NCBI GenBank assembly: GCA_049521795.1
Contig: JBEKOM010000002.1
Coordinates: 64,001-128,000, forward strand
Source: Candidatus Bathyarchaeia archaeon
GTDB lineage: Archaea > Thermoproteota > Bathyarchaeia > Bathyarchaeales > Bathycorpusculaceae
DNA length: 64,000 nucleotides
Direction of reading: 5' to 3'
In this document: piece by piece, positions 1-64,000 of the stretch
Numbering within the stretch: position 1 is the first letter of the stretch
Layout: every line of letters begins with the position of its first letter
Position numbers and translations under genes: made by a program
Notes under the pieces: generated by a model
What the model saw: only the letters and a program-made list of their open reading frames with translations
Told to the model about the DNA's origin: nothing
Databases searched by the model: none

Positions 1-8
1 GAGTCAGC

Positions 9-2210
9 GTGAAGTGGGACTGGGGGAGCTTCAGAAGCACCGAAGGCTTTCCCGTCGATGACAACCTCATAAAGTGGGCCATCGGACAAGACCAGGCCCT
101 GAAAGAATGTTTCTTATGCTTGGATGAGTGGGTGCACAAGCTGAAGTGGTTAGAAAAGAACAAGTGGTACTCGAACTGGAGCAGTCCTAACGAATCTAAA
201 GCCTCTGTCAAGACGCTGATCAGTCCAGGACCCTATCTCATGCTGCTGGGAGATCCTGGAACAGGGAAATCGCTGATCGGTAGAGCCCTGTCGGAAAAGT
301 TGACGCAGGTGTACAACGAAAACGGCATACGATTGACCGACGCGCTTTGTTGGAAAAACTCGCTGTTGCCCAGCCAACCCAAGGTTTCGATCCACAAGGC
401 GGGTGAAGGAAGGAAGATTGTTCAGAAAGAACAGCTCAAGGACCTCAAGAGGAAATTCGTCACGAGGGTGGGGTTCAAGACTCTGCAGATTTTGATGGTG
501 GCTATGGGCTTGTTCTTGATCAGCCTCGGGTTTTACTTCATCTACCAGGGCTGGGTTACTTGGCAGTCGAACCCGCCTTATTCGGGTCAGACTCTTCAAC
601 AATTTTATGGCAACAGTTTTGTAGATTATCTCATCGCAAAGTTCGTAGGCCTGGTTCCTCTGACTTTCATCCCAGGTGGAAGCTTGGTGTTCTTCGGAGT
701 GTTCATGTGGTGGTTTTCCAAGATGGGGGGGATGTCAAACCTCAAGGGTATCGGAGGCGCCCAACAGTCTGATGCTCCGAAGATGATCGTCGACAACAGT
801 TCTGGCCATGCGCCTTTCATTGACGCGACGGGACACAGAACTGCCCAGCTTTTCGGTTCAATAGCTTGGGATCCGTATCAAACTGGCGGGTTGGGCACTC
901 CTGAGCATCAGAGGGTTAGTGCTGGAGACGTGCACGTGGCGTCTTTGGGGATACTTTACATAGATGAGATAAAGAACCTTGACGCTGAGGAAACCGTAAC
1001 GCTACTGACAGTGCTGGAAGACGGACAGCTGCCGATAACTCTGCGAGGCAGATTCAACGGTGGAGACACGGCGGCAATGGCCGTTTCAACAGAACCCGTT
1101 CCTTCAATAACGTTTCTTGTCGGCGCTGGCAACTTTGACAGCATAGGGCAGATTCATCCTGCTCTCATGGACAGAATATATGGATACGGCAAGGTCGTGC
1201 GGATGAACAACGACATGCCGAACACCATCGAAAACAGGCGCAGGTACGTCCAGTTCATAGCCCAGGAAGTCAAACGCTTCAACCTCATCCCGTTCAACAG
1301 AGACGCATGCGAAGAAATAGTTGAGGAAGGCAGACGCAGAAGCGACAAAAAATACGCGTTAACAACAAAGTTCAGACCGTTGATTTCGATAATTAAGACC
1401 GCATCGACGCTGGCGATGAACGAGAATGCGACGATCGTAGAAAGAAGACACGTGATTGAAGCCGTTGAACAGCATTGTAAGACTATCCAGAGGCAGATAC
1501 TCGAGCACAGCATGCAAGAAAGAGGGAAGCTCCTGGAGATCGAACCAACGGGAGCTAAGCTGGGACAAATCTACGGTCTAGCAGTTGTTCAAGACCCCTA
1601 CAGCGGTGAAATGACGGGCAGCGTGTTGAACGTGAAAGCCCAAATGGTCAAGAGAAGCTCGCTTGCAAGAGACTACTCTTTCAAAGGATACTACAAAGTG
1701 ACGGGAGCCGCCAAAGGTCAGAGCTTCATTTCAGACAGCATAGCCAAAGTCAGAAGCGTGATTCTGCAGAAGTACGGCGTGGACATCGCGCAGGACTATC
1801 TCACCCACATCGACTTTGCGCAGTCTTACGGCATAGATGGACCATCAGCGGGCGTTACTATGGCGATTCTTCTGTGCTCACTCATCGAGGGAAAACCGAT
1901 AAGACAGGATGTCGCGGTCACCGGAGAAATCAACCTTGGCGTTGGAGAATCCATTCAGGTAACGGCCGTCGGAGGCGTCTACGAGAAGATCAAGTCCGCC
2001 GAAGCATGGGGGCTCAAAAAAGTTGTCATTCCGCAAAAAAACTATGAGAATTCCATCGACGTCAGGGACTATAAGATTGAAGTCGCTCCTGCGGCGACCT
2101 TGGACGACTATTTGAAGGCGTGTCTCGTTGAGACGCCTGTGCTCAAGGTTCCAGGCCAAGCTTGGAGGCGCAACGTGCGGGCTAACGCTACGAGAAGCGC
2201 CAGAATGTAG
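9..2210 (+). CDS. lonB: Membrane-anchored archaeal Lon protease (LonB)
   Basis: Walker A GDPGTGKS, two TM segments inserted in the AAA+ domain, Walker B LYIDE, catalytic Ser in DGPSAG and Lys in GGVYEKI. The frame is open to the window edge, so the true start may lie upstream. Confidence 0.95.
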   Translation: MKWDWGSFRSTEGFPVDDNLIKWAIGQDQALKECFLCLDEWVHKLKWLEKNKWYSNWSSPNESKASVKTLISPGPYLMLLGDPGTGKSLIGRALSEKLTQVYNENGIRLTDALCWKNSLLPSQPKVSIHKAGEGRKIVQKEQLKDLKRKFVTRVGFKTLQILMVAMGLFLISLGFYFIYQGWVTWQSNPPYSGQTLQQFYGNSFVDYLIAKFVGLVPLTFIPGGSLVFFGVFMWWFSKMGGMSNLKGIGGAQQSDAPKMIVDNSSGHAPFIDATGHRTAQLFGSIAWDPYQTGGLGTPEHQRVSAGDVHVASLGILYIDEIKNLDAEETVTLLTVLEDGQLPITLRGRFNGGDTAAMAVSTEPVPSITFLVGAGNFDSIGQIHPALMDRIYGYGKVVRMNNDMPNTIENRRRYVQFIAQEVKRFNLIPFNRDACEEIVEEGRRRSDKKYALTTKFRPLISIIKTASTLAMNENATIVERRHVIEAVEQHCKTIQRQILEHSMQERGKLLEIEPTGAKLGQIYGLAVVQDPYSGEMTGSVLNVKAQMVKRSSLARDYSFKGYYKVTGAAKGQSFISDSIAKVRSVILQKYGVDIAQDYLTHIDFAQSYGIDGPSAGVTMAILLCSLIEGKPIRQDVAVTGEINLGVGESIQVTAVGGVYEKIKSAEAWGLKKVVIPQKNYENSIDVRDYKIEVAPAATLDDYLKACLVETPVLKVPGQAWRRNVRANATRSARM

Positions 2211-2392
2211 CACCCGGACTGATTTTTCAGCCACGTCTTACACCTCCTCGGAAATTCTTCATTTTTCTTGGCTAGACTCTTCCGATTCCTCACGTCGTCA
2301 TGTTCTCAGTATACGTAGCCACAGGCTCAATACTTTTTTATGTCTAGGTTTACCAACAATACTCTGCAGTCGCCTGCAAGAAGAGGCTTCGG

Positions 2393-2824
2393 ATGATGAG
2401 GAAGGTCGACAAAGACGCGATTCGCAGATGGCGTAAAAGAGGTTTTTACAGCGAAAACGCTCTGGTGAAGCTTCTTCAGAAGAACGGCTACAATTCTGTG
2501 CGAGTTCCAGTGAGCAACCCGAGCCTCAACCCCTTGCCAGACATTATGGCCAGAAGAGGCTTGGACATGTACGCCTTCGAGGTCAAGAACGCAGGATACT
2601 ATGCTTACTTCCCCAAACAGCAGGTCGAAAAACTCTTCAGGTTTCTCAACGAGCTCATCCCCACGGATAATGAGCATAAACATGCCGTGCTCGCTGCTCA
2701 TCTAGGCAAGAAATGGATCTTTAAGGAAATAGGCTGGAGAGACTACGAGAAGGGAAAACTTCAAGAGAAGGTAAGGATTCTGAAGCGCGACAGAGGAAAC
2801 ATCGACGTGACAAGAGGAGGATGA
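2393..2824 (+). CDS. hjc: Holliday junction resolvase Hjc-like PD-(D/E)XK nuclease
   Basis: RGFYSENALVKLL..GY..VRVP..S...PDIMA...AFEVK matches the Hjc motif order. Confidence 0.75.
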   Translation: MMRKVDKDAIRRWRKRGFYSENALVKLLQKNGYNSVRVPVSNPSLNPLPDIMARRGLDMYAFEVKNAGYYAYFPKQQVEKLFRFLNELIPTDNEHKHAVLAAHLGKKWIFKEIGWRDYEKGKLQEKVRILKRDRGNIDVTRGG

Positions 2825-3519
2825 TTGAAATGAAGACTTCCGAAGCAGCTGTCCAGGCTTCTGTCCTCTGTAAAACATACGAGACGACCGATTCAAAAGT
2901 CGAAGTCTTAAAAGGCTTAGACTTGAAGGTCGGAGAGGGCGAATTCACGGTTGTTGGTGGTCCCTCAGGTTCGGGGAAGACAACACTCCTTAACATAATC
3001 GGTGGGATCGACAAGCCGACGAGCGGAAAAATCGTTGTGTTTTCGGAGGATCTGGCGGCAAGAGACGAAGATTTCTTGGCCAACTTTAGATGTACGAAGG
3101 TCGGCTTCGTCTTTCAGTCCTACAACCTAGTTTCAACTCTTACCGTGGCCGAAAATGTCGCGTTCCCAATGGAGTGGCTGAGGAAACCTGAAGATCAGAT
3201 AAAGAAGCTCGTCGACGAGCTCTTAGAAGTTGTGGGCCTCCAGCAGAGGTCAGAGCACTTTCCGTTTCAGCTCAGCGGCGGTGAGCAGCAACGCGTCGCC
3301 TTTGCTCGTGCATTAGCCAACAACCCACCGTTGCTTCTGATTGACGAACCCACTGGAAACCTGGACAAGAAAACAAGTGCCAAGATCGTGCAAATATTAC
3401 AGACTTTGAAAAATGAGGGAAAAACAATCATTGTTGCCACTCACGACGAAGGGATCTTCAAGCTGGCAGGCCAAAAGCTTTGGTTAGAAGACGGGAAGCT
3501 GATGACTCAGAATGAGTGA
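2821..3519 (+). CDS. ABC transporter ATP-binding protein (LolD/MacB type)
   Basis: [43 protein letters not shown]. Confidence 0.95.
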
Positions 3520-5374
3520 AACAGCCTTTCCGGTTAATGACCTGCTTCGAAGGAAGCTCCAGACAACTCTGGTCGTTGTGAGTCTGGCGTTGTCCGTCGC
3601 CTCGACCCTTTTCCTACTTCTTTTTGCAGAAAGGATCGGGTTCAGCGTTTCCCTGATGGTTGAGGGCAAACTGACGGCTGGCTTTTCCGCTGTCTTCTCC
3701 CCTTTCATCCTGTTACTGGTCGTTTTGATTCTCATTGCCGGCACGGTCATGGTGTCTTTCATGACTTCTTTGATGATTTCTCGGAGGATAAAGGACATTG
3801 GACTCATGAAGGCGGCGGGGTGTCCAAACGACTTGGTATTCGGCTATTTTCTCACCGAACTATTAGTCGTCATCTTTTCTGGCTGTTTTTTGGGGATCTT
3901 GCTGGGGTTATTGGCTGATTTTGCTTCAACGAGTGTTTTCGGTGGCCTCGGTCTTCAGACGTCTCAGGTTCCGTTAGACTTGTGGCTGGTTCTTGGCGTG
4001 TTCGCCTTGTACTTTGTCATCGCATTGGTTGTCGGTGCCAAACCCGTTTATAGCGCTTCAAGGGTTGAGCCTGCTAAGGCACTTTCACCAACGTACTACC
4101 TTGGACTGGGCAAGGGGTCGAGTTTTAAGGTGCTTTCAAAGTCAGGTCTGGCCTTCAGAGTTGCGCTGAGAAGCCTCATACGTCACAAGTCTGCGACTGT
4201 CAAGATTGTGGTCTGCCTGAGCATTGTCTTCACGCTTCTCACCGTCGGCGTTGCAGGAGGGTTGATAGCCGATCAGACCACGGAGAGCTGGGTTGAAAAA
4301 GCCATAGGCAGGAACACAGTTTTGATCGCGCATCAAGACATGGGCAAGCAGTACGAGCTGCTGCTGAAGGAATTCTATGAAGGAAGCACCGCTACACAGT
4401 TCAATTACACGGATGAAAGATTTGTCATACCTGAGAATCTCCTTAAGAATCTCTCCTCTTCGTACGGGAATAACCGTATCGATCCACGCATCGTTCTTGA
4501 AGCGCCCGTGACAGAAGTTGAAGGATATGTCTATGGGGAGAGCTCCGCGAACATGACGACCGTTGGAGATTCTCGTACGGGGCAGTCTCTCTTGGTGGGC
4601 GTCGAACCCGGAAGTGTGTTGAATGACTGGGTTCTGGATGGCAGTTTCCTGAACGCGACCTGGCAGGCCGTCGTGGGTGATACTCTCTCCAAGAATTTGT
4701 TCTCTGACCCATTGGTTCAAGGGTTGAGAGTGCTTGGCAGAAGTCTCACCGTCGTCGGTGTTTGCCTTGATCCCATCAACAACGGGAAAGTTGCTTACGT
4801 ATCCTTCCAGACGCTGCAGAACGCATCAGGCGTGCTGGGACCAAACGTTGTACTGCTGAAACCCGACCCATCGGTTGACAGAACAGTTTTCTTGAATCAA
4901 TTAAGGGCGACTGTGAACGCCGTGAACCCGGAATTTGGGGTCTTTGACCTCAACGAGGTGTTGGACAAGAGCCTCGGCTTCGTGGGCTACACGTGGTCCA
5001 CGGTGATGATTCTGCCCTTATTCTCCCTGGTCGCGGCTTCACTCTGTTTAGTGGGCTATGTGATGCTGGCCGTGGATGAGCAACGCCAAGAATTCGGTGT
5101 TCTAAGGGCTGTAGGAGCAAAGCCCAGCATGGTTCTCAACGTCGTTTCTGGACAGAGCCTACTTGTCCTGCTGTCAAGCTACGGCGTCGGGATAGCCTTC
5201 GGCATAATCGCCACTTTGCTGATCTTGGTTCAAGAACCGCTTGTCACGGTCTACACTGTCTTCGAGATCTCGGGGTTGCTGACGGTTGCCTTGATAGCAA
5301 CGTTCGTTTCAAGCCTTTACCCTGCCCTAAGATTTGCGAGGAAGCCTTTGCTAGAGATGATGAGGCAAACATGA
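3512..5374 (+). CDS. FtsX/MacB-family ABC permease (two FtsX repeats)
   Basis: Multiple TM helices; RRIKDIGLMKAAG and QRQEFGVLRAVGA FtsX motifs; overlaps the ATPase gene. Confidence 0.9.
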   Translation: MSETAFPVNDLLRRKLQTTLVVVSLALSVASTLFLLLFAERIGFSVSLMVEGKLTAGFSAVFSPFILLLVVLILIAGTVMVSFMTSLMISRRIKDIGLMKAAGCPNDLVFGYFLTELLVVIFSGCFLGILLGLLADFASTSVFGGLGLQTSQVPLDLWLVLGVFALYFVIALVVGAKPVYSASRVEPAKALSPTYYLGLGKGSSFKVLSKSGLAFRVALRSLIRHKSATVKIVVCLSIVFTLLTVGVAGGLIADQTTESWVEKAIGRNTVLIAHQDMGKQYELLLKEFYEGSTATQFNYTDERFVIPENLLKNLSSSYGNNRIDPRIVLEAPVTEVEGYVYGESSANMTTVGDSRTGQSLLVGVEPGSVLNDWVLDGSFLNATWQAVVGDTLSKNLFSDPLVQGLRVLGRSLTVVGVCLDPINNGKVAYVSFQTLQNASGVLGPNVVLLKPDPSVDRTVFLNQLRATVNAVNPEFGVFDLNEVLDKSLGFVGYTWSTVMILPLFSLVAASLCLVGYVMLAVDEQRQEFGVLRAVGAKPSMVLNVVSGQSLLVLLSSYGVGIAFGIIATLLILVQEPLVTVYTVFEISGLLTVALIATFVSSLYPALRFARKPLLEMMRQT

Positions 5375-5396
5375 CCCATTCATACGAAGAGCGATC

Positions 5397-6113
5397 TCAC
5401 TGAAGGCTGTTTCTTCCATAATCTTTCAGGCCATTTGCAGTCAGGCAAAACAACGAGTCCGTGTATGCTGGCAGCTGATTCAAAAAATCCTGCAGCTGAA
5501 GAACTGGAACCACGGGAACTCCCTTGTAGAATTTGAACTTGTCGAAGGTGAGAGACAAGACAGCAGGCACAAACTTTGCGGTGCCGCAAAAAAGGAATTC
5601 GATCTTTAATGAAGGATTTGGCAACGACATAACCAGCGCCCGCGTTCGTTCTGTCTGTTGCTCAGCAATCTTCTCTGCTGCTGACCTCTGTAGTCCATGG
5701 TGCCAGTGTTTGCAGTCCAAACAAACGACTATCGGACTCTTCCAGCCGACGATGTCCATTTCCCATCTGCGACCACCATGCTTAAAGTGGAAATTCCTCA
5801 CCACAGTGTAACCGTTGCTCTCCAACGCAACCGCGGCCATACCTTCAAACTCTTTCCACTGAAGAAAACCGCTCACTGTTTCAAGGTCGCTACCTGATCT
5901 TAGCGCGTGAACAGCCAATCGAAGGCGCTGAGCGCTGCTAACCTCCACCATGCTCCCACGAAGATAAACAAGACCATCACTTTGCAGTTTTCGAAGCAAT
6001 TCCCCTACGAGACTTGCCGGGAGCCTCGACTCCGAATTGATTACTTCTTGTAAAACAGGCCCGTCTCTTGTCAACTTCAATATTGAAATCAACAAGTCGC
6101 CTTCAATGTTCAC
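5397..6113 (-). CDS. wHTH plus Mrr/restriction-endonuclease-like PD-(D/E)XK protein
   Basis: WKEFEGMAAVALESNGY...EMDIVG...LDCKHW; N-terminal HTH-like segment. Confidence 0.7.
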   Translation of the reverse strand: MNIEGDLLISILKLTRDGPVLQEVINSESRLPASLVGELLRKLQSDGLVYLRGSMVEVSSAQRLRLAVHALRSGSDLETVSGFLQWKEFEGMAAVALESNGYTVVRNFHFKHGGRRWEMDIVGWKSPIVVCLDCKHWHHGLQRSAAEKIAEQQTERTRALVMSLPNPSLKIEFLFCGTAKFVPAVLSLTFDKFKFYKGVPVVPVLQLQDFLNQLPAYTDSLFCLTANGLKDYGRNSLQ

Positions 6114-6383
6114 GGTCGGCCCCCCAGCATTTCACATGAGGGTGTCTAAGAATCGCCCAGCCAAGCATCCACTTAAAAGCTTTGCGGCGCACAACACACC
6201 GTTGAGCAAACGATGTTCACCTTTATTCCTGCCTCTTCCGTCCATTCCCGAGCCCGTGCTGGTGACTATGAAACTGGTTCTGACAAGTCAAATCTAAAGA
6301 TGCACCTGAGGGTCCTAGAGATTCTGGAGGCTAACCATATGAGGTCGTAATGATCGGCGATGGGCGCGCGCAGTCGACGTGGC

Positions 6384-7001
6384 TTATGAACGTTTGAGCA
6401 TGGCTTCCGCTTTCTTCAGGTCTAGGGCGGTGTTGATGTTGAAGAACGTTCTCAGCCGCGGGTCCAATTGCTCGAGGACCAGGGTCGAGACGTAACGTAC
6501 CCTTGGTAGCTTATCTACCATCGCCTGCAGGTTCAATTTGCCCGAAAGCAGGGCGTTTCTGGCGGCTTCCAACGCAGGTCTCGTACAGTATGCTGCCTGC
6601 AGAGGCTCTATGTAGCAGTTCGGCCATCGAGGGACAGCTGCGTTTCTGTTTATGCACAGTTCTAGCAGAAGATGGAGAATGTCCCTAGAAACGAATGGCG
6701 TGTCGCATGGGAGGAGAAGCGAATACTTCCCTTGTGCGCGTTCAAGGCCTGTTGTTGCACCTGCCAGCGGGCCGTGGACTTCAGCGTCTTCAACGAGAAC
6801 GTTGGCGTCTCCACCCAGGACATTTGAATATCTCTCAGCCTGAACCTTTGAGCTTACAACCACCAGTCTTTCGTCAACGAGGTCTTTCGTCTTCTCCATA
6901 ACGTGTTTTACAAGAGGTCTGTTCAACAATTGAACGAGTCCCTTGTCTTGGCCTAGCCTGCTGGAAACCCCGCCTGCCAATATGATTGCTGATCTTTCCA
7001 A
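6384..7001 (-). CDS. mobA: Molybdenum cofactor guanylyltransferase
   Basis: ILAGGVSSRLGQDKG, GPLAG, PCDTPF, EPLQAAY, FFNINT. Confidence 0.92.
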   Translation of the reverse strand: MERSAIILAGGVSSRLGQDKGLVQLLNRPLVKHVMEKTKDLVDERLVVVSSKVQAERYSNVLGGDANVLVEDAEVHGPLAGATTGLERAQGKYSLLLPCDTPFVSRDILHLLLELCINRNAAVPRWPNCYIEPLQAAYCTRPALEAARNALLSGKLNLQAMVDKLPRVRYVSTLVLEQLDPRLRTFFNINTALDLKKAEAMLKRS

Positions 7002-7276
7002 TAATGAGTGGTCTCCGTCACCGCTGTAAGGTTCTTAACGTATCCGTTCGGTTGTATAAGTTTTTTGCGTGAAATATTTCTTAACTGAAATGAAGCATCT
7101 AGGCTGACACTTTATTGCTTATGAGATAGTGTAAAAACGATGTCAGATAGCCTCAGAAGTGAAGAAACTTGGTCGCATGATCTGCAACAGGCCGCGGAGA
7201 GAAGGAATATGAAAAGTGCAGAGATTGTATAATTCACTATTTGTTGAACAGAATAGCGGCATGATAGAGAGGAGAA

Positions 7277-8059
7277 TCAGTTCATGTCCTCTATTTTGTT
7301 TGCCATCTCGCCTAGGATTCTGGTGAAGGGATGGTCTGGTTTGTCTTGGGCGAAAATGACTCCTCCCTCAGCCTTCAGGACATCGCAGAAGCACGGAACT
7401 ATCCCTAGAAGCGGAACCTGATATACTTCCTTAAGCTTTGTCTTCACGTCGTCTTTTCCACTTCTCAAGGATCCGTCTAAGACTTTGTTCAGGACGATTT
7501 CGGTTTTTTTCTCAAACAGGTCGTACAGCTCTCTCAGCATGCGTCGCGTTCCATCCACGTCTGACCGGTCGAATGTTGTTGCAACGAGGACAAGGTCCGC
7601 GCTGACTATCGCGTTTATGGATGAGTATTGCAATCCAGGACTTGTGTCGAGTATCAAGTAGTCGAAACTTTTGTCGTTTAAGAGCGAAGTCCTCAGAGCA
7701 AGGAGTCTTCCCAATGCCCGCATCTCCCACTTTCTATCTTTTGCAGACATGTCCCTGATCGCTTCGGTGGACGGGTTGGCAAAACCTACGAAGAGTTTGC
7801 CGCTGTTGCCGATCCTGTCGCTTAGATCCATTACGACTTTGTTGATCTCGCACACTGCGTTAAGATAATCGTTTAACCAGCACTCAGCTTTGTCGATCTT
7901 CAGCAGTGTAGAAAGGCTTGGAGCACGGAAGTCAAGGTCAAGCAAGCAAACACGCTTTCCGTGCTTAGCAAGAGTTGCAGCCAAATTGACTGAAAGAAGC
8001 GTTTTCCCAGTTCCGCCCTTATATGAGTGCACAGCTAATATTTTACCCATGACGATCAC
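7277..8059 (-). CDS. MinD/ParA-family ATPase
   Basis: Deviant Walker A HSYKGGTGKT, LDLDFRAPSL, ILDTSPG, VLNK. Confidence 0.9.
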   Translation of the reverse strand: MIVMGKILAVHSYKGGTGKTLLSVNLAATLAKHGKRVCLLDLDFRAPSLSTLLKIDKAECWLNDYLNAVCEINKVVMDLSDRIGNSGKLFVGFANPSTEAIRDMSAKDRKWEMRALGRLLALRTSLLNDKSFDYLILDTSPGLQYSSINAIVSADLVLVATTFDRSDVDGTRRMLRELYDLFEKKTEIVLNKVLDGSLRSGKDDVKTKLKEVYQVPLLGIVPCFCDVLKAEGGVIFAQDKPDHPFTRILGEMANKIEDMN

Positions 8060-8448
8060 TCCTTGTTTTCCCTGTCTACGAAGAAGTATGCCTTTCTTCC
8101 ATTCCTCTCCTTCTTAAGGTGGCCCATTATCACGAGCTGGTTCAAGTACGCGCTTTCCACAGCTCTCGCCCTCTTCGTTTGTTCAGCGACCTCGTCTGCC
8201 GTAGCTCTGCCCAACCTGCAAACAGTCATAGCAGTTTTTCTCAGGTGGTCAGGCATCGAAAGCAAAGTCATAACGTCCAGAGGGACGTCTGCCAGTGGCT
8301 GTTCAATGTCTTTTCTATCATGCTTCTGCAGTTCAATCATAACTTCCACTTTCTCGTTCAACCTTTCAAGGTTGTCTCTGATCTTTTCCAGAACCTGCAG
8401 AGGCTTTTTCGCTAGAACTTCTTCCTTGGACAAGGTGTCTTTCCTCAA
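8056..8448 (-). CDS. Coiled-coil plus winged-HTH transcriptional regulator
   Basis: ATADEVAEQTKRARAVESAYLNQLVIMGHLKKERNGRKAYF is a wHTH; 4-nt overlap with the MinD gene. Confidence 0.8.
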   Translation of the reverse strand: MRKDTLSKEEVLAKKPLQVLEKIRDNLERLNEKVEVMIELQKHDRKDIEQPLADVPLDVMTLLSMPDHLRKTAMTVCRLGRATADEVAEQTKRARAVESAYLNQLVIMGHLKKERNGRKAYFFVDRENKE

Positions 8449-8688
8449 CGCGTCTTAAGTGCGTACAGCATGATTAAAGAGAAGGCAGTTTATTAAGTCT
8501 TACGAAACAATGATAATGATTAACAAGACAATCCACGACAGACGTCAACGATTCTGATAAGTTTTCTAACGGCGTCCTTAGAGGGATGTTCTCTCTGAGC
8601 GGATCGATGACGTGCGGCGTGTGATGTCAATCAATGGCTCCGAGCATCAAGAAAACGAAAACTCTAACAAAAAAGTTGGGGAGGTAGC

Positions 8689-8985
8689 CTAATAGGGCAC
8701 TGGGACGCGGTTTCTAAGCTCTTCTTCAAGTATCGGCAGGACCTGCTTCAACTCTCTGAAGTACTTGAGCACTGTTATGCCTCTCTGGGTTACGGCGTAG
8801 ACGATGCGTCGCTTCCCCACCATTCGTTCTTCAACGAGGTTCTGCTTGATGAGGAAGTCCAAGTATTCCTTCAGAACACTACAGTTAACGTTAGCCTTGT
8901 ACATTATGTGAGTCAGTTTCAACGGGCCTCGATGAGCCAATACCTTGAGTATGTCTATGTACATCTCAAGTTTGGAACGTCTCAT
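8689..8985 (-). CDS. Archaeal winged-helix DNA-binding protein (HTH_45-like)
   Basis: RRSKLEMYIDILKVL..LTHIMYKANVN..YLDFLIKQNLV..YAVTQRG; SD-like GAGGT upstream. Confidence 0.88.
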   Translation of the reverse strand: MRRSKLEMYIDILKVLAHRGPLKLTHIMYKANVNCSVLKEYLDFLIKQNLVEERMVGKRRIVYAVTQRGITVLKYFRELKQVLPILEEELRNRVPVPY

Positions 8986-9072
8986 TGTCTAAACCTCTTT
9001 TTTGTCATGTTATCTCTCTCCATATAAAGGTTTTATGGATTCAAGCTAAGTCTTTTCTGTAAATAGTCTCCG

Positions 9073-9270
9073 TTAGTAGCTCCTTTTCGCCTGTGCTCGA
9101 ATTAACACGTTCATTCTATTTTGGAACGCCGTGACCAGGTCGTCTAGCAATATTCGTTGCAATTCTGCCGAGAGTCCTTTGACGTTTCTCTTGAAAACCT
9201 TGGCCATTTTGTTTTCCAGTTCCCTTCTTTCTTTAAGAGTCAATGCTTTTTTCAAAGGGCTTTCCTCCAT
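9073..9270 (-). CDS. Small hypothetical helical protein
   Basis: ATG start, plausible amphipathic helices, co-oriented with neighbours. Confidence 0.6.
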   Translation of the reverse strand: MEESPLKKALTLKERRELENKMAKVFKRNVKGLSAELQRILLDDLVTAFQNRMNVLIRAQAKRSY

Positions 9271-9738
9271 TGTTTACGCACACGATAAGCCTTTGGTACT
9301 TAACTGTCTTATGAATTGAAAATGTGAATTCACAATTCATGTTCGAAGATGGCCTAACGAGCTTGTCGTATCCTGTTTTGGAAGGTTTCAATGTTGTCTT
9401 TCGGCCCTCGACAAGATGTTCACGAGAACGGTAGATGGTCATGCCAACATTCTTGGCATGCGTAGCCTGTGTGTTTTTGTGGATGGAGAAGGTTATGAAG
9501 ACGCAATCTGCAGTTCTTTGTGCGATAAACCGATTCAGTGGTGTCAAACTTTTTATTTCCAGTTTCACTACTGTTCTCTTGCCGGATGATGAAAAGGCAT
9601 TAGATTGACACATAGGATGAAAGCTCAGAGTTACTCGGACGGCAACATGTGAGAGCCTTCCAGAAAAACATAATGAACCTCACATCGTTGAACTCACACT
9701 GTTGAACAGTTTCTATTATGTCATCACGGAGGACCACT

Positions 9739-10296
9739 TCAGATAGTTTCATTCATGTTCATACGGTAATTCTCTGTGACATTCAGAATCTGTTTCTGTG
9801 CGATCATGTAGACCAGGTTCACATCCTTGTTCCATTCCAGAGCGTACATCGTTGGGCAGTTGATCCTCTTCTCGGTGGGATCGACGTGCATCCAGATGCT
9901 CTCGATGAGAATTTCGTTCCAAACGTGGTCTCCAGCTACCTTCTTCGATTTCTCTTGAAGTACAGAGCAATCTATCACTATACGTGTTTGATACCCAGTC
10001 GCTAGCAACAATCCGTTGTAGAGCAAGGCAAACTCTCCGCACCTGCCCTTGGCTTGAACGATTATGTCAATCGGCATTTCTGCTCTTGGTTTAGGCAATT
10101 CTTCCTTGGCGTATTCAAGATGTCGATGCTCCCAAGTCAACAGCTGCTTCCAGTCTAGCGCTTCAACAGGGTCATGTAAGACAGCCTCTGCGTAGATGCG
10201 CAGTTCTTGTTCATACTCGGGTGTCGCCATCCTGTCGAAGCGTTGCCTGTAGACCTTGACTATTCCTGGATACTCAAGCTCGGGAATCCTTTGCAT
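9739..10296 (-). CDS. Transglutaminase-fold, peptide:N-glycanase (PNGase)-like protein
   Basis: GRCGEF (Cys), DHVWNE (His), WMHVDP (Asp) triad in PNGase order; start set at the ATG at 10296. Confidence 0.75.
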   Translation of the reverse strand: MQRIPELEYPGIVKVYRQRFDRMATPEYEQELRIYAEAVLHDPVEALDWKQLLTWEHRHLEYAKEELPKPRAEMPIDIIVQAKGRCGEFALLYNGLLLATGYQTRIVIDCSVLQEKSKKVAGDHVWNEILIESIWMHVDPTEKRINCPTMYALEWNKDVNLVYMIAQKQILNVTENYRMNMNETI

Positions 10297-10370
10297 GAAG
10301 ATCAAATGGCAACGATAACGAACACTGCTTTTCAACCTTGTTTACTTGAAATCCAGATTTCGCGCAGGGG

Positions 10371-11180
10371 CTATGAAGGGCTGATAGAAGCGACGATCTT
10401 CGTGGCTTTGCGAGCAGTTGTAATGTAGCCAGAATGGGCTGTCATCAGAGTCTGCGGTCGAGTCTTTCCCCTTTCTATCTGCATGCCCCTCATCAGGCAC
10501 TCAACCGTTTCAATGTCAGTGAAACCATTTTCATTCAATGCTTCAACAGTCTTGACAACCTGGTCTATCGTTGGGCTAAAGGTCACGATTGTCCCGCTGG
10601 ACCTCAAGGCTGTAAATGAGTGAGGGACAACCAGCCAAGGAACTGCTAAGTCCAGAATTACCGTATCAACGTCCTTCTCGTCTATTCCAGCGGTAACGTC
10701 TTTGTTTTTCAGTTCCACAAAATCAATTACACCCGCTCTTTCGAGATTTCTCTTGGCTGTCTTTTGAAATTCTTCTCTTATCTCATAGCTGTACACTCTT
10801 CCGCTTGGTCTCACATAATGGGCCAAGGCCGTCGTCAGTGCACCGGTCCCTGTTCCGGCCTCAACGACCCTGCTTCCTGGACCCATCCCGCTGAACATAA
10901 CTATCAAGGCTATGTCCTTTGGGTACATTATCTGCGTTTGCCTCGCTGACTTCATGATGAAGTCGCGCAGCAGAGGCTTCAAGACTGCGAACTCGAACCC
11001 CAGGCTGCTCAGGACTGTGCAGCCGAAATCTTTTCCCATCAGGTCATCGAACTTAACAAAACCCTTGTGTGTATGAAAGCTCTTGCCTTGCTCAACTCTG
11101 ACTAGGTAGGTTTTCCTCTGACTGAGGCTGAGAAGAACGAGGTCACCTTCGGTTATTACCTGACTTGCCAATTCTTTCAC
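10371..11180 (-). CDS. trmI: tRNA (adenine-57/58-N1)-methyltransferase
   Basis: FHTHKG, QIMYPKD, VVEAGTGTGAL, LDLAVPW, TRP..MTAHSGY. Confidence 0.95.
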   Translation of the reverse strand: MKELASQVITEGDLVLLSLSQRKTYLVRVEQGKSFHTHKGFVKFDDLMGKDFGCTVLSSLGFEFAVLKPLLRDFIMKSARQTQIMYPKDIALIVMFSGMGPGSRVVEAGTGTGALTTALAHYVRPSGRVYSYEIREEFQKTAKRNLERAGVIDFVELKNKDVTAGIDEKDVDTVILDLAVPWLVVPHSFTALRSSGTIVTFSPTIDQVVKTVEALNENGFTDIETVECLMRGMQIERGKTRPQTLMTAHSGYITTARKATKIVASISPS

Positions 11181-12658
11181 TAGGGTGTGTACTTAAACGG
11201 GTGCTTCGCCCGGTCCTTGTTCTCTATGAGTTCATCTACGCCTGGCCTGCCTTCCATCGTCTTGCGGATAGCATGTCGCATCGCCTTGTAATTGTTTATG
11301 TACACTCGTTGCCTGTCGACTGCCGTCGGGTGGACGAACACGTTCGCGATTATTATGAGTTCATCAGTGGCTTCTCTTGGAATCGTCCCGTCTGCAACAC
11401 TATCAACCACTGCTTTAGCCACCGCGGCCTGGGCTGGTCCGTAAACCATGCTTGCTTGGCGCATGCTGGCTATTGTCACTGTTGGGACGATCAGAGTTAC
11501 CGGTTTCACTGACAGGTTAGGTTCCAAGATGGCCAGTAACGGCTCGTGGCCTGAAGCCGGCGTTGCCTTGGCCTTCGCGAACGCATCGGCAACCGGTCCA
11601 TCTTTCTCCCCGATTAGAAGATCGATGTGCGCCACGTCTGAGCCCTGTCCAGCTAAGGCCTCACCTACACGCAGCTTGAATCTCTTGATCATTTCCGGTG
11701 TCAGGTCGATTGCCGCAAAACGTTCTTCGATGGGTCTCTCGGCCATCTCGAAGGCGACGGCCTTAGGCTTTATCTTTCCTACTTTCTCCAAGTCGAGACG
11801 CAGTTCTTCTCTTGCCTCATAGGTCAGTTCTCCGCCTACGCTTAGGGGTTTTCTAACAGGGCCAACCTTGATCTTCATCATGTTGAGAGCCTCTTTCGTG
11901 CCCACGGCTCCACTACCAGCAATGATCCTCGCAATTTTCTGAACCTTGTACTGCAGCTCGCGTGCCGGTTGAAGTTCACCTTTCTTCACGTGATCATAGA
12001 TTTGAACCCAGATGTCTGGAATCACGTTGGCGCTTGCAAGTATCGCGCCGGAACAGCCGGCAGCCAACCCTGCCAAGACGACCTCGTCGTGCCCGCAAAG
12101 AACGTTAATCTTGTCCCTCACCTTCTCAAGAACAGCCAGTATGAACTTGAGCTGCCCGCTACTGTCCTTTACTCCGACGATGTTTGGTATTTGGGCCAAG
12201 TCCTCAACCATTTGCCAAGGCAAATCCAACCCTGTGCACTGGGGAATGTTGTAGAGAATTATCGGCATGTCCACTTCGTTCGCTATCGTGTAAAAATGCT
12301 CGTAGATTCCGCGGTCAGCTGGCTTCAGGTAGAAAGGAGTAACGATCAGGGCTGCGGTAGCGCCAGCGTCCTTCGCATACCTTGTCATCTCCACAGTCTG
12401 GTCGGTTCCACTGGCTCCTGTTCCCGCTATTACAGGAACTCGCCCGTTAACTTCATCGATCACAATTTCGATCACGCGCCTTTTCTCCTCGGTTGTCATG
12501 TTCACGAATTCGCCGGTCGTCCCGCATGGAACGACGCCGTGGACGCCCAGTTCGAGGCAGTGGCTAACCAGGGTTCGAAGCCTCTCTTCGTCGACGGCTT
12601 TTCCATCATCTGTAAAGGGCGTGACCAAAGCTGGAAGAATTCCTTCAGGCTTGAACAT
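11180..12658 (-). CDS. dapA: Fusion of DapA-family (dihydrodipicolinate synthase-like) aldolase and formaldehyde-activating enzyme (Fae) domain
   Basis: N-terminal GTTGEF, ILYNIP, GVKDSSG; C-terminal ~165 aa VGEALAG..VAHIDLLIG..GPAQAAVAKAV..NYKAMR..KHPF is Fae. Confidence 0.9.
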   Translation of the reverse strand: MFKPEGILPALVTPFTDDGKAVDEERLRTLVSHCLELGVHGVVPCGTTGEFVNMTTEEKRRVIEIVIDEVNGRVPVIAGTGASGTDQTVEMTRYAKDAGATAALIVTPFYLKPADRGIYEHFYTIANEVDMPIILYNIPQCTGLDLPWQMVEDLAQIPNIVGVKDSSGQLKFILAVLEKVRDKINVLCGHDEVVLAGLAAGCSGAILASANVIPDIWVQIYDHVKKGELQPARELQYKVQKIARIIAGSGAVGTKEALNMMKIKVGPVRKPLSVGGELTYEAREELRLDLEKVGKIKPKAVAFEMAERPIEERFAAIDLTPEMIKRFKLRVGEALAGQGSDVAHIDLLIGEKDGPVADAFAKAKATPASGHEPLLAILEPNLSVKPVTLIVPTVTIASMRQASMVYGPAQAAVAKAVVDSVADGTIPREATDELIIIANVFVHPTAVDRQRVYINNYKAMRHAIRKTMEGRPGVDELIENKDRAKHPFKYTP

Positions 12659-12868
12659 TCGTCGTCCCTAGCTTCTAGTCAGATATCGCTCTTATATCGT
12701 TTAAGCTTCGAATTGGGGAACAATCTCGTGAGACCGTTCAAGACTCAATGTTCACATAATCGATAAAACTCCATGGAAGTAGTCCGCTGACTATTCTCTC
12801 GTTTTGGCCGAAAATACTTAAATTCCATTAGTTAATCAACAATTACTAAAATCTGGAGGACGACTGTC

Positions 12869-14152
12869 GTGACTGACCTAAGGGAAAGGTTGAAAATCAA
12901 TCAAGAAAACCTGAAGGAAATCAACGATTTTCTGCTGAGAAAGGACAATCAGCTTGTAAATGACCTGCTGGAAATCGTCGACAGGTACGGCGGGGTTGAT
13001 GAAATCAACCGCAAGGCCGAAGAAGCGCACAAGATCGACAAGCTCATAGACAGGCTTAGAAAGAGCGAATCGCCTTTTGTCAAAAACCTTGAATGGTTGA
13101 CTAAGCAACGTGACAAACAGGCTTTCATCAGCGTTTCAGAGTACAGGAGGAAAGTTCTTGGGAAGAAGGCGGATTCCATGAAGTTTGACGAGTCCCTCGC
13201 AGTAACCTTGGAGATCAGCGCGTTCAACTTCTTCCCATGGCTGGTTGAGGAAGCCCAGAAGGCTATTGCAAAACAGGAGCTTATGCCGGCGCGGTACATC
13301 CGTGTGCGTTCAATGAAGGAACAAGTCAAAGACGATGACATCCTGGCTTTCGCAGCAGCGATGCAGATCATCGGCGCATCATATGTTCAAACGCTTGACA
13401 CGAAAGGAACACTGCCTGGGCCAGATGGCAAACCGATCAACGTTCACTTGGCCGGCCCAGAGACAATTACTGGCTATTTCGGCGGAGTGGGTGTCCCGAA
13501 TGAGTATTCGCTGAAATGGGTTGATGAGTTTCTCCATTACTACACCGAGTATGGTCTTCCACAAGTGTTGAACACGAATTCGGGCACCGTCCTTCTGGGG
13601 TACTGGCTACACAAGCTGGGAATCAACATCGAATTCAAGATTTCAGTCTTCTTAGGAATTGATAACCCCTACTCGATCCTCTGGACGCTGATGACCGCGA
13701 AACTCTTCAGTCGACGTGATGGCTCAACGCCGCTTATCGGATTCAATCTTTCAAATTCTGTTGATAACACAACCATTGAACTGGCGGCTTACGTCCGCAA
13801 TGCTTTCGGGTTTGAAGATGTTGTTCGCCTTGAGCATCACATCACTGAAGCCTACAAGAGCATCGTTAGACAGCCGTACGACCGGACTGCTGAGCTTGTG
13901 AGGCTTGCTGACCACGTGAAGAACATCAGTGCCAAGCATGAGGGCGGAATTCCTGAGACAGAAAGAAAGAGGGATCACGCTTCAGACATCCTTGACTACT
14001 TCATGCCAAAGAAGGACATCATCGACAAGGGTTTGATGCCAAAGTTTCTCATAAATTACCTTGACAAACACGATGCATTGAACAGAACAGCTGAGGCTCT
14101 GACCAAACACGGATTGACGTTCATCGCGGCGCAGAACTTGCATAAGAAATAG
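12869..14152 (+). CDS. Hypothetical protein, 427 aa
   Basis: Long ORF, GGAGGA SD, globular enzyme-like composition; family not recognised. Confidence 0.8.
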   Translation: MTDLRERLKINQENLKEINDFLLRKDNQLVNDLLEIVDRYGGVDEINRKAEEAHKIDKLIDRLRKSESPFVKNLEWLTKQRDKQAFISVSEYRRKVLGKKADSMKFDESLAVTLEISAFNFFPWLVEEAQKAIAKQELMPARYIRVRSMKEQVKDDDILAFAAAMQIIGASYVQTLDTKGTLPGPDGKPINVHLAGPETITGYFGGVGVPNEYSLKWVDEFLHYYTEYGLPQVLNTNSGTVLLGYWLHKLGINIEFKISVFLGIDNPYSILWTLMTAKLFSRRDGSTPLIGFNLSNSVDNTTIELAAYVRNAFGFEDVVRLEHHITEAYKSIVRQPYDRTAELVRLADHVKNISAKHEGGIPETERKRDHASDILDYFMPKKDIIDKGLMPKFLINYLDKHDALNRTAEALTKHGLTFIAAQNLHKK

Positions 14153-14360
14153 TCTGTAGGTTAGGCGTCTGCCTTTCGCGCGCGCGCACACGCTAAGGCG
14201 AGTATGCAGACTACTAAAGTTAGTTTCTTTAAACTTCTCATTGTCTCGGCACCTCTAGAACAGACTAGTGAGCGAGTTCTATGAGAAGTTTATTTAACAT
14301 TTTCTATCATCGTCAGCATGTTTCTGTCACGTGTAAAGAAATAGTGTGCGTATGGAGGGA

Positions 14361-14618
14361 CTATCTCATTGAGCGGATGAAGCGTTGGTATATGTACACG
14401 AAGTATATGGAAGAAAACGCGGTCAACAATATTTCAAAAGCCAAAATAGCCTGGTTACTTTCCACAGCCATGAAGTATCCGTGGGTCAGGATGTCTGTAA
14501 AGACTAATATCTGCAGGAATATTGCTCCGCCTAAGCAACTTAGACCCATGGTGTGAAAAAGGGCTTGCCTGCGCCTGTCCTGCTTTGTCGTGTTGAACAT
14601 CGTTATCGTAAATGTCAA
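14361..14618 (-). CDS. Small two-TM membrane protein
   Basis: Two hydrophobic segments and a basic C-terminus. Confidence 0.6.
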   Translation of the reverse strand: MTFTITMFNTTKQDRRRQALFHTMGLSCLGGAIFLQILVFTDILTHGYFMAVESNQAILAFEILLTAFSSIYFVYIYQRFIRSMR

Positions 14619-14835
14619 GAGTTGATACTTTAATTAATACGTTATGAATCTTCACACACCACAAACCCTAGTGATCCACTCTCAATATCGATACTAAGAG
14701 TTTGGAACCATTCCATTCGTGAGTCCCCTTGGATTGAAGTTTCTAATCTGTCTATGCCAGAACTGCCGCGCCTTGGCCGCCGCTAGGGATAATAAGTTCT
14801 GTGCAAGAGAGTGAGTCTCAGGGTAGGAAATCAAG

Positions 14836-15339
14836 ATGGATGTTCTTGAAGCGATTAGGATTCGAAAGAGCATCAGAAAGTACAGGCCAGAACCAATTCC
14901 TAACGAGAAGCTGGAGACTATTCTGGAGGCTGCCCGTCTGGCTCCGTCGGCAGCAAACCGCCAACCTTGGCGCTTCGTCGTAGTTGAAGACGGGGAACGC
15001 AGGAAGGCTTTAGCAAGAGCGGCGAATGATCAGACGTTCATAGGCGACGCCGGGGTGATTGCGGTGGCGATTAGTGATCCTGAAAAGTCAGCCAGGTGGC
15101 ACGAAAAGGACACGATGATAGCGTTGGAACACGTGGTCTTGGCGGCCACAGCTCTGGGTTACGGCACTTGCTGGATAGGTGCATTCGACGAGGACGCGGT
15201 GAAGAGTCTGCTTAAGATTCCTGCAAAGATGAAAGTCGTCGCGCTGTTGCCAATAGGGGTGCCGGACGAAAAGCCTGCTCCTAGACCGAGAAGAAAGCTG
15301 TCAGAGATTTTCTTCAAAAACGAGTGGCAACCTTCTTGA
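14836..15339 (+). CDS. Nitroreductase family protein
   Basis: RKSIRKY, APSAANRQPWRF, LGYGTCWIG. Confidence 0.93.
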   Translation: MDVLEAIRIRKSIRKYRPEPIPNEKLETILEAARLAPSAANRQPWRFVVVEDGERRKALARAANDQTFIGDAGVIAVAISDPEKSARWHEKDTMIALEHVVLAATALGYGTCWIGAFDEDAVKSLLKIPAKMKVVALLPIGVPDEKPAPRPRRKLSEIFFKNEWQPS

Positions 15340-15360
15340 CGGGAGAGCAAGTGTTCCGCG

Positions 15361-16791
15361 TCAAGTGACAGTGCGGATGCCCTCTCTAATACTGCCTATT
15401 TGTTCAAAATTGTTTGTCAGAGTTCTGACGCGATAGGGACTTCTGATTAGCCTAGCGATCTGCCTTGATATGAAGCTTGGCCTTTTTACGAAGCGGTAGA
15501 AACCTTCATGTATCATTTGCTTTATTTCCTCGTAGGGGACCGCTGTTGGACATATTTCTGAAACTGCGACGCCTGTTTCCCAATAATCTCCGTTCTTTAG
15601 AAATCCCTTGGTTTCGAGTTCGTTCCACATGTCTGTTCCTGGAAAGACGCCCAGTATGTTGAACTGTGGCAGGTCTATGGGAATTCTGTTTGCAAAGTCG
15701 ATCGTGTTCTGAATTTCCTGTCTGGTCTCGTCAGGCGCGCCAACTATGAAAGACCCGACTATCACGTCTGCTCCCGCTTTTCTGGCCGTTCTCACCGCTG
15801 TCCTTGATTGGTCAGGTGTTATTCGCTTGTTGTAGTAATCTAGAATTCTTTGATTGGCGCTCTCCATGCCAAAGTACAAGATCTTGCACCCCGCTCTCGC
15901 AATCTCCCAGAGCATTTGGTAGGAAGCGTTACCCACTCTTCCTTCGCAGATCCACTCGATGTCCAGCTTTTCATTTTTCATTCCTCTGCAAAGCTCGACC
16001 ACATTCTTTGGGTTAGCGGTGAAATTGTCGTCAACAAAGATGAACTGTCTGTATCCTTCAGACGCAAGAAAACACAGTTCTTCCAAAGTGCTCTTCACGG
16101 ACCTAGGCCTCCACCTGTTACGAGCAAACTGCGCACAAGAACAGAACCGGCAATGGTAAAAGCAACCGCGGGAAGAAACGATGCTTGTGAACTTTCTTGG
16201 GGCAACATTCGCTCCTGCAATCACAGAGTGGTAGTCTTCACTGATTAGGGCACGGTCGGGAAAGGGAAGAGAATCCAAGTCCTCTATCAGAGGTCTGTCA
16301 GCCGTCGAAACGACTGCGTTTCCGTTCCTGAAGCTGATTCCAAGAACTTCTTTAAGCCTGCGTCTGTTCTCGAACCAATCTACTAAATCGATGACTGTGC
16401 GTTCTGCTTCTCCTCGAACGATGATGTCGACTGAAGGATATTTTCTCAGAATTCTTTCAGGATTAAACGTAGCGTAATAATTCCCGAACACTACGATAAC
16501 GTTCGGGTTTTCCTTCTTAACCTCGCTGCTTATCAGCGCGGCCGTGCGACCTGAGCTTGCAAAAGTTGAAAAACCAAGAATATCAGGATTCTCAGTCTTA
16601 ATCCAGCTGATCGTTTCCTTCAGCGTAAAACCCTTTGCTGCCTGATCCAGAACAGAAACCTCAACGCCTCTCGTTTCAAGGACCGCGGCCAAATACAAGA
16701 CGCCCAGAGGAGGCCACGCGCCGACCGACTTCTTTCCCTCACGTTCATCCAAATCTGCGTTCGGACCAGCAGCAACGAAAGAAAACTTCAT
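15361..16791 (-). CDS. B12-binding radical SAM protein
   Basis: PPLGVLYLAA B12-binding domain, SRGCFYHCRFC CxxxCxxC, FVDDNF, GMES. Confidence 0.92.
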   Translation of the reverse strand: MKFSFVAAGPNADLDEREGKKSVGAWPPLGVLYLAAVLETRGVEVSVLDQAAKGFTLKETISWIKTENPDILGFSTFASSGRTAALISSEVKKENPNVIVVFGNYYATFNPERILRKYPSVDIIVRGEAERTVIDLVDWFENRRRLKEVLGISFRNGNAVVSTADRPLIEDLDSLPFPDRALISEDYHSVIAGANVAPRKFTSIVSSRGCFYHCRFCSCAQFARNRWRPRSVKSTLEELCFLASEGYRQFIFVDDNFTANPKNVVELCRGMKNEKLDIEWICEGRVGNASYQMLWEIARAGCKILYFGMESANQRILDYYNKRITPDQSRTAVRTARKAGADVIVGSFIVGAPDETRQEIQNTIDFANRIPIDLPQFNILGVFPGTDMWNELETKGFLKNGDYWETGVAVSEICPTAVPYEEIKQMIHEGFYRFVKRPSFISRQIARLIRSPYRVRTLTNNFEQIGSIREGIRTVT

Positions 16792-16833
16792 ACCCCGACC
16801 TGGCCTACCTTCAAACTCTGGCGAAAAATACTA

Positions 16834-17022
16834 TTATTCCTTTCCATCCGCAGAGGATCCAGCCTTAGCTTGGTTTTCAGTTAATCTGGTTAGCCTCGTT
16901 CCGGAGTATATGCTCAAGCTGTCTCCCTCTCCGATTTCTCGCCCGCAGCTAGGGGATTTGGTATTTGATATCCCTGCCCAAAGTGTTTGTTGCTGCCTAT
17001 TAGGTTTTTCAAAGATGCACAC
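16834..17022 (-). pseudogene. Decayed zinc-ribbon fragment
   Basis: KSPSCGREIGEGDSLSIYSGTRL resembles CxxCG...CxxCG with 3 of 4 Cys codons replaced by Ser codons one base from TGC. Confidence 0.4.
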
Positions 17023-17250
17023 GCGGTCCTCTACTCTCTGATTTGAGCAGCTTCAGAACATAACGCGCGATAAGAAGAGATTTAAGAAGTGCACGGTTGA
17101 ACCTGATTGCAAGCAACGTTCTAGCTGGGAAGACAGGGTCATTGGTCTGATGAAGCGGGCGCTGAGAGTGTTATGCTGTGCTTCTGTGCTCCTGTGAGAC
17201 TGTGAGGATTTGTCTAGGCGTGGTGTTTCGCGTTTGACCCCCTCTTTTCG

Positions 17251-17294
17251 TGGTAACGGTTTTGGTAATGTTGCGTGGTAATGTTTTGTGGTAA
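17251..17294 (+). repeat. Four phased TGGTAA direct repeats (operator-like)
   Basis: TGGTAA at 17251, 17263, 17276 and 17289 (spacing 12/13/13). Confidence 0.8.
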
Positions 17295-17300
17295 CATTTC

Positions 17301-17446
17301 TTGAAGAAGCAGACAGGCGTGTGGGTCAATGCTCAAGTCCGGGGGCCTACGGGAGTATCTGCAGCCGCGAGAAGCTGCGGCCATCCAAGCCCATAGAGGA
17401 GTTTCTTAGACTTGTGGCTGAAGCTTTGACCGGGGCGAGATCCTGA
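17301..17446 (+). pseudogene. Frameshifted small RHH-like DNA-binding gene
   Basis: TTG start; adding one G in the G-run at 17341-17345 gives MKKQTGVWVNAQVRGAYGSICSREKLRPSKPIEEFLRLVAEALTGARS (strand-helix-helix pattern). Confidence 0.4.
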
Positions 17447-17525
17447 ATCCTAGAAGATCATAAGCCCCACATAGGAACAATTGGCCTTCCGTCGCCTACA
17501 AAAGTGCGGTATGCTTTTCCAGTCT

Positions 17526-18527
17526 TCAGAGACCGATGCTGTTAATTACGGCGCCTGAGTTGCCATCGATTACCAAGACTATCTTGTTCCCCTTGTGGTC
17601 GTACTGGGCAAACCATATCGGCGCATAGAGCAGCTCTGCATCCGCGACGTCCACGTCCGTGTGTAGTTGTTGGATCATGTGGTACTGCGCATGCGCCTTC
17701 TCGGACTGCAATTGGTCGACCAGCGTTTTCGCTTGATAGTTGGCAGCTTCTTGTCCAACATCACCGTTCAGGATCTTTATGCCCTTTGGGACCTTCGAGA
17801 CGTCGAAGAGGTCCCTGTCATCGAGGCTGAACTGGTAATTTCTAGGCTGGTGCTCGGTAAGGGCCTTCAGCGCCACTACCGGGAAATTGTAGTTGTTGTC
17901 CATCTCGTAGGTCTTCTTCGCACCGCCTTGACCTTGGCCCATCATGCCGCCTAGCACTGCTCCTGCAAGAAGAGGCCCTGCGAAGCCTCCCCCGCCCCTT
18001 CTGCCACCCATAGCGGACCCCATAACGCCAAAGAGAGCCGCGGTAGTGGCGATCTCTCCAGCTTGGACTACCATGTCACTCGCTACGATCGATGTTCTTG
18101 CCGACACGGACACGATCCAGTATGGGACAAAGCTCAGGTTCATCTCCTCAAGCGTTGAACTCTCCTGAAGGTGCCGGTGCAGCAATCCCCTATCCATGAG
18201 ATCGTGAATCTTGGCCACGACTTGTTCTCTTCCTCCAAACTTGAGCGGAAGCATCGTCTGCTTCTGCACGCCTTTCCAGCCGTCGTTTCCGAGCGTTATC
18301 CCGGTTCCGCAGTACTCGCACGTTATGATCATCTCGCCAAACTTGGGCGAGATGGGTGCGCCGCAGCTGGGGCACTTCAGCGCAGTTGCTCCCAAAGGAG
18401 CCAAGATCGGTGCCGTCGACGCTGCAGCCTGCTTCGGCTGCCCAGTAGCGACGCTGGTTCCGCACTTCAAGCAAAAGGCTGCATCATCTGGAAGTTGAGC
18501 ACCGCACTTAGAACAGTACAAGGTCAT
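17526..18527 (-). CDS. Double zinc-ribbon protein with Gly-rich hydrophobic hairpin
   Basis: CSKCG..CLKCG and CPSCG..CEYCG; FVPYW and YAPIW motifs; IDGNSG near the C-terminus. Confidence 0.8.
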   Translation of the reverse strand: MTLYCSKCGAQLPDDAAFCLKCGTSVATGQPKQAAASTAPILAPLGATALKCPSCGAPISPKFGEMIITCEYCGTGITLGNDGWKGVQKQTMLPLKFGGREQVVAKIHDLMDRGLLHRHLQESSTLEEMNLSFVPYWIVSVSARTSIVASDMVVQAGEIATTAALFGVMGSAMGGRRGGGGFAGPLLAGAVLGGMMGQGQGGAKKTYEMDNNYNFPVVALKALTEHQPRNYQFSLDDRDLFDVSKVPKGIKILNGDVGQEAANYQAKTLVDQLQSEKAHAQYHMIQQLHTDVDVADAELLYAPIWFAQYDHKGNKIVLVIDGNSGAVINSIGL

Positions 18528-18880
18528 TCCACCCCGTTAATACGACTTGCCAAACGCGATCGATCCATCTGCCGATGACCTTCGCCAACATGGCTTGAAA
18601 CCTGCCCTCTTATATTTGAATTATCTTCTGGCAATTTGATCATTTAGAAACACGCGTCTACGGGCTTTCCTTGCGCACCGCCTTATAAATAAATGTTGGA
18701 ATCAAGAGGACCAAACGACATCTAGCGATCCTTGTTGTCCAGACGCATGAGTGTATGAGTCGAGTATCCGCTTTTGACATGCTTTGGCGGAAAAACTCTT
18801 TAAGTAGCTAAAAGCCCAAACCCTTCCTAAGGCTCGAATCACGTAGTACACGAAACGTCTGACGAAGAGGGCCCGAAGTC

Positions 18881-19813
18881 TTGCAGGAATATTTAATCGG
18901 AGCAGGTGGATGGGCATATTTTCAAATTCCAGGAGTCAACTCCTTAGCAGCGTACTCTAAGGTTTTCAACTTTGTCGAAGTAAACTCGACATTCTACCAG
19001 ATACCTCCCCTGAATGGAGTGGAAAAGTGGAGAAGACTGGTGCCGCCAGACTTTCAATTCAGCGTCAGAGCGCATCGCTCAATCACCCTCACCTACAAGT
19101 TCCAACCCGTTGAACAGGCTGCTGAGACTCTTGAAAAAATGAGAAAAATATGTCAGGTTCTAAAAGCGAATGTCCTGCACCTTCAAGTTCCGCGATCATT
19201 CAAGCTGAATCTCGCATCAGTCAAAGACTTCCGTTTCCTCCTTTCCTCAGTGGACCTTGGGAACATGCGCGTAGCCCTCGAAGTAAGACGGGCACCTGGC
19301 CAAATGCTCCCGCCTGAACTCTTGAAGATCATGCAAGACAAGAACATGGTGCACTGCGTAGATTTGTCGAAAGGCGAGGAACCCGCTTACGAGTCAGACC
19401 TATTGTACACCAGACTCTTCGGAAAGGGGCAACACAACATTTACCAGCCAACCGATGGAGAACTGGTCGAAATAGATCGGAGGGCCTCCGCGTCAAAGTC
19501 ACAAAAAGTAGCCATGAGCTTTCATTTTGTAAGAATGTACAAAGACGCTGTAAGGCTGAAGAAATACAAGCAGACGGGCAAGTTTCCAATGATCACAAGA
19601 TCAACCGGCCTCTCTTCCCTTGAAGAGGTTCTCAGAGAAGACGCAGAATTTCCTGCCACGAAACACCAGCTTGTCCACAAGCAAGGATGGAAACTCTTCG
19701 ACATGACAGAAACGGCAAGAGTCCACGCAGAGGAAGCCCTCCAAGAACTTCCTGAAGGGACCTACAACAACATCGCCGAAGTGATGGACAGATTAGAACA
19801 TATCCCCCGGTGA
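18881..19813 (+). CDS. DUF72-family protein with DUF2795-like C-terminal domain
   Basis: IGAGGWAY, FVEVNSTFYQIP, ALEVR, YTRLFG; tail AEFPATKHQL..LPEGTYNNIAEV. Confidence 0.8.
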   Translation: MQEYLIGAGGWAYFQIPGVNSLAAYSKVFNFVEVNSTFYQIPPLNGVEKWRRLVPPDFQFSVRAHRSITLTYKFQPVEQAAETLEKMRKICQVLKANVLHLQVPRSFKLNLASVKDFRFLLSSVDLGNMRVALEVRRAPGQMLPPELLKIMQDKNMVHCVDLSKGEEPAYESDLLYTRLFGKGQHNIYQPTDGELVEIDRRASASKSQKVAMSFHFVRMYKDAVRLKKYKQTGKFPMITRSTGLSSLEEVLREDAEFPATKHQLVHKQGWKLFDMTETARVHAEEALQELPEGTYNNIAEVMDRLEHIPR

Positions 19814-21003
19814 TCAGCTTGGCTAAGATCTCCAAGAAAGTCTTCTTGGGAACGTCCGGGTGGAGCTACAAGGAATGGATAGGTCCTTTCTACACCAAAA
19901 TGGACAAGAGCATGCTCCGCGCCTACACAAAGGTCTTCAAGACCGTTGAGATCGACTCCACCTTCTACCGCTATCCTTCAAAAGGCACCGTCATGGGTTG
20001 GACCAGATACTCACCCGAAGGCTTCATTTACACAGCCAAACTGCCCGGCCTAATCACACACGAGAAGAAACTAGAGCTCGCACGAGGCATTGAGGAAGAC
20101 CTGCAGAGATTCTTAGAACTGATGGAGCCACTCTCCCTAAGCGGCAAACTAGGCTGCATACTCATCCAACTCCCTCCAAGGTTTGACTACAGGCCAAAAC
20201 AGCTGGAAGACTTCTTCAAATTGCTCCCGACCCACGTGAAATTCGCCGTAGAGTTCCGAGACCTCTCATGGATGCGAAACGAAACATGGGCCCTCCTCGA
20301 GAAATACAAGGTAGCATACACAATCGTCGACGAACCACTCTTACCTCCAGAGACACACTTGACATCCCCGCTCGCCTATTTCCGATGGCACGGACACGGA
20401 ACCAGACCATGGTACAACTATCGCTATCGCGCCGAAGAGCTTCAGCCTTGGGCTCCCAGAGTTGAAGAAGTCGCTGACAAAGTCGAAAAAGTCTACGGCT
20501 ATTTCAACAACCATTATCATGGCTACGCAGTCGAGAACTGTCTGCAAATAATGGAAATGGTGGGGGCTTTAGAGCCAAAGCAAGTCGAAATCAAGAACAG
20601 GATAGAAAGCTACCGCAAAGATGCAACTCAGACGACTTATTCCACTCTTGAAGCTTTTGCTGCACCGAAGAACATGAATTTTGAGAGTCTCATAAACTAC
20701 TTCGTTCCTCCGGAAAGGTTGAAGAGAGCTGAACAGATGCCGGACAGTGACCTGACGATTACTAAGCGATTAAGTGAAAGGCTTGAAGCGAGGTTGAGAG
20801 AATATCACATAGTGATAGACGTAAGAGAAAAGATCATCCTTCATGACTGTGCAGACTGGGAACGAGTCTCGTCAACAAAAAAACTCTGCAAGCACATCGC
20901 AAAACTGCTATTGTCGATTGACAGAGAACAAGCTAATGGGATACTCAGAGATCTTTACGAACAGGAAGAAGCATGGCAATTCAAACCTTACCACCTTGAA
21001 TAA
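19810..21003 (+). CDS. DUF72-family protein with C-terminal SWIM-like zinc finger
   Basis: LGTSGWSY, VEIDSTFYRYP, LIQLPP, AVEFR, YFRWHG, YFNNH; tail HDCADW..LCKH. Confidence 0.88.
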   Translation: MISLAKISKKVFLGTSGWSYKEWIGPFYTKMDKSMLRAYTKVFKTVEIDSTFYRYPSKGTVMGWTRYSPEGFIYTAKLPGLITHEKKLELARGIEEDLQRFLELMEPLSLSGKLGCILIQLPPRFDYRPKQLEDFFKLLPTHVKFAVEFRDLSWMRNETWALLEKYKVAYTIVDEPLLPPETHLTSPLAYFRWHGHGTRPWYNYRYRAEELQPWAPRVEEVADKVEKVYGYFNNHYHGYAVENCLQIMEMVGALEPKQVEIKNRIESYRKDATQTTYSTLEAFAAPKNMNFESLINYFVPPERLKRAEQMPDSDLTITKRLSERLEARLREYHIVIDVREKIILHDCADWERVSSTKKLCKHIAKLLLSIDREQANGILRDLYEQEEAWQFKPYHLE

Positions 21004-21292
21004 GAAAACATTCTTTTGATCGATCATGGCTTTCTGCAAACCCCGTATCGGACTTGCGCACGCAATGCCACTACTCAGTCTAATGCCCGATCCCCATGTC
21101 CAGCCTGCTCAAATCTCAGTCCTAACTCCTCGAAGAAACACTCTAGAAAATCCTGCGATAGAAAGAACCTAGTGAGAAGCTTCCATTTGCCAGTGGGCCC
21201 GTGGCGCACGGAAAAGCACAGCGCACAAGCTGAGAGGACCGCATTTTGCTAATCTTCATCCCTTAGAGACGATAAAAAGAGGGGTTTACCTG

Positions 21293-21532
21293 CTACTTCG
21301 CGTTTTCCGAAGACATCAGCGTGAGCGTGGCCCTCACATTGTTCACCTTTCTGATGCGAACGGTCACGATCTCCTTGAGCCTATCCATGGTTTCCGCCTT
21401 CACCTTCGCAACAATGTCATAGGTCCCATAGACAGCAAAAACCTCATCTACGCCCTCGACCTTTTTCAAATCCTTCAGAACATCCGTTTCAGAACCTAGC
21501 TCTGTGTTGATCAAGACGAAAGCTGTTGGCAT
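21293..21532 (-). CDS. Lrp/AsnC ligand-binding-domain-only protein
   Basis: AFVLIN..VYGTYDIVAKV..IRKVNNVRATLTL; GGGGAG SD. Confidence 0.9.
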   Translation of the reverse strand: MPTAFVLINTELGSETDVLKDLKKVEGVDEVFAVYGTYDIVAKVKAETMDRLKEIVTVRIRKVNNVRATLTLMSSENAK

Positions 21533-21642
21533 CCAAACTCCCCTTGCCTACTGTCTGCTGTGAGAATAAAATATTTGCTGCTTATATAAGTGCTGACCAC
21601 AAGCTTTCAAGAGTCATGGCATGCTGATGGATTTCCATAGGA

Positions 21643-21901
21643 CTAAACCTTGTACTCTCTTCCCTTCTCAGGCAGCACTACTTCACCCCTAAGGTCTCGC
21701 GTGAACTTCGAACAGCTCAGCGTTCTCCGTATGAATTGGGAAGACCTTCGCCGCATCAACCTCTTTAAGAATCGATTTCAGCTGCAACGGCATGCCAAAG
21801 TCGAAGAAGATCCTGGTGTCTCCATCCTTGATCAGAATCTTATTCCCGCCAATCTCGTTCACCCCACCATAAAAGGCTAAAGTCGTTTCACGTTTGACCA
21901 T
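21643..21901 (-). pseudogene. Internally deleted MBL-fold (RNase J-like) hydrolase
   Basis: N-terminus FYGGVNEIGGNKILI..FDFG joined directly to C-terminal FPIHTE; frameshifted tail KFTRDLRGEVVLPEKGREYKV*. Confidence 0.7.
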
Positions 21902-21903
21902 GC

Positions 21904-23610
21904 CTACGCCTTCAGCCCGTCTGCTTTCCTGCAGACGCTTGAAAGAATAAACATTATGTGTGGAAAAGTGAACACGCTGAAAACCTTCGTGTACTTTGGG
22001 CTGCCCGCTTTCTTGACAGTGGCAACGCTTCCTCCGCCCTCCAAATATCCCCTGATAAAAGTCTCAGCAAACTTCTCCAGCCTTCCACCTTCAACGAACG
22101 GGGAAATGCTATGGCCTGAATAGTACAGAAATTCCGCAACGTCCCAAACCGCGTCTCCGTTTCGACTTGCCTGCTCAAAATCCATCAGACATACTTGACC
22201 TTCCTTTCCGATAAGGATATTCTCAGGCTTCGTGTCCCCGAGCGCAATACCCAGAGCATGTACACCTGCAAGCGTTTTCCCAATTCTCGCGACCACATCT
22301 AGATCTTTCGCAATCTCATCAGAATCTTTCGAACCAGCAACCTGCTTCACGACTCTTCCAACATCCTCCCCTTCAAAATACTCCATGACTATCAACCGGT
22401 CGCCAGGACTGACGTGCAGAACCTTAGGGACTGCGAAACCGTTTAAATCTAACAATCGACTGATGGCGCATTCCCTCTGGAGTCTTGAGCTGCCTGAAAC
22501 CGCGAAGGTTCGCGTTCCAACAGACCACAACGTGAGAGGAAACCATTTGAAATTCGACCAGTCCCTGAATCTCTTGACAACTGCCTTCCTGGGCTTGCCA
22601 CCCGCAAACGTCTTTACCAGGTAAACATCGTTCAAGATGCCGCCCATATTCTCAACCCTGACTTCAGCATTCGCATCAGCCCCAAACACCTTTCTGACGA
22701 CTGCTTCGATGTCTAACCTGCTCGCGAGCGGCACCAAACCGGATGCCGTTGGAACATAAACGTAGTTCTCAGGATCCTCGAACCTCTGCCAAATCCTTGA
22801 ATCCTCACCAAAACCCCTCTGAATACCAGAGAAAAGCTCCTTGTTCTGTGAAAGCGCATTCATAATCTGCGGAAAGAGACCGAGCAAGGACGTGAACAAA
22901 GCTCTTTGGCCTGTCTTGAAAAGATCGGTAAAACGTGCCCTACGGCGCCGCGAATCATCGACAAACTTCTTCGAAATTCTCAGGTAACCTTCCGAGTGAT
23001 AGACTATGCCGTCTTTTTCAAGCTGCTTCAATGCTTCGACAAAACCGTGAAGAGAACAGTCCACTCCCATTTCACCTTTCTTTTTTCCTAGGAGGCTCGT
23101 CAGGGCGTACATCGTAGGTGGAAAAAGTCGGCCCCTCGTCAACATGGTTTCATACATGAAATACTCTGGTTTAATGTGTAATTCGTACGAGAGTTCTGGG
23201 AAATCCATAATCAGACTCTGTAAGAGTTCGGTAATCAAGCGTTTCTTTAACTTCACCTCCTGCGAGTGCAGGTACGACTCATTTAACAGGGTTGCGTATG
23301 GGAAGGTAAGTGCACCGGCCAAAGCTTCTCCCAGCAATCCCCTGTCTACGTCCCTTTCAAAAACCCACTTGTCAACTGCTGAAACAGTGACGTAGCTCGC
23401 ACCCAGAACCTTGGCGTAATTCATCAGCCTCGGCTGAAAACCGCGTAGAATGACTAGCACCTGAAGAACGGTTTTCGTTGTGGGCAATGGTGAAGCGTAA
23501 TCGCTTCGTACACAACCTGCAACAACATGTGAAGAGCCTGCGGCATGCCTGCAAAAGTCGAGAATTTCTTCAGTCAGTTTCGGATCTGGATGCAATGTGC
23601 CCTGAGCCAA
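21904..23610 (-). CDS. Degenerate nucleotidyltransferase-like N-domain fused to a Bud32/KDO/APH-like kinase
   Basis: Kinase motifs GGILNDVYLV, VVKRF, LGDTKPENILI, MDFEQA; N-terminus has a weak MNT-like pattern. Confidence 0.75.
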   Translation of the reverse strand: MAQGTLHPDPKLTEEILDFCRHAAGSSHVVAGCVRSDYASPLPTTKTVLQVLVILRGFQPRLMNYAKVLGASYVTVSAVDKWVFERDVDRGLLGEALAGALTFPYATLLNESYLHSQEVKLKKRLITELLQSLIMDFPELSYELHIKPEYFMYETMLTRGRLFPPTMYALTSLLGKKKGEMGVDCSLHGFVEALKQLEKDGIVYHSEGYLRISKKFVDDSRRRRARFTDLFKTGQRALFTSLLGLFPQIMNALSQNKELFSGIQRGFGEDSRIWQRFEDPENYVYVPTASGLVPLASRLDIEAVVRKVFGADANAEVRVENMGGILNDVYLVKTFAGGKPRKAVVKRFRDWSNFKWFPLTLWSVGTRTFAVSGSSRLQRECAISRLLDLNGFAVPKVLHVSPGDRLIVMEYFEGEDVGRVVKQVAGSKDSDEIAKDLDVVARIGKTLAGVHALGIALGDTKPENILIGKEGQVCLMDFEQASRNGDAVWDVAEFLYYSGHSISPFVEGGRLEKFAETFIRGYLEGGGSVATVKKAGSPKYTKVFSVFTFPHIMFILSSVCRKADGLKA

Positions 23611-23716
23611 CTTTTCACCCTAAACGAGGACTATGATCTCAAGTACAATCTAGATCTCTACGAGATATATTTGATGCTTCCAACTTCACCAGAAGAAATT
23701 GTGTCAACGATGAGCC

Positions 23717-25078
23717 CTAATCTTTTTTTTCACGAATTATTGCGTAAGCTCTCAACACTCGCATTGCCCTAGCCGCTTTTTCGGGCAGATTATACAACGG
23801 AACACTTGACCGACCCAGCACTTCATACACTTTTGCGAAATCCTCTCCGCCGGCTGGAACGTCGACAACCGGTTTGCGAGGAAACCTTGATGCTATTCTT
23901 GGAATTACCCTTGAATCATACGGTTCAAAGAACGTAGATTTGAGCATGTTGATCACTAGCACGCCGTCCACGTTCTTGTCCGCAAGTATAAGTTCAAGCA
24001 CCTTCCTGTATCTGTCAGCCTTTGCATCAGCAATCAAGTCTATGGGATTGCAGGCGTCCACCCCGGGATATTGACGCTCGATTTCCTTCTTTGTCCCAGA
24101 AGACAAGCATGCCAGCCTTAGACCGTTTCTTTCAACTGCGTCCGCTGCTAGTATGGCCGGCCCTCCAACGTTACTGACGATTGCCACGTTGTCTCCGTGC
24201 ATCGGTGGCTGTTTGGACAGCGCGATAGCCATGTCCATAAGTTCCTCGATGTTTTCCACCCTGATTGCACCTGCTTTCTTGAAAGCCGCATCAAAAACCT
24301 CGTTTGACCCGGCTATTGAAGCCGTGTGCGACTTTGCCCTCTGCGCCGACTCGCGAGTAACTCCCCCTTTGAGAACCAAAATTGGCTTCCGCTTCACGAT
24401 CCTTCTCGCCTCGGCAATGAATTCTCTGCCGTTCTTGATCCCTTCCATGTAGAGACATATCACCTTCGTTTTCGTGTCTTTTCCGAGATACCGCAGCAAA
24501 TCAACGTCGTTCACGTCAACCTTGTCGCCTACAAAAGCAAACTTGCTGATTCCGACGTTGAAGAAGCATGCCCAATCGAGCAGGCAGGCGCCGACTCCGC
24601 CGCTCTGGGATATGACTGCGATGTTACCTTTTTCGGGCATGAGGTCTATTTCAAAGGTCGTGTTCAATCCGTTGGCAGTGTTCAGTACACCCATAATCGT
24701 GTTTGGGCCCAGGATCCTGATGCCATACTTCTCCTTAAGTCTTGAAAGACTGGCGCGCTGATTTTCTTTGTAGCCACCAGTGATCATGATAAGGGCTTTG
24801 ACACCCATCTTGGCGCACTCCACGGCTTGGGCGACCGAAAGCTCGGGTGGAAGCATGATGACTGCAAGGTCAGGTACTTCTGGCAGCTTTATCACGTTCT
24901 TGTAACCAGCTCGGCCGTCGACGTCTACGACATAGGCTTTCTCGTGGTAGAACCTCTTCATGTTGTACGTTACGTTGCCGAAGAGCTGAGGTGAAGCCAT
25001 CCCGACCTTCTCTCGAATCCTGCTGGAGCCTATAAGCACTGCCGATTTCGGTTCAAAGATGGCGTCCACTTTGTCCAT
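23717..25078 (-). CDS. acdA: Acyl-CoA synthetase (ADP-forming) alpha subunit
   Basis: ILGPNT, ISQSGG, LYMEG, SHTASIAG (phospho-His), NPIDL. Confidence 0.88.
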   Translation of the reverse strand: MDKVDAIFEPKSAVLIGSSRIREKVGMASPQLFGNVTYNMKRFYHEKAYVVDVDGRAGYKNVIKLPEVPDLAVIMLPPELSVAQAVECAKMGVKALIMITGGYKENQRASLSRLKEKYGIRILGPNTIMGVLNTANGLNTTFEIDLMPEKGNIAVISQSGGVGACLLDWACFFNVGISKFAFVGDKVDVNDVDLLRYLGKDTKTKVICLYMEGIKNGREFIAEARRIVKRKPILVLKGGVTRESAQRAKSHTASIAGSNEVFDAAFKKAGAIRVENIEELMDMAIALSKQPPMHGDNVAIVSNVGGPAILAADAVERNGLRLACLSSGTKKEIERQYPGVDACNPIDLIADAKADRYRKVLELILADKNVDGVLVINMLKSTFFEPYDSRVIPRIASRFPRKPVVDVPAGGEDFAKVYEVLGRSSVPLYNLPEKAARAMRVLRAYAIIREKKD

Positions 25079-25204
25079 GCGTGCACCCTTCAGACCGAAG
25101 TTTCAAAGGTGGAAGGAAACAAGATATGTGTTCCGTATTCATAAATCTAACCATAAGAACTACGCTTGAACGTTACTACGTGTGCTCTATTATTCCTATA
25201 ATGA

Positions 25205-25966
25205 TCAAGCGTTTCGTGTGAGAATTCTCATGTAAGCGAAAGCTGCGGTAAACGTAAAAATAGCGGAGAAGGCTGCAATGTACAAAATAGAAAGATAGGA
25301 GAAGGAATAGTTAGGCAACAAGATGGATCGGATCATGTCAGAAGCTCCGCTTAAGGGATTAATCTCAGCCAACGTGGCCAATGCTGCTCCCGCACTTTGA
25401 ATTACCGTGAGTGGATAGAAAACTGTGCTGCAAAAGAAGAGCACATAGTAAACCGCTCCTCTTGCAGTTATGAATTTTTCGAGGCTCGAGGTGGAAACAG
25501 CGATAGAAATGCTTAAGCCAGAAATGCCGACCGCCAGCAGAAAAAGCACGGCCAAGATCAACAACAACTGCCATATCGTGGGAAAGCCCACGAAAATGAA
25601 ACACGTCAGCAGGAGTGGCGACATATACATCATTCCTCTGAGTCCGCCTGAAAGAACCCGTCCTACAGCCAGCTCTAACCGTGTCATCGGCAAGCTCAGC
25701 ATGTAGTGGTGCACTTCTCTTCGACGTTCCATGTTGATTTCGCGTCCAATCATGAAAGCCGAGGCGAAGAGCCCGGTCACGGCCAAACCTGGCGCGAAGA
25801 AATTGAAGTAACTGCCAATCAAAACGTTAGGCTTCAAAATGGTATTGTAGACTAGTGCCGACACGAATAGGTCAGCAAGGTTCATACTGATTAAGCCCAC
25901 AAGCCACCATTTATAACGGAAGAAGTTCCTGAAGTCGTGCTCAACCATCCGAATAATGCCTTTCAT
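25205..25966 (-). CDS. ABC-2 type transporter permease
   Basis: Six TM helices, LSLPMTR, FYPL, NPLS motifs. Confidence 0.9.
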   Translation of the reverse strand: MKGIIRMVEHDFRNFFRYKWWLVGLISMNLADLFVSALVYNTILKPNVLIGSYFNFFAPGLAVTGLFASAFMIGREINMERRREVHHYMLSLPMTRLELAVGRVLSGGLRGMMYMSPLLLTCFIFVGFPTIWQLLLILAVLFLLAVGISGLSISIAVSTSSLEKFITARGAVYYVLFFCSTVFYPLTVIQSAGAALATLAEINPLSGASDMIRSILLPNYSFSYLSILYIAAFSAIFTFTAAFAYMRILTRNA

Positions 25967-26716
25967 CTATCGCCAGCCTCCCCCTTCAATCATCCTTTCG
26001 TAGATCGTAATGCCTAGAAGAGTAAAAAGTCCGAAGAAAGTGACGATCCCTAGGAGAGGAAGCAAAGGGTTCTGGACGTATATTATTTTTTCTAGGCCAG
26101 TGCCCCATCTGAAAAGGTCCGCGGCATACGTGAGAGGGTTGAGGTTCGCGGTCCAACCATAGATTGGGTTAGTCTGCTGTATGACATACGCTGGGTACAT
26201 GGTCGTGCTTAGGCGCACGATGAACGCATCTAGGACTCCCATGAGAATATCGAATCGATCGCTCGATTTAATCAATACGGCTATTGCAATTGACATGCCT
26301 GAAACTCCGAATGAGAAGAGGAAAAGTGCAAGCAAGGCAATTGTAAGATTCAACGGGTTGACAGCGCCAATCACGAACAGCGATATTGCTACGAGCGGTC
26401 CAACGTATATGAATGCTCTAAGTCCTCCACCTATTGATCGTCCTATGACGAGTTGCCTTCTAGAGACGGGGAGGCTTAGAAGATATTCAAAAACACCGTG
26501 CTCGGCTTCCTCATAAATGTCGAAACCGATGAATATTGCGGTCGAATAGAGGGTCATCACAGACAGCCCTCCTACGTAATATTTGAAGTAATCCGGAACG
26601 TTCACCATGTTTGCGGCGATCACACCAAACAGAAGGACTTGTGAAACGAACCAGATAGCGCGCATTATGATCAGGAACTTGTACTGAAAGAAGAGGCGAA
26701 CATCTCTCTCGATCAC
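25967..26716 (-). CDS. ABC-2 type transporter permease
   Basis: Six TM helices, LSLPVSR, MYP, NPLTY; start uncertain. Confidence 0.88.
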   Translation of the reverse strand: MIERDVRLFFQYKFLIIMRAIWFVSQVLLFGVIAANMVNVPDYFKYYVGGLSVMTLYSTAIFIGFDIYEEAEHGVFEYLLSLPVSRRQLVIGRSIGGGLRAFIYVGPLVAISLFVIGAVNPLNLTIALLALFLFSFGVSGMSIAIAVLIKSSDRFDILMGVLDAFIVRLSTTMYPAYVIQQTNPIYGWTANLNPLTYAADLFRWGTGLEKIIYVQNPLLPLLGIVTFFGLFTLLGITIYERMIEGGGWR

Positions 26717-26741
26717 GAACAGAGTCTTATTCGTCTACCAT

Positions 26742-27704
26742 TCACCTTTCATCCTTTTGGGCTTCCTCTATTGTCAGACCCGTGTAGTGAGCAAAAACGT
26801 CGTCAAGGCTCGGTTCGCTCATGCGTATCGAAGTAACGGGCACGTTTTTCCGGGAGAACAAGTCCATTATCCGCGGAACAACTTCTTCCACCTTGTTCAA
26901 GTAGAGACGCAGATTGCTCGGCTTGAGCTGCGTGATGTCTACGACTTCCTTCAGGCTTTTGAGATCTGCTATGATTTCCGCTGAGGCGTCCTTTCCGAGT
27001 TCAACGTCAACTATGTCCCCGCCCAGAATGCTGTCCTTCAACTTTTTAGGCGTGCCGCACACTAGGAGCTTGCCCTTATGGAGTATTCCCACGCGATCTG
27101 AGAGTTGGTCCGCCTCGTAGAGCTCGTTTGTGGCTAGAATTATGGTGCTTCCCTCGTCGCGAAGCTCAAGGAGCATGTTCCATATCTTATGTTTGCCGAT
27201 TATGTCGATCTGAGCTGTCGGCTCGTCGACTATCGCAACCTTGGGTCTTTGGACTAGGACTTTGGCCATCTCGGCCCGCTTGCGCATTCCACCTGAAAGT
27301 GCATGAACATTCTTGTGTCGAGCGTCCCACATGTCAACGGCATCCAACACTTGTTTGACCCGCAGTTTTCGCTCCGACGTTGAGAGGCCGCACACCTTGG
27401 CGTGCCAGTTGACCACGTCCCATGGGGTGCTGACCCACAGCATCTTGGGTTCCTGAAAAGCAACGCCTAGAACGCCTCGGACTTTTTCAGGTTGCTTCCG
27501 GATGTCGAATCCGCCGACTAGGGCAGTGCCATCTGTGGGTTTGATAACCGTTGCGAGCATAAGGATCGTGGTCGTCTTGCCCGCGCCGTTAGGCCCCAGA
27601 AGCCCGAGGATCTCGCCCTCCTCAATGTCCAAGTCCAGATGGTCGACGGCGGCGAGGTCTCCATATTTTTTTGTGAGGTTCTTAATTTGAATTACGGGTG
27701 CCAT
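26742..27704 (-). CDS. ABC exporter ATP-binding protein (DrrA-like)
   Basis: GPNGAGKT, LSGGMRKR, VDEPT, C-terminal PSLDDVF; start at ATG 27704. Confidence 0.93.
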   Translation of the reverse strand: MAPVIQIKNLTKKYGDLAAVDHLDLDIEEGEILGLLGPNGAGKTTTILMLATVIKPTDGTALVGGFDIRKQPEKVRGVLGVAFQEPKMLWVSTPWDVVNWHAKVCGLSTSERKLRVKQVLDAVDMWDARHKNVHALSGGMRKRAEMAKVLVQRPKVAIVDEPTAQIDIIGKHKIWNMLLELRDEGSTIILATNELYEADQLSDRVGILHKGKLLVCGTPKKLKDSILGGDIVDVELGKDASAEIIADLKSLKEVVDITQLKPSNLRLYLNKVEEVVPRIMDLFSRKNVPVTSIRMSEPSLDDVFAHYTGLTIEEAQKDER

Positions 27705-27950
27705 CGCTACACCATTTATGTTAAAGCAGATAGAATGACCACACCGAGAAATAAGATTAACTCCCTGCATCAAATCATAGTCTTATCATCATGGTGTGCT
27801 ACTCGGACTCAGATTCTGTCTCGACTGCACACAAAACTGGTGGCAACGTTTCGTCCGGCTCCAACAACTGTTTCAGATATTCTCTTAGGTCATGATCCTG
27901 AAGGAAGCATTCTTAAGAATACTCTGAACAATACATCTTCGTGGCTTGAC

Positions 27951-29339
27951 GTGAAGAGCACGGGGTTTGACTTCGTTGATAAGAGCAACATGAGCCTCAT
28001 GACCGATTTTTATGAATTGACAATGTGCGCCAGCTATTTTCAAAACAAGAGGAACGAAGCCGCAACTTTCGACCTGTTCATAAGAAAACTACCCCCAAAC
28101 AGGTCATACTTCATCTTCGCCGGGCTGGAACAAACACTGCTCTTCCTTGAAAACATCAGGTTCAGTCAAGACCAAATCAGCTACTTGAGGACAAAAAGAC
28201 TAAGGGAAGATTTCCTGGAATACCTGAAAAGATTCAAATTCACCGGAGACGTATGGTCCGTTCCCGAAGGAACCACAGTTTTTCCTGACGAACCCCTAAT
28301 CAGAGTGACAGCTCCCATAATTGAAGCTCAATTGGTTGAAACATTTATCCTCAACACGGTAAACCTGCAGACGATGATAGCCACTAAAGCGTCAAGAGTT
28401 GTTCTCGCGGCACAAGGCAAGCCCGTGATAGAGTTCGGTTTGCGAAGAACGCAGGGAACGGACGCTGGAATGAAGGCAGCAAGGTGCAGCTACATCGCTG
28501 GAGCCAGCGGAACTTCGAACGTCCTTGCAGGCATGAAGCACGGTATTCCTGTGTTCGGAACAATGGCTCATTCTTACGTAATGTCCTTTGACCATGAGAT
28601 CGATGCCTTCAGAACTTTCGCGAAGGCCTTTCCCGAAAACTCAACCCTTCTCATAGACACCTACGACGACCTGAAGGGTGCAGAAAACGCGGCGATCGTC
28701 GCATTGGAATTGCAGGAAAAAGGGCAGAAATTGAGTGGGGTTCGACTTGACAGCGGCGACCTCGTGAACTTAAGCATCAAGGTCAGACACATTCTAGATG
28801 TCCACGGGCTTCAATACGTCAAAATCTTTGCAAGCGGAGACCTAGACGAGTATGCGATTGAAGACCTCACGAAGAAAGGGGCTAAAATTGATGCGTTCGG
28901 TGTCGGAACAAGAATGAGCACATCCAGTGACAGACCATACGTGGATGTCGTGTACAAGCTATCGGGCAAAGTGGAGCGCGGAGTATTTGTCCCAGCGATG
29001 AAACTGAGCAAAGGCAAGATAACTCTGCCTGGAAAGAAACAGATCTTCAGAAAGCGAAACAGTGAAGGAAAATATCTTAAGGATATTATAGGTTTGGAAA
29101 ACGAGAAAGTCAATGGAGAGCCTCTGCTAGTGAAGGTCATGGAGAAAGGCCGCATAACCTACGATGTCCCAGGGTTAGAAGAAATAAGAAGAGTCACTCT
29201 ACGGAACCTCTTGCAACTCCCAGACAAGTACAAGAAACTGACAGGCGCCGCTTTGTATCCAGTCGAACTGAGCCCTGCGCTGAGAAAGATCACGAATCAG
29301 TTGGAGAAACAACTGAGGCGAGAGGGCTACTCAGCGTGA
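27951..29339 (+). CDS. pncB: Nicotinate phosphoribosyltransferase
   Basis: TDFYELTM, EFGLRR, GTMAHS, IDTYD, RLDSGD, FGVGT; start trimmed to GTG 27951. Confidence 0.95.
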   Translation: MKSTGFDFVDKSNMSLMTDFYELTMCASYFQNKRNEAATFDLFIRKLPPNRSYFIFAGLEQTLLFLENIRFSQDQISYLRTKRLREDFLEYLKRFKFTGDVWSVPEGTTVFPDEPLIRVTAPIIEAQLVETFILNTVNLQTMIATKASRVVLAAQGKPVIEFGLRRTQGTDAGMKAARCSYIAGASGTSNVLAGMKHGIPVFGTMAHSYVMSFDHEIDAFRTFAKAFPENSTLLIDTYDDLKGAENAAIVALELQEKGQKLSGVRLDSGDLVNLSIKVRHILDVHGLQYVKIFASGDLDEYAIEDLTKKGAKIDAFGVGTRMSTSSDRPYVDVVYKLSGKVERGVFVPAMKLSKGKITLPGKKQIFRKRNSEGKYLKDIIGLENEKVNGEPLLVKVMEKGRITYDVPGLEEIRRVTLRNLLQLPDKYKKLTGAALYPVELSPALRKITNQLEKQLRREGYSA

Positions 29340-29678
29340 CGCCAATTTCAGCGCTGTTTTTTCGGCTTTTTCTACGACAGCTTGTTCGTCTGGAGTCTTC
29401 ATCTTATTGTTGTCCGAGGAGATTTTTCCCTCAACTATGACATTGCCCACATCGCTTCCTCCTGCTGAGTAGACGATGCTGGCTTAGAGTCGTCCAAGGG
29501 TTTAAGGTGTGGCTTTGAAGAGTCAACCAAGACTGTACCAGCCGTCAACGATGTAACCATAAAATGCAAAGGATTCAGAAAACTGGCAAAAACTTTGTCT
29601 AGCAGCGTCTGGAATCTAAGCTTGTCCTCCGTTGGACCTTCTCGATTTGTTGATGAAAGATAGTGGAAATGAGGGGGG

Positions 29679-30092
29679 TTAGATCATCGCTTTGGGTTCT
29701 TCAATTCTTCGAAGGAAAGGACGCAAGACTGAGTGTGAGACATTTTCCTCTGGAGGTCCGTTCTTGAACATGCTTGGGGAGCCTATTTTTCTGCATATGA
29801 AGTTGAGGGAATCTTCTGTGAAGTTCAGTAGGCTTTGTCCCTCAGTTGTCAGTTTGTACACTTTTCTAGGTCTTTCGGTTGACATCTCCCAGTCGCTCTT
29901 AACGAACCCTTTCTTTTCCAATGTTCCAAGTAACGGGTAGATTGTGCTTGGCCCGAAGTAGACTCCAAACGTCTTGCGGATCTTGGTGATTATCTGGTAT
30001 CCGTGCATGGGCTGTCCGTTGAGGAACTGGAGTATTATGAGGTCTAGAAGACCTTTCATCAACTTTGTTTGGACTTCCTTTGAGTTGTTCAT
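29679..30092 (-). CDS. PadR-family transcriptional regulator
   Basis: KGLLDLIIL..MHGYQII..PSTIYPLL..RPRKVYKLT..G. Confidence 0.93.
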   Translation of the reverse strand: MNNSKEVQTKLMKGLLDLIILQFLNGQPMHGYQIITKIRKTFGVYFGPSTIYPLLGTLEKKGFVKSDWEMSTERPRKVYKLTTEGQSLLNFTEDSLNFICRKIGSPSMFKNGPPEENVSHSVLRPFLRRIEEPKAMI

Positions 30093-30156
30093 TTCGAACA
30101 CCTTTTCTTTTTCTCTTGTGTGCCTGTCCAACAGTTTGCCTGTTAGACGGGACTAC

Positions 30157-30180
30157 GATATGTCTCTTGCGAGACGTATC
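30157..30180. promoter_or_regulatory. Inverted repeat between divergent PadR genes (candidate operator)
   Basis: GATATGTCTC-ttgc-GAGACGTATC, 9 of 10 bp complementary. Confidence 0.5.
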
Positions 30181-30340
30181 TTGAGTCTCTATATACACTA
30201 GACGCCGATATAAACGTTGATGCGCATCCCAAACATAAACAAGCATAAAGAAGCATACAAGGCGGCATGAACTTTTACGTAAGTCTAATAAACTTGGACA
30301 TGAACCACTACCAAATAGGCCACAGCTAGAACGTGAAAAA

Positions 30341-30667
30341 GTGGCGGATATCTTCAGAAAGGAAATTGTACAACGCATCACCAGAAACCTGCTCGACATC
30401 CAGGTTCTGAGGCTAGTTCAGACCGAACCCATGTGGGGCTACAAGATCAAAAAGCAGGCAGAAGCAAGATTCGGCGTAAGACTCCGACACGGAGCACTCT
30501 ATCCCCTTCTCAACGAACTTGAACAAGAGAGCTTCATAATAGGCCAAAACCAGCGACAAGGCGGAAGAAAAAGAAAAGTGTACCAAATCACTAGGAAGGG
30601 CGAAGAGTACTTAGAAGCGTACAAAAGCGTTCTAAAACAACAGTTAAAAGGAAACGACATGAGATAG
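30341..30667 (+). CDS. PadR-family transcriptional regulator
   Basis: PMWGYKI..HGALYPLLNELE..RKRKVYQITRKG. Confidence 0.92.
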   Translation: MADIFRKEIVQRITRNLLDIQVLRLVQTEPMWGYKIKKQAEARFGVRLRHGALYPLLNELEQESFIIGQNQRQGGRKRKVYQITRKGEEYLEAYKSVLKQQLKGNDMR

Positions 30668-30730
30668 GTTCTGCCTAGATGAGACTTATACTCTCCAGTT
30701 TCAAATATAACAAACAATAAGCATGAGACC

Positions 30731-31729
30731 ATGGGAACGAAGAAAAGTCAGGAAAAATCTGTAATGCTCATTGAGGAACTGAAAGGAAGAAGCAGCAAAG
30801 CACTCGAACTTGCAAAGAAAATAATTCTTGCTGAAAAAACACAGAGTGGAAAAGTGCTTGAAGCGTTAGAATATTACACTTTGCACTGGAACGACTTTAC
30901 TCATCCCGGTTTCTTTTCAATAGCATGCGAAGCCGTTGGCGCAGATCCAAATAGTGTTTTGCCAGTTCAAGTGGCCATAACGATGATGGCCGCGGCTTTT
31001 GACATTCACGACGACCTCATCGATAAATCAAGAACAAAACATGGAGTCCCAACGGTTTTCGGAAAGTTCGGAAAGGACATTGCTCTCCTTCTTGGCGACG
31101 CCTTTCTGATAGAAGGCTTTACGCTCTTGGATGAATCGATCGCCGAATTGCCTCGGGAGAAGATGAAAGAAGCTCTTGAAACGTTTAAGATGGCGCTTTT
31201 TGAGCTTGGCAACGCTCACGCCTTGGAGTTGGACATGAAGCTCAGGGGTGAGGTGCTGCCGAAGGCTTACATGCGAATCCTGGAGATGAAGGCGTCAAGT
31301 ATTGAAGCAGACATGAGGATTGGAGCCTTGGTCGGGGGAGGAACAAAAGAAGAAATTCAGACCCTAGCAGAACTCGGGAGGATTTTGGGCATGCTAGCCA
31401 CACTGAGGGAAGAGTTCGTAGATGTTTTCGAAGTCGAAGAACTGGAGAATCGCGTTCACAGTGAATGTTTACCGATACCCATCCTGTATGCAATGGAAGA
31501 CAAAGAGTCAGCGAGGACGATCGAAAAGTTGCTTGCAAAAAAAGGAATGGCTGGTAAGGACATTGATACACTCGTTGACATTATTTTCAACTCAGAGAGC
31601 GTCATGCGACTCAAGAAAAAGATGCGGGATCTTGTAGCCCGAGGCTTTCATTTGGCGTCGGAAATACGTAATAAGAACTCAGCCATACTACTGCGAAATC
31701 TTGCAGAATGCGCGCTTGAAGATCTTTAG
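30731..31729 (+). CDS. Polyprenyl-synthase-fold protein with degenerate IPP site and pseudo-SARM (ComQ-like candidate)
   Basis: FARM HDDLID intact; GGKRxR replaced by WNDFTHP, RRG by KHG, GQxxD by AHALE, SARM by REEFVD. Confidence 0.85.
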   Translation: MGTKKSQEKSVMLIEELKGRSSKALELAKKIILAEKTQSGKVLEALEYYTLHWNDFTHPGFFSIACEAVGADPNSVLPVQVAITMMAAAFDIHDDLIDKSRTKHGVPTVFGKFGKDIALLLGDAFLIEGFTLLDESIAELPREKMKEALETFKMALFELGNAHALELDMKLRGEVLPKAYMRILEMKASSIEADMRIGALVGGGTKEEIQTLAELGRILGMLATLREEFVDVFEVEELENRVHSECLPIPILYAMEDKESARTIEKLLAKKGMAGKDIDTLVDIIFNSESVMRLKKKMRDLVARGFHLASEIRNKNSAILLRNLAECALEDL

Positions 31730-31732
31730 AGT

Positions 31733-31783
31733 CTAAATCGGGTAAACTCTAACTGGAACGTTCCGTTTCTTTGCCTTCTTCAT
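31733..31783 (-). CDS. Putative 16-aa precursor or pheromone peptide MKKAKKRNVPVRVYPI
   Basis: ATG at 31783, TAG at 31733; GTGAGGGA SD-like site 5 nt upstream; TATA-like CTTAAGTA ~40 nt upstream; convergent with the prenyltransferase gene (3-nt gap). Confidence 0.6.
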   Translation of the reverse strand: MKKAKKRNVPVRVYPI

Positions 31784-31808
31784 CTCAATCCCTCACAAGT
31801 ATATGTGT

Positions 31809-31838
31809 ACGACAAGTGTACTACTTAAGGCTTGTCGT
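31809..31838. promoter_or_regulatory. 8-bp inverted repeat bracketing a TATA-like box between the peptide and MFS genes
   Basis: ACGACAAG-N14-CTTGTCGT; spacer contains TACTTAAG. Confidence 0.55.
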
Positions 31839-31907
31839 TGAACATTAATACAGAATGCTAATGAAGAAATGTTTTATCTCTAGACATCATCATTGCCTAA
31901 CGGGAGC

Positions 31908-33134
31908 ATGAAGATGCACCTTTCCGCACTCTTTGAGAGGAGGATAGCTTGGAGAGACTTTGCTCCATCGTTTGTTGTGGTGTTCAACAGTCTAGTTTGG
32001 TACATATTAGTCTCTGTCATGTTTAACAACGTCGTAAACAGCCTATCCCTTCCTGGTTATGAAACGCTGGGGATATTCTCTCTGCACTACGCAGGCGTTG
32101 CTTGCTCGGCTGTGGTAGGTGCGGCATTCTTCTCGCGGGCACGGAAGACTTACCTTGTGACATGGATCGCTGCCGGAGCACTTACGACAGCATTGTCGGC
32201 AACTATCGCGCACAATAGCACGCCAGTCAACATGGGACTCTCGCTTCTCCTAGGGATCTCGATCGGAGCTGGTCTTCCCTCGTCATTAGCCTATTTTGCT
32301 GATTCGACGTTCGTTGAAAACCGTGGCACCTACGGAGGAATAACTTACGCTGCTGTCGGCTTCACGGTCCTCGCTGTTGGGTTTCCGATAAACATGATCA
32401 ATAATGCTGTTCTAGCGTTTGCCATCCTTGCAATCTGGAGAGCGTCTGGTCTCGGCGCTTTCTTTCTTTCGCATGGTGGAATAGAAGACTCGTCAGAACG
32501 GAAGAATGTCGCGTACGGTTCTATTCTGCGCAGAAGAGATATCGTTTTGTACTTGATTCCGTGGATCATGTTCTCGCTTGTAAACTTTGCAGAGACTCCA
32601 ATATTGAAAGGGGTTCTTGGAGACTTCTACGATTTTGCATCGCTCGTTGAGGTTGCACTGTCCGGGATTTTTGTGCTGTTGGGCGGTTTCGTTGCGGACC
32701 TCACGGGCAGAAAGCGAGTCGTAATTACAGGCTTTATAGTATTGGGCATAGAGTATGCTATGCTTAGTCTCCTTTCTGGAATACCCATTTCTTGGTATGC
32801 GTACATAGTGCTTGACAGCTTTGCGTGGGGCATGTTTGCTTCAGTCTTCTTTATGACGTTATGGGGAGACCTTGCAGAAAACAATCAGAAAGACAAGTAC
32901 TACGCGTTGGGAGGACTTCCTTATCTCTTTGCCGGCCTTCTTCCCATTGTAGTCAAACCCTTCGTTGGCGCAAATCAAGCGGGAACGGCATTCTCTTTGG
33001 CCAGCTTCTTCCTGTTCTTGGCTGTCTTGCCACTGATGTACGCCCCCGAGACATTGCCTGAAAAAAAGATCAGAGAAAGGGAGCTGAAAGAATACCTTGA
33101 GAGAGCGAAGAAGACCAAGGAGAAATACGCTTAA
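31908..33134 (+). CDS. MFS-type 12-TM membrane protein
   Basis: About 12 hydrophobic helices, GFVADLTGRKR motif A, C-terminal APETLPEK and charged helix. Confidence 0.88.
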   Translation: MKMHLSALFERRIAWRDFAPSFVVVFNSLVWYILVSVMFNNVVNSLSLPGYETLGIFSLHYAGVACSAVVGAAFFSRARKTYLVTWIAAGALTTALSATIAHNSTPVNMGLSLLLGISIGAGLPSSLAYFADSTFVENRGTYGGITYAAVGFTVLAVGFPINMINNAVLAFAILAIWRASGLGAFFLSHGGIEDSSERKNVAYGSILRRRDIVLYLIPWIMFSLVNFAETPILKGVLGDFYDFASLVEVALSGIFVLLGGFVADLTGRKRVVITGFIVLGIEYAMLSLLSGIPISWYAYIVLDSFAWGMFASVFFMTLWGDLAENNQKDKYYALGGLPYLFAGLLPIVVKPFVGANQAGTAFSLASFFLFLAVLPLMYAPETLPEKKIRERELKEYLERAKKTKEKYA

Positions 33135-33166
33135 GGGCACGTCTGCTTCTTTTTGATGTGAAATCC

Positions 33167-34291
33167 ATGTTTTTCCATGTAATACTGACGACTGAATGCA
33201 ATTCGAAGTGTAGGTACTGTTACGGTGAGGCGTTGGAGGACATGGATGATGATTCATGGGAGGCTGAAGTTGATTATTCGTTACCACGAGAAATGAGCTA
33301 CGATGTCAGTGTGCTGGATAGGTTTTGCAGGCAAGATGCTGATTGTGTGGTGACGTTCTACGGCGGAGAACCGTTGCTTTGCACCGATCTGATCGGACGA
33401 GTCATGGACAATGTGACGGCCAAGCTTTTCATGATCCAAACGAACGGCTTGCTCCTAGACCGTCTTGAACCAAGTTATGTTAACCGTTTCCACACGATCC
33501 TCGTTTCGATTGACGGTGATGAAAGCCTAACTGATTTCTATAGGGGAGAGGGCACATTCAGGAAAGTTGTTGACAACCTGAAACTGATAAAGCACAATGG
33601 TTTCGAAGGGGAACTCATCGCTAGAATGACGGTTATGGAGAACACTGATATTTACAAACAGGTCAGATGGCTTCTAGAGAACGATGTGTTTCCTTTTTCT
33701 TCAATTCACTGGCAGCTGAACGCTGGATTCTGGAAGAACGATTATGCACGGAGGCATTTTAAGAAGTGGAGCGAAGAAAGCTACAACCCGGGCATACGAA
33801 AACTCGCCGAGTTCTGGGTTAATCATATGGAAGAGAAAGGTGCTGTCCTGCGGCTCTCTCCGTTGCTTGGCATTGCTCATTCCATTCTTTCAGGAGAAGA
33901 AGAAAGCCTCCTGCGCTGTGGAGGAGGATGGATAAACTATGCGATTCAGACTGATGGACACATCGTTCCATGTCCAACGATGTGGGGAATGAAGGATTAT
34001 TACCTGGGGCACATCAGCACTGCTGATCCTTTGAGACTAAAGAAAGTGTTTGTGGGCGAGCCGTGCACGAGGTGCAGTATTTTCAGGTCGTGTGGCGGCC
34101 GATGTTTGTATGCAAATGTAATGAAACGTTGGGGTTCTGAAGAGTACAGTCAGGTGTGCAAGACTGTGAAGAACTTGATCGGGGCCGTTTCGGACCAGTT
34201 GCCGAGGATACAGGAGCTTATTCATCATGGAAAAGTCAACTTGACAGATTTTGAATATACGAGGTACAATGGGTGCGAAATCATACCGTAG
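33167..34291 (+). CDS. Radical SAM/SPASM enzyme resembling the AF0577 (TIGR04084) putative peptide-modifying family
   Basis: CNSKCRYC, FYGGEPLL, QTNG, SIDG, SPASM Cys pattern CGGG..PCP..CTRC..CGGRC..C, terminal NGCEIIP. Confidence 0.85.
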   Translation: MFFHVILTTECNSKCRYCYGEALEDMDDDSWEAEVDYSLPREMSYDVSVLDRFCRQDADCVVTFYGGEPLLCTDLIGRVMDNVTAKLFMIQTNGLLLDRLEPSYVNRFHTILVSIDGDESLTDFYRGEGTFRKVVDNLKLIKHNGFEGELIARMTVMENTDIYKQVRWLLENDVFPFSSIHWQLNAGFWKNDYARRHFKKWSEESYNPGIRKLAEFWVNHMEEKGAVLRLSPLLGIAHSILSGEEESLLRCGGGWINYAIQTDGHIVPCPTMWGMKDYYLGHISTADPLRLKKVFVGEPCTRCSIFRSCGGRCLYANVMKRWGSEEYSQVCKTVKNLIGAVSDQLPRIQELIHHGKVNLTDFEYTRYNGCEIIP

Positions 34292-34465
34292 TTTCGTAAT
34301 AGTCAATCACGTCAGTTCCGCTTTTTCAGGTAGTCAAATCATCTTTGGCTCTACCGGAGCGCATAATACTCTCGGTACCGGAAAACCTAGTTGAGACCGT
34401 AGCAAGGATTTATCCGCAAATAATATTATAGATCGTACTACAAGAGCTTCTTCAAGGAAAGAGAA

Positions 34466-37400
34466 ATGGGAAAAACATTAACTGCTGAATTCGCTCTGAC
34501 GCTGTTGTTCGCAAGCATGCTGCCCTACGCTGTTTCCCTTCAGTCAGTCCGCTACGGCTTGGTGCAGAACCAGAACCCCCCACCTACGGTATGCTTGCAA
34601 CCGGATAATGTAACTGTCAAGAATGGCACAGTCTTTTCATTCAACGTCGTTATTGAAGATGTGCCGGCAGACCCTGGGATGGCGGGCGTTCAATTCACCC
34701 TCAGTTGGGACCCAACAATACTCAATGCCATCAACGTGACCGAGGTGATGTTCCACAACGTGACACCTCCATCTGAATGGAACAACATCTGGGCATTGAA
34801 AAACGAGGTCAACTACACGGCAGTATCCTACGCCTTCACATGGAGCGATATAAACCAAGCCCAGAGCGGGGGCTATTGTCCAATCTCTGGCAACTACACT
34901 TTGGCAACTGTCACAGTTGAGGCGATGGGAGTAGGCTCGACAACTTTACATTTTTCAAACCTGGTCGTGAGCGACCCAAACGCTCAAGTCTTAATATGCT
35001 CGCAAGATGTCCATCCTTGGCCGAACCCCCCCTTGCTGTCTAGCATCATAGTTGATGGCAACTTCAGTGTCTCAACAAGCTTTGGAACCATTCACATAAA
35101 GGCGGACGGAACCATTGCGCCGTCAACAGCGCCTATTCAGCGGATAGGAAACTATTACAAATTGACCGGAAGCATTTCGACAACGGCAGACGGAATCATA
35201 ATTCAAGAGAGCAACATTACACTCGATGGAAACGGTTATGCGATTCAAGGTGCGCAAGCCCAGAACTCTAGGGGATTGGACCTGTCGGGAATAACATCGG
35301 TGAAAATTCAAAACATGCAGATTGACGATTTCCCGTTTGGTGTGCGGCTTAGTTATTCTTCAGACAACAGTTTTTCAGGAAACGACTTGCAGAACAATGA
35401 TTACGGCATCTGGCTGGAATATTCCTCAGGTAACAGCGTTTCAGGAAATAACCTCACAGCAAACGGCGCCTCCGGCATCCGTCTCGATGTCTCTTCGGAC
35501 AACACAATTTGCGGAAACAGCTTGACGAACAGCGGAATTGCCATTTGGCTCGATCATTCTTCAAACAACAGTGTCTCCGAAAACAACGTCGCAGACAATT
35601 TTGGCGGCATCCTTCTCGCTGATTGCTCAAACAACAGCATTTCCAGGAACACCATGACAGCAAACAACGGATGGGGCGTTTCGCTCGAGTATTCCTCAAA
35701 TAACAGCGTTTCGGAAAACAACGTAGCAAACAACAGTGATGGCGTCGGGCTTACGCTTTCATCCAACAACACTATCTACCACAACAACTTCGTAAACAAC
35801 AGTCGCCAAGTTGTCATTGACTATGAATCAATGAATGTTTGGGATGACGGCTATCCTTCTGGCGGTAACTATTGGAGCAACTACGCGGGCATGGACCTGA
35901 ACAGTGGCCCAAACCAAGATCAACCTGGAAAAGATGGCTTAGGCGACACACCATACAGTACAGATTCAAGCAATAAGGACAGGTATCCGCTCATGACATC
36001 ATGGACAACGGGCGATTTCTCCATTTCGGTGTCCCCTTCTTCGCTTTCCATGAATCCAGGTGAATCCGCAAATTGCACTGTCACTCTAGCATCAATTGAA
36101 AATTTCTCCTCAGAAATATCTCTAAGTGCCTCTTCAGATCCAAGCATTGCCAGCGTAACGCTGACATTTGATTCAACTTCGATTAGTCTGGCGGCTGGAG
36201 TCTCAGCAAAATCGACGTTAATGATCAGCACCACATCGACAACACCATTGAACACATTCTCCGTAATCATCGCCGCAATAGGAGGAGGAAAAACAAGGAC
36301 AACCAATTTCACAGTCTCTTCAGAAGTGTCACTTGATGTGCCGTACCAAATCCAAGGGCAGACTAATTGGTCTGGCCCAGCTTCTCTTTCGATGGTTCTC
36401 AACTATTATAACGTTACATTCCATTCATGGGACTACGCGAACAGCACAGGCTTGCTCGCTTTCCGAGCAGATGAAGAAGCATCCGTCGCAGACCTTGTGT
36501 CTTTCATTAGAAAATACTACCCTGCTTTCAACGTAAAGATCGGAAATTACACTCTGAACGAGATACTATCAGCCCAAAACAACGTTGTCCTCGCAGACAT
36601 AGAGTCAAACTTGACAGCAGGGTACCCAGTAATATTGGAACTCGCAGGAATTCCAGGACATTTTGTTGTAGTCATAGGATTCAACAACACCGGGCTTTTA
36701 ATAAATGACCCAAGCGGGGCCTTCTTCACTGATCTACAGTATGGTAAGCCGGGTCGCCCAGTGACTCAAGGGCCATATTACCTTCACGACTTCGTCGAGT
36801 GGACCGACATTCAGATGTTCATCCAACAATACGAACACGATTTGATCCTTGGTGACCATAACACGATGCTGACCATTCAGAGTCCCAACGCAAACCCGTT
36901 GTCAGGAACTCTCGGCTTCAACGAAATACACTGGGGATCTACCAATATAGTGCTGGACAGAGGTATGCAATGGGTGCTTGACGAGCCTGTAGGACCACAA
37001 GACAAGTTTGGATTTTACATGTACGCATACAATTCACATAGCACGGAACAAGACTTCACCGTTTCAGTCAGCATCGTTGGAGACGACAACAAGACATACT
37101 CGACATTTGAGCAGAAACTCAACATCGAGGGTTACAACGGAGACTATTTCTGGAAACCTGAAAATGCTGTGGATCTATCCAGAAGTGAATACTACCGTCT
37201 CTACGTTGAGTTGAAAGACACACAAAACAAAGTGCTAGACTATTTCACGACGCCGAAGATTTACTACTTCAACAACGGTGTTTCCATAATTCTAAAAGAA
37301 AGCGAACATCATCTCTATTTGCACGCGTACGATTCTCAGGATCGCCACGTCGGACTCAGCTATTCAAACAACGAGACCGAGATCGACGTGCCCGACGCTT

Positions 37401-37735
37401 ACTATTTTGACGACTTAAACGGCACGATAACTGTGATTCTGCCCTCGTGGAATTCAAGCTGCCGAGCCGTGGTCGACGCCACTTTCGCTCAAGATGTAAT
37501 GGAAAGCTACAATCTCACAATTACAACTGTAAGCAATGGACAGACCGTAGACCAGAAACTCATTCAAGCAATCATCGAAAATGGAACCCGAAACGAGTAC
37601 AACATCACAATCTCCCAGAGCGGAACACTGATATCAGTGCCCGAGTTCCATTCACTCCTTGTTCTCTCAGTCTTCATGACAGCAACACTTTCAGCAGCGT
37701 TCGTCTTCAAAAAAAAGCGAACCATGAAGACATGA
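34466..37735 (+). CDS. Secreted multidomain surface protein: cohesin, NosD/PbH1 beta-helix, Ig-like, C39-like and PEF-CTERM
   Basis: Signal peptide; GVQFTLSWDP cohesin; GIxLxxSSNN repeats with WDDGYPSGGNYWS; VPYQIQ..SGPAS..GHFVVVIG..NDP; VPEF plus TM plus KKKR. Confidence 0.9.
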   Translation: MGKTLTAEFALTLLFASMLPYAVSLQSVRYGLVQNQNPPPTVCLQPDNVTVKNGTVFSFNVVIEDVPADPGMAGVQFTLSWDPTILNAINVTEVMFHNVTPPSEWNNIWALKNEVNYTAVSYAFTWSDINQAQSGGYCPISGNYTLATVTVEAMGVGSTTLHFSNLVVSDPNAQVLICSQDVHPWPNPPLLSSIIVDGNFSVSTSFGTIHIKADGTIAPSTAPIQRIGNYYKLTGSISTTADGIIIQESNITLDGNGYAIQGAQAQNSRGLDLSGITSVKIQNMQIDDFPFGVRLSYSSDNSFSGNDLQNNDYGIWLEYSSGNSVSGNNLTANGASGIRLDVSSDNTICGNSLTNSGIAIWLDHSSNNSVSENNVADNFGGILLADCSNNSISRNTMTANNGWGVSLEYSSNNSVSENNVANNSDGVGLTLSSNNTIYHNNFVNNSRQVVIDYESMNVWDDGYPSGGNYWSNYAGMDLNSGPNQDQPGKDGLGDTPYSTDSSNKDRYPLMTSWTTGDFSISVSPSSLSMNPGESANCTVTLASIENFSSEISLSASSDPSIASVTLTFDSTSISLAAGVSAKSTLMISTTSTTPLNTFSVIIAAIGGGKTRTTNFTVSSEVSLDVPYQIQGQTNWSGPASLSMVLNYYNVTFHSWDYANSTGLLAFRADEEASVADLVSFIRKYYPAFNVKIGNYTLNEILSAQNNVVLADIESNLTAGYPVILELAGIPGHFVVVIGFNNTGLLINDPSGAFFTDLQYGKPGRPVTQGPYYLHDFVEWTDIQMFIQQYEHDLILGDHNTMLTIQSPNANPLSGTLGFNEIHWGSTNIVLDRGMQWVLDEPVGPQDKFGFYMYAYNSHSTEQDFTVSVSIVGDDNKTYSTFEQKLNIEGYNGDYFWKPENAVDLSRSEYYRLYVELKDTQNKVLDYFTTPKIYYFNNGVSIILKESEHHLYLHAYDSQDRHVGLSYSNNETEIDVPDAYYFDDLNGTITVILPSWNSSCRAVVDATFAQDVMESYNLTITTVSNGQTVDQKLIQAIIENGTRNEYNITISQSGTLISVPEFHSLLVLSVFMTATLSAAFVFKKKRTMKT

Positions 37736-37835
37736 CATGAAAAAAGATTTCACTCGTCAGATTCGAAACTGTTCCGCTCCCCGTCTTGAAGCGTCAGAAT
37801 TGTTATTAGGCTAGCTTCAGTAAATCGATACGAGG

Positions 37836-38171
37836 GTGAACTGTTTGTCCGTGACTATTCGTGATGCTCAGCACCTCTGCTGGAAAAACTTCAGGAAAAT
37901 CAACGAGAAACTTGACCCAGAAAGGGGCAGAGGTTGGACCCCGTTTGTGATGACGACCGACCTCCTTGAGGAAGCAGGCGAAGTCGCAGCAGTTGTCAAG
38001 GGTTTGGAAGGGTTCAAACCGCCAGAAAAACCCAAGACGAAGGACATGCTAGCCACTGAGCTTTCGGACCTACTCTACATAATATTCGTGTTGGCAGAGC
38101 ACTATGGAATAGAGCTGGAAGAATCTTTTCTGCAGACTGTGAACGACTACATGCTCAGATTCATCAAGTAG
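37836..38171 (+). CDS. MazG-like nucleotide pyrophosphohydrolase
   Basis: LLEEAGEVA..ELSDLL (EExGE/ExxD). Confidence 0.88.
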   Translation: MNCLSVTIRDAQHLCWKNFRKINEKLDPERGRGWTPFVMTTDLLEEAGEVAAVVKGLEGFKPPEKPKTKDMLATELSDLLYIIFVLAEHYGIELEESFLQTVNDYMLRFIK

Positions 38172-38328
38172 CCACGTTCAAGGTTTTCTAGCGCGCGCAA
38201 ATTCCTTGCCTTGCTTCAACCCTTGAATGAGACCTGAATCCGGCTCCTTTTCCGAATCAGGAGTTAGAATCTCGGAGGGATAAGTTATTTATGTCTATCA
38301 TCGCTATTTTGTTTCTGGGGATGAGCAG

Positions 38329-38589
38329 TTGACTGAAGAAAACGTCGTCGAAGTGGGACGGATAACGCATTTCTTCCCAAAGATAAGCGTCGCTGTCATC
38401 GAACTCAGCAAGCCCTTGAAGGTTGGCGACACAATAGCTGTAAAGGGCCCGACCACGGATTTTGAACAACCTGTCGAATCGATGCAGATCGAGCACAAAG
38501 AGGTTCAGAAGGCCGAGACAGGGCAAAGCATCGGCTTAAAAGTTGCCCAACGCGTAAGAGAAACAGACCTGGTGTACAAGAAACTGTAG
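38329..38589 (+). CDS. Small translation-factor-like beta-barrel protein (EF-Tu domain II / U32 C-terminal-like)
   Basis: VGRITHFFPKISVAVI..LKVGD..FEQPVESMQIEH..GQSIGLK. Confidence 0.8.
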   Translation: MTEENVVEVGRITHFFPKISVAVIELSKPLKVGDTIAVKGPTTDFEQPVESMQIEHKEVQKAETGQSIGLKVAQRVRETDLVYKKL

Positions 38590-38854
38590 GCAGCTTCCCT
38601 TTTTTCCACTCTCTATCTGACCGGTTTCTCCCAGTCAGTTGCGCATCCGCCTTCTGGAACAAGAATCATCGCCGTTTCAAATGGAATAGGCATCTGCGGG
38701 TTTTTCTCTCACACATAGAAACATGCCTGACTTCGCATATGCTTGAACTACAACCTCGTTGAAGAATCTGCCCTCGACGGGATGATAGATCATTTCGCGC
38801 CCGCGACAACCTCGTGGCCCAGATCTAGCGCGCGAGGGTGAAGAAGAAAGCAGT

Positions 38855-40144
38855 CTATTTGATGATCTCGCCCGCGAGATAGGTTGGAAATGCCTCTTTA
38901 ATTCTTACACTCAATGTCTTGCCGAGCAAGTTGTCAGCGCTCTTGACCGTGACCGGTTTGTAGGCAAGATTGCGTCCGACCCAAGAACCTGAGGCCTTGC
39001 CAATTTCGTCGATAAGGATGTCACCTCTCCAACCAACCCACTGCTTGTTCTTCTCGTGTGCTACGCGTCTCGCAAGGGCTGCTGCCATACCGCTTCTGCG
39101 TTTAATGTTGGTTGGAAGCACGAAGTCTTTCTGCATCTCGGCCGCAGCTGTTCTCGGTCGGGCAAAAAACTTCGACACATTAACTACATCGGGCTTCGCT
39201 TCCTCAATCAAACGCAAAGTGCGTTCAAAATTCTCTTCACCCTCACCCGGAAAACCGCAAATAACGTCTGTGGCAACAGTCAACTCTGGAAACCGAGCCC
39301 TAAACGTGTCCACGACCCCTTTGAAATCATCAACAGAATAAAATCGCTGCATCCGTCTCAAGATTTGATCGTCGCCGCTCTGGACGGGCAGGTGAACAAA
39401 CTTGAAAATCTTCTTGTCACGAAACACTTCGACCAGTTCGTCCAGGATATCCATAACAACGTTCGGAGTCATCATGCCAACTCGAACTCTGAAATCTCCA
39501 TTGACCCTGCTCAAGGAGTCCAACAGCTCAACTAGGCTTGTGCCAATGTCTCTTCCATAGCACGCAGTGTCCTGTGACGTCAGCCAAAACTCGCGAAAGC
39601 CACGACCAACGTCTTCTACAACTCTTTCAACTATCTCTTGAACGCCGTAGCTTCGCAATCGACCTCTTGCAAAAACCACGCAACAGTACGCACATGAACC
39701 GAGACAACCATATCCAATGGGCAGGACGCTCACGACCGAGCTCCGCTGCACCCGGGGTAGTGCCAGCGCGGGCATACGATCTGAACTTCCATCAAGAGCC
39801 ATGACTTTCTCACCGCTCAGAAGACCACTCACAAGTTCAACGATCCTCTCACCAGCCGCTGGACCAGCAACTCCGTCAAACTTCACTTCCGTCAGCAGCC
39901 TCTCAAGATTGATCAGTGGCAAGCACCCAGCAACGATCAGCTTCTTGCCCTCAGGTACCCGTCTGCAAACCTCGATCATGCGATCTTCAGTGGGACCCTT
40001 CACAGCACACGTGTTGTAAACAACCAAGTCTGCACTCGAAACCGAACCGACCAGCTCATGCCCAGCCTCAACCAGGCACCCAGCTAGAACCGCCCCGTCC
40101 GCCTGGTTTGTGGAGCAGCCAAAACTTCGCACGAGAACTCGCAT
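38855..40144 (-). CDS. mtaB: tRNA t6A37 methylthiotransferase (archaeal/eukaryotic MtaB type)
   Basis: FGCSTN, NTCAVK, VAGC, GCLGSCAYC, HLPVQSG, C-terminal TRAM domain. Confidence 0.9.
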   Translation of the reverse strand: MRVLVRSFGCSTNQADGAVLAGCLVEAGHELVGSVSSADLVVYNTCAVKGPTEDRMIEVCRRVPEGKKLIVAGCLPLINLERLLTEVKFDGVAGPAAGERIVELVSGLLSGEKVMALDGSSDRMPALALPRVQRSSVVSVLPIGYGCLGSCAYCCVVFARGRLRSYGVQEIVERVVEDVGRGFREFWLTSQDTACYGRDIGTSLVELLDSLSRVNGDFRVRVGMMTPNVVMDILDELVEVFRDKKIFKFVHLPVQSGDDQILRRMQRFYSVDDFKGVVDTFRARFPELTVATDVICGFPGEGEENFERTLRLIEEAKPDVVNVSKFFARPRTAAAEMQKDFVLPTNIKRRSGMAAALARRVAHEKNKQWVGWRGDILIDEIGKASGSWVGRNLAYKPVTVKSADNLLGKTLSVRIKEAFPTYLAGEIIK

Positions 40145-40266
40145 ACCATTCCATCGACATACCTTGAATGCTTCAACAAGGAATAAAAACATAAGGGTTC
40201 AGACACTAGAGAATTTACAGAAACCTGCGACCGAAGTTGGGCAAGCTTTAAAAGGCCAAATGCTGA

Positions 40267-40294
40267 CATGTTAAGCGCATGTTTGCCACATGTT
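40267..40294 (+). promoter_or_regulatory. Three CATGTT repeats at 11-bp phase downstream of a TTTAAAA TATA box
   Basis: CATGTT at 40267, 40278 and 40289; TATA-like box at ~40248; directly upstream of the RHH-ftsZ operon. Confidence 0.6.
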
Positions 40295-40350
40295 ATAAGG
40301 AAGTATAAGTGCGACCACGATTTTATAGCCTACGCGGAGGGAGAGGTGTA

Positions 40351-40506
40351 TTGAAGTTAATAACGCTCTACGTGCCCGAAACTTATCTGAAAGCCTTAGA
40401 TCAACTCGTGGTCGAAAGGTTCTATCCAAACAGAGCTGAAGCCATCAGAGTGGCGATCCGTGACTTGATAAACGACGAGCTTTGGAGGAGGGACCGGGTT
40501 GACTAA
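40351..40506 (+). CDS. cdrS: Ribbon-helix-helix regulator, CdrS-like
   Basis: LITLYVP..LDQLV...YPNRAEAIRVAIRDL; GAGGTG SD; overlaps the ftsZ start as in cdrS-ftsZ operons. Confidence 0.75.
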   Translation: MKLITLYVPETYLKALDQLVVERFYPNRAEAIRVAIRDLINDELWRRDRVD

Positions 40507-41620
40507 AACGTCTCGTGCAGAGAGCTCTTTCAACTACAATTGGCGTTACACGACGGATCAAGGAACCAGGCAACCCGATTACTGTCGCATTGCAGTGATT
40601 GGGGTTGGGAGAGCCGGCAACGACACTGTGACAAAACTGATGAACATGGATGCGACCTCTGCCTACTGCATTGCCATGAACACTGACGCGGCGCATCTGA
40701 AAGCATCAAAGGCCAGCCAAAAGATTTTGATTGGAGAAAAACTCACCAAGGGCCGAGGGGTAGGGGGCGACCCTGCGCTGGGCAAGGCAGCGATCGAGGA
40801 GTCCAAGAAAAGTGCAGATGACCTACTTTCAGACATCGATATTGCCTTCATAACCGCGGGGCTGGGCGGTGGAACGGGGGCAGGTGCCGCACCAGTCGTT
40901 GCAGGGATTGCAAAACGAAAAGGAGCAGTTACGATAGGTATCGTGACAATGCCGTTTAAAAAAGAAAAAAGCCGCGACAAGTATGCAGCCAAGGCTTTGG
41001 CGGAAATGCGAAGACAGTGCGACACGATAGTCGTGATCGACAACGATAAACTTTTGCAACTTGTTCCTAACCTTCCAATAGGCGAAGCCTCTAGAGTAGC
41101 GGATCAGGTTTTGGCAAACATGATAAAAGAGATTGTTGAAACAATCTCGACGCCAAGCCTCATCAACTTCGACTTTTCAAACTTCAAGACTGTTGTTACC
41201 CATGGCGGGATGGCTGTCGTCGGCGTCGGCGAATCGGATGCACCGAACAGAGCAGAAGAGGCTGTGCGAAACGCTTTGAGAAACCCATCGTTGGACGTCG
41301 ACTATGCTGGGGCTACTGGAGCCTTGATACACGTCATAGGTGACAATCGAATGACCGTTGAAGAGGCAAACCACGTCGGCGAAATAGTCACAGAAATGAT
41401 GGACAGAAATGCCCGCGTTATCTGGGGTGCAAGCGTGGACCCACAGCAAGAAGGCAGGCTGAAAGTCACCTTAGTAATGACAGGTGTGAACTCGCCTACC
41501 AGCCTAAAAAGCGTTGGAGGTATTGCCCCACAGCTTTTCAATTTGGAACCAAACGCAGAACCTGAAAGGCCAATGGACATAAAGCTAGATCTGTACCAAA
41601 TGGAGACCGATTCAAAGTAG
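40499..41620 (+). CDS. ftsZ: FtsZ homologue (divergent)
   Basis: MNTD, AGLGGGTGAG tubulin signature, IDND, INFDFSN T7 region, VIWGA, MTGV. Confidence 0.9.
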   Translation: MTKTSRAESSFNYNWRYTTDQGTRQPDYCRIAVIGVGRAGNDTVTKLMNMDATSAYCIAMNTDAAHLKASKASQKILIGEKLTKGRGVGGDPALGKAAIEESKKSADDLLSDIDIAFITAGLGGGTGAGAAPVVAGIAKRKGAVTIGIVTMPFKKEKSRDKYAAKALAEMRRQCDTIVVIDNDKLLQLVPNLPIGEASRVADQVLANMIKEIVETISTPSLINFDFSNFKTVVTHGGMAVVGVGESDAPNRAEEAVRNALRNPSLDVDYAGATGALIHVIGDNRMTVEEANHVGEIVTEMMDRNARVIWGASVDPQQEGRLKVTLVMTGVNSPTSLKSVGGIAPQLFNLEPNAEPERPMDIKLDLYQMETDSK

Positions 41621-41783
41621 CAGGACAGTTCCTCGAAATAGCTCTTTCAGTACATTCCCTAAGCATGGCCCAACATCTCTCTCAGCCGACACCAGTGCAG
41701 ATATCCGTGTTTGTCATATTGCCTAGTTTGAAATAACGCTCTATAGCCATCTCTACTCTCCCCCTTGTGTTAGAGGAAAAAGT

Positions 41784-41972
41784 ATGGTTAACTGTCCAAA
41801 GTGCGGAGAGCCTATGTCGAAGGGAAAAAGAGGCAAGTACTTCTGCGAAAGGGCAAATTGTGCAGTCATATTTGTACGATGTCCTTCTTTCCCCAGCAGA
41901 ACGAAGCTTGCTTCCTCGTCATTAGCAACAACCATTCATTCTGTAGAGTTCTCACCTTCACCGACTGTTTAG
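41784..41972 (+). CDS. Small zinc-finger protein
   Basis: CPKCG..YFCERANC; GAGG SD upstream. Confidence 0.5.
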   Translation: MVNCPKCGEPMSKGKRGKYFCERANCAVIFVRCPSFPSRTKLASSSLATTIHSVEFSPSPTV

Positions 41973-42825
41973 GTCGGCGACAGCTGAAGAGAATCCAAAC
42001 GATGAACGTGAGCACCAACATTGGGATGGGCCCAAATGTGCTCACTGGCGGGCTGAAGGGTCCTCCGCTCTGCTCTTGGGTGAAAGCATTCTGAACTTCA
42101 ATGACACAATGCAGTATTTCTTGCCGATGGTTCTCGTTTGAGGAATTATGCTATGTGGCTTTAGGATTAAGAGCTTGCGCGATGCCTTTCTCAGCTTGTC
42201 TTATTGCAATGAAAAGTTTTGATGATAAGTATTTTTGCCAAGCACATTGATAATGATGGTAAACAACTCTCCTTTCTCTTTTCTCGGCCTATTGTGGCTT
42301 CATTCCGAAAATCTGATGCTTAACGTCCATGGCGGTAGTAGCGCGCTGGCTTGTGCCTAAATTCGCAAAATACGCGTAACTGAAAGCATATACATTTTGC
42401 ATATACAGTTGACGAGCATTGTTGAAAACGCTGAGGGTGTTCAGGTTGGATGCGACGCTCTACGGGCTGTTCAAGTGTGCACGCACAATAAAGGGACAAG
42501 GCACCGCGCTTAAGTGATGATCCAGTTGTCTGGGTTCTGGTACAGCACTTTGGCATCGCCTTGCCACAGTAGGTCGGCAAGCGCAAGAAATTCTTTGCTG
42601 GGAAGCCTCTTGCTCATGTTAATCATTCCTGTGAGTATGGCAAATTCTAATATAAACCGTGTTGCAGACGTCAAAACATATCCAAAACTGACACATTCCA
42701 TACGCAAACTCGGCTTTCAAAGCCTCAAGAGATGAAGTGAGAACTAGGCACTTGTGAAAAACCGTGTCAATGCCTAGCGTGATTGCCGTTGGCTTTCTGC
42801 TTCTCCTTCTTGTTCATGTTTCTCT

Positions 42826-43473
42826 TCACAACCTGAACCTCCTGCGTAAAACAGAGATCTCCCTTTCCAATCTCACGGCTAAGGGTATTGCCTTACCAAA
42901 AGGCTGGCACTGGTTCCTTCTAATTGCGTTGATAACGTCATCGGCGTCCGGCTCAGCATTGACCAGCGTGTAGGCGCAGCCTATTTCAGGACCGTAATGA
43001 GCATCGCTGCCGGCTACGCGGGCTTTCTTAAGCCAAGAAGCAATCTGTTCGGCACGCTTTGCAGAATACCTGAAAGGGATCGCGGATGAGTTTATCACTT
43101 CGACAGCGTCAAACATTGAAGTAGTGTGATCGCCCAAACTTCCTTTGAACATGGCTCCTGGATGACACGCAATTGCGATTCCATCCGCTTTATGAATTCT
43201 GTCTACAGTTTCCTCTGCTGTCAGTCCCTTCGTCACTGGATCTTGAATGTTGAGTGCAAGGATGTGGCCGTCGGAGCTCGTGATCTCCATCCCTGGCAGA
43301 ATCAGAAAATCCTTTTCCTTGGACATTCTCAGTGAACCGTCAAGTCGGTCATGGTCGGTTACCGCAACGCCATCCAGGCCTCTTTTTTTTGCGTAGTATG
43401 CAACCTCTTCAGGTGCGATAAGGGAGTCGACCGAATAAGTGGTGTGTACGTGTAAGTCGATCTTTAATTGCAA
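42826..43473 (-). CDS. PHP-domain phosphoesterase
   Basis: DLHVHT..DS, VTDHD, GMEI..GH, CHP, GSDAH. Confidence 0.92.
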   Translation of the reverse strand: MQLKIDLHVHTTYSVDSLIAPEEVAYYAKKRGLDGVAVTDHDRLDGSLRMSKEKDFLILPGMEITSSDGHILALNIQDPVTKGLTAEETVDRIHKADGIAIACHPGAMFKGSLGDHTTSMFDAVEVINSSAIPFRYSAKRAEQIASWLKKARVAGSDAHYGPEIGCAYTLVNAEPDADDVINAIRRNQCQPFGKAIPLAVRLEREISVLRRRFRL

Positions 43474-43496
43474 ATTCTCAAAGCCCCAGCGTGATT

Positions 43497-45191
43497 TCAG
43501 ACCGCATTTGCCAACTTCCTCACTTTTTGGAGCTTTTCTTCCAGCTCTTGGGGGCTATCGTCTATTTTTCTGAACAAAGGTTTTGACTTTGCAATGCTGT
43601 GGTCCGATGGTAATGGCTTCAATGCTTCGTCCCACTTCTGTTCGTGCACGCTTCCGGGTAAGTTGAGGGTCTTCCATATCTCTTCAGCGGTAACTGGAAC
43701 GAATGGAGCTGAGGCAATTGCCAACGCTTTGACCACTTGAGCTGCCGCATTTAAGACTTTGGCAGCTTTTTTTCTATCCTTCTTGATGAGGTTCCACGGT
43801 TCTTTTTCGTTCAAGTACTGGTTTCCCATTCTGCTGATGCCTATCATCGTGTTTGCTGCGGACTGCAATCTGCAGGCTTCAATTTCTCTCGCTATCATCT
43901 CCGTCTTTTCCCCAAGAACCTTCAAGAGTTGTGTGGCATCTTCATCTGCGCCTTCAGTTTTAGGGATCACGCTATCGAATTGAGAGCTGATGAAGGTTAG
44001 GGTTCTGTGTATGAAGTTGCCGAAGGTGTCGTTTAGGTCAGCGTTGACCTTCTCAGTGAACAGGTCCCATGAAAAGTTTGAATCTTTCGTTTCTGGCCTC
44101 GTTGCTATTAGGAAGTATCGCCAGTAATCTGAGGAGAAGAGCTCCAGCGCTTCGTCAATCCAGATTCCCACCTTCTGGCTTTTTGAAGCTTTTTCGCCTT
44201 TGAACTGCAAGAATTCTGTCGCTGAAACGTTCCAAGGAAGGTTGTAGCCTTCGCCTGAGGCAAGTAACAATGCCGGCAAGATTATCGTGTGGAAAGGAAT
44301 GTTGTCTTTTCCTATGAAATAGTATGTTTTGGCTTCTTTGTTAAACCAGTACTCTTTCCATCTCTCCGGTTGTCCACGCTTCCTGAAGTATTCGATCGTC
44401 GCTGACACGTAGCCTAGGACGGCTTCTACCCACACGTAGATTCTCTTGTTCTCTGCACCTGGGAAGGGGGCTTGAATTCCCCAAGCGAGGTCCCTCGTCA
44501 CTGCTCTGGGCTTCAACCCTTCTCTTAACAGGCTTATGCTGAAGTTTTTAGTGTTGCTGGCTAATTGTTCATTACCGCTGAGGTAATCGCTGATCTGTTC
44601 GGAAAGCTTGGGCAGGTCAAAGTACCAGTGTTTCGTCGTCCTCAAGACTGGTTTGCTGTTGCATATGGCGCAGTACGGGTCAATGAGCAGTGTCGTTTCT
44701 AGCAGTCTTCCACAGTTTTCGCACTGGTCTCCACGGGCGTGTTCATAACCACAGTATGGACATTTTCCTTCAACGTACCTGTCGGGGAGAAATCGACCGC
44801 ATTTCTCACAATAGAGCATTTCAGTTTCTTGCGTGAAAATGTACCCGTTGTCATAGATTTTAGTCAAAAAGCCTTTGACGAATTCCTTGTGCACAGGGTT
44901 TTCCGTTCTCGTGTAGTTGTCAAAGGATATTCCCCAAGCCTTCAACAGCTCAACGATCTTCGCATGGTTTCTGTCCGTCAGTTCTTTAGGCGAGATGCCT
45001 AGTCTTATGGATTCTACCTCCACCGGTGTGCCGTGTTCATCTGAGCCGCTGACCATGATAACATCCTCACCCTTCAGCCGGCAGTATCTAGCGAACACGT
45101 CTGCAGACAGGATTGAACCTACTAGGTTGCCTAGGTGGGGAGTACTGTGCACGTAAGGCCAACCGGACGTGACTAGGGTTCTGAGTCTCAA
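43497..45191 (-). CDS. metG: Methionine--tRNA ligase
   Basis: PYVHSTPHLGN (HIGH), SDEHG, two Zn knuckles, IGKDNIPFH, KASKS. Confidence 0.97.
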   Translation of the reverse strand: MRLRTLVTSGWPYVHSTPHLGNLVGSILSADVFARYCRLKGEDVIMVSGSDEHGTPVEVESIRLGISPKELTDRNHAKIVELLKAWGISFDNYTRTENPVHKEFVKGFLTKIYDNGYIFTQETEMLYCEKCGRFLPDRYVEGKCPYCGYEHARGDQCENCGRLLETTLLIDPYCAICNSKPVLRTTKHWYFDLPKLSEQISDYLSGNEQLASNTKNFSISLLREGLKPRAVTRDLAWGIQAPFPGAENKRIYVWVEAVLGYVSATIEYFRKRGQPERWKEYWFNKEAKTYYFIGKDNIPFHTIILPALLLASGEGYNLPWNVSATEFLQFKGEKASKSQKVGIWIDEALELFSSDYWRYFLIATRPETKDSNFSWDLFTEKVNADLNDTFGNFIHRTLTFISSQFDSVIPKTEGADEDATQLLKVLGEKTEMIAREIEACRLQSAANTMIGISRMGNQYLNEKEPWNLIKKDRKKAAKVLNAAAQVVKALAIASAPFVPVTAEEIWKTLNLPGSVHEQKWDEALKPLPSDHSIAKSKPLFRKIDDSPQELEEKLQKVRKLANAV

Positions 45192-45331
45192 CGTAGCTCC
45201 AACATCCGTGGATGCGATTATTACAGATTAGAAGTTCAATTACTTAGACTATTCGTTTCTCTTTCAACTGGAGCTTCCCGCTTCTAGTGATTTCAGAAAG
45301 GGGGCGTCCTCTTATGGAGGAAAGTCGTGAC

Positions 45332-46345
45332 CTAGCAAGCGTCTGCGATGGGACTTATTTTGGTTATATCGTTCAACACTGCGTAAGCCGTCTGCCTGAG
45401 ACCTGAGAACTGTGCTGAGACGAAGACTTGCTGGGATGTCTTGAAGGAAAGTTTCAGCCCCATATGTCCTCCTTTGACCGTGGCCAGAGGGTCGTCTAGC
45501 GGTACGAGCCGCGGTTCGACGCGCATTTCATGCTTGGTTCCTCTCTTTGAGATTTCGCACACCAATTTCACTCTCTTTTTCAGTTCTCTGGCTTTCTCAA
45601 CCATCGGTCCGATGTTTCTTATTCCTTCCACCTTCACGTTCTCCAGCTTCGCGGCGTTCTTGAAGAGCGAATTGGCCAATATCACTACTTTTCTGGCGGC
45701 ATCTATTCCGTCCACGTCGTCAGAGTAGTTTGTTTCGGCCCACCCTGCTCTTATTGCATATTTCAAGGCTTCTTGGAAGTCTCTGCCCTTCTCCATTTCG
45801 CCTATTATGAAGTTCGTCGTGGCGTTGAGTACCCCTTGAAGACTCAGAAGCTCATCAGCCCTGAAACATGAATCAATCAAGCAGAAGACGGGAACATGAG
45901 CTGCAACCGTTGCCTCGTAAAGGAGCTTGACATGGTTGCTTCTGGCCAGCTCCGAGAGGCTGGCGTACGCGACGACAAGAGGACCCTTGTTGGCCGTCAC
46001 AACGTTCTTCTTCCGCATCAAGGCAGCCCTGATGTGGGATAGGCCCGGCTCACCCGACAGGGTCGACGGCGTCAGCTCCACGACCACGTCGCTTTCGACA
46101 TCTCTAATGGCCTCCGGTGCTGCGTATTTACTGACATATTGACTGAAGCCTTTCCATCGATTATCCTTATGCTTCAACACTTTTCCTAGATCTAGACCTT
46201 TTTCATCCACTGCGGTTCCTTTCGAATCAGAAATTGAAACTACTGTGAGATCGACTCCGAGAGCTTTCAGAGTGTCTTGTTTTTCTCTTATGAGCGAGAG
46301 AAGAGTCTTGCCAACGTTACCCAAGCCGATGAGTTGCATTTTCAT
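45332..46345 (-). CDS. hom: Homoserine dehydrogenase
   Basis: GLGNVG, VTANKGP, YEATV, LNATTN, DVDGIDAARK. Confidence 0.9.
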   Translation of the reverse strand: MKMQLIGLGNVGKTLLSLIREKQDTLKALGVDLTVVSISDSKGTAVDEKGLDLGKVLKHKDNRWKGFSQYVSKYAAPEAIRDVESDVVVELTPSTLSGEPGLSHIRAALMRKKNVVTANKGPLVVAYASLSELARSNHVKLLYEATVAAHVPVFCLIDSCFRADELLSLQGVLNATTNFIIGEMEKGRDFQEALKYAIRAGWAETNYSDDVDGIDAARKVVILANSLFKNAAKLENVKVEGIRNIGPMVEKARELKKRVKLVCEISKRGTKHEMRVEPRLVPLDDPLATVKGGHMGLKLSFKTSQQVFVSAQFSGLRQTAYAVLNDITKISPIADAC

Positions 46346-46700
46346 GCAGGAAGCCTTGTTGTTGCGCGTATTTTAGACTTCGCACGTTCTTCTTGCTGAT
46401 TGAGGAACAAGGTTCAAACTATCAATCAAGCAAGCAAAAATCTTGCTGAAGAAATTTGAAACAGTCACAGGTGGAGAGTCAAAGATTTAAAAAGAAAAGG
46501 TTTGATTCTGCTCAAGCGTGAGTTTCTGACCGGACTTATCACTCATCGATTATCCACAAAGGGTACTAATCATCGCCTCGTTTGGCAGGCGCCTCACGCT
46601 TGCGCGCGCAAATCTTCAGCATCCAAAGGAATGAAAAAGAAAAAGTGTTCAGCGAAAAGGATTTCTGCACTCGCGAAGAATAAGAAGCTGAGGGCTCATA

Positions 46701-46904
46701 TTGGAAAGCGTTGACGAGTTCAGACGTTATCGGGAGCGAATGAATGCACGAATCCTTTCAAGCGGCAATCTTGGAATCAAACGTTTCTTCGCTTTGGACA
46801 GCCGAGCTTACGAAAAAGGCGCTCTAGATGTCAAGACCAAGGAGCCGCTGGGTCTCGTTGCATCCGTGGTCTTGCGCTGCAACGACTGCATTACTTCCCC
46901 CTGA
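46701..46904 (+). pseudogene. Truncated AhpD/carboxymuconolactone-decarboxylase-family gene
   Basis: RFFALDSRAY..GALDVKTKE..LVAS..LRCNDCI, then an abrupt stop at an 11-bp inverted repeat. Confidence 0.7.
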
Positions 46905-47096
46905 GTGAGAAGTAATGCATGAAATTCATTCACTTTAGTCTGGTTTTTTCTCTGTGAGTGGAGGCACGAAGTCGGCTTCTGAACAAATGAATAACTTTGT
47001 TAGTTCCGTTAATATCGTTAATTTTGGTTCTATACTGTCCCGCGGCTGTCTGTCTTGTGAGTCTCATGCGTTCCTTTGAGGCGTCTGCACTCGAGT

Positions 47097-47516
47097 GGAA
47101 TCACGCTTGGTGGGTCCAGCGATAATACCATATCGAATAACACATTTCTTTCTCTACCTGGGAACGGCATTTGGATAACGGACTCCAGCCAGTGAAACAC
47201 GATAGTCGACAACAGTTTGAATTTGAACCACTACGGCATCGTCCTGTCGAATGCTTCCAACTACAATGTCATAGCGAATAGCTTTGTCAACTCGTCTGAT
47301 TGGTCAGGTATTCGTCTGAACTGGCAAGGGTCAAATGGGAGTAGCTACAAAAATGTTTTCAGCGGATCATTAGTCATCGTGACACTTACGTTTCAACCTT
47401 TACGGGCAGGATCAACATCCCTAGCCTTCTCGTACATCACTATAGCCAACCTATCAGCAGCGCCAATAACAAACCTCGCCTGTAACGGCTTCGTTGAAGT
47501 GCAAGGTTTCGCATGA
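47097..47516 (+). pseudogene. Mosaic remnant: PbH1/NosD repeats joined to a cohesin C-terminal half
   Basis: GITLGGSSDNTISNN..GIWITDSSQ* (in-frame TGA at 47193)..GIVLSNASNYNVIAN, then GSLVIVTLTFQ..GSTSLAF..NGFVEV. Confidence 0.65.
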
Positions 47517-47589
47517 TAAAGCTGCAGGCGAGTCTTCATCAGTAGACTCAGAATTCGCGAGCTTGAGCAGGAAAACGGCGCGCCCGCAT

Positions 47590-47658
47590 ATGTGGAGTTA
47601 CCATACCGGTGGATATGTTGAGTCTTCTCCTGCAGTCAGTGGTGGTGTAGTCTACTTG
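47590..47658 (+). pseudogene. Single PQQ-type beta-propeller blade remnant
   Basis: MWSYHTGGYVESSPAVSGGVVY. Confidence 0.55.
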
Positions 47659-47740
47659 GAGCTCCATCGGAAGGATCCACTCCGTCTGAAAAAAAGAAAG
47701 AGGAGGTGGAAATGCGGGCGCAAGCTATTGCGTTGAAGCC

Positions 47741-49015
47741 TTAAACTGTTTGGCCGAAGTTGTTAGCGAGTAATATGGAGTCAAGGATGTTTATTGTGTT
47801 GTCGTGGTTCAGGTCAGCGAGGGCGTTCCAGTTTGCGGCGCCTGGTGAGGACCCGAAAGCGTTTGCTAAGATTACAGCATCTAGGATATTGACTACATGG
47901 TCACCGTTGAGGTCTCCGGTTGGAACAGAAATGTCAACGCTTCCGCTTATCCCGCTCCTCGAAAGCGCGCGCGCGCTTGTGTCAGCAATTTCGACGTCGT
48001 ACAGCGTCAAGTCACTTGACGCCACTTGTCCCTTTGGTGGCGTGGATATGACTTGGAACGTTACCGTCGCAACTGTTCCGGTTCCGTTCAATAACGGCGG
48101 ATGCCATACACCGCTGTCATCTGGAAGTATAAAACCTGCGAAGTTCACGTAGTTTGATCCGTAGTTCGGCCCATAGTAAAGCACGCCTCCGTTAGGCGGA
48201 GCAGCAGGTCCATTCAAGAAAGTCCCATTGTTAACCGCCACCACCGAAAGCAAAGTTGGGTCATAGCCAAGTGTGAACTCGAAGCCAACAACGTTGTTTG
48301 CCGGGTCTATATTGTGGGCAACTATGCTTACCGTGAACGTCTGGCTTACGGACGTTGCTTGATACAGAGACGGCTCAGCGGCTAGAAACGGACCGATGGC
48401 ATAGAATCCGCTTATGTCTTTGTGTGTGATGGCCTTTGCTCCGCTGTCACCAAGTTTGGTGTCGTACAGCTGCAACTCACATGACGCTCCTGATCCGTCT
48501 GACGGCTTATATATGACTCGGAACGTTACCGTCGCAACTGTTCCGGTTCCGTTCAATAACGGCGGATGCCATACACCGCTGTCATCTGGAAGTATAAAAC
48601 CTGCGAAGTTCACGTAGTTTGATCCGTAGTTCGGCCCAATACGGTTTGATCCGTAGTTCGGCCCATAGTAAAGCACGCCTCCGTTAGGCGGAGCAGCAGG
48701 TCCATTCAAGAAAGTCCCATTGTTAACCGCCACCACCGAAAGCAAAGTTGGGTCATAGCCAAGGTTGAACTCGAAGCCAACAGCGTTGCTTGCCGGGTCT
48801 ATATTGTGGGCAACTATGCTTACCGTGAACGTCTGGCTTACGGACGTTGCTTGATACAGAAACGGTTCCACTGAAAAGTATGGTACGCTGGCGCTGGTCG
48901 TTGCAGCCTGTGCTTGCATTGTTGATGGTTGAATTAGTGCGACTAATCCTGTCAACATTGCGACTATAGCGATCGTTGCAAACATGTGGATAACTTTCGC
49001 TAAAGTATTCTTCAT
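47741..49015 (-). CDS. Secreted protein with two cohesin domains and a C-terminal dockerin
   Basis: Signal peptide; two GFEFxLGYDP cohesins; GDLNGDHVVNILD..ADLNHDNTINILD dockerin. Confidence 0.9.
   Translation of the reverse strand: MKNTLAKVIHMFATIAIVAMLTGLVALIQPSTMQAQAATTSASVPYFSVEPFLYQATSVSQTFTVSIVAHNIDPASNAVGFEFNLGYDPTLLSVVAVNNGTFLNGPAAPPNGGVLYYGPNYGSNRIGPNYGSNYVNFAGFILPDDSGVWHPPLLNGTGTVATVTFRVIYKPSDGSGASCELQLYDTKLGDSGAKAITHKDISGFYAIGPFLAAEPSLYQATSVSQTFTVSIVAHNIDPANNVVGFEFTLGYDPTLLSVVAVNNGTFLNGPAAPPNGGVLYYGPNYGSNYVNFAGFILPDDSGVWHPPLLNGTGTVATVTFQVISTPPKGQVASSDLTLYDVEIADTSARALSRSGISGSVDISVPTGDLNGDHVVNILDAVILANAFGSSPGAANWNALADLNHDNTINILDSILLANNFGQTV
48046..48868. repeat. Near-identical ~330-bp intragenic duplication (48046-48376 and 48511-48868) with a nested 27-bp duplication
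   Basis: Long exact nucleotide runs shared; offset changes from 465 to 492 because of an extra GPNYGSNRI. Confidence 0.92.
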
Positions 49016-49555
49016 TCTTTTCTCCCTTCTCCTTTTTATGTACGTACTATTGTGCGTGTCTGCCAATTTAAGGATTCTGGAATCATCTTCTAGCACTATC
49101 ATAAACCTGAAGGTTAAACATAAGCCTTTGCGAGACGCGTTCCAATTGAGAAATAGCAGAAAAAGGCGCTTTCGAGTAGCAAAAGACTTGACTAATGCGC
49201 ATATGTGCACTGAAAGTCGAATATGACGCACGTCCCTGTACCATTGATAGCGTTGTCTGAGATGCTGCAATTATCTGCGTTGTCAAGATTGACCGCAGAG
49301 TCAGACAATCATCAGACATCGGTCTTCACTTTCTCTTTCCATGTTATTCATCTTCTAGTTTTGAACGCGCTGCCACTAAATAGTATGCTCCGATGCGCGC
49401 GCGGACGGAAGCTTGTGGAAAGATAGGAAACAATACGAAGTACCTTCCTCTCTTGACAGAGAGCTATACCACCATGTCGTCTCAGCTATTTTGCACTTGC
49501 GAACAAAAACAGGATCAGAGCTCTCAAACGGAAAAGAATAAGAAAAGAATCAGAG

Positions 49556-50725
49556 CTACGCTGTGCGTCCGAAATTCATACAAAGCAGGATTAGGTCGAT
49601 GATGTTAACAGTTCCGTTCCCGTCCAAGTCGGCGACTGGATTCCAGTTTGGGTCTCCAGGAGAAGACCCATATGCCTTGGCAGCCAGTATTGCGTCTTTG
49701 ATGTCCACGACGCCGTCTCCATTCAGGTCTCCCATGATCGTGAGTGCATTCGTGAAACTTCCATCAACAGTGTTAGAAGGCAATGCTTGACCGGTACTGT
49801 CCACGAGTGTCACGTTATACAGGTGAAGTGTCGAGTTTCGCGCTTTGTCTGCTTGCACTTGAAACTGGATCACGGCCAGCGTGCCGTTCCCGCTTAGCGG
49901 GGTTGACAAAGACACGTTGAATCTTACGAATGCTGCCGTGTTATCTATCTGAGTAATGGGCGTTGCTGAACCAGGAATAGAGCTGCCGCTTGCTACGGAG
50001 TTTGCGTGTAGGACACTGGCGTTGAAACCAAGCTTGAATTCCAAACCAGCTAGGCCTGAGGCGTTCACGACGTTTACGTTCACTGTGAAGTTGTTGTTGG
50101 GAACAAGGCTCGAGTTGGCGACCGTTGCAGGATCAACATAAAGCAAAGCTGTCTTTGGCAACGAAGGTGGGGCAAGATTGTTGAAGAACCCGTCATCAAG
50201 TTCGATCGTGAGTGGAAGACCGTTAGGGTCTCCGAATATAGTCGTTCCGAAGTGAATAGGGCATTCTCCAGTGCCCACGACCTTAAGCGTGATAATGGCC
50301 ACGGTGTAACTTCCGTTTATCGGTGCATAACCGCCGGAAATGGCATCTGAAGTACTTTGATAAGTGTAGGCGTATGAAGCACTATCCGCAGCTACCTTAT
50401 TCTTGAGCTGCCAAAGGTTTGATATTTGATCTGGCGGTATGGTTTCGTGAAAAATGACGTCTGTCATGCTTACTCCATTAAGCACACTGGAATTCCAGGA
50501 CAGTTGGAACTGGATGCCGGCTACTCCTGGGTCTGCTGGTATGTTGTCGACTTTGACGGAAATGTTGAAGGTGGTGTTAGGCGCTAATGAGACGTTTGCG
50601 ACTTTGGACGGGTCAACGTAGACTTTCATGGATGATGTCTGTGCTTTGCCGACAGGCATTGCAATCGTGAAGACAAAGGATGCCAAAAGGATTGCTACAG
50701 GTATCACTGCAACTCTCTTGACCAT
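49556..50725 (-). CDS. Secreted protein with two cohesin domains and a C-terminal dockerin
   Basis: Signal peptide MVKRVAVIP..; GIQFQLSWN and GLEFKLGFN cohesins; GDLNGDGVVDIKD..ADLDGNGTVNIID. Confidence 0.9.
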   Translation of the reverse strand: MVKRVAVIPVAILLASFVFTIAMPVGKAQTSSMKVYVDPSKVANVSLAPNTTFNISVKVDNIPADPGVAGIQFQLSWNSSVLNGVSMTDVIFHETIPPDQISNLWQLKNKVAADSASYAYTYQSTSDAISGGYAPINGSYTVAIITLKVVGTGECPIHFGTTIFGDPNGLPLTIELDDGFFNNLAPPSLPKTALLYVDPATVANSSLVPNNNFTVNVNVVNASGLAGLEFKLGFNASVLHANSVASGSSIPGSATPITQIDNTAAFVRFNVSLSTPLSGNGTLAVIQFQVQADKARNSTLHLYNVTLVDSTGQALPSNTVDGSFTNALTIMGDLNGDGVVDIKDAILAAKAYGSSPGDPNWNPVADLDGNGTVNIIDLILLCMNFGRTA

Positions 50726-50896
50726 GTCTCCTTCTCTCCGATGATATAACAAGCTACGGTGATTTATTATAAACATTCTGGAGTATTCTTCTATCGAAAG
50801 TCCATGGCTCTTTTGCCTCAGGAGAGAGTCAAAGCGGAAAAGCGGAGGGTGATTTCCTTTCGAGAGTACTATGCTCTGACATCAAGCGGACACAAT

Positions 50897-52132
50897 CTAC
50901 TCCAGATGGGAGGCACTACTAGTCAATTGGCGCAATATCTGTGCGATCTTGCCTGCAGGAGCGTCTGATCTTATTCCCCTTGAATTGAAGTGCGTCAACG
51001 ATGCATGGAAACCTGCTTTTCGCAAGGACTCCACCACATCGTTGACCCGTGGAACTGGCAGGTTCAGGACATCGCACATCTCATCAACTACGAAGTATGT
51101 GGGTGGACCATCAGACTCGTCCTTGATCAAGGCCAGCATTTTTCGTATTTTTCCCCCAAGCTTGAGTTTCCTGCTCTGGATTTCCTTTTCCATCATGTCG
51201 CAGAAACTAGTGTCAAACAAGCTTCCAAGCCACAGAGGTCCAGCGACCGAAAGCTTTGAGCCACACTCGCTGCACTCCCTTGGGCGCAGAATTTCGAACA
51301 ACCCCTTTACTGTTTCCCTGTGGAGGCACGTGAAACAGTGCAAGACATAACCCATATTCTTCACGCTTTCATCAGCGCTCTTTGCCCCGTACTTTGCCGT
51401 CGCGTAGACCCTGATGTAGTGTTCACCTCGATGCGTGAAGATCGGGCTCACGCCGATGTCGTGTTTGGCAGCGACAGCGGTCAGACATCCAGCCAAGAGC
51501 CTGGCAGCCAGTTCGTGGCAGTATTCAGTTCGCAGAGGTTTTCCGCCGTATTTTCTGATGCATGCTTTTGGATGAACGCCGCACAGAGACGCCATGTCTG
51601 TGGCTGTTAGTGCAAGAAGACCCTTGTCACGCAGGGCTCGAACAGCAGAATCGAGAAAGGGCACTGGAGAGCCGAAGGGGTCAATGTCTATTGCATCAAA
51701 TCGCTTACGCGGAGCGCTGTAACTGCTTAGGATAAGGTTTGCTTCCTTTTTTCTTACAGTAATGTGTTTAGCAAGGCTGTTCAACTGCACGTTGTAGCTC
51801 GCAAGGCGGAAAGCCTGCTGGTTGATGTCGTTCAAAACGGTTTTTCTTACTCCTTCGACTTCCACGGCAAAGCGTATTCCTCTCAGGCCGCAGCCAGTTA
51901 GGGGTTCGCACACAGAGATCTTACGCTTGATCTTTCTCTGATACGCTTGCAGGACCAGAACAGCTAGGTCGCGATTCAACTCCATGACAGGATTGTAGAA
52001 TACGGGGGCCTTGGAAGGTGCATACTCAGAAGGCAGCTTCACGAACGCCTTAAGTTCGGGAACCAACACTTTGACTCTGCCCTCTTCAATGAGTTCCGTC
52101 GGATAATTCGGTTTGAAGCTTTCAAGAATCAT
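50897..52132 (-). CDS. trm1: tRNA (guanine-26-N2)-dimethyltransferase
   Basis: VFYNPVMELNRDL, GLRGIR, DIDPFGSP, TATD, GPLWLG. Confidence 0.95.
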   Translation of the reverse strand: MILESFKPNYPTELIEEGRVKVLVPELKAFVKLPSEYAPSKAPVFYNPVMELNRDLAVLVLQAYQRKIKRKISVCEPLTGCGLRGIRFAVEVEGVRKTVLNDINQQAFRLASYNVQLNSLAKHITVRKKEANLILSSYSAPRKRFDAIDIDPFGSPVPFLDSAVRALRDKGLLALTATDMASLCGVHPKACIRKYGGKPLRTEYCHELAARLLAGCLTAVAAKHDIGVSPIFTHRGEHYIRVYATAKYGAKSADESVKNMGYVLHCFTCLHRETVKGLFEILRPRECSECGSKLSVAGPLWLGSLFDTSFCDMMEKEIQSRKLKLGGKIRKMLALIKDESDGPPTYFVVDEMCDVLNLPVPRVNDVVESLRKAGFHASLTHFNSRGIRSDAPAGKIAQILRQLTSSASHLE

Positions 52133-52207
52133 GTTGCGGCTGTTCCTCAACCATGGTTAAGGAAAAACCTTTAAGGTGATATTAGACTTCTGGTGTGAAG
52201 CGAACAA

Positions 52208-52765
52208 ATGTTGAAGAAACGTATACTGCTCATAACTGGTAGTCCAGGCGTTGGCAAGACAACTCTTTTGTTGAAGGTTGCTGAAACTTTGAAAGCTAAC
52301 GGCTACGGTGTCGGAGGAATGATAAGCCGTGATGTTCGCACGTCTGGAAGCCGCGTTGGCTTCGAGGTTACGGACTTGAACAGTGGCAACAAGGGCTGGC
52401 TTGCGAGTGTGCAACAGGAACGAGGCCCGCAAGTGGGAAAGTACCGAGTTAACGTGGATGACCTGAATGGCATAGGTGTGAAGGCCATAGTGGAGGCTGT
52501 TGAGAAGCTTGACGTTGTCGTTGTTGACGAGATTGGACCCATGGAGCTCTTTTCAGTGAAGTTCAGGGAAGCTGTCAAGAAGGCTGTTGAAAGCAAGAAG
52601 CTCGTGGTCTCTACAATTCACTGGAAAATGAGCGGCGAGTTGATAGACAGCATAAAGAAAAGGGAAGACGCTGAAATACACGTTCTCACGAACGAGAACC
52701 GGGGGCGCGTGCTTGAAGAGATCGTCAGAGAGGCATTAGACTTTCTTTCGAGAGTTGATGGTTAA
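52208..52765 (+). CDS. Nucleoside-triphosphatase (THEP1/NTPase_1 family)
   Basis: TGSPGVGKTT, RVGF, VGKYRV, VDEIGPMEL. Confidence 0.92.
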   Translation: MLKKRILLITGSPGVGKTTLLLKVAETLKANGYGVGGMISRDVRTSGSRVGFEVTDLNSGNKGWLASVQQERGPQVGKYRVNVDDLNGIGVKAIVEAVEKLDVVVVDEIGPMELFSVKFREAVKKAVESKKLVVSTIHWKMSGELIDSIKKREDAEIHVLTNENRGRVLEEIVREALDFLSRVDG

Positions 52766-52819
52766 CAAAGGGTTATAACTCTGAAGCCAAAATAGCTCAT
52801 GACGAAGAGACTGGTTCTG

Positions 52820-53482
52820 ATGTTGATTGCGGGCGTCGACGATGCAGGCCGCGGCGCCGTGATTGGCCCGTTGGTTATTGCTGGTGTTTTGGTCAAAGAA
52901 GAGGATTTGCCGCGGCTTAAGGAATTGGGTGTTAAGGATTCCAAGCTTTTGTCTCCGCGTAGGCGGGAGGTGCTGGCTGTCGAAATTAGGAAGATTGTTC
53001 AGAAATATGCTGTGGTGAAGCTTCAGCCAGAAGAGATAGATGTGGTTGTGAAGAGCGGCCGGAAGCTTCACAAGTTGAACTGGTTGGAAGCGCAAACCAT
53101 GGCAAGGGTCATTGAGATGCTTAAGCCGGACAGGGTTTACGTCGATGCTTCTGACGTTTTGGAGGAGCGGTTTAAACAGCACATCTTAGAGTGTATGTCT
53201 TTCAGAGTTGACATTATCTCTGAGCACAAGGCCGACAGAAACTACGTGGCGGTTTCAGCAGCATCCATAATCGCCAAAGTTGAGAGGGACCGAGAAGTTG
53301 CAGAGCTCGCGAGGGTCTATGGAGATTTTGGATCGGGCTATCCTTCGGACCAAAGGACCATGGATTTTCTGAAACTGCTGGTGGAGAAAACGGAAGAGTA
53401 CCCTGAATTCATAAGAAAGTCGTGGAAGCCTGCGAAAAAAGTCAAGGATGGAAGAGGTTCGCATCAGACGGAGCTTGCTTGA
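52820..53482 (+). CDS. rnhB: Ribonuclease HII
   Basis: GVDDAGRG, DSKLL, VDA, HKAD, AASIIAK, GSGYPSD. Confidence 0.96.
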   Translation: MLIAGVDDAGRGAVIGPLVIAGVLVKEEDLPRLKELGVKDSKLLSPRRREVLAVEIRKIVQKYAVVKLQPEEIDVVVKSGRKLHKLNWLEAQTMARVIEMLKPDRVYVDASDVLEERFKQHILECMSFRVDIISEHKADRNYVAVSAASIIAKVERDREVAELARVYGDFGSGYPSDQRTMDFLKLLVEKTEEYPEFIRKSWKPAKKVKDGRGSHQTELA

Positions 53483-54425
53483 AGTTTGCGATCAGGTCTT
53501 CTGGACCCTTGATCTTGGAAAACTCTTCGCTGCTGATGCATGGAATATCCTTCTCTCGATGTCCTTGAGTTTCAGTGATGAGAATTGGATGAGCCTTCAC
53601 GATTTTGCTCACGCTTAGAATCTCGTCAACTCTTCTGTTTAGTTCCTGTTCCTTGTCATTGGCGACTCCGCCTATTATCTGGACCTTTTGTTCCGGCACG
53701 TTCAGTACGAAGTCGAAAGGCGCCTTCTTCACGCTTGTGACGTGCAGTGGAGCAAGCCTCCTTAGAATCATGTTCAGAAACTTGCTCTTGGCAAAAACGC
53801 GTCTGGCGGTCGTCAAGATGCACTGTTTGCGTCGAGTCCTTGACTCTTGAAAGATGTCCACGGGCTTAGCTACTGGGATTCCGAGAGTCCATATCAGATT
53901 GTAAGCTGCGGAAACGGAAGCCTTGGCCAGGCCCCGTTCATAGCCATAAACGGTTCTTCGCGACATGCCCACCATGTCAGCCATTTCCCCGACTGATAGG
54001 CCCATCTTCTGTCTCCGCTGCTTGAGCGCTTCCCCATCGATTTCAACGTAGTAACCCCCAGGGCTGGCCTGAATCAACGGACGAATGTTGTGGAGCACAA
54101 CGTTCTCGAAAGTTCTTGCGGTGACGGCGAGGATGTCATGTCTCTTGTAGATCGTGTCGTCCTCAAGAGGTTTTTCCCGTGCCTCTTCGCCTATCAGCAA
54201 GGAAGCAGCTGAGAAGTTTCTCGCTATTTCTCCAAGCTCTTGCGAGTCATTTAGGGACATATTCCCGATGTCAGACTGGATCTTTATGAAGATCAGGTTC
54301 TCTTCTCTCCTTGCTGCGAAGTCGAAGCAGCTCGGACGAGAAGTGCATGGTTGGGAGACGGTGAAACCAGCTTGTTGTAGAAGGGCTTCTGCAGTTTCTA
54401 AGTGCTCCCTTCCCCCATGAGCCAT
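53442..54425 (-). CDS. Archaeal XRE-HTH transcriptional regulator (COG1395-like)
   Basis: CFDFAARR N-domain, GGYYVEIDG, LSVGEMADMVGMSRRTVYGYERG HTH, KAPFD. Confidence 0.85.
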   Translation of the reverse strand: MAHGGREHLETAEALLQQAGFTVSQPCTSRPSCFDFAARREENLIFIKIQSDIGNMSLNDSQELGEIARNFSAASLLIGEEAREKPLEDDTIYKRHDILAVTARTFENVVLHNIRPLIQASPGGYYVEIDGEALKQRRQKMGLSVGEMADMVGMSRRTVYGYERGLAKASVSAAYNLIWTLGIPVAKPVDIFQESRTRRKQCILTTARRVFAKSKFLNMILRRLAPLHVTSVKKAPFDFVLNVPEQKVQIIGGVANDKEQELNRRVDEILSVSKIVKAHPILITETQGHREKDIPCISSEEFSKIKGPEDLIANFKQAPSDANLFHP

Positions 54426-54464
54426 ATAACCGCCACGTTAAACATGAATTACATTGTGAGATAT

Positions 54465-54569
54465 AAACAATACTTGTCTTCTAGAACTCAGTTATATTCA
54501 AACGATGCTTATCTTCTAGAATTCAGTACCATACAAACAATGCTGGTCTTCTAGAACTTAGTTACATGT
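54465..54569. repeat. Three tandem 35-bp repeats, each containing the palindrome TTCTAGAA
   Basis: Units start at 54465, 54500 and 54535; consensus AAACAATGCTTGTCTTCTAGAACTCAGTTA. Confidence 0.88.
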
Positions 54570-55257
54570 GAGCCACGATCATGGCGTGCGCTTTGTCGTA
54601 GGGTTCCAGATGCACGACTTCTTCAATCTTGAAACCACGGTTCTCCAGGACCTTGACTTCGCTTTTGTAGACTTCAGCGGGCTCCTTTGTCACGTCTATG
54701 CTCTGCGCCTTCACTGCAAGCATCACCCATCCGCGATCTTTGAGAAATTGATCTGCGTTGTCTGCCAGAACCTTAGCTTGTTCAGGCTGGGCTATGTCGC
54801 AATAGATGTCATCAACCTTTCCGCGTATGAACATCGCGTATTTTTGGGGAAAACGAGCATCTTCAAGGATCGGCGACATGTTCATCCTGTAGGTGCACAC
54901 GTTGTCAACCAGATCCCTTATGGATCGGGAGGCGAACTCTACGCAGTACATGTGGCCTTTTTCTCCGATGATGTCCGAAACGTGGCTTGCGGTTGTTCCT
55001 GAAGCAGCTCCCAGATAGAGAACCAAATGCTTCGGTTTGACTGGAACCGTTTTCAAACCTTTCAGGATTGCTGCGGCCAACTTGCTTCTAAACGCGTCCC
55101 AGACTCTGTATTCGACGCCCTCGCACCGTATCAGCCTTTCACCGTAGACGTTTCTTCCCGGTGTCAAGTTTCTGGTGGCGAGTCTTCGCGCGCCATCCTC
55201 AAGAGTCACGTCATATACTTCGGCAAACTTCGGATGGGGTTTGACCTTAACGATCAC
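54562..55257 (-). CDS. flpA: Fibrillarin-like rRNA/tRNA 2'-O-methyltransferase
   Basis: VYGE, RSKLAAAI, LYLGAASGTT.SHVSD, DIAQPEQA, LEPYDKAH. Confidence 0.96.
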   Translation of the reverse strand: MIVKVKPHPKFAEVYDVTLEDGARRLATRNLTPGRNVYGERLIRCEGVEYRVWDAFRSKLAAAILKGLKTVPVKPKHLVLYLGAASGTTASHVSDIIGEKGHMYCVEFASRSIRDLVDNVCTYRMNMSPILEDARFPQKYAMFIRGKVDDIYCDIAQPEQAKVLADNADQFLKDRGWVMLAVKAQSIDVTKEPAEVYKSEVKVLENRGFKIEEVVHLEPYDKAHAMIVAHM

Positions 55258-56479
55258 GCCTGTGTTTTCCCCATTTCTTCTTGTCTCTAGGCTTTTCGCG
55301 TCGAGGTCTGGTAACTGGCAACGGAGGGGGTTGATCATACTTCTGGTGGATCTCTTCGATTCGTTTGTCCATGTTGGCTTTCAGCTCTTTACCTATATGC
55401 CTGCCTCCGAAGGCGTCTGCCCTAGCAGCTATTGCCAACTTTCCTGCGAGTGCCCGAGCGATTTTCCCTCTCTGCCATCTCTTCGCGTCATGCAACAGTG
55501 TGTGCTGGAAAATCAACCCGTGCTTCGGCGGCCTCGTACCGGTTTTCAGCGAGCGGAAAAGGGCTTTCTCAGCGCCTAGAACCTGAACCGTGCTTGCCGG
55601 CCTCTTGGCCAGATTCATCAAACCTCCAGATAATGCTATCAGGCGTGCCCCTAGAAGCGAGCCTACCAAGTATTTCATGTTCGGCGCAACCTCTTCCATG
55701 GTTGAGTCCATGTAGGTTTCCAGGTTTTGACGAGTTTTGTACAGATTCATGATATCGCTGCACAGTACCTGAATCTGTTTCAAATCGGCATCGTCGAGGT
55801 CTGCGCCCATTGATTTCTCTGCAACCTTTGCTATCCCTTCGGCCTTCGATTTCGGAACCTCCTCACCCTCAAGCCTGTCTATTGTGAAGTTGTCTTTGTT
55901 GCCCAGTTTGACCACAAGCCGCGCGTACGTCTCGTGCTTTTCCAGCAGACGGTCCAGCTCCGGGAAGTGTATGCCGTACCATTCTCTCACTCGGGCCATG
56001 AGCATGTTTATGGTCTTGTCCAACTCGTCTAGGCTTTGGATGGCTTGGGCAACGACGAGGTCTCTTTTCTCGACGGCTCCTTTGACCCGTAGCTTAGTGA
56101 TTTCCATCGTGACGTTGTGGGTCCACAGGGCAAACTCGTCAGCGTCTTTGACGAACCCGGCTTTGACCGCAAACGTTTCAGGCTTGGACCGAAGAAGCTC
56201 GCCCGCGTTTGAAGGTTTTGACACTTCAACTTTGATTCCGAGTTTCTCTTGAACCTCCTTAGCGAGGTTTGCGTTTTCGAAGGCGAAATCGTCGTAGCCC
56301 TTTTCCTTGAGCGCGCCGATTAGGCTGGAAACGCCTTCAATTATCCTTCCTGCTTCGATGTTAGCGAGGGTTTTCGCTGCGCTCTGCGGGTTCTTTAGGA
56401 ATAAGACTGTCGCTATTAGCTTGTTTTCTGCGTCGAAAGCCAGTATTCCAAAGGAGCCCTCAACTATCGTCACTTTCAT
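55247..56479 (-). CDS. nop5: C/D box sRNP core protein Nop5
   Basis: REWYGIHFPEL, APNM, PASTVQVLGAEKALFR, PKHGLIFQH, AARADAF. Confidence 0.96.
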   Translation of the reverse strand: MKVTIVEGSFGILAFDAENKLIATVLFLKNPQSAAKTLANIEAGRIIEGVSSLIGALKEKGYDDFAFENANLAKEVQEKLGIKVEVSKPSNAGELLRSKPETFAVKAGFVKDADEFALWTHNVTMEITKLRVKGAVEKRDLVVAQAIQSLDELDKTINMLMARVREWYGIHFPELDRLLEKHETYARLVVKLGNKDNFTIDRLEGEEVPKSKAEGIAKVAEKSMGADLDDADLKQIQVLCSDIMNLYKTRQNLETYMDSTMEEVAPNMKYLVGSLLGARLIALSGGLMNLAKRPASTVQVLGAEKALFRSLKTGTRPPKHGLIFQHTLLHDAKRWQRGKIARALAGKLAIAARADAFGGRHIGKELKANMDKRIEEIHQKYDQPPPLPVTRPRREKPRDKKKWGKHRRDR

Positions 56480-56624
56480 CTGAATGCCTCAGCACTACTA
56501 TTGCAGAGGTATGTGTTAATAAAAACTTACTGGGGCCCTGGAGTCCGTGGTTCGAAATCGTCTCCTTGGTACAAACTAATATAATTGGTAGGCTTAACAA
56601 GCAGCTGGTCAAGGTGCAAAACGG

Positions 56625-57545
56625 GTGAAAGACGCTGGTTTGGGCGTTGATCTGGCGGGTTTGAGGCTTGCCAATCCGACCATGTTGGCCTCTGGGATTT
56701 TGGGGTATTCCGTTGAAACGCTGGCAAACATCGTTAAGGCCGGAGCGGGAGCGGTGGTGACGAAGTCAGTTTCAGCGAAGCCACGGGAAGGTTATGCGAA
56801 CCCAACGGTTGTTCAGGCGGACTGCGGTTTGATCAATGCGGTTGGGCTTCCAAACCCTGGGATAGAGGAGTTTGCCAAGGAGATCAGCAATGCAAAAGCC
56901 GTCCTGGGTGTGCCACTCGTCGTCAGCGTCTTCGGTTTCTCAGCTGAAGAGTACGCGTCAGTGGCTAGAAGAGCCGTCGGTGCAGGCGCTGATGGAGTGG
57001 AGCTCAACGTTTCATGTCCGCACGTCAAGGAGACGGGTTCGGAGATCGGTCAGGACGCGAAGATTCTAACTCAGGTCATTGGAAAGGTCAAGGCTTCTGT
57101 GAACAAGCCGGTCCTGGTCAAGTTGTCGCCCAACGTCACGAGCATGTCAGACATCGCATGTGCCGCTGAACGCGCTGGGGCGGATGCCTTGACGGTTATG
57201 AATACGGTGAAAGCGATGGCCATAGACGTTGAGACAGCGATGCCGGTCTTGGCGAACAGGGTAGGAGGCTTGTCGGGCGCAGCGGTGAAACCTATCGCGC
57301 TTAGGAACGTTTACGAAGTTTACGAGCAGGTCGATGTTCCAATAGTAGGCTGCGGCGGAATAACTGATTGGCGTGACGCGTTGGAATTCCTCTTGGCAGG
57401 GGCTTCAGCTGTTCAAGTAGGCACGGCGATAGCCGATGAGGGGCTCGGAGTGTTCAGAGCCGTTACTCTCGGAATAGGTGCGTACCTGAAAAAGAAACGT
57501 TGGAGGAGCGTGAGTGAAATCGTTGGCTTGTCACACCGTAGCTAA
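56625..57545 (+). CDS. pyrD: Dihydroorotate dehydrogenase catalytic subunit (family 1B)
   Basis: NPTMLASG, NAVGLPNPG, ELNVSCPH, VKLSPN, GGLSG, GCGGI. Confidence 0.95.
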   Translation: MKDAGLGVDLAGLRLANPTMLASGILGYSVETLANIVKAGAGAVVTKSVSAKPREGYANPTVVQADCGLINAVGLPNPGIEEFAKEISNAKAVLGVPLVVSVFGFSAEEYASVARRAVGAGADGVELNVSCPHVKETGSEIGQDAKILTQVIGKVKASVNKPVLVKLSPNVTSMSDIACAAERAGADALTVMNTVKAMAIDVETAMPVLANRVGGLSGAAVKPIALRNVYEVYEQVDVPIVGCGGITDWRDALEFLLAGASAVQVGTAIADEGLGVFRAVTLGIGAYLKKKRWRSVSEIVGLSHRS

Positions 57546-58347
57546 CCAGCTTAGAACCAAGCCCATCATCAGCATGAAAGCAGAGAGTCCAACGGTCAAG
57601 ACTTTTGTCTTCAAAGATGAACAGTGTGCAAGGGCCAAGCCGGGCCAGTTCTTGATGCTGTGGATTCCAGGCGTGGATGAGATCCCGCTGAGCATCATGG
57701 ACGCAAGAGAGGATGGAAGAGTCGCAGTTTCCGTCAAGGCTTTGGGTGAAGCCACTGTTGCGTTGCACCGGAAGAGAGTAGGCGACACAATAGGGGTACG
57801 AGGCCCGTTTGGCAACAACTTCACGATTGGCAGACGCAGAGCTTTCATGGTAGGCGGTGGAACGGGGATCGCTCCTCTCATGTTCTTGACTAGGAGGCTG
57901 ATTTCTAAGGCTGTGAGTACGACCTTTGTGTTGGGGGCAAAGACAAAGGACGAATTGCTGTTCAGAAGCGAGTTGCAGAAGTTTGGAGCGAACAGGGTTC
58001 GTCTTGTCACCTCGACTGAGGACGGGAGCTGTGGCCTCACGGGCCTGTGCACTGAACCGTTAGAGCAGATGTTGGCTAGAGAAAAGTTTGACGTGGTCTA
58101 CGCTTGCGGGCCCGAGCAGATGATACTGAAGGTTTTTGAATTGGCCGAAGAGCACGGCGCAGAGATGCAGGCAAGTTTGGAACGCCTGATGAGATGCGCC
58201 ATCGGCCTGTGTGGAAGCTGCGTTATCGGCAAGTACAGAGTCTGCGCGGACGGACCGGTGTTCACTTCAAAACAGCTTAGGCTAATGAAGGACGAGTTCG
58301 GTCTGTCCAAGCGGGACCGGTGTGGAAAAAAGGTGTTGCTCGGCTAA
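57514..58347 (+). CDS. pyrK: Dihydroorotate dehydrogenase electron transfer subunit
   Basis: PGQFLMLW, RGPFG, GGGTGIAP, CGP, CAIGLCGSC..C.DGPVF. Confidence 0.93.
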   Translation: MKSLACHTVANQLRTKPIISMKAESPTVKTFVFKDEQCARAKPGQFLMLWIPGVDEIPLSIMDAREDGRVAVSVKALGEATVALHRKRVGDTIGVRGPFGNNFTIGRRRAFMVGGGTGIAPLMFLTRRLISKAVSTTFVLGAKTKDELLFRSELQKFGANRVRLVTSTEDGSCGLTGLCTEPLEQMLAREKFDVVYACGPEQMILKVFELAEEHGAEMQASLERLMRCAIGLCGSCVIGKYRVCADGPVFTSKQLRLMKDEFGLSKRDRCGKKVLLG

Positions 58348-58564
58348 AACGGGCCCCATGCACAATTCGGATTTTTCTTTTGGTGATTCAGACCTGCCTT
58401 ATCACAGAAGATACACGAAATATATGAAGAGACAAGCTAGAAGACGAGTAACCGGGGTTAGCCACCAAAAAAGGGGCTTATCGATTGTTCTAGACAGAAA
58501 GAGGTTGAATTGATTTGATCTTTCGAGTTTTCGTTGGCAGTCGCTCTGAGGGCCCGTTTTTGGC

Positions 58565-58786
58565 CTACTCTGTCTCAATTTTATAAAGGACTTTTAGGCC
58601 TTTCAACGTGTGATGAATCTTGTCGGTGAGTTGAAGTATGTCTCCGAGGTCAATGTTCCTTTTCCAATCGTAAACGTGGTCATGATATCCTCTTAAGGGT
58701 TCGAAGCCCAAAGAACGAAGTCTTTCAACGATCTCAACGGGGCCAGAGCCCTCACTGCTGAACCATATCGTCAAGTACGTCTTCAC
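58565..58786 (-). CDS. Small archaeal hypothetical protein
   Basis: KTYLTIWFSSEG..LGF..G.HD.VYDW..YKIETE; compact alpha/beta pattern. Confidence 0.7.
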   Translation of the reverse strand: MKTYLTIWFSSEGSGPVEIVERLRSLGFEPLRGYHDHVYDWKRNIDLGDILQLTDKIHHTLKGLKVLYKIETE

Positions 58787-58874
58787 AACGTAGCACCCCA
58801 AACTTCTCTTAAAAGTGATGTGCATCAATTAATGCTTTTCTGTTGCAGCTCAAAGGCAAACGCGCGGGAAGATT

Positions 58875-59318
58875 TCACTTAACGGTTACACAGGTGCTGT
58901 TTGCGTGATTGCACACTTTGGTGGATACGCTTCCCATGAATGATCGTGAGAATCTTCCCAAGCCGCGGCTTCCCATGACTATCACGTCGACGTTGTAACT
59001 TTCAGCTGCCTTAAGTATCTCGTCAGCTGGATCCCCGTTGACACAGATACGCTCAACTTTTATTCCATGAACTGCCTTGATTCTTGCTTCAGCCTCACCA
59101 AGGAACTGATCGCTTTTGCAGACAAACTCAGAATAGTCCCCGAAAGATCTTATTCCCTCAATCTCCATCCACGGCTCGAGGCCCTTAGGAACTGTTCTCT
59201 CTTCCCTCACGTGAATCAAGATAATTTCAGAATGCCATTTTTCGGCCATGTCGATAGCCATGTCAACCGCCTTCTTCGAATGCTCTGAACCATCTACCGC
59301 AACTAGAAATCTCTTCAT
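58875..59318 (-). CDS. Universal stress protein (UspA family)
   Basis: LVAVDGSEHS, GDPADEI, VMGSRG..MGSVS. Confidence 0.93.
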   Translation of the reverse strand: MKRFLVAVDGSEHSKKAVDMAIDMAEKWHSEIILIHVREERTVPKGLEPWMEIEGIRSFGDYSEFVCKSDQFLGEAEARIKAVHGIKVERICVNGDPADEILKAAESYNVDVIVMGSRGLGRFSRSFMGSVSTKVCNHANSTCVTVK

Positions 59319-59546
59319 AGCCACCGGTTCACGTCCTCTTGACAAATATCGGCACCCACCTTTACGCTTGCCAGTAAAACGCATTTAAGTCTTTGTTCGT
59401 TAGTATGATCTTTGAAACAGAGCACAGATCTATTTTCGTATCTGTGTTAGCACGTGCGGTGTCAGCCTTTTCCTCAGGCGTTCAACCAAAACTTTGCAAA
59501 GACGAACTGATTGGCACTGGGCCTGCCAGTGCGCGCGTGCGCATCG

Positions 59547-59813
59547 TTATTCTTCAGTTATTTCCAAGATCACTCTTCCCTTGGGGTCTGGGCATTCCAC
59601 ATCGATGACCTTGGGCAGCCAATCGTTGGGTTCATCTATTTTTCTCTGCTTAGCCGGCAGCAGTGGAAGAAGGCTTGAGAGGGCATAAATGCAAAAGTGC
59701 TTGTTCTCTCCGGGGAAGCTCAGTTTCCCGCCTTCGAGTCTGAAGCAGTCTCCGACTTTGTGGGTGTCGCAAGAGCCGCCGATTGCTTTAACTCTGACGA
59801 TTAGAGTTTTCAA
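59547..59813 (-). CDS. TIGR04076-like small Cys protein
   Basis: GSC..HKVGD.F..FC.YAL..LLP..CPDP. Confidence 0.75.
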   Translation of the reverse strand: MKTLIVRVKAIGGSCDTHKVGDCFRLEGGKLSFPGENKHFCIYALSSLLPLLPAKQRKIDEPNDWLPKVIDVECPDPKGRVILEITEE

Positions 59814-59919
59814 GATGGTTTCAAAATGGATAAAAACAGCTTTCAACTTAAAGGTTTCCCATACAGAGGTTTGCCAACATCGTGTTAGATTTCCGTGGAT
59901 GGAGACGTAATTTGTTCAG

Positions 59920-60393
59920 ATGAAGAGAATCTTAGTTAACGTTGACCGATGCTCCGGGTGCAGACTGTGCGAACTAGCATGCTCGTTCACACATGAAAAA
60001 CGGTTCGGACCTTCCGCGTCAAGGGTAACCGTTATGAAAGAGGACGGTTTAGGCTTCGACTTACCGGTCATCTGCTGGCACTGTGACCACTGCAAACCCG
60101 CAGAAAGTTGCCTTGCAAACGCCCTGGAAAGAAACGCGGAAGGACTCATCTGCGTAGACGAAGAGAAGTGCACAGGCTGCGGTAACTGCGTCGAGTTATG
60201 CCCTTCGGGCGCGATCAAACTTCATCCGAACAAGCATACGCCTCTGTTATGCGACCAGTGCGACGGAAGGCCGTTGTGCGTCGAAAAGTGCCCTACAAAA
60301 GCGTTAACGTACGCGGAAACGAGAACGCAGCAGCCCAAATCGGCCAACAGAGTTCTTGAAGAAACGTTGAGAAGGTGGAGGGTCACTGTCTAA
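59920..60393 (+). CDS. 4Fe-4S dicluster electron-transfer subunit (AOR partner)
   Basis: Four Cys clusters: CSGCRLCELAC, CWHC..C, CTGCGNCVELCP, CDQC..CVEKCP. Confidence 0.93.
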   Translation: MKRILVNVDRCSGCRLCELACSFTHEKRFGPSASRVTVMKEDGLGFDLPVICWHCDHCKPAESCLANALERNAEGLICVDEEKCTGCGNCVELCPSGAIKLHPNKHTPLLCDQCDGRPLCVEKCPTKALTYAETRTQQPKSANRVLEETLRRWRVTV

Positions 60394-62350
60394 GTATTTT
60401 GGTTACGCTGGCAGAATTCTCAGAGTGAACCTTGCAAAGAATAAGGTCAGCGTCAAGCCCACCGAAAAACGGTTGATAATGGAGTTTCTCGGCGGAAGAG
60501 GCTTCAATTCGAGGAGGCTTTACGAAGAAGTTCCCAAAGGTGTCGCTCCTCTCTCCGCTGAGAACAAGCTCATGTTTGCGACAGGCCCTCTTGTCGGCAC
60601 GGCGTTCCCTTTAGGTGCGAGGTTCAACGTGAGCGCGAAGTCTCCGCTCACGGGAATACTGGGAGATTCAAACGCTGGAGGCCATTTTGCCGCGGAAATG
60701 AAGTTCGCTGGGTACGATCAGATAATAGTTGAGGGAAGAAGCCCGAAGCCCTGCTATGTTTTCGTCCAGGACCAAGAAGTTCATGTCAACGACGCGGAAC
60801 ATCTCTGGGGAAAAGACGTTTACGAAGCAACTGAAACCATAAGAAAAGACCTAGCCGACTCACACGTGCAAGTGGCAACGGTTGGTCCTGCGGCCGAGAA
60901 CCTTGTCCTCTACGCGGGAATATTTGCTAATTTTGTTAGGCCTGCTGCCAGAACTGGAATGGGCACGGTTATGGCTTCCAAGAACTTGAAGGCCATAGTG
61001 CTGAGGGGAACGGGCAGCATCAACATCGCTGACTCCGATGCTTTCTGGAAAATCGCTGAAGAAGTGGAGAGAGAGACATACGCTCATCCGCAGTACTGGC
61101 CGCGCAGACAGATGGGGACAACCAGAATTCTAAGCCTCGCCGACAAGCTTGGTTTTCTGCCAACGAGACACTTCACTTCCGCCACTTTCGAGCACGCAGC
61201 CGACGTTAGCGGCGAAAGACTGGCAAGAGAATATAACGTCAAGAATCGCGCGTGCTTCTCATGCATAGTTCCGTGCAGCAGGATCTACAGGATAAGAGAA
61301 GGAGATTACGCTGGCCTTCACGGTGAAGGACCGGAGTACGAGGCTTTAAGCAGCTTCACTGCCAGAGTGGGAAACGCAAACCTGAACCTGGCGTTGAAGG
61401 CTGTTGACTTAACAAACAGGCTCGGCCTAGACGCGATAACAACCGCCGAATGCATTGCCTGGGCAATGGAGCTCTATGAAGGAGGACAGTTAAAGAAAAA
61501 GGAGACCGGCGGGGTTGAACTGAAATGGGGCAACGAAGAGGCTATACTCGGACTGATCACGAAAATAGCTTATCGAGACGGGTTTGGAGACCTGCTTGCT
61601 GACGGAGTGAAAAGAGCAGCTGAAAAACTTGGAAAGGGAAAGGAAATAGCTTTTCACGTGAAGGGCCTAGAGCTCATTCAGGCTGACCCTCGAGGTTTGA
61701 AGGGTTACGGCTTGGGCTACGCGGTCTCAAGCAGGGGAGCTGACCATTTGAGGTCTGAACCTTTCCTAGAGCTAAGCGATGACCCAGACAAAGGCTTGAA
61801 GATGTTCGGCGTCCGCGAAGCAACTCAGAGGCTTGCACACAGAGGAAAGGGTAAACTGATACGTTACTGTGAAAACTGGTGCGCAATAATAGATTCCTTG
61901 GAAATCTGCAAAAACCTAGCTGAAAACATGGAGCTCTTGCCCTTTGACAGGGCAGCCGCGATAACGAATGCCGCAACGGGTCTTCCCTTCACAAAAGATA
62001 TGATGTATGAAATCGGAGAAAGAATAGTCAACCTTGAAAGAGCCTATGTTGTCCGAGAAGGAATCACGAGAAAAGATGACTACTTACCCGCAAGATTCTT
62101 GAAGGAACCTCTGCCAAACGGAAATTCGAAAGGTTCAGTGTTCGAGATCGAGCCCATGCTCGATGAATACTATGAAGAAAGAGGATGGGACGCCAACGGC
62201 GTCCCGAAGACAGATAAACTCAGGGAAACGCGCCTAGAATTCGTAATCCAAGATTTGAAAAGAAGTGCGATTCGAACCGCCAAGAAAAAGAAAGTTAAGA
62301 ATAGTATTTCTTGCACGCCCCTCTCAAAGGGAAACTTGCGCCAGTATTAG
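60386..62350 (+). CDS. aor: Tungsten/molybdenum aldehyde:ferredoxin oxidoreductase
   Basis: GYAGRILRVNL, GGRG, KSPLTG..SNAGG, ARTGMGTVMASKNLKA, CFSC..C, GPEYE, LGLD, DSLEIC; probable CTG start at 60386. Confidence 0.95.
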   Translation: MSKYFGYAGRILRVNLAKNKVSVKPTEKRLIMEFLGGRGFNSRRLYEEVPKGVAPLSAENKLMFATGPLVGTAFPLGARFNVSAKSPLTGILGDSNAGGHFAAEMKFAGYDQIIVEGRSPKPCYVFVQDQEVHVNDAEHLWGKDVYEATETIRKDLADSHVQVATVGPAAENLVLYAGIFANFVRPAARTGMGTVMASKNLKAIVLRGTGSINIADSDAFWKIAEEVERETYAHPQYWPRRQMGTTRILSLADKLGFLPTRHFTSATFEHAADVSGERLAREYNVKNRACFSCIVPCSRIYRIREGDYAGLHGEGPEYEALSSFTARVGNANLNLALKAVDLTNRLGLDAITTAECIAWAMELYEGGQLKKKETGGVELKWGNEEAILGLITKIAYRDGFGDLLADGVKRAAEKLGKGKEIAFHVKGLELIQADPRGLKGYGLGYAVSSRGADHLRSEPFLELSDDPDKGLKMFGVREATQRLAHRGKGKLIRYCENWCAIIDSLEICKNLAENMELLPFDRAAAITNAATGLPFTKDMMYEIGERIVNLERAYVVREGITRKDDYLPARFLKEPLPNGNSKGSVFEIEPMLDEYYEERGWDANGVPKTDKLRETRLEFVIQDLKRSAIRTAKKKKVKNSISCTPLSKGNLRQY

Positions 62351-62439
62351 TGTGCTGAGCCTTTGAGGGTGGGCAACATACAAGGAAAGCATTTTTCAAC
62401 ACGAATAGTTCAATAAGCTGCATAAGGAGTTGCCATCGT

Positions 62440-62946
62440 ATGCAACAACAGATGATTCGAAAGGAAGTAGTCGTCAATGCACCTGTGAAGGCGGTCTGGG
62501 ACGCGTGGACGACGCCGGAAGGCGCTGTCACCTTCTTCGCGCCGAGGGCTAACATCAGGCTTGCAGTAGGTGGACCGTACGAGCTGTTCTTTGACCTTGA
62601 CGCTCCAGAGGGCTCACAAGGAAGCGAGGGTTTGAAGATACTCAGCTTTCTTCCCATGGAAATGCTCTCGTTCGAATGGAGTACGCCGCCAGAATATCCC
62701 ACCCTACGCAAAGGACAACGCACATGGGTTGTGGTGCAATTCTACCCGCGCGGCCAAAATGAAGTTCAAATCAGACTGACTCACCTCGGCTGGAAAGAAG
62801 GCGACGAGTGGGACAAAGTGTTTCAGTACTTCAAACGCGCATGGGACATCGTCCTCGGAAGACTAGAACTCAGATTTTCCAAGGGCCCTATCGACTGGAA
62901 CAATCCTTACTCCATTCCCAAGAGTATGACGTTTGAAGCCCCTTGA
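62440..62946 (+). CDS. SRPBCC/AHSA1-like domain protein
   Basis: VNAPVKAVWDAWTT..GGPY..LSFEW..LTHLGW..W..L.RL. Confidence 0.88.
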   Translation: MQQQMIRKEVVVNAPVKAVWDAWTTPEGAVTFFAPRANIRLAVGGPYELFFDLDAPEGSQGSEGLKILSFLPMEMLSFEWSTPPEYPTLRKGQRTWVVVQFYPRGQNEVQIRLTHLGWKEGDEWDKVFQYFKRAWDIVLGRLELRFSKGPIDWNNPYSIPKSMTFEAP

Positions 62947-63057
62947 AAACAGACACGCTGAAATCGTGTCATAGAACCCTACATTAATTGAACAGAAGTA
63001 AACAGATGAAAAGACACACGCGGGCCATGTTATGGAGACCTAACAAGGGAGCGTAGG

Positions 63058-63252
63058 CTACCGCTTTGCGAATTTTTCTGAATGCAGTTCTCCACCGGTT
63101 GCCCAGTTGGTTTTCGGCGTTTCGTAAATGATGACTGTGACCGCTTCTTTCGGGATGCCCAGTTCCTCAAGCACCTTCGTTATTCCTTCAACGACTTTCT
63201 TCTTGTTCTCTTCACTCCATCCAGCCCAAACAGAGACTTGAACCAAAGGCAA
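63058..63252 (-). CDS. 4-oxalocrotonate tautomerase family protein
   Basis: TTG start followed by the catalytic Pro-1: PLVQV..G.SEENKK..IT..V.V..E....NWATGG. Confidence 0.88.
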   Translation of the reverse strand: MPLVQVSVWAGWSEENKKKVVEGITKVLEELGIPKEAVTVIIYETPKTNWATGGELHSEKFAKR

Positions 63253-63318
63253 TTCAACTACCCCAAAGTAATGATAGCTTATTTCCACCTATAAAGGCAC
63301 AGCGCGTACTTCGCTGAT

Positions 63319-63867
63319 TCAAGAACGGATTTCTCGATCTTCTGCTGACTGCTTCTGAAAGTAAGATCTGAATAAACTGTATCTCTGCAGGCGTGGCCAA
63401 CCAGTCTTTGCGTAGATTAGTTTGTCTGGATTTCTCTTCAGCCAGTTCATCATGTGGAAGAAGCTCTTTGCCTTTTTCTCGTCTCTCTCTTTCACAGGCT
63501 CATAACCCAAGTTTCTGACTTCGTCAAGGTATGCTATTTCCGTCAGCCTCTGCGGTTCGCCGGTAACTACGATTCTCTCGATTTGATTGTCGCCATACAT
63601 CTCTCTCAAACGATCTACCGCTTCGTCGAAGATGTAGCCTCTGCAGATTTGAATTCGTTCGTCTTTCTTGAGTCCGAGTTTGTTCAATAGTTGAAACACG
63701 ATTGTTGAAGCCTGTGTCAGATACTCCTTTGATCGGAATCGCGGATATCTGAAGTATTTGACATCCACGATATCGTATCTGAATTCCTGAGTCTCGCAGC
63801 GAAAGGCAGCTATGACCACGCCAAAAAGAAGGTCGCCTATGCCAGCATCATCAACAATTATTGTCAG
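63319..63867 (-). CDS. RNase H-fold hypothetical protein
   Basis: In-frame upstream extension TIIVDDAGIGDLLFGVVIAAF resembles the RNase HII DEAGRG motif; start uncertain (CTG at 63867). Confidence 0.65.
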   Translation of the reverse strand: MTIIVDDAGIGDLLFGVVIAAFRCETQEFRYDIVDVKYFRYPRFRSKEYLTQASTIVFQLLNKLGLKKDERIQICRGYIFDEAVDRLREMYGDNQIERIVVTGEPQRLTEIAYLDEVRNLGYEPVKERDEKKAKSFFHMMNWLKRNPDKLIYAKTGWPRLQRYSLFRSYFQKQSAEDREIRS

Positions 63868-64000
63868 TTAACGCCATCCCCTTGTGTAAGAGATAAATGA
63901 AACACACGCGCATTCGTAAAAATGCCCCATATGCGTCTTATATCGTTTACTTTTCGGGGTTCTGTAAACTCTCCGTTTGGTTTGTCTCCTTGTAAACATT

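Follow-up and report, generated by a model that had tools for sequence, protein, structure and literature searches.

A variable cassette of a prenyl-synthase paralogue, an antisense micro-peptide gene and an MFS transporter in Bathyarchaeia

In an earlier note on a stretch of 64,000 nucleotides from a Candidatus Bathyarchaeia archaeon genome (the whole stretch is called the window here), positions 29679-34291 were proposed to encode an archaeal counterpart of the ComQ/ComX peptide prenylation system of Bacillus. The six genes described there were found again at the same coordinates and in the same order, and are listed below together with the region upstream of the smallest one.

29679-30131, minus strand: PadR-family regulator 1 (PadR1), 150 aa; PF03551, E 5.9e-19
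30341-30667, plus strand: PadR-family regulator 2 (PadR2), 108 aa, short single-domain type; PF03551, E 2.5e-18
30731-31729, plus strand: polyprenyl-synthase paralogue (the enzyme), 332 aa; PF00348, E 1.7e-22
31733-31783, minus strand: micro-ORF, ATG, 16 codons plus stop, Tyr third from the C-terminus
31784-31860, minus strand: promoter and 5' leader of the micro-ORF, with SD-like site, TATA-like box and inverted repeats
31893-33134, plus strand: MFS transporter, 413 aa; PF07690, E 1.3e-9
33158-34291, plus strand: radical SAM/SPASM protein, 377 aa; TIGR04084, 314 bits against a cut-off of 225

PadR2 shares its strand with the enzyme gene and precedes it by 63 nt. The micro-ORF occupies the 163-nt spacer between the enzyme and MFS genes and converges on the former, with 3 nt between the two stop codons; the MFS gene, which has an upstream TTTTAT-type box of its own, is transcribed divergently from it. 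Among NCBIfam models the MFS protein gave weak matches, to EntS-like and bacillibactin-exporter-like transporters. Its gene followed the enzyme gene in 78 of 80 loci, the remaining two stopping at a contig edge, and the same order was present beside enzyme paralogues of 26-35% identity.

By sequence and by fold, the family closest to the enzyme is that of the canonical archaeal GGPP synthases (IdsA type). IdsA and a Pyrococcus GGPPS were its best sequence matches, and the AF2 model (pLDDT 94.5) presented an IPPS fold. However, its best NCBIfam match reached 100.5 bits against a family cut-off of 468, and comparison with the GGPP synthase of the same genome showed that in the enzyme WNDFTHP takes the place of GGKRWRP, KHG that of RRG and REEFVD that of QDDVLD. 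The IPP site has lost basic residues, namely the Lys/Arg of motif I and the Arg-Arg pair that follows the first motif. The canonical synthase gene is located elsewhere in the genome, adjoining a long ORF that may resemble a type-2 IPP isomerase; in comparison, the enzyme is a second, dispensable and hypervariable paralogue. Its first Asp-rich motif is kept (DDLID, residues 94-98) and its second is acidic (EEFVD, residues 227-231), the family form being (Asp/Glu)(Asp/Glu)-x-x-Asp. Ten columns were invariant in 91 enzyme sequences (D91, D94, D95, D98, K103, T108, E166, D231, E237 and R241), and they take in the whole first motif and the last Asp of the second. Judged from these residues, the enzyme is a constrained paralogue of GGPP synthase in which the donor site is kept and the basic residues that hold IPP are lost, and it looks active.

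The loss of residues needed for normal elongation would also fit a non-catalytic or chain-length-modifying partner of the ordinary GGPP synthase, comparable to the small subunits of heteromeric synthases, which do appear among the sequence and structure matches of the enzyme. We consider this very improbable: the full first motif and other active-site-like residues are invariant, the enzyme is missing from about two thirds of the sampled Bathyarchaeia and present in up to four copies in others, and the gene is hypervariable, its linkage being with the peptide and MFS genes and not with that of the synthase.

Taken alone, a 16-codon ORF in a 163-nt spacer is meaningless, and it is the comparison across loci that puts it far above chance. 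The window micro-ORF encodes Met, a Lys/Arg-rich stretch, Pro-Val-Arg and a four-residue tail that ends in Tyr-Pro-Ile. We drew up a strict pattern from the data, after inspecting the first 20 loci (ATG, at least three Lys/Arg, Pro/Val-aliphatic-Arg, 1-10 residues, stop), and searched 96 unique enzyme-to-MFS spacers with it. On the minus strand 71 of them matched; matches fell to 0/96 on the plus strand, to 0/96 and 1/96 in two reversed controls, and to a mean of 0.33/96 (maximum 4/96) in 100 shuffles. Most of the spacers failing the pattern hold slightly divergent forms or forms starting with GTG or TTG; with such variants, at least 88 of the 96 loci carry a Lys/Arg-rich equivalent at the same place and on the same strand. 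Between three and five spacers have none (L066, L067 and L068, with L098 and the second copy of L105 doubtful). Among the 71 unique genes, the conserved Arg is written with CGA (22), AGA (18), AGG (13), CGG (7), CGT (7) and CGC (4), and the conserved Pro with all four Pro codons. These comparisons of sequence show the micro-ORF to be a real and conserved gene under selection for its amino acids.

Its upstream region points in the same direction. A GAGGG ribosome-binding-like site precedes the ATG by 6-10 nt, and a CTTAAG-type TATA-like box, flanked on both sides by nested inverted repeats that might constitute an operator, lies about 40 nt upstream. In the 77 micro-ORF upstream regions from which a consensus was built, the SD-like site was present in 61 (shuffles: mean 7.7, maximum 18) and the TATA-like box in 64 (mean 16.7, maximum 25). 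When both sites were added to the strict criteria, the window micro-ORF was the single match in the whole 2.44-Mb genome.

The tail of the peptide is hypervariable, and the composition of the N-terminal part is retained across loci. The single aromatic residue near the C-terminus reported for the window peptide is indeed there, and an aromatic residue follows the conserved Arg in 72 of 88 peptides, with Trp in 45. Since Trp, Tyr and Phe are all absent after the Arg in 16 of the 88 rows, some of them duplicates or doubtful calls, an aromatic acceptor cannot be universal.

In paralogous (sister) cassettes this position is taken by longer ORFs. Of 20 newly fetched loci, 13 have an antisense ORF of 62-99 residues ending 0-15 nt from the enzyme stop codon (105 nt in one); 12 of these 13 ORFs have Trp among their five C-terminal residues and the remaining one has Tyr there, whereas five of the 20 loci yielded no candidate. 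In one subgroup of the sister-cassette enzymes the second motif reads x-Asp-Phe-x-x, which approaches the ComQ type. For one such cassette with a long precursor (L139), a relative of the window pair and not the pair itself, the enzyme is predicted to bind the product of its 73-residue antisense ORF: the modelled complex scored 0.76 against 0.02 for the best of three controls. Of 80 solved complexes, 58 attained the mark for this score, as did 2 of 110 mismatched pairs, counts that hold roughly as own alignments were used. The runs shared at least 48% of contacts, the partner had a pLDDT of at least 78, and the confident contacts fell just after the second motif and on the C-terminal helices.

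Alternatively, the micro-ORF might serve regulation instead of yielding a product, whether as a leader or arrest peptide that is translated or as the beginning of an antisense RNA that reads into the enzyme gene from its 3' end and controls this gene. In most loci the stop codons of the two are 0-4 nt apart, the window shows no obvious T-rich terminator after the micro-ORF, the micro-ORF promoter contains palindromes, and many tails have an Arg-x-x-Pro spacing, which recalls bacterial arrest motifs. On the other hand, no co-directional gene lies behind it to be regulated, a hypervariable tail after an N-terminal part of kept composition is what one expects of a precursor, in contrast to a fixed arrest motif, and the 62-99-residue ORFs of the sister cassettes are left unaccounted for. 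Consequently, we give this possibility little credence.

Comparison with a genome of the same genus (G002) delimited the unit to which the micro-ORF belongs. DNA identity is 90-97% up to about position 30600 (93-97% over the PadR1 region, 29700-30300), drops to 45-70% over 30700-33150, which comprises the enzyme, micro-ORF and MFS genes, and returns to 85-93% from about 33200, in the radical SAM gene. In another genome (G001), a remnant of the window-type enzyme (residues 1-131, with one TGA; 83-84% identical) adjoins a foreign cassette. Across loci, the 22 pairs with radical SAM proteins at least 80% identical, which are not independent, had enzyme identities below 60% in 18 cases and median identities of 43% (enzyme) and 39% (MFS protein); similarly, among 10 pairs, also not independent, with PadR1 at least 90% identical, enzyme identity was 37-55% in nine. 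MFS identity follows enzyme identity (Spearman 0.68) but does not follow radical SAM identity (Spearman 0.25). Thus, the enzyme, micro-ORF and MFS genes diverge and are exchanged together while their flanks are conserved.

The PadR pair, which the earlier note had included in the unit, lies in the conserved left flank. PadR1 is 92-97% identical in same-genus genomes whose cassettes are just 51-58% identical, and PadR2 is 95% identical in G001 and G002. A PadR gene was found upstream in 41 of 80 loci and was absent from 31 that have room for it. PadR1 is likely a regulator located outside the variable cassette.

The radical SAM/SPASM gene, the other gene assigned to the peptide pathway, also turned out not to be obligate. 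If its TIGR04084 product cross-linked or otherwise modified the micro-peptide, the prenyl-synthase relative would be secondary. In 58 of 80 loci the gene comes after that of the MFS protein, its product resembles peptide maturases (PapB-type, E 4.7e-31; Nif11-peptide maturase, E 2.3e-23), and in the peptide aromatic residues come after a conserved Arg, one radical SAM enzyme being described, in the part of the source available, as linking Trp to Arg. However, the gene is in the conserved flank (63-88% identity across loci), outside the variable cassette, and is distributed independently of it: orthologues occur in at least five relatives without the cassette enzyme (G027, G029, G033, G034 and G037) and elsewhere in cassette-bearing genomes (G025, G026, G031 and G040), whereas the 99%-complete genome G030 carries the cassette but yielded no orthologue. 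Stand-alone copies have no neighbour common to different lineages, sharing neighbours only among closely related genomes, and the 11 of the 80 loci that have room but no radical SAM gene keep the peptide gene. Moreover, the radical SAM core begins at residue 8, and an N-terminal recognition domain is absent. This explanation is therefore improbable, and the radical SAM gene is a conserved right-flank neighbour with its own function or, at most, an optional tailoring enzyme.

Among known systems, ComQ/ComX and StheQ/StheX (Sphaerobacter) are trans-isoprenyl-diphosphate-synthase-like Trp prenyltransferases with adjacent precursor genes, and the partial accounts available describe in them an all-alpha synthase fold, a first Asp-rich motif that is kept, no use of IPP, and a short peptide that is encoded immediately next to the enzyme and carries the relevant residue a few places before its C-terminus, all of which recall the window locus. 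According to the same accounts, their second motif is Asn-Asp with a conserved Gln upstream, whereas that of the window enzyme is acidic and the Gln is lacking; likewise, their precursors have 53-69 residues, whereas the archaeal ones have 12-23 and lie on the strand opposite to the enzyme gene. Further differences are that the window enzyme is archaeal and derives in sequence from the archaeal GGPP-synthase type, that the aromatic residue of the archaeal peptides is Tyr, Phe, Trp or none, and that the partners are an MFS protein and PadR regulators instead of the ComP/ComA two-component system. The enzyme-peptide module of comQXP is polymorphic between conserved flanks, and the cassette behaves similarly.

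The claim that the enzyme is degenerate in the same way as ComQ did not hold, in that DDLID is retained as stated, but the pseudo-SARM is absent and so is the Gln that a review, as far as its available part goes, gives as conserved upstream of the second motif in Trp-prenylating relatives. Membership of the ComQ family is not supported, given the acidic second motif, the missing Gln and the non-universal aromatic residue. What survives of the analogy is a real, co-varying peptide gene, a donor site that is kept, an IPP site that is lost and sister precursors with a C-terminal Trp; ComQ membership and the radical SAM and PadR genes as obligate parts do not. In agreement with the earlier note, the literature searched contained no archaeal system of this kind.

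PalQ/PalX of Paenibacillus alvei, compared by description only and from a partial source, belongs to the same fold superfamily. PalQ retains both acidic motifs (D89/D93 and D200/D204) and its target in PalX sits at the extreme C-terminus, a position that matches the terminal-Trp type of sister cassette; however, PalQ is bacterial and strictly Trp-specific, whereas the window peptide ends in Tyr-Pro-Ile. Ord1, an all-alpha indole prenyltransferase from Streptomyces (PDB 9V4G-J), matched the enzyme in sequence (E 2.5e-12) and structure (Foldseek rank 17, TM 0.71), although canonical GGPP synthases are closer. In the portion of its description available, the first Asp-rich motif serves the donor, the second is modified, the substrate is a small molecule (a free indole compound) and no adjacent peptide gene is mentioned.

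Ord1 illustrates how the enzyme could act on a small molecule, in the manner of a terpene synthase or of a small-molecule prenyltransferase, with the MFS protein exporting an isoprenoid and the micro-ORF having a separate, e.g. regulatory, role. The still acidic second motif, the lack of the Gln tied to Trp recognition and the peptides without an aromatic residue are compatible with such an activity. PadR and MFS genes are, besides, a common efflux pairing. We nevertheless find it rather unlikely, as it leaves unexplained why at least 88 of 96 loci have, between the enzyme and MFS genes, an amino-acid-selected peptide gene that is exchanged along with them, and why the paralogous cassettes have longer ORFs with a near-invariant C-terminal Trp, one of which is predicted to bind its enzyme.

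We believe that the best explanation, to which we give about an even chance, is a three-gene cassette in which the prenyl-synthase paralogue prenylates the product of the antisense 16-residue peptide gene and the MFS protein transports it. The enzyme, the first gene of the variable cassette, is proposed to be a non-elongating prenyltransferase; it would ionise a prenyl diphosphate and pass the prenyl group to the ribosomal peptide instead of IPP, most likely in the short variable tail after the conserved Arg and on the aromatic residue where there is one. A minimal recognition or cleavage element would then be provided by the basic N-terminal part together with the Pro-(Val/Ile)-Arg junction. 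The MFS protein, encoded by the last gene of the cassette, is proposed as exporter (or importer) of the product and would move the lipidated peptide across the membrane, and the PadR pair may control the back-to-back promoters of the peptide and MFS genes. Bacterial enzymes of the same fold do prenylate peptides encoded beside them, according to the partial sources at hand. Several observations count against this explanation: the window peptide has Tyr, while all characterised enzymes of this kind target Trp in the available part of a review; no known precursor of the class is nearly as short as this peptide, whose gene is on the strand opposite to that of the enzyme; and the second motif is acidic, as in chain-elongating synthases, and the upstream Gln is missing.

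The module is thus a fast-swapping set of three genes, common in Bathyarchaeia, one of which, at 16 residues, conventional annotation would miss. It probably makes a lipid-tagged, exported peptide, which might be a strain-specific signal or an antagonistic lipopeptide.

The earlier note had proposed an archaeal ComQX-like prenylated-peptide locus at 29679-34291 of the window, and the gene order that it described proved real, all of the features being found where it had placed them:

29679-30131, minus strand: PadR gene 1, in the conserved left flank
30341-30667, plus strand: PadR gene 2, short
30731-31729, plus strand: polyprenyl-synthase homologue of 332 residues (PF00348, E 1.7e-22), hereafter the enzyme
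31783..31733, minus strand: micro-ORF of 16 codons with an ATG start, inside the 163-nt enzyme-to-MFS spacer
31893-33134, plus strand: MFS transporter gene
33158-34291, plus strand: radical SAM/SPASM (rSAM) gene (TIGR04084, 314.2 bits against a cut-off of 225)

The Tyr of the micro-ORF is third from the C-terminal end, as had also been claimed. The source genome measures 2.44 Mb and is 98.75% complete, and the window lies on its contig 2. On the left, the nicotinate phosphoribosyltransferase (NAPRTase) ORF (27639-29339, plus strand) carries, if its first start codon is used, an N-terminal extension of about 119 residues ahead of the first Pfam domain, and its true start is probably further in; the ORF at 26742-27773 has an ABC-ATPase-like sequence. 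On the right (34466-37735, plus strand) is a protein of 1089 residues that combines cohesin-like, NosD/beta-helix and C39-like peptidase domains and ends in Pro-Glu-Phe, a hydrophobic stretch and a basic tail, a C-terminus that we take to be an archaeosortase-type sorting signal. By tblastn, the first 20 loci fetched from relatives gave no match to this protein, and of the next 80 just two (L055 and L072) gave a weak one (28-31% identity). An inverted repeat (GTCCAACAG, 5 nt, CTGTTAGAC) at 30125-30147 overlaps the start of PadR gene 1 and may be an autoregulatory site of that gene.

In the first 20 loci, from relatives within the same taxonomic order, every enzyme-to-MFS spacer contained a minus-strand ORF of 12-23 codons built on a common plan: after Met come a stretch rich in Lys and Arg, then Pro-(Val/Ile)-Arg, and last a short tail of mainly hydrophobic or aromatic residues. 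We then took 80 further loci from species-representative genomes (the best 80 of 210 relatives, nearly all with Bathyarchaeia or Bathyarchaeota titles) and tested 96 unique spacers with a strict pattern which, having been composed after viewing the first 20 loci, makes the contrast with the controls weigh more than the exact count. The pattern was found on the minus strand of 71 of the 96 spacers, on the plus strand of none, and in none and one of two reversed controls, while 100 shuffles of the 96 spacers gave a mean of 0.33 and a maximum of 4. Forms with a GTG or TTG start, or slightly divergent ones, were present in seven of 12 spacers that were re-examined, and a looser search yielded a candidate in 88 of the 96, with five more containing fewer basic residues. 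Even by the looser search, no candidate was found in the spacers of L066, L067 and L068. In the first of these, the MFS and rSAM matches are also fragmented, as would be expected if its cassette were decaying.

Among 71 unique micro-ORFs, the conserved Arg is encoded by CGA (22), AGA (18), AGG (13), CGG (7), CGT (7) and CGC (4), and the conserved Pro by all four of its codons; this variety indicates that selection acts on the amino acids. Of 77 upstream regions, 61 have a Shine-Dalgarno-like site ahead of the micro-ORF (mean of shuffles, 7.7) and 64 have a TATA-like box some 40 nt upstream (mean of shuffles, 16.7). Within the source genome, no second copy of the micro-ORF or of its promoter was found outside the locus, and only the micro-ORF combined the strict pattern with both signals. 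Judged by this evidence, the micro-ORF is a gene, and the cassette (enzyme, micro-ORF and MFS genes) conceals it below the size reach of gene callers. Nested inverted repeats lie on both sides of the TATA-like box, and these palindromes may be an operator. The half-site TGTTSWACA (9 bases, one mismatch) was tried as an operator marker and rejected: its 101 matches in the window, versus 57 expected, make it too frequent to mark out the locus, and a regulon is therefore not claimed.

With regard to the enzyme, an alignment of 91 family members disclosed ten invariant columns (D91, D94, D95, D98, K103, T108, E166, D231, E237 and R241), the mark of a constrained enzyme and not of a decayed copy. 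The first Asp-rich motif, Asp-Asp-x-x-Asp, is retained, D94, D95 and D98 being its invariant residues. The second motif is EEFVD in the window and (Asp/Glu)-(Asp/Glu)-x-x-Asp in the family, with the last Asp invariant. A canonical polyprenyl synthase, with both the basic and the Asp-rich motifs expected of it, is encoded on another contig of the same genome, adjoined by an ORF that presumably resembles a type-2 IPP isomerase, so that the window enzyme is an extra paralogue. Aligned with this synthase, the window enzyme has WNDFTHP in place of GGKRWRP and KHG in place of RRG; that is, unlike canonical GGPP and FPP synthases, it has lost the Lys/Arg of motif I and the Arg-Arg that follows the first Asp-rich motif. 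We take these basic residues to be those holding the IPP diphosphate, in which case the donor site would be kept and the acceptor site changed. Also unlike canonical synthases, none of its 16 NCBIfam matches scored above the curated cut-off, the best being IdsA (100.5 bits against 468). The AF2 model of the enzyme (pLDDT 94.5) has the synthase fold, and a Foldseek search with it placed GGPP synthases at the top (TM 0.83) and the indole prenyltransferase Ord1 at rank 17. As far as its sequence tells, the window enzyme descends from archaeal GGPP-synthase stock. The C-terminal part is the most variable region of window-type enzymes.

In the published accounts, as far as these were accessible, ComQ, StheQ, PalQ and the P domain of ChrPC are bacterial proteins of the same fold that prenylate Trp in peptides, the precursor gene of the first three adjoining the enzyme gene or sharing its cluster, while Ord1 prenylates a free indole. 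The window system would work like these in outline, and its enzyme shares with the ComQ type the all-alpha isoprenyl-diphosphate-synthase fold and the first Asp-rich motif. The differences are nevertheless several. According to the same accounts, the ComQ-type pseudo-motif has Asn-Asp-x-x-x replacing Asp-Asp-x-x-Asp, and section 2.4 of the review describes a Gln, shortly before the second motif, as conserved in Trp-prenylating relatives. The window enzyme, in contrast, keeps an acidic second motif and lacks this Gln: three positions before the motif it has Thr, at a site that varies across the family, and a near-invariant Arg (R226) stands immediately ahead of the motif; hence the claim that the enzyme is degenerate in the same way as ComQ did not stand. 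In the peptide tails, Trp is not universal: of 88 peptides, 45 have it after the conserved Arg and 72 have an aromatic residue of some kind there, Tyr in the window peptide. We ranked low the alternative that the micro-ORF encodes an arrest peptide, and favor a peptide that the adjacent enzyme would prenylate. Unlike comQXPA loci, no sensor kinase or response regulator of the ComP/ComA type was found among the proteins scanned (27639-37735), the neighbours being PadR, MFS, rSAM and NAPRTase genes. In a literature search that had most subscription journals outside its reach, ComQ-type chemistry was not linked to archaea and no archaeal peptide prenylation system was found.

Comparison with other genomes of the same genus bears on how the cassette is inherited. 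Against G002, DNA identity is 90-97% across the NAPRTase gene and the two PadR genes. At about 30600-30700 it falls to 45-70%, a level that extends over the enzyme, micro-ORF and MFS genes, and within the rSAM gene, beyond about 33200, it is 85-93% again. The BLAST pieces had suggested a breakpoint within the enzyme gene; this was rejected on setting the boundary by binned protein identity and a 100-nt sliding comparison, the drop beginning at the 5' end of the gene. A true internal junction was seen only in G001, where residues 1-131 of a window-type enzyme (83-84% identical, with one TGA) persist as a pseudogene remnant next to a foreign cassette, itself complete, and to what is left of an MFS 3' end. 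At this locus (L023, on contig C1 of G001), the enzyme remnant, short rSAM-like fragments and the MFS 3' remnant surround the inserted cassette at about 6516-6908 and 9446-11440, and we read these remnants as the visible scar of a cassette replacement. Over 1485 locus pairs, enzyme identity correlated with MFS identity (Spearman 0.68), and either correlated with rSAM identity at 0.25. In 18 of the 22 pairs (not independent of one another) with rSAM proteins at least 80% identical, enzyme identity was below 60%, and it was 37-55% in nine of the ten pairs, likewise not independent, with PadR1 at least 90% identical. Read from these comparisons, the pattern is the signature of a specificity cassette swapped between conserved flanks. 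The comQXP pherotypes show the same arrangement of a polymorphic cassette between conserved flanks.

The MFS gene followed the enzyme gene in 78 of the 80 loci, and the remaining two stop at a contig edge. The rSAM gene came next in 58, was missing despite room in 11 and met a contig end in nine, and for a PadR gene upstream the corresponding figures were 41, 31 and eight. Orthologues of the rSAM (55-88% identical) were present in 30 of 41 relatives, including at least five genomes in which the cassette enzyme finds no better match than the canonical synthase (G027, G029, G033, G034 and G037) and four in which the rSAM gene is far from the cassette (G025, G026, G031 and G040); on the other hand, G030, which is 99% complete and has the cassette, gave no rSAM match. 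The protein belongs to TIGR04084, and no obligate pairing with a precursor gene was found, rSAM and cassette each occurring without the other. Stand-alone rSAM copies had no neighbour common across lineages, neighbours being shared only between closely related genomes. As noted for the window and for loci L122-L133, most relatives have the rSAM as a slowly evolving gene in single copy. Our literature search found no mention of TIGR04084, and the matches to AF0577 were unrelated accession or catalogue strings. On this distribution, the rSAM, which had been counted as part of the peptide locus, and the PadR genes are neighbours and do not belong to its core.

Of 401 genomes sampled evenly across the class, 130 encoded a family member at E <=1e-40, as did 109 of the 220 high-quality ones. 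These were concentrated in three families (84 of 103, 17 of 18 and seven of 11 genomes), with up to four copies per genome, in G171 at separate sites; tandem enzyme paralogues or two whole cassettes were observed in L031, L048, L071, L073 and L105. The genes of two cassette contigs (L044 and L097) are 57-74% identical to Bathyarchaeia ones, yet these contigs are in bins with bacterial titles (Caldiserica and Acidoferrum) and are probably mis-binned. Around weaker or extra copies of the enzyme we fetched 20 further loci (sister cassettes), in most of which the enzyme adjoins an MFS gene. Thirteen have a minus-strand ORF of 62-99 residues in the spacer, L141 and L145 have short-form ORFs, and five have no ORF candidate. 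The long ORFs are mutually alignable, end 0-15 nt from the enzyme stop (105 nt in one) and have Trp among their last five residues in 12 cases and Tyr in the other. The ten of them scanned matched nothing in Pfam or NCBIfam, and a Nif11-like leader was rejected, no Nif11 or related model matching at E up to 10. In one subgroup of sister enzymes, the second motif is x-Asp-Phe-x-x, close to the ComQ pseudo-motif.

The predicted complex of the enzyme of the sister locus L139 with its 73-residue ORF scored 0.76, the best of three controls reaching 0.02. The mark that it passed was also passed by 58 of 80 solved complexes and by two of 110 mismatched pairs, a benchmark that is approximate since our own alignments were used. 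The runs had at least 48% of contacts in common, the partner had a pLDDT of at least 78, and the confident contacts joined the N-terminal helices of the ORF to the C-terminal helices of the enzyme and to residues just after its second motif. According to the StheQ preprint, no structure of the ComQ family was reported earlier than that work, so that a score owed to memorized structures seems unlikely. Binding of the L139 ORF to its enzyme is supported, and not shown, by the model.

The interpretation put forward in the earlier note was supported in part: the core idea of enzyme, peptide and MFS protein gained support, and the rSAM and PadR genes as core parts and several ComQ-family features did not. 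Several independent comparative signals back this core idea, namely that a relative of prenyl synthases would modify the tiny peptide whose gene lies next to its own and that the MFS protein would transport this peptide. To the explanation as a whole, in which the enzyme would prenylate the micro-ORF peptide, the MFS protein move the product and the PadR pair regulate the system, we give an even chance of being right. A strain-specific peptide-pheromone or kin-discrimination system of an origin independent of comQXP, with a hypervariable cassette, a minimal ribosomal peptide, lipidation by a GGPP-synthase paralogue, a co-evolving MFS protein and PadR as an intracellular switch, we consider rather improbable; if true, ribosomally made lipopeptide signals would be known from archaea for the first time, with the shortest known precursor of this class. 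To our knowledge, little is known about interactions among Bathyarchaeia, which are described, in the literature accessible, as being among the most abundant archaea of anoxic sediments and peat. If the chemistry holds, the product would be the first archaeal ribosomal lipopeptide, and the enzyme-peptide pairs of the family, whose acceptor residues differ, would form a natural library useful for peptide lipidation. The MFS protein would then be a candidate dedicated exporter, and we know of none for ComX. On the same condition, the cassette would mark recognition or antagonism at the level of strains in a group that is uncultured.

Follow-up and report, generated by a model that had tools for sequence, protein, structure and literature searches.

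A 16-codon open reading frame (ORF) on the minus strand of the window (the whole 64,000-nucleotide stretch of DNA that was analysed) is, on the pattern of its conservation, a real micro-gene belonging to a family of 12-23-codon genes across Bathyarchaeia, and its product may be a secreted, lipid-bearing peptide, of which archaea have so far provided no known example. We call the micro-gene real because its place, strand, frame, bipartite make-up, promoter and Shine-Dalgarno (SD) site are kept in relatives. Its neighbours are a convergent gene for a polyprenyl-synthase-like enzyme and a divergent gene for an MFS transporter.

Micro-gene family and promoter architecture

The micro-gene and the signals upstream of it were located as follows:

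31783-31733, minus strand: micro-gene (ATG 31783-31781, 16 sense codons, TAG 31735-31733)
31791-31794, minus strand: Shine-Dalgarno-like GAGG, -11 to -8 from the ATG
31806-31814: palindrome TGTNNNACA, proximal copy; operator-like, flanked by the TATA box and the expected transcription start
31822-31830, minus strand: TATA-like box CCTTAAGTA with the palindromic core CTTAAG, -47 to -39 from the ATG
31836-31844: distal copy of the palindrome, imperfect here (mismatch in the last base) and 30 bp away from the proximal one

The predicted product consists of a polybasic N-terminal leader (KKAKKR), the P-[VIM]-R motif and a four-residue tail with Tyr and Pro and without Trp. Re-reading of the sequence bore out the original prediction on the position, strand, 16 codons and translation of the ORF, on its SD-like site (31794-31791) and TATA-like box (31830-31822), and on the 3 nt that separate its stop codon from that of the convergent polyprenyl-synthase ORF (30731-31729). 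The prediction had cautioned that a 16-codon ORF can arise by chance, and the caution was well placed: when the 179-nt spacer was shuffled 5000 times (mononucleotide shuffles), 66% of the products had an ATG ORF of at least 16 codons in some frame, and 44% had one on the minus strand. Genome-wide, 1417 Lys/Arg-rich ATG ORFs of 10-26 codons were counted (0.29 per kb per strand), and only six ORFs in the 2.44-Mb genome were left when the rule also demanded P-[VIM]-R with 2-8 further residues before the stop. A second family-like ORF (contig C4, 53670-53714) had no promoter architecture upstream and is probably a chance occurrence. As an ORF in a single genome is not beyond chance, the case for a gene rests on its conservation in place among relatives.

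At the matching place, 28 of 29 syntenic loci had an antisense ORF that starts with ATG, runs for 10-26 codons and has four or more Lys/Arg in residues 2-12; on the other strand the count was 0 of 29, and shuffles (n = 300) gave a mean of 1.93 and a maximum of 6. An earlier, stricter rule that called for an aromatic residue in the last six positions had found 22 of the 29 loci, and this requirement was dropped because clear relatives lack an aromatic residue. Among 80 named Bathyarchaeia loci a rule-fitting ORF was found in 64, with a family-like peptide in 61 of those 64, and when 19 loci were re-examined, 16 held a family-like peptide under a relaxed, post-hoc motif. The original prediction was to be given up if syntenic relatives lacked the ORF; all but one of them carry it, and the bipartite make-up that it had described, a basic leader and a hydrophobic core, recurs across the Bathyarchaeia relatives. 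The placing of the DNA in Bathyarchaeia, implied by the searches that it proposed, proved correct as well. Codon-level conservation, one of the checks that it had proposed, was also found at the syntenic loci, with a third-position bias (mean pairwise differences of 0.33, 0.29 and 0.55 at codon positions 1, 2 and 3) and a pooled pN/pS of 0.38 for the micro-ORF.

The invariant Pro and the invariant Arg are each encoded by four different codons, length changes in a peptide-guided alignment comprise whole codons and leave the frame intact, and the peptide pattern persists in loci whose DNA is too diverged to align. Family peptides have 12-23 residues: first a leader rich in Lys/Arg, then the invariant P-[VIM]-R, and last a hydrophobic tail of 3-8 residues that is hypervariable, the stretch nearest the stop codon being the most variable part. 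Trp was present in 29 of 66 tails, Tyr without Trp in 13, Phe only in 13 and no aromatic residue in 11. The stop codons of the micro-ORF and the enzyme gene mostly lie 0-50 nt apart in relatives (146 nt at locus L028, a 4-nt overlap at L029).

Of 70 upstream regions, 66 had a GGAG/GAGG-type word, with a cluster at -15 to -10, and the 3' end of the genome's own 16S rRNA (...CCTCCT) makes GAGG plausible as an SD site. A TATA-like word of the CTTWWWAR type started between -50 and -41 in 41 of 70 loci. Of the 70 distinct upstream regions, 69 held the TGTNNNACA palindrome (in shuffles a mean of 2.0 and a maximum of 5), with preferred starts at -35 to -30 and -65 to -60 and a modal spacing of 30, and in the window an inverted repeat (31809-31816 and 31831-31838) brackets the TATA core. 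Judged by these conserved words, the micro-gene has its own promoter, consisting of a TATA-like box between two TGTNNNACA palindromes together with an SD site. A search for RNA sequencing runs containing 30300-33200 listed none. Related elements lie on the far side of the enzyme gene:

29679-30131, minus strand: PadR-family regulator 1 (PF03551), candidate repressor
30125-30133: TGTCCAACA palindrome at the 5' end of the PadR1 gene
30341-30667, plus strand: PadR-family regulator 2, immediately ahead of the synthase-like gene

The spacer between PadR1 and PadR2 contained TGTNNNACA in 31 of 37 loci (shuffles: mean 3.5, maximum 11), and 42 of 70 loci had the PadR pair upstream. The locus appears to hold a well-defined archaeal promoter/operator architecture for PadR-type regulators, the repression itself being predicted. 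As the mark of a window-wide regulon TGTNNNACA was not convincing (24 matches against 15.6 expected, with 24 reached in 3 of 100 shuffles), and the commonest TGTNNNACA-type nine-mers were merely 2-3-fold enriched genome-wide.

The synthase-like enzyme, the transporter and the hypervariable cassette

The genes that flank the micro-gene are:

30731-31729, plus strand: accessory polyprenyl-synthase-family protein, 332 aa (PF00348, 80.3 bits)
31908-33134, plus strand: MFS transporter, 408 aa from the first ATG (PF07690), divergent from the micro-gene
30693-33132: hypervariable cassette of synthase-like gene, micro-gene and MFS gene
33158-34291, plus strand: radical SAM/SPASM protein (TIGR04084, 314 bits against a cut-off of 225)

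The enzyme carries the first Asp-rich motif, DDxxD, with D94, D95 and D98 invariant in 29 members, and a second motif that is acidic (EExxD in the window enzyme, [DE][DE]xxD in the family and DDxxD in some members); the FQ ahead of this second motif is replaced, with the acidic character retained. In chain-elongating synthases the basic residues of GGKRxRP and RRG bind isopentenyl diphosphate (IPP). Both basic motifs are gone from all 29 aligned members, the consensus having no Lys/Arg there; aligned with 1wy0, the enzyme has other residues in place of K, R and R in the first basic motif and of the initial R in RRG. A second paralogue in the genome (contig C12) is canonical and retains all motifs, GGKRxRP and RRG included. 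From these replacements we infer that the enzyme has lost its IPP-binding site, which makes an ordinary synthase role doubtful and fits a transferase with another acceptor.

Compared with 16 listed NCBIfam equivalog families the enzyme scored far under every cut-off (best 100.5 bits against 468, for IdsA). When the family profile was compared with solved structures, the geranylgeranyl-diphosphate (GGPP) synthase 1wy0 was matched at E 5e-38 and the indole prenyltransferase Ord1 (9v4g) at 3e-24. The paralogue is accessory, being found in 36 of 61 related genomes, and is fast-evolving. A geranylgeranyl-reductase-like gene neighbours it in 8 of 80 loci, which would fit a purely lipid pathway too.

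An MFS gene was found downstream in 20 of 20 loci, and in 63 of 63 loci with at least 3 kb of sequence there, and PF07690 was also matched in 8 of 8 relatives' MFS proteins tested. By gene order the MFS transporter is the one universal partner of the micro-gene apart from the enzyme. Nucleotide identity to a same-genus genome (G002) was 50-70% inside 30693-33132 and 91-96% in the flanks. The identities of enzyme and MFS transporter co-vary (rho 0.80, 66 pairs), a relation that may reflect linkage alone. Enzyme, peptide tail and transporter appear to diversify together, as one cassette between otherwise near-identical strains, and whatever its function, the locus illustrates cleanly how an allelic cassette can stay hypervariable among genomes that are nearly the same. 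Neither the enzyme, the MFS transporter nor either PadR regulator matched the PADLOC defence models at E <= 0.001. A 1089-aa protein with a C39-like peptidase domain, considered as a leader protease, gave one weak match in 63 loci; it is not syntenic in relatives and is therefore not part of the module.

Proposed function of the peptide and alternatives

The reading that we favour, at a little short of even chances, is that the micro-gene encodes the precursor of a peptide that the prenyl-transferase-like enzyme modifies and the MFS transporter carries out of the cell, in the manner of ComQ/ComX. The peptide would be the substrate of the convergent enzyme, which keeps the Mg/allylic-diphosphate motifs without the basic residues that hold IPP; with those residues lost, the prenyl group would go to the peptide and not to IPP. 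The divergent MFS transporter would then export the lipidated peptide, and the adjacent PadR regulators would repress the micro-gene through the palindromes, which are also found at the padR1 promoter. The cassette has the pattern that would be expected of a strain-specific signal (pherotype) or of an antagonistic lipopeptide with an exporter/immunity function. The acidic second motif, the nearness to GGPP synthases and the geranylgeranyl-reductase-like neighbours were counted against the precursor reading. Since 24 of 66 tails have neither Trp nor Tyr, prenylation of Trp cannot hold family-wide, and since 11 of 66 have no aromatic residue, no single aromatic acceptor would serve the family; the acceptor could be, for example, the invariant Arg or a terminus, for either of which we know of no precedent in a synthase-fold enzyme.

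When the enzyme (with alignment) was co-folded with the peptide, the score was 0.36, compared to 0.02 for the best of three controls, with a partner pLDDT of at least 57 and runs that agreed in at least 94% of contacts. In the calibration set, where all proteins had at least 30 residues, 58 of 80 solved complexes came up to that score, as did 2 of 110 mismatched pairs; only 7 of the 80 solved complexes, but both of the passing mismatches, did so with a score of 0.60 or lower. The models weakly support a pairing of enzyme and peptide.

Alternatively, and in our view rather improbably, the micro-gene is real and its peptide is left unmodified by the enzyme, acting as an MFS-exported signal (SHP/ComS-like) or as a micro-protein that tunes the MFS transporter or the enzyme, with the enzyme making its own strain-variable isoprenoid. 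All of the evidence for the gene (conservation, coding signature, promoter) applies here too, and an unmodified peptide would suit the 24 of 66 tails without a nucleophilic aromatic residue, the acidic second motif and the true synthases as nearest solved relatives, the geranylgeranyl-reductase-like neighbours in 8 of 80 loci, and the MFS transporter as sole universal partner apart from the enzyme. It does not, however, sit easily with an enzyme that lacks GGKRxRP and RRG and is doubtful as an ordinary synthase, with the stop-to-stop arrangement of the two genes, 0-50 nt apart in nearly all loci, or, more weakly, with the contrast between the co-folding score and its controls. Known transporter-binding micro-proteins span the membrane, for which 12-23 residues are too short.

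A cis-regulatory role, in which translation of the micro-ORF or its antisense transcript would set the expression of the enzyme or of the divergent MFS operon and the released peptide would be functionless, is decidedly doubtful. The ORF ends 0-50 nt from the enzyme stop on the opposite strand, so that any read-through would be antisense to the enzyme gene, and the promoter region is a shared, symmetric divergent control region. The Lys codons of the micro-gene form a T-rich tract on the plus strand just past the enzyme stop, and Pro is frequent among the last residues (27 of 66 tails), a position in which some known arrest peptides also have Pro. The stop-proximal part is key in arrest peptides, however, and here it is the most variable part; moreover, purifying selection acts on the amino acids (pN/pS 0.38, with Pro and Arg kept via synonymous codons), and the same-strand downstream gene that attenuation would call for is absent, the minus strand downstream of the micro-gene holding no gene and only the antisense of the synthase-like gene.

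We consider it very unlikely that the peptide is a substrate of the TIGR04084 radical SAM/SPASM enzyme, cross-linked or modified as by PqqE, MftC and PapB-type maturases. The 314-bit match is accompanied by weaker matches to many peptide maturases, the gene lies downstream (3') of the MFS gene in 51 of 63 loci, and the radical SAM protein and the P-[VIM]-R part of the peptide are both well conserved. The gene was found, however, in 45 of 61 relatives, some of them without the synthase paralogue, and in seven genomes it was on another contig or far from that paralogue. No family-like micro-ORF, MFS gene or PadR gene was found at 14 radical SAM loci without the enzyme nearby, and three genomes (G030; G042, which is 99% complete; and G044) carry the enzyme and the micro-ORF with no radical SAM match. 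Radical SAM identities follow the species backbone (rho 0.70 with PadR1) and not the cassette (rho 0.19 and 0.01 with enzyme and MFS transporter), and Cys occurs in only 2 of 66 peptides. On the separate loci and the identity tracking, the radical SAM protein was rejected as a dedicated partner, and its gene is probably part of the conserved backbone, a frequent neighbour outside the module.

Least probable of all is that the ORF is no gene and a by-product of conserved non-coding DNA (the MFS promoter, the operators and the T-rich terminator of the enzyme gene): chance readily yields ORFs of this length, the whole spacer is conserved at the nucleotide level above the flanking genes, and the Lys-rich codons complement the T-rich tract after the enzyme stop, but 28 of 29 loci preserve the frame with its start and stop, compared to 0 of 29 with such an ORF on the opposite strand, lengths change in whole codons, the third position is biased, Pro and Arg use four codons each, the amino-acid pattern outlasts DNA alignability, and the SD word stands at a fixed distance from the ATG.

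With 12-23 codons the family falls under the length cut-offs of gene callers (90 nt in Prodigal) and is consequently invisible in current Bathyarchaeia annotation, and no description of this micro-gene family or cassette was found in the literature searched. Bathyarchaeia are an abundant, uncultured class of sediment and soil archaea. If the peptide is modified by the adjacent enzyme, as in the favoured precursor reading, peptide prenylation by the synthase fold would extend from a few bacterial lineages to Archaea and to substrates of a new type, precursors that are very short and in many cases lack Trp. There would then be a candidate archaeal peptide signal or weapon whose alleles are specific to strains, and peptide-based social behaviour in archaea would be directly testable with two or three cloned genes. 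A bolder proposal, which we regard as unlikely, is a class-wide system of strain-polymorphic peptide communication or antagonism, with ribosomal peptides of 12-23 residues lipidated by a repurposed polyprenyl synthase on a non-Trp acceptor (perhaps the invariant Arg or a terminus), exported by a co-evolving MFS transporter and controlled by PadR repressors, and with the alleles as 'pherotypes'. If this is borne out, Archaea would have their first described ribosomal lipopeptide signal and their first described case of kin discrimination by peptide, and synthase-fold prenyltransferases a new acceptor chemistry.

Comparison with known systems

The precursors PqqA and MftA and those of ranthipeptides are tiny, easily missed ORFs beside a radical SAM/SPASM gene, and their C-terminal residues are reactive. 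The micro-gene resembles PqqA and MftA as a tiny ORF near a radical SAM/SPASM gene with a C-terminal part that would be the reactive one, and differs in that it stays with the synthase-like gene when the radical SAM gene is separate. The streptococcal pheromone genes of the SHP/Rgg and ComS/ComR systems have about 17-35 codons, are missed by gene callers, vary between strains and lie beside a regulator. Their peptides have a basic N-terminus and a hydrophobic C-terminal active part, often with Trp-Trp; they are unmodified, carry a hydrophobic export segment, are ABC-exported and are sensed by TPR-type regulators. The micro-gene shares with them the tiny size, the basic N-terminus, the hydrophobic C-terminal part, a regulator nearby and strain variation. 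Unlike them, it codes for no export segment, always adjoins a synthase-like gene and is accompanied by regulators of the PadR type.

The enzyme resembles GGPP/FPP synthases (PF00348) in fold and family (80.3 bits, with 1wy0 as the best solved relative), in DDxxD and in the acidic second motif. It is unlike them in lacking GGKRxRP and RRG, in falling under the NCBIfam cut-offs, in being accessory and fast-evolving, and in being always paired with the micro-gene and the MFS gene.

The closest known systems are ComQ/ComX of Bacillus (comQXPA) and the wider class of trans-isoprenyl-diphosphate-synthase-like peptide prenyltransferases, which includes PalQ/PalX of Paenibacillus, StheQ/StheX of Sphaerobacter and the P domain of ChrPC. 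Published accounts describe synthase-fold enzymes that prenylate an adjacent small peptide in ComQ/ComX, PalQ/PalX and StheQ/StheX (PMC10853753; bioRxiv 10.64898/2026.08.29.745113; PMC13290415). All characterised synthase-like peptide prenyltransferases are reported to act on Trp (PMC13290415), and the ComQ family is described as having a pseudo-second motif, N-D-x-x-x, in place of DDxxD (bioRxiv 10.64898/2026.08.29.745113).

The present host is archaeal, and the peptide has 12-23 residues, compared to 55-73, and no long leader domain. The ComX-type acceptor is a Trp near the C-terminus, whereas the window peptide, like 37 of 66 family tails, has no Trp. The second motif is acidic and not N-D (the ComQ motif being taken from its description), and by sequence the enzyme stands closer to genuine GGPP synthases than it does to Ord1. 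The genes are convergent and not co-directional, and an MFS transporter with two PadR regulators stands where ComQ/ComX and PalP systems have a histidine kinase and a response regulator (ComP/ComA). The likeness lies in a polyprenyl-synthase-fold enzyme with the first Asp-rich motif beside a small ORF, and in a variable C-terminal end of the peptide that would be the part acted on. In Bacillus, comQ, comX and the 5' part of comP form a polymorphic block, and here too the enzyme, the peptide and an adjacent membrane protein make up a polymorphic block between conserved flanks.

A conserved micro-gene antisense to the synthase-like gene

A micro-ORF of 16 sense codons runs on the minus strand from an ATG at 31783 to a TAG at 31735-31733, and its translation was the peptide of the original prediction, with the basic and hydrophobic parts described there. 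Its 178-nt spacer (31730-31907) is bounded by a plus-strand polyprenyl-synthase-family ORF (30731-31729; the enzyme) and an MFS-transporter ORF (first ATG 31908). The micro-ORF is convergent with the former and divergent from the latter, and its stop is indeed 3 nt from that of the former, the neighbour predicted as a prenyltransferase. The caution that 16 codons can arise by chance was justified: an ATG ORF of at least 16 codons appeared in 66% of 5000 spacer shuffles (44% on the minus strand), and the 2.44-Mb genome contains 1417 Lys/Arg-rich ATG ORFs of 10-26 codons. Size alone is therefore uninformative and the case for a gene rests on conservation.

61 related genomes were searched with the synthase-like protein, and 36 contained a paralogue (best E <= 1e-36). 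30 loci were returned for comparison, one of which ended directly after the enzyme gene, and in all of the remaining 29 the enzyme gene was followed by a spacer of ~160-650 nt and a ~400-residue ORF on the same strand. The ORF on whose presence in syntenic relatives the original prediction depended (strict rule: antisense ATG ORF, 10-26 codons, at least four Lys/Arg among residues 2-12) occurred once each in 28/29 spacers, compared to 0/29 on the other strand and a mean of 1.93 (maximum 6) in shuffled spacers. The sole miss (L022) has a family-like ORF overlapping the enzyme 3' end by 27 nt. An earlier, stricter rule, which added an aromatic residue near the end, was satisfied by 22/29.

A wider scan of one genome per prokaryotic species, queried with the first Asp-rich motif of the enzyme family, found 222 relatives, the best 80 of which were labelled Bathyarchaeia or Bathyarchaeota except for three (Caldiserica, Acidoferrum, Thermoproteota), contigs that we read as mis-binned or as carrying a broader taxon label. 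The strict rule was satisfied in 64 of these best 80 loci, 61 times by a family-like ORF (polybasic leader, P-[VIM]-R, variable hydrophobic tail). Under a relaxed motif, picked after the data had been seen, 16 of 19 re-examined loci had a family-like ORF that departed from the strict rule by starting on a codon other than ATG, by containing fewer basic residues or by overlapping the enzyme gene; two had nothing and one (L060) only a start-less remnant. Related genomes are not independent, so the effective number of observations is smaller than these counts suggest. The decayed copy at L060:4993-5320, in a same-family genome, has a recognisable basic-leader frame, no start codon and GC-rich sequence in place of the promoter region; the enzyme, MFS, PadR and radical SAM genes beside it are intact.

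The codon-level conservation that had been proposed as a check was observed when the 14 closest members were aligned codon by codon, guided by their peptides. Pairwise differences averaged 0.33/0.29/0.55 at codon positions 1/2/3, a third-position bias, and pooled pN/pS was 0.38. All length differences fell between codons, keeping the frame, and synonymous codons were used at both the invariant Pro (four codons) and the invariant Arg (AGA, AGG, CGA, CGG). At distant loci the amino-acid pattern was retained though the DNA was no longer alignable, which fits a translated gene and disfavours a non-coding element.

Promoter architecture and operator-like palindromes

Comparison of the 80-110 nt 5' of the start codon at 70 distinct loci revealed the palindrome TGTNNNACA in 69/70 upstream regions (shuffles mean 2.0, maximum 5), with preferred starts at -65 to -60 and -35 to -30 and a modal spacing of 30. 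Between the two positions lies a TATA-like word (CTTAAG, CTTATAAG or CTTTTAAG), preceded by an A-rich stretch and starting at -50 to -41 in 41/70 loci, and GGAG/GAGG-type words cluster at -15 to -10. Both promoter elements of the original prediction were found in the window: the TATA-like box is CCTTAAGTA at -47 to -39 from the ATG, and the SD-like site is GAGG, 8-11 nt 5' of the ATG, the 16S rRNA of the same genome ending ...CCTCCT.

Promoter and operator-like elements in the window
31844-31836: distal palindrome, last base imperfect
31830-31822, minus strand: TATA box
31814-31806: proximal palindrome
31794-31791, minus strand: SD word GAGG
30125-30133: palindrome in the PadR spacer

An exact 8-nt inverted repeat (31809-31816 / 31831-31838) stands on both sides of the TATA core. 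Archaeal TATA boxes are centred ~26 nt 5' of the transcription start, so micro-gene transcription is expected to start near 31800, giving a short leader with an SD word; a repressor bound at the proximal palindrome would then stand in the way of initiation. Palindromes of this type were also present in the divergent spacer of PadR1 and PadR2, two PadR-family regulator genes upstream of the enzyme, in 31/37 loci (shuffles mean 3.5, maximum 11). The PadR proteins may bind the palindromes at both places. Elsewhere the motif is only mildly enriched; it may be part of a wider regulon. Two nine-mers, TGTTGAACA and TGTTCAACA, together occur six times in the window (6920, 7242, 9700, 13566, 14591, 31981) and 48 times in the genome, compared to ~19 expected under uniform composition.

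The sole other ORF of the genome that resembles the family (contig C4:53670-53714, minus strand) is Lys-rich with P-V-R and a Trp-containing tail. It is probably a chance ORF, as it has neither a TGTNNNACA pair nor a TATA-like word upstream and no synthase paralogue close by. At the other end of the micro-gene, a 10-nt inverted repeat (31726-31752; 90% complementary, 7-nt loop) spans the enzyme stop codon, overlaps the last micro-gene codons and stop, and may be a shared two-way terminator hairpin; the micro-gene Lys codons, read on the plus strand, form a T-rich tract right after the enzyme stop.

A hypervariable cassette of enzyme, micro-gene and MFS gene

The ORF downstream encodes an MFS transporter both in the window and in 8/8 relatives tested; an MFS gene was likewise found in 20/20 wide loci and in 63/63 named loci with at least 3 kb of downstream sequence. 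The PadR pair is upstream in 42/70 loci. A radical SAM/SPASM gene (TIGR04084), found downstream in 51/63 loci, was considered as the partner of the micro-gene. It was detected in 45/61 relatives, some without a synthase paralogue, and in seven genomes with both it is on another contig or far from the paralogue. 14 radical SAM loci apart from the paralogue had no MFS, no PadR and no family-like micro-ORF alongside, and the reverse case, enzyme and micro-ORF with no radical SAM match, occurs in G030, G042 (99% complete) and G044. Together these make the radical SAM gene an unlikely partner and indicate that the micro-gene travels with the enzyme and MFS genes. The radical SAM gene is probably part of a conserved backbone (radical SAM, MazG, MiaB, FtsZ) that the module usually adjoins.

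Between radical SAM and MazG, the window genome alone has a gene (34466-37735, plus strand) for a 1089-residue protein, predicted secreted or anchored, with a cohesin-like N-terminus, NosD/beta-helix repeats and a Peptidase_C39_2 domain; in relatives the two genes are close or separated by other inserts. A query translated one base out of frame gave tblastn matches down to E = 3e-34 at the relatives' orthologous membrane-protein genes, indicating that conserved DNA alone can yield convincing-looking protein matches.

Nucleotide identity to the same-genus genome G002 was 91-96% on both sides, in the NAPRTase and PadR genes as well as in the radical SAM gene, compared to 50-70% over 30693-33132, a stretch that coincides exactly with the enzyme gene, the micro-gene and the MFS gene. 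Protein identities to G001 and G002, respectively, were 0.96 and 0.98 for PadR1, 0.89 and 0.87 for radical SAM, 0.51 and 0.55 for the enzyme, and 0.58 and 0.56 for MFS. In 66 pairwise comparisons among the 12 genomes that have all four genes, one of them with a fragmentary PadR1, enzyme and MFS identities co-varied (rho 0.80) and neither tracked radical SAM (rho 0.19 and 0.01), which followed PadR1 (rho 0.70). The window enzyme is nearest to that of other-genus G034 (58%), not to own-genus enzymes. This looks like whole-cassette replacement among old, very divergent alleles. In G001, that genome's own full-length allele (51% identical) is directly preceded by what remains of the N-terminal part of a window-type allele (L033:3516-3908; 131 residues at 84% identity, with one in-frame TGA). 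Two short radical SAM N-terminal fragments (L033:6446-6641) follow the MFS gene there, and the intact radical SAM gene comes ~1.8 kb further on; both features look like scars of cassette replacement.

The synthase-like enzyme and its candidate substrate

The enzyme matched PF00348 with 80.3 bits and fell far under all curated NCBIfam synthase cut-offs (best 100.5 bits against a cut-off of 468). Aligned to its closest solved relative, the GGPP synthase 1wy0, it has no Lys or Arg at the GGKRxRP position and lacks the first Arg of the RRG after the first Asp-rich motif; its DDxxD is intact and its second motif is EExxD. All 29 members compared share D94, D95, D98 and D231 and a second motif of the form [DE][DE]xxD, and their GGKRxRP-position stretch is free of basic residues. 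The genome's other paralogue (contig C12) has all canonical synthase motifs. The GGKRxRP/RRG residues bind the IPP diphosphate in chain-elongating enzymes, and from their loss we infer that the enzyme would bind an allylic diphosphate but not IPP. A geranylgeranyl-reductase-like FAD oxidoreductase adjoins the synthase-like gene in 8/80 loci (L002:305-1387, L013:242-1387 and six others), replacing the PadR pair or standing beside it, a hint that the module may act on a partly saturated prenyl group.

66 of the 74 distinct family peptides carry small-hydrophobic/Pro - small-hydrophobic - Arg, mostly P-[VIM]-R, and are 12-21 residues long. Lys/Arg make up 54% of residues before the Arg. The hydrophobic tail after it, of 3-8 residues (mode 4), contains Pro in 27/66 and rarely a charged residue (9/66); 29 tails contain Trp, 13 Tyr without Trp, 13 only Phe and 11 no aromatic. 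Cys occurs in two peptides. The tail is the variable part and differs in each of the same-genus genomes G000, G001 and G002.

The evidence best fits a scheme in which the micro-gene peptide would be what the synthase-like enzyme acts on. Prenylation by this enzyme would be followed by export through the MFS transporter, and the micro-gene promoter would be under PadR repression; we infer these steps together with the biological role. The observations themselves establish a real gene, its promoter architecture, its linkage to the neighbours, the loss of the enzyme motifs and the polymorphism of the cassette. Co-folding of the enzyme (with alignment) and the peptide lends weak support to the pairing, with a score of 0.36 compared to 0.02 for the best of three controls, on a calibration whose mark was reached by 58/80 solved complexes and 2/110 mismatches, though at 0.60 or under by only 7 of those 80 and by both passing mismatches, and which included no chain <30 residues. 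The prediction had a partner pLDDT of at least 57, with at least 94% of contacts shared between runs. The main difficulty for prenylation is the acceptor residue. According to section 2.4 of PMC13290415, Trp is the residue prenylated by every characterised enzyme of this type; Trp is absent from 37/66 tails and both Trp and Tyr from 24/66. If there is one shared chemistry, the acceptor must be something invariant, and we speculate that it might be, for example, the invariant Arg or a terminus.

In literature consulted mostly at abstract level, we found no account of a ComQ/ComX-like prenyltransferase system of this kind in archaea, no mention of Bathyarchaeia in work on RiPPs, precursor peptides or prenylation, and no such system in work on archaeal quorum sensing, peptide pheromones or small ORFs; the search found no paper on TIGR04084. 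The nearest known systems are ComQ/ComX, PalQ/PalX (PMC10853753) and StheQ/StheX (bioRxiv 10.64898/2026.08.29.745113), whose general scheme, in the portions of these sources consulted, the Bathyarchaeia system is proposed to follow. Three features that define the ComQ family, as described there, are an N-D second motif, a Trp acceptor and a kinase partner; the Bathyarchaeia system differs from it in all three and is therefore not assigned to that family.
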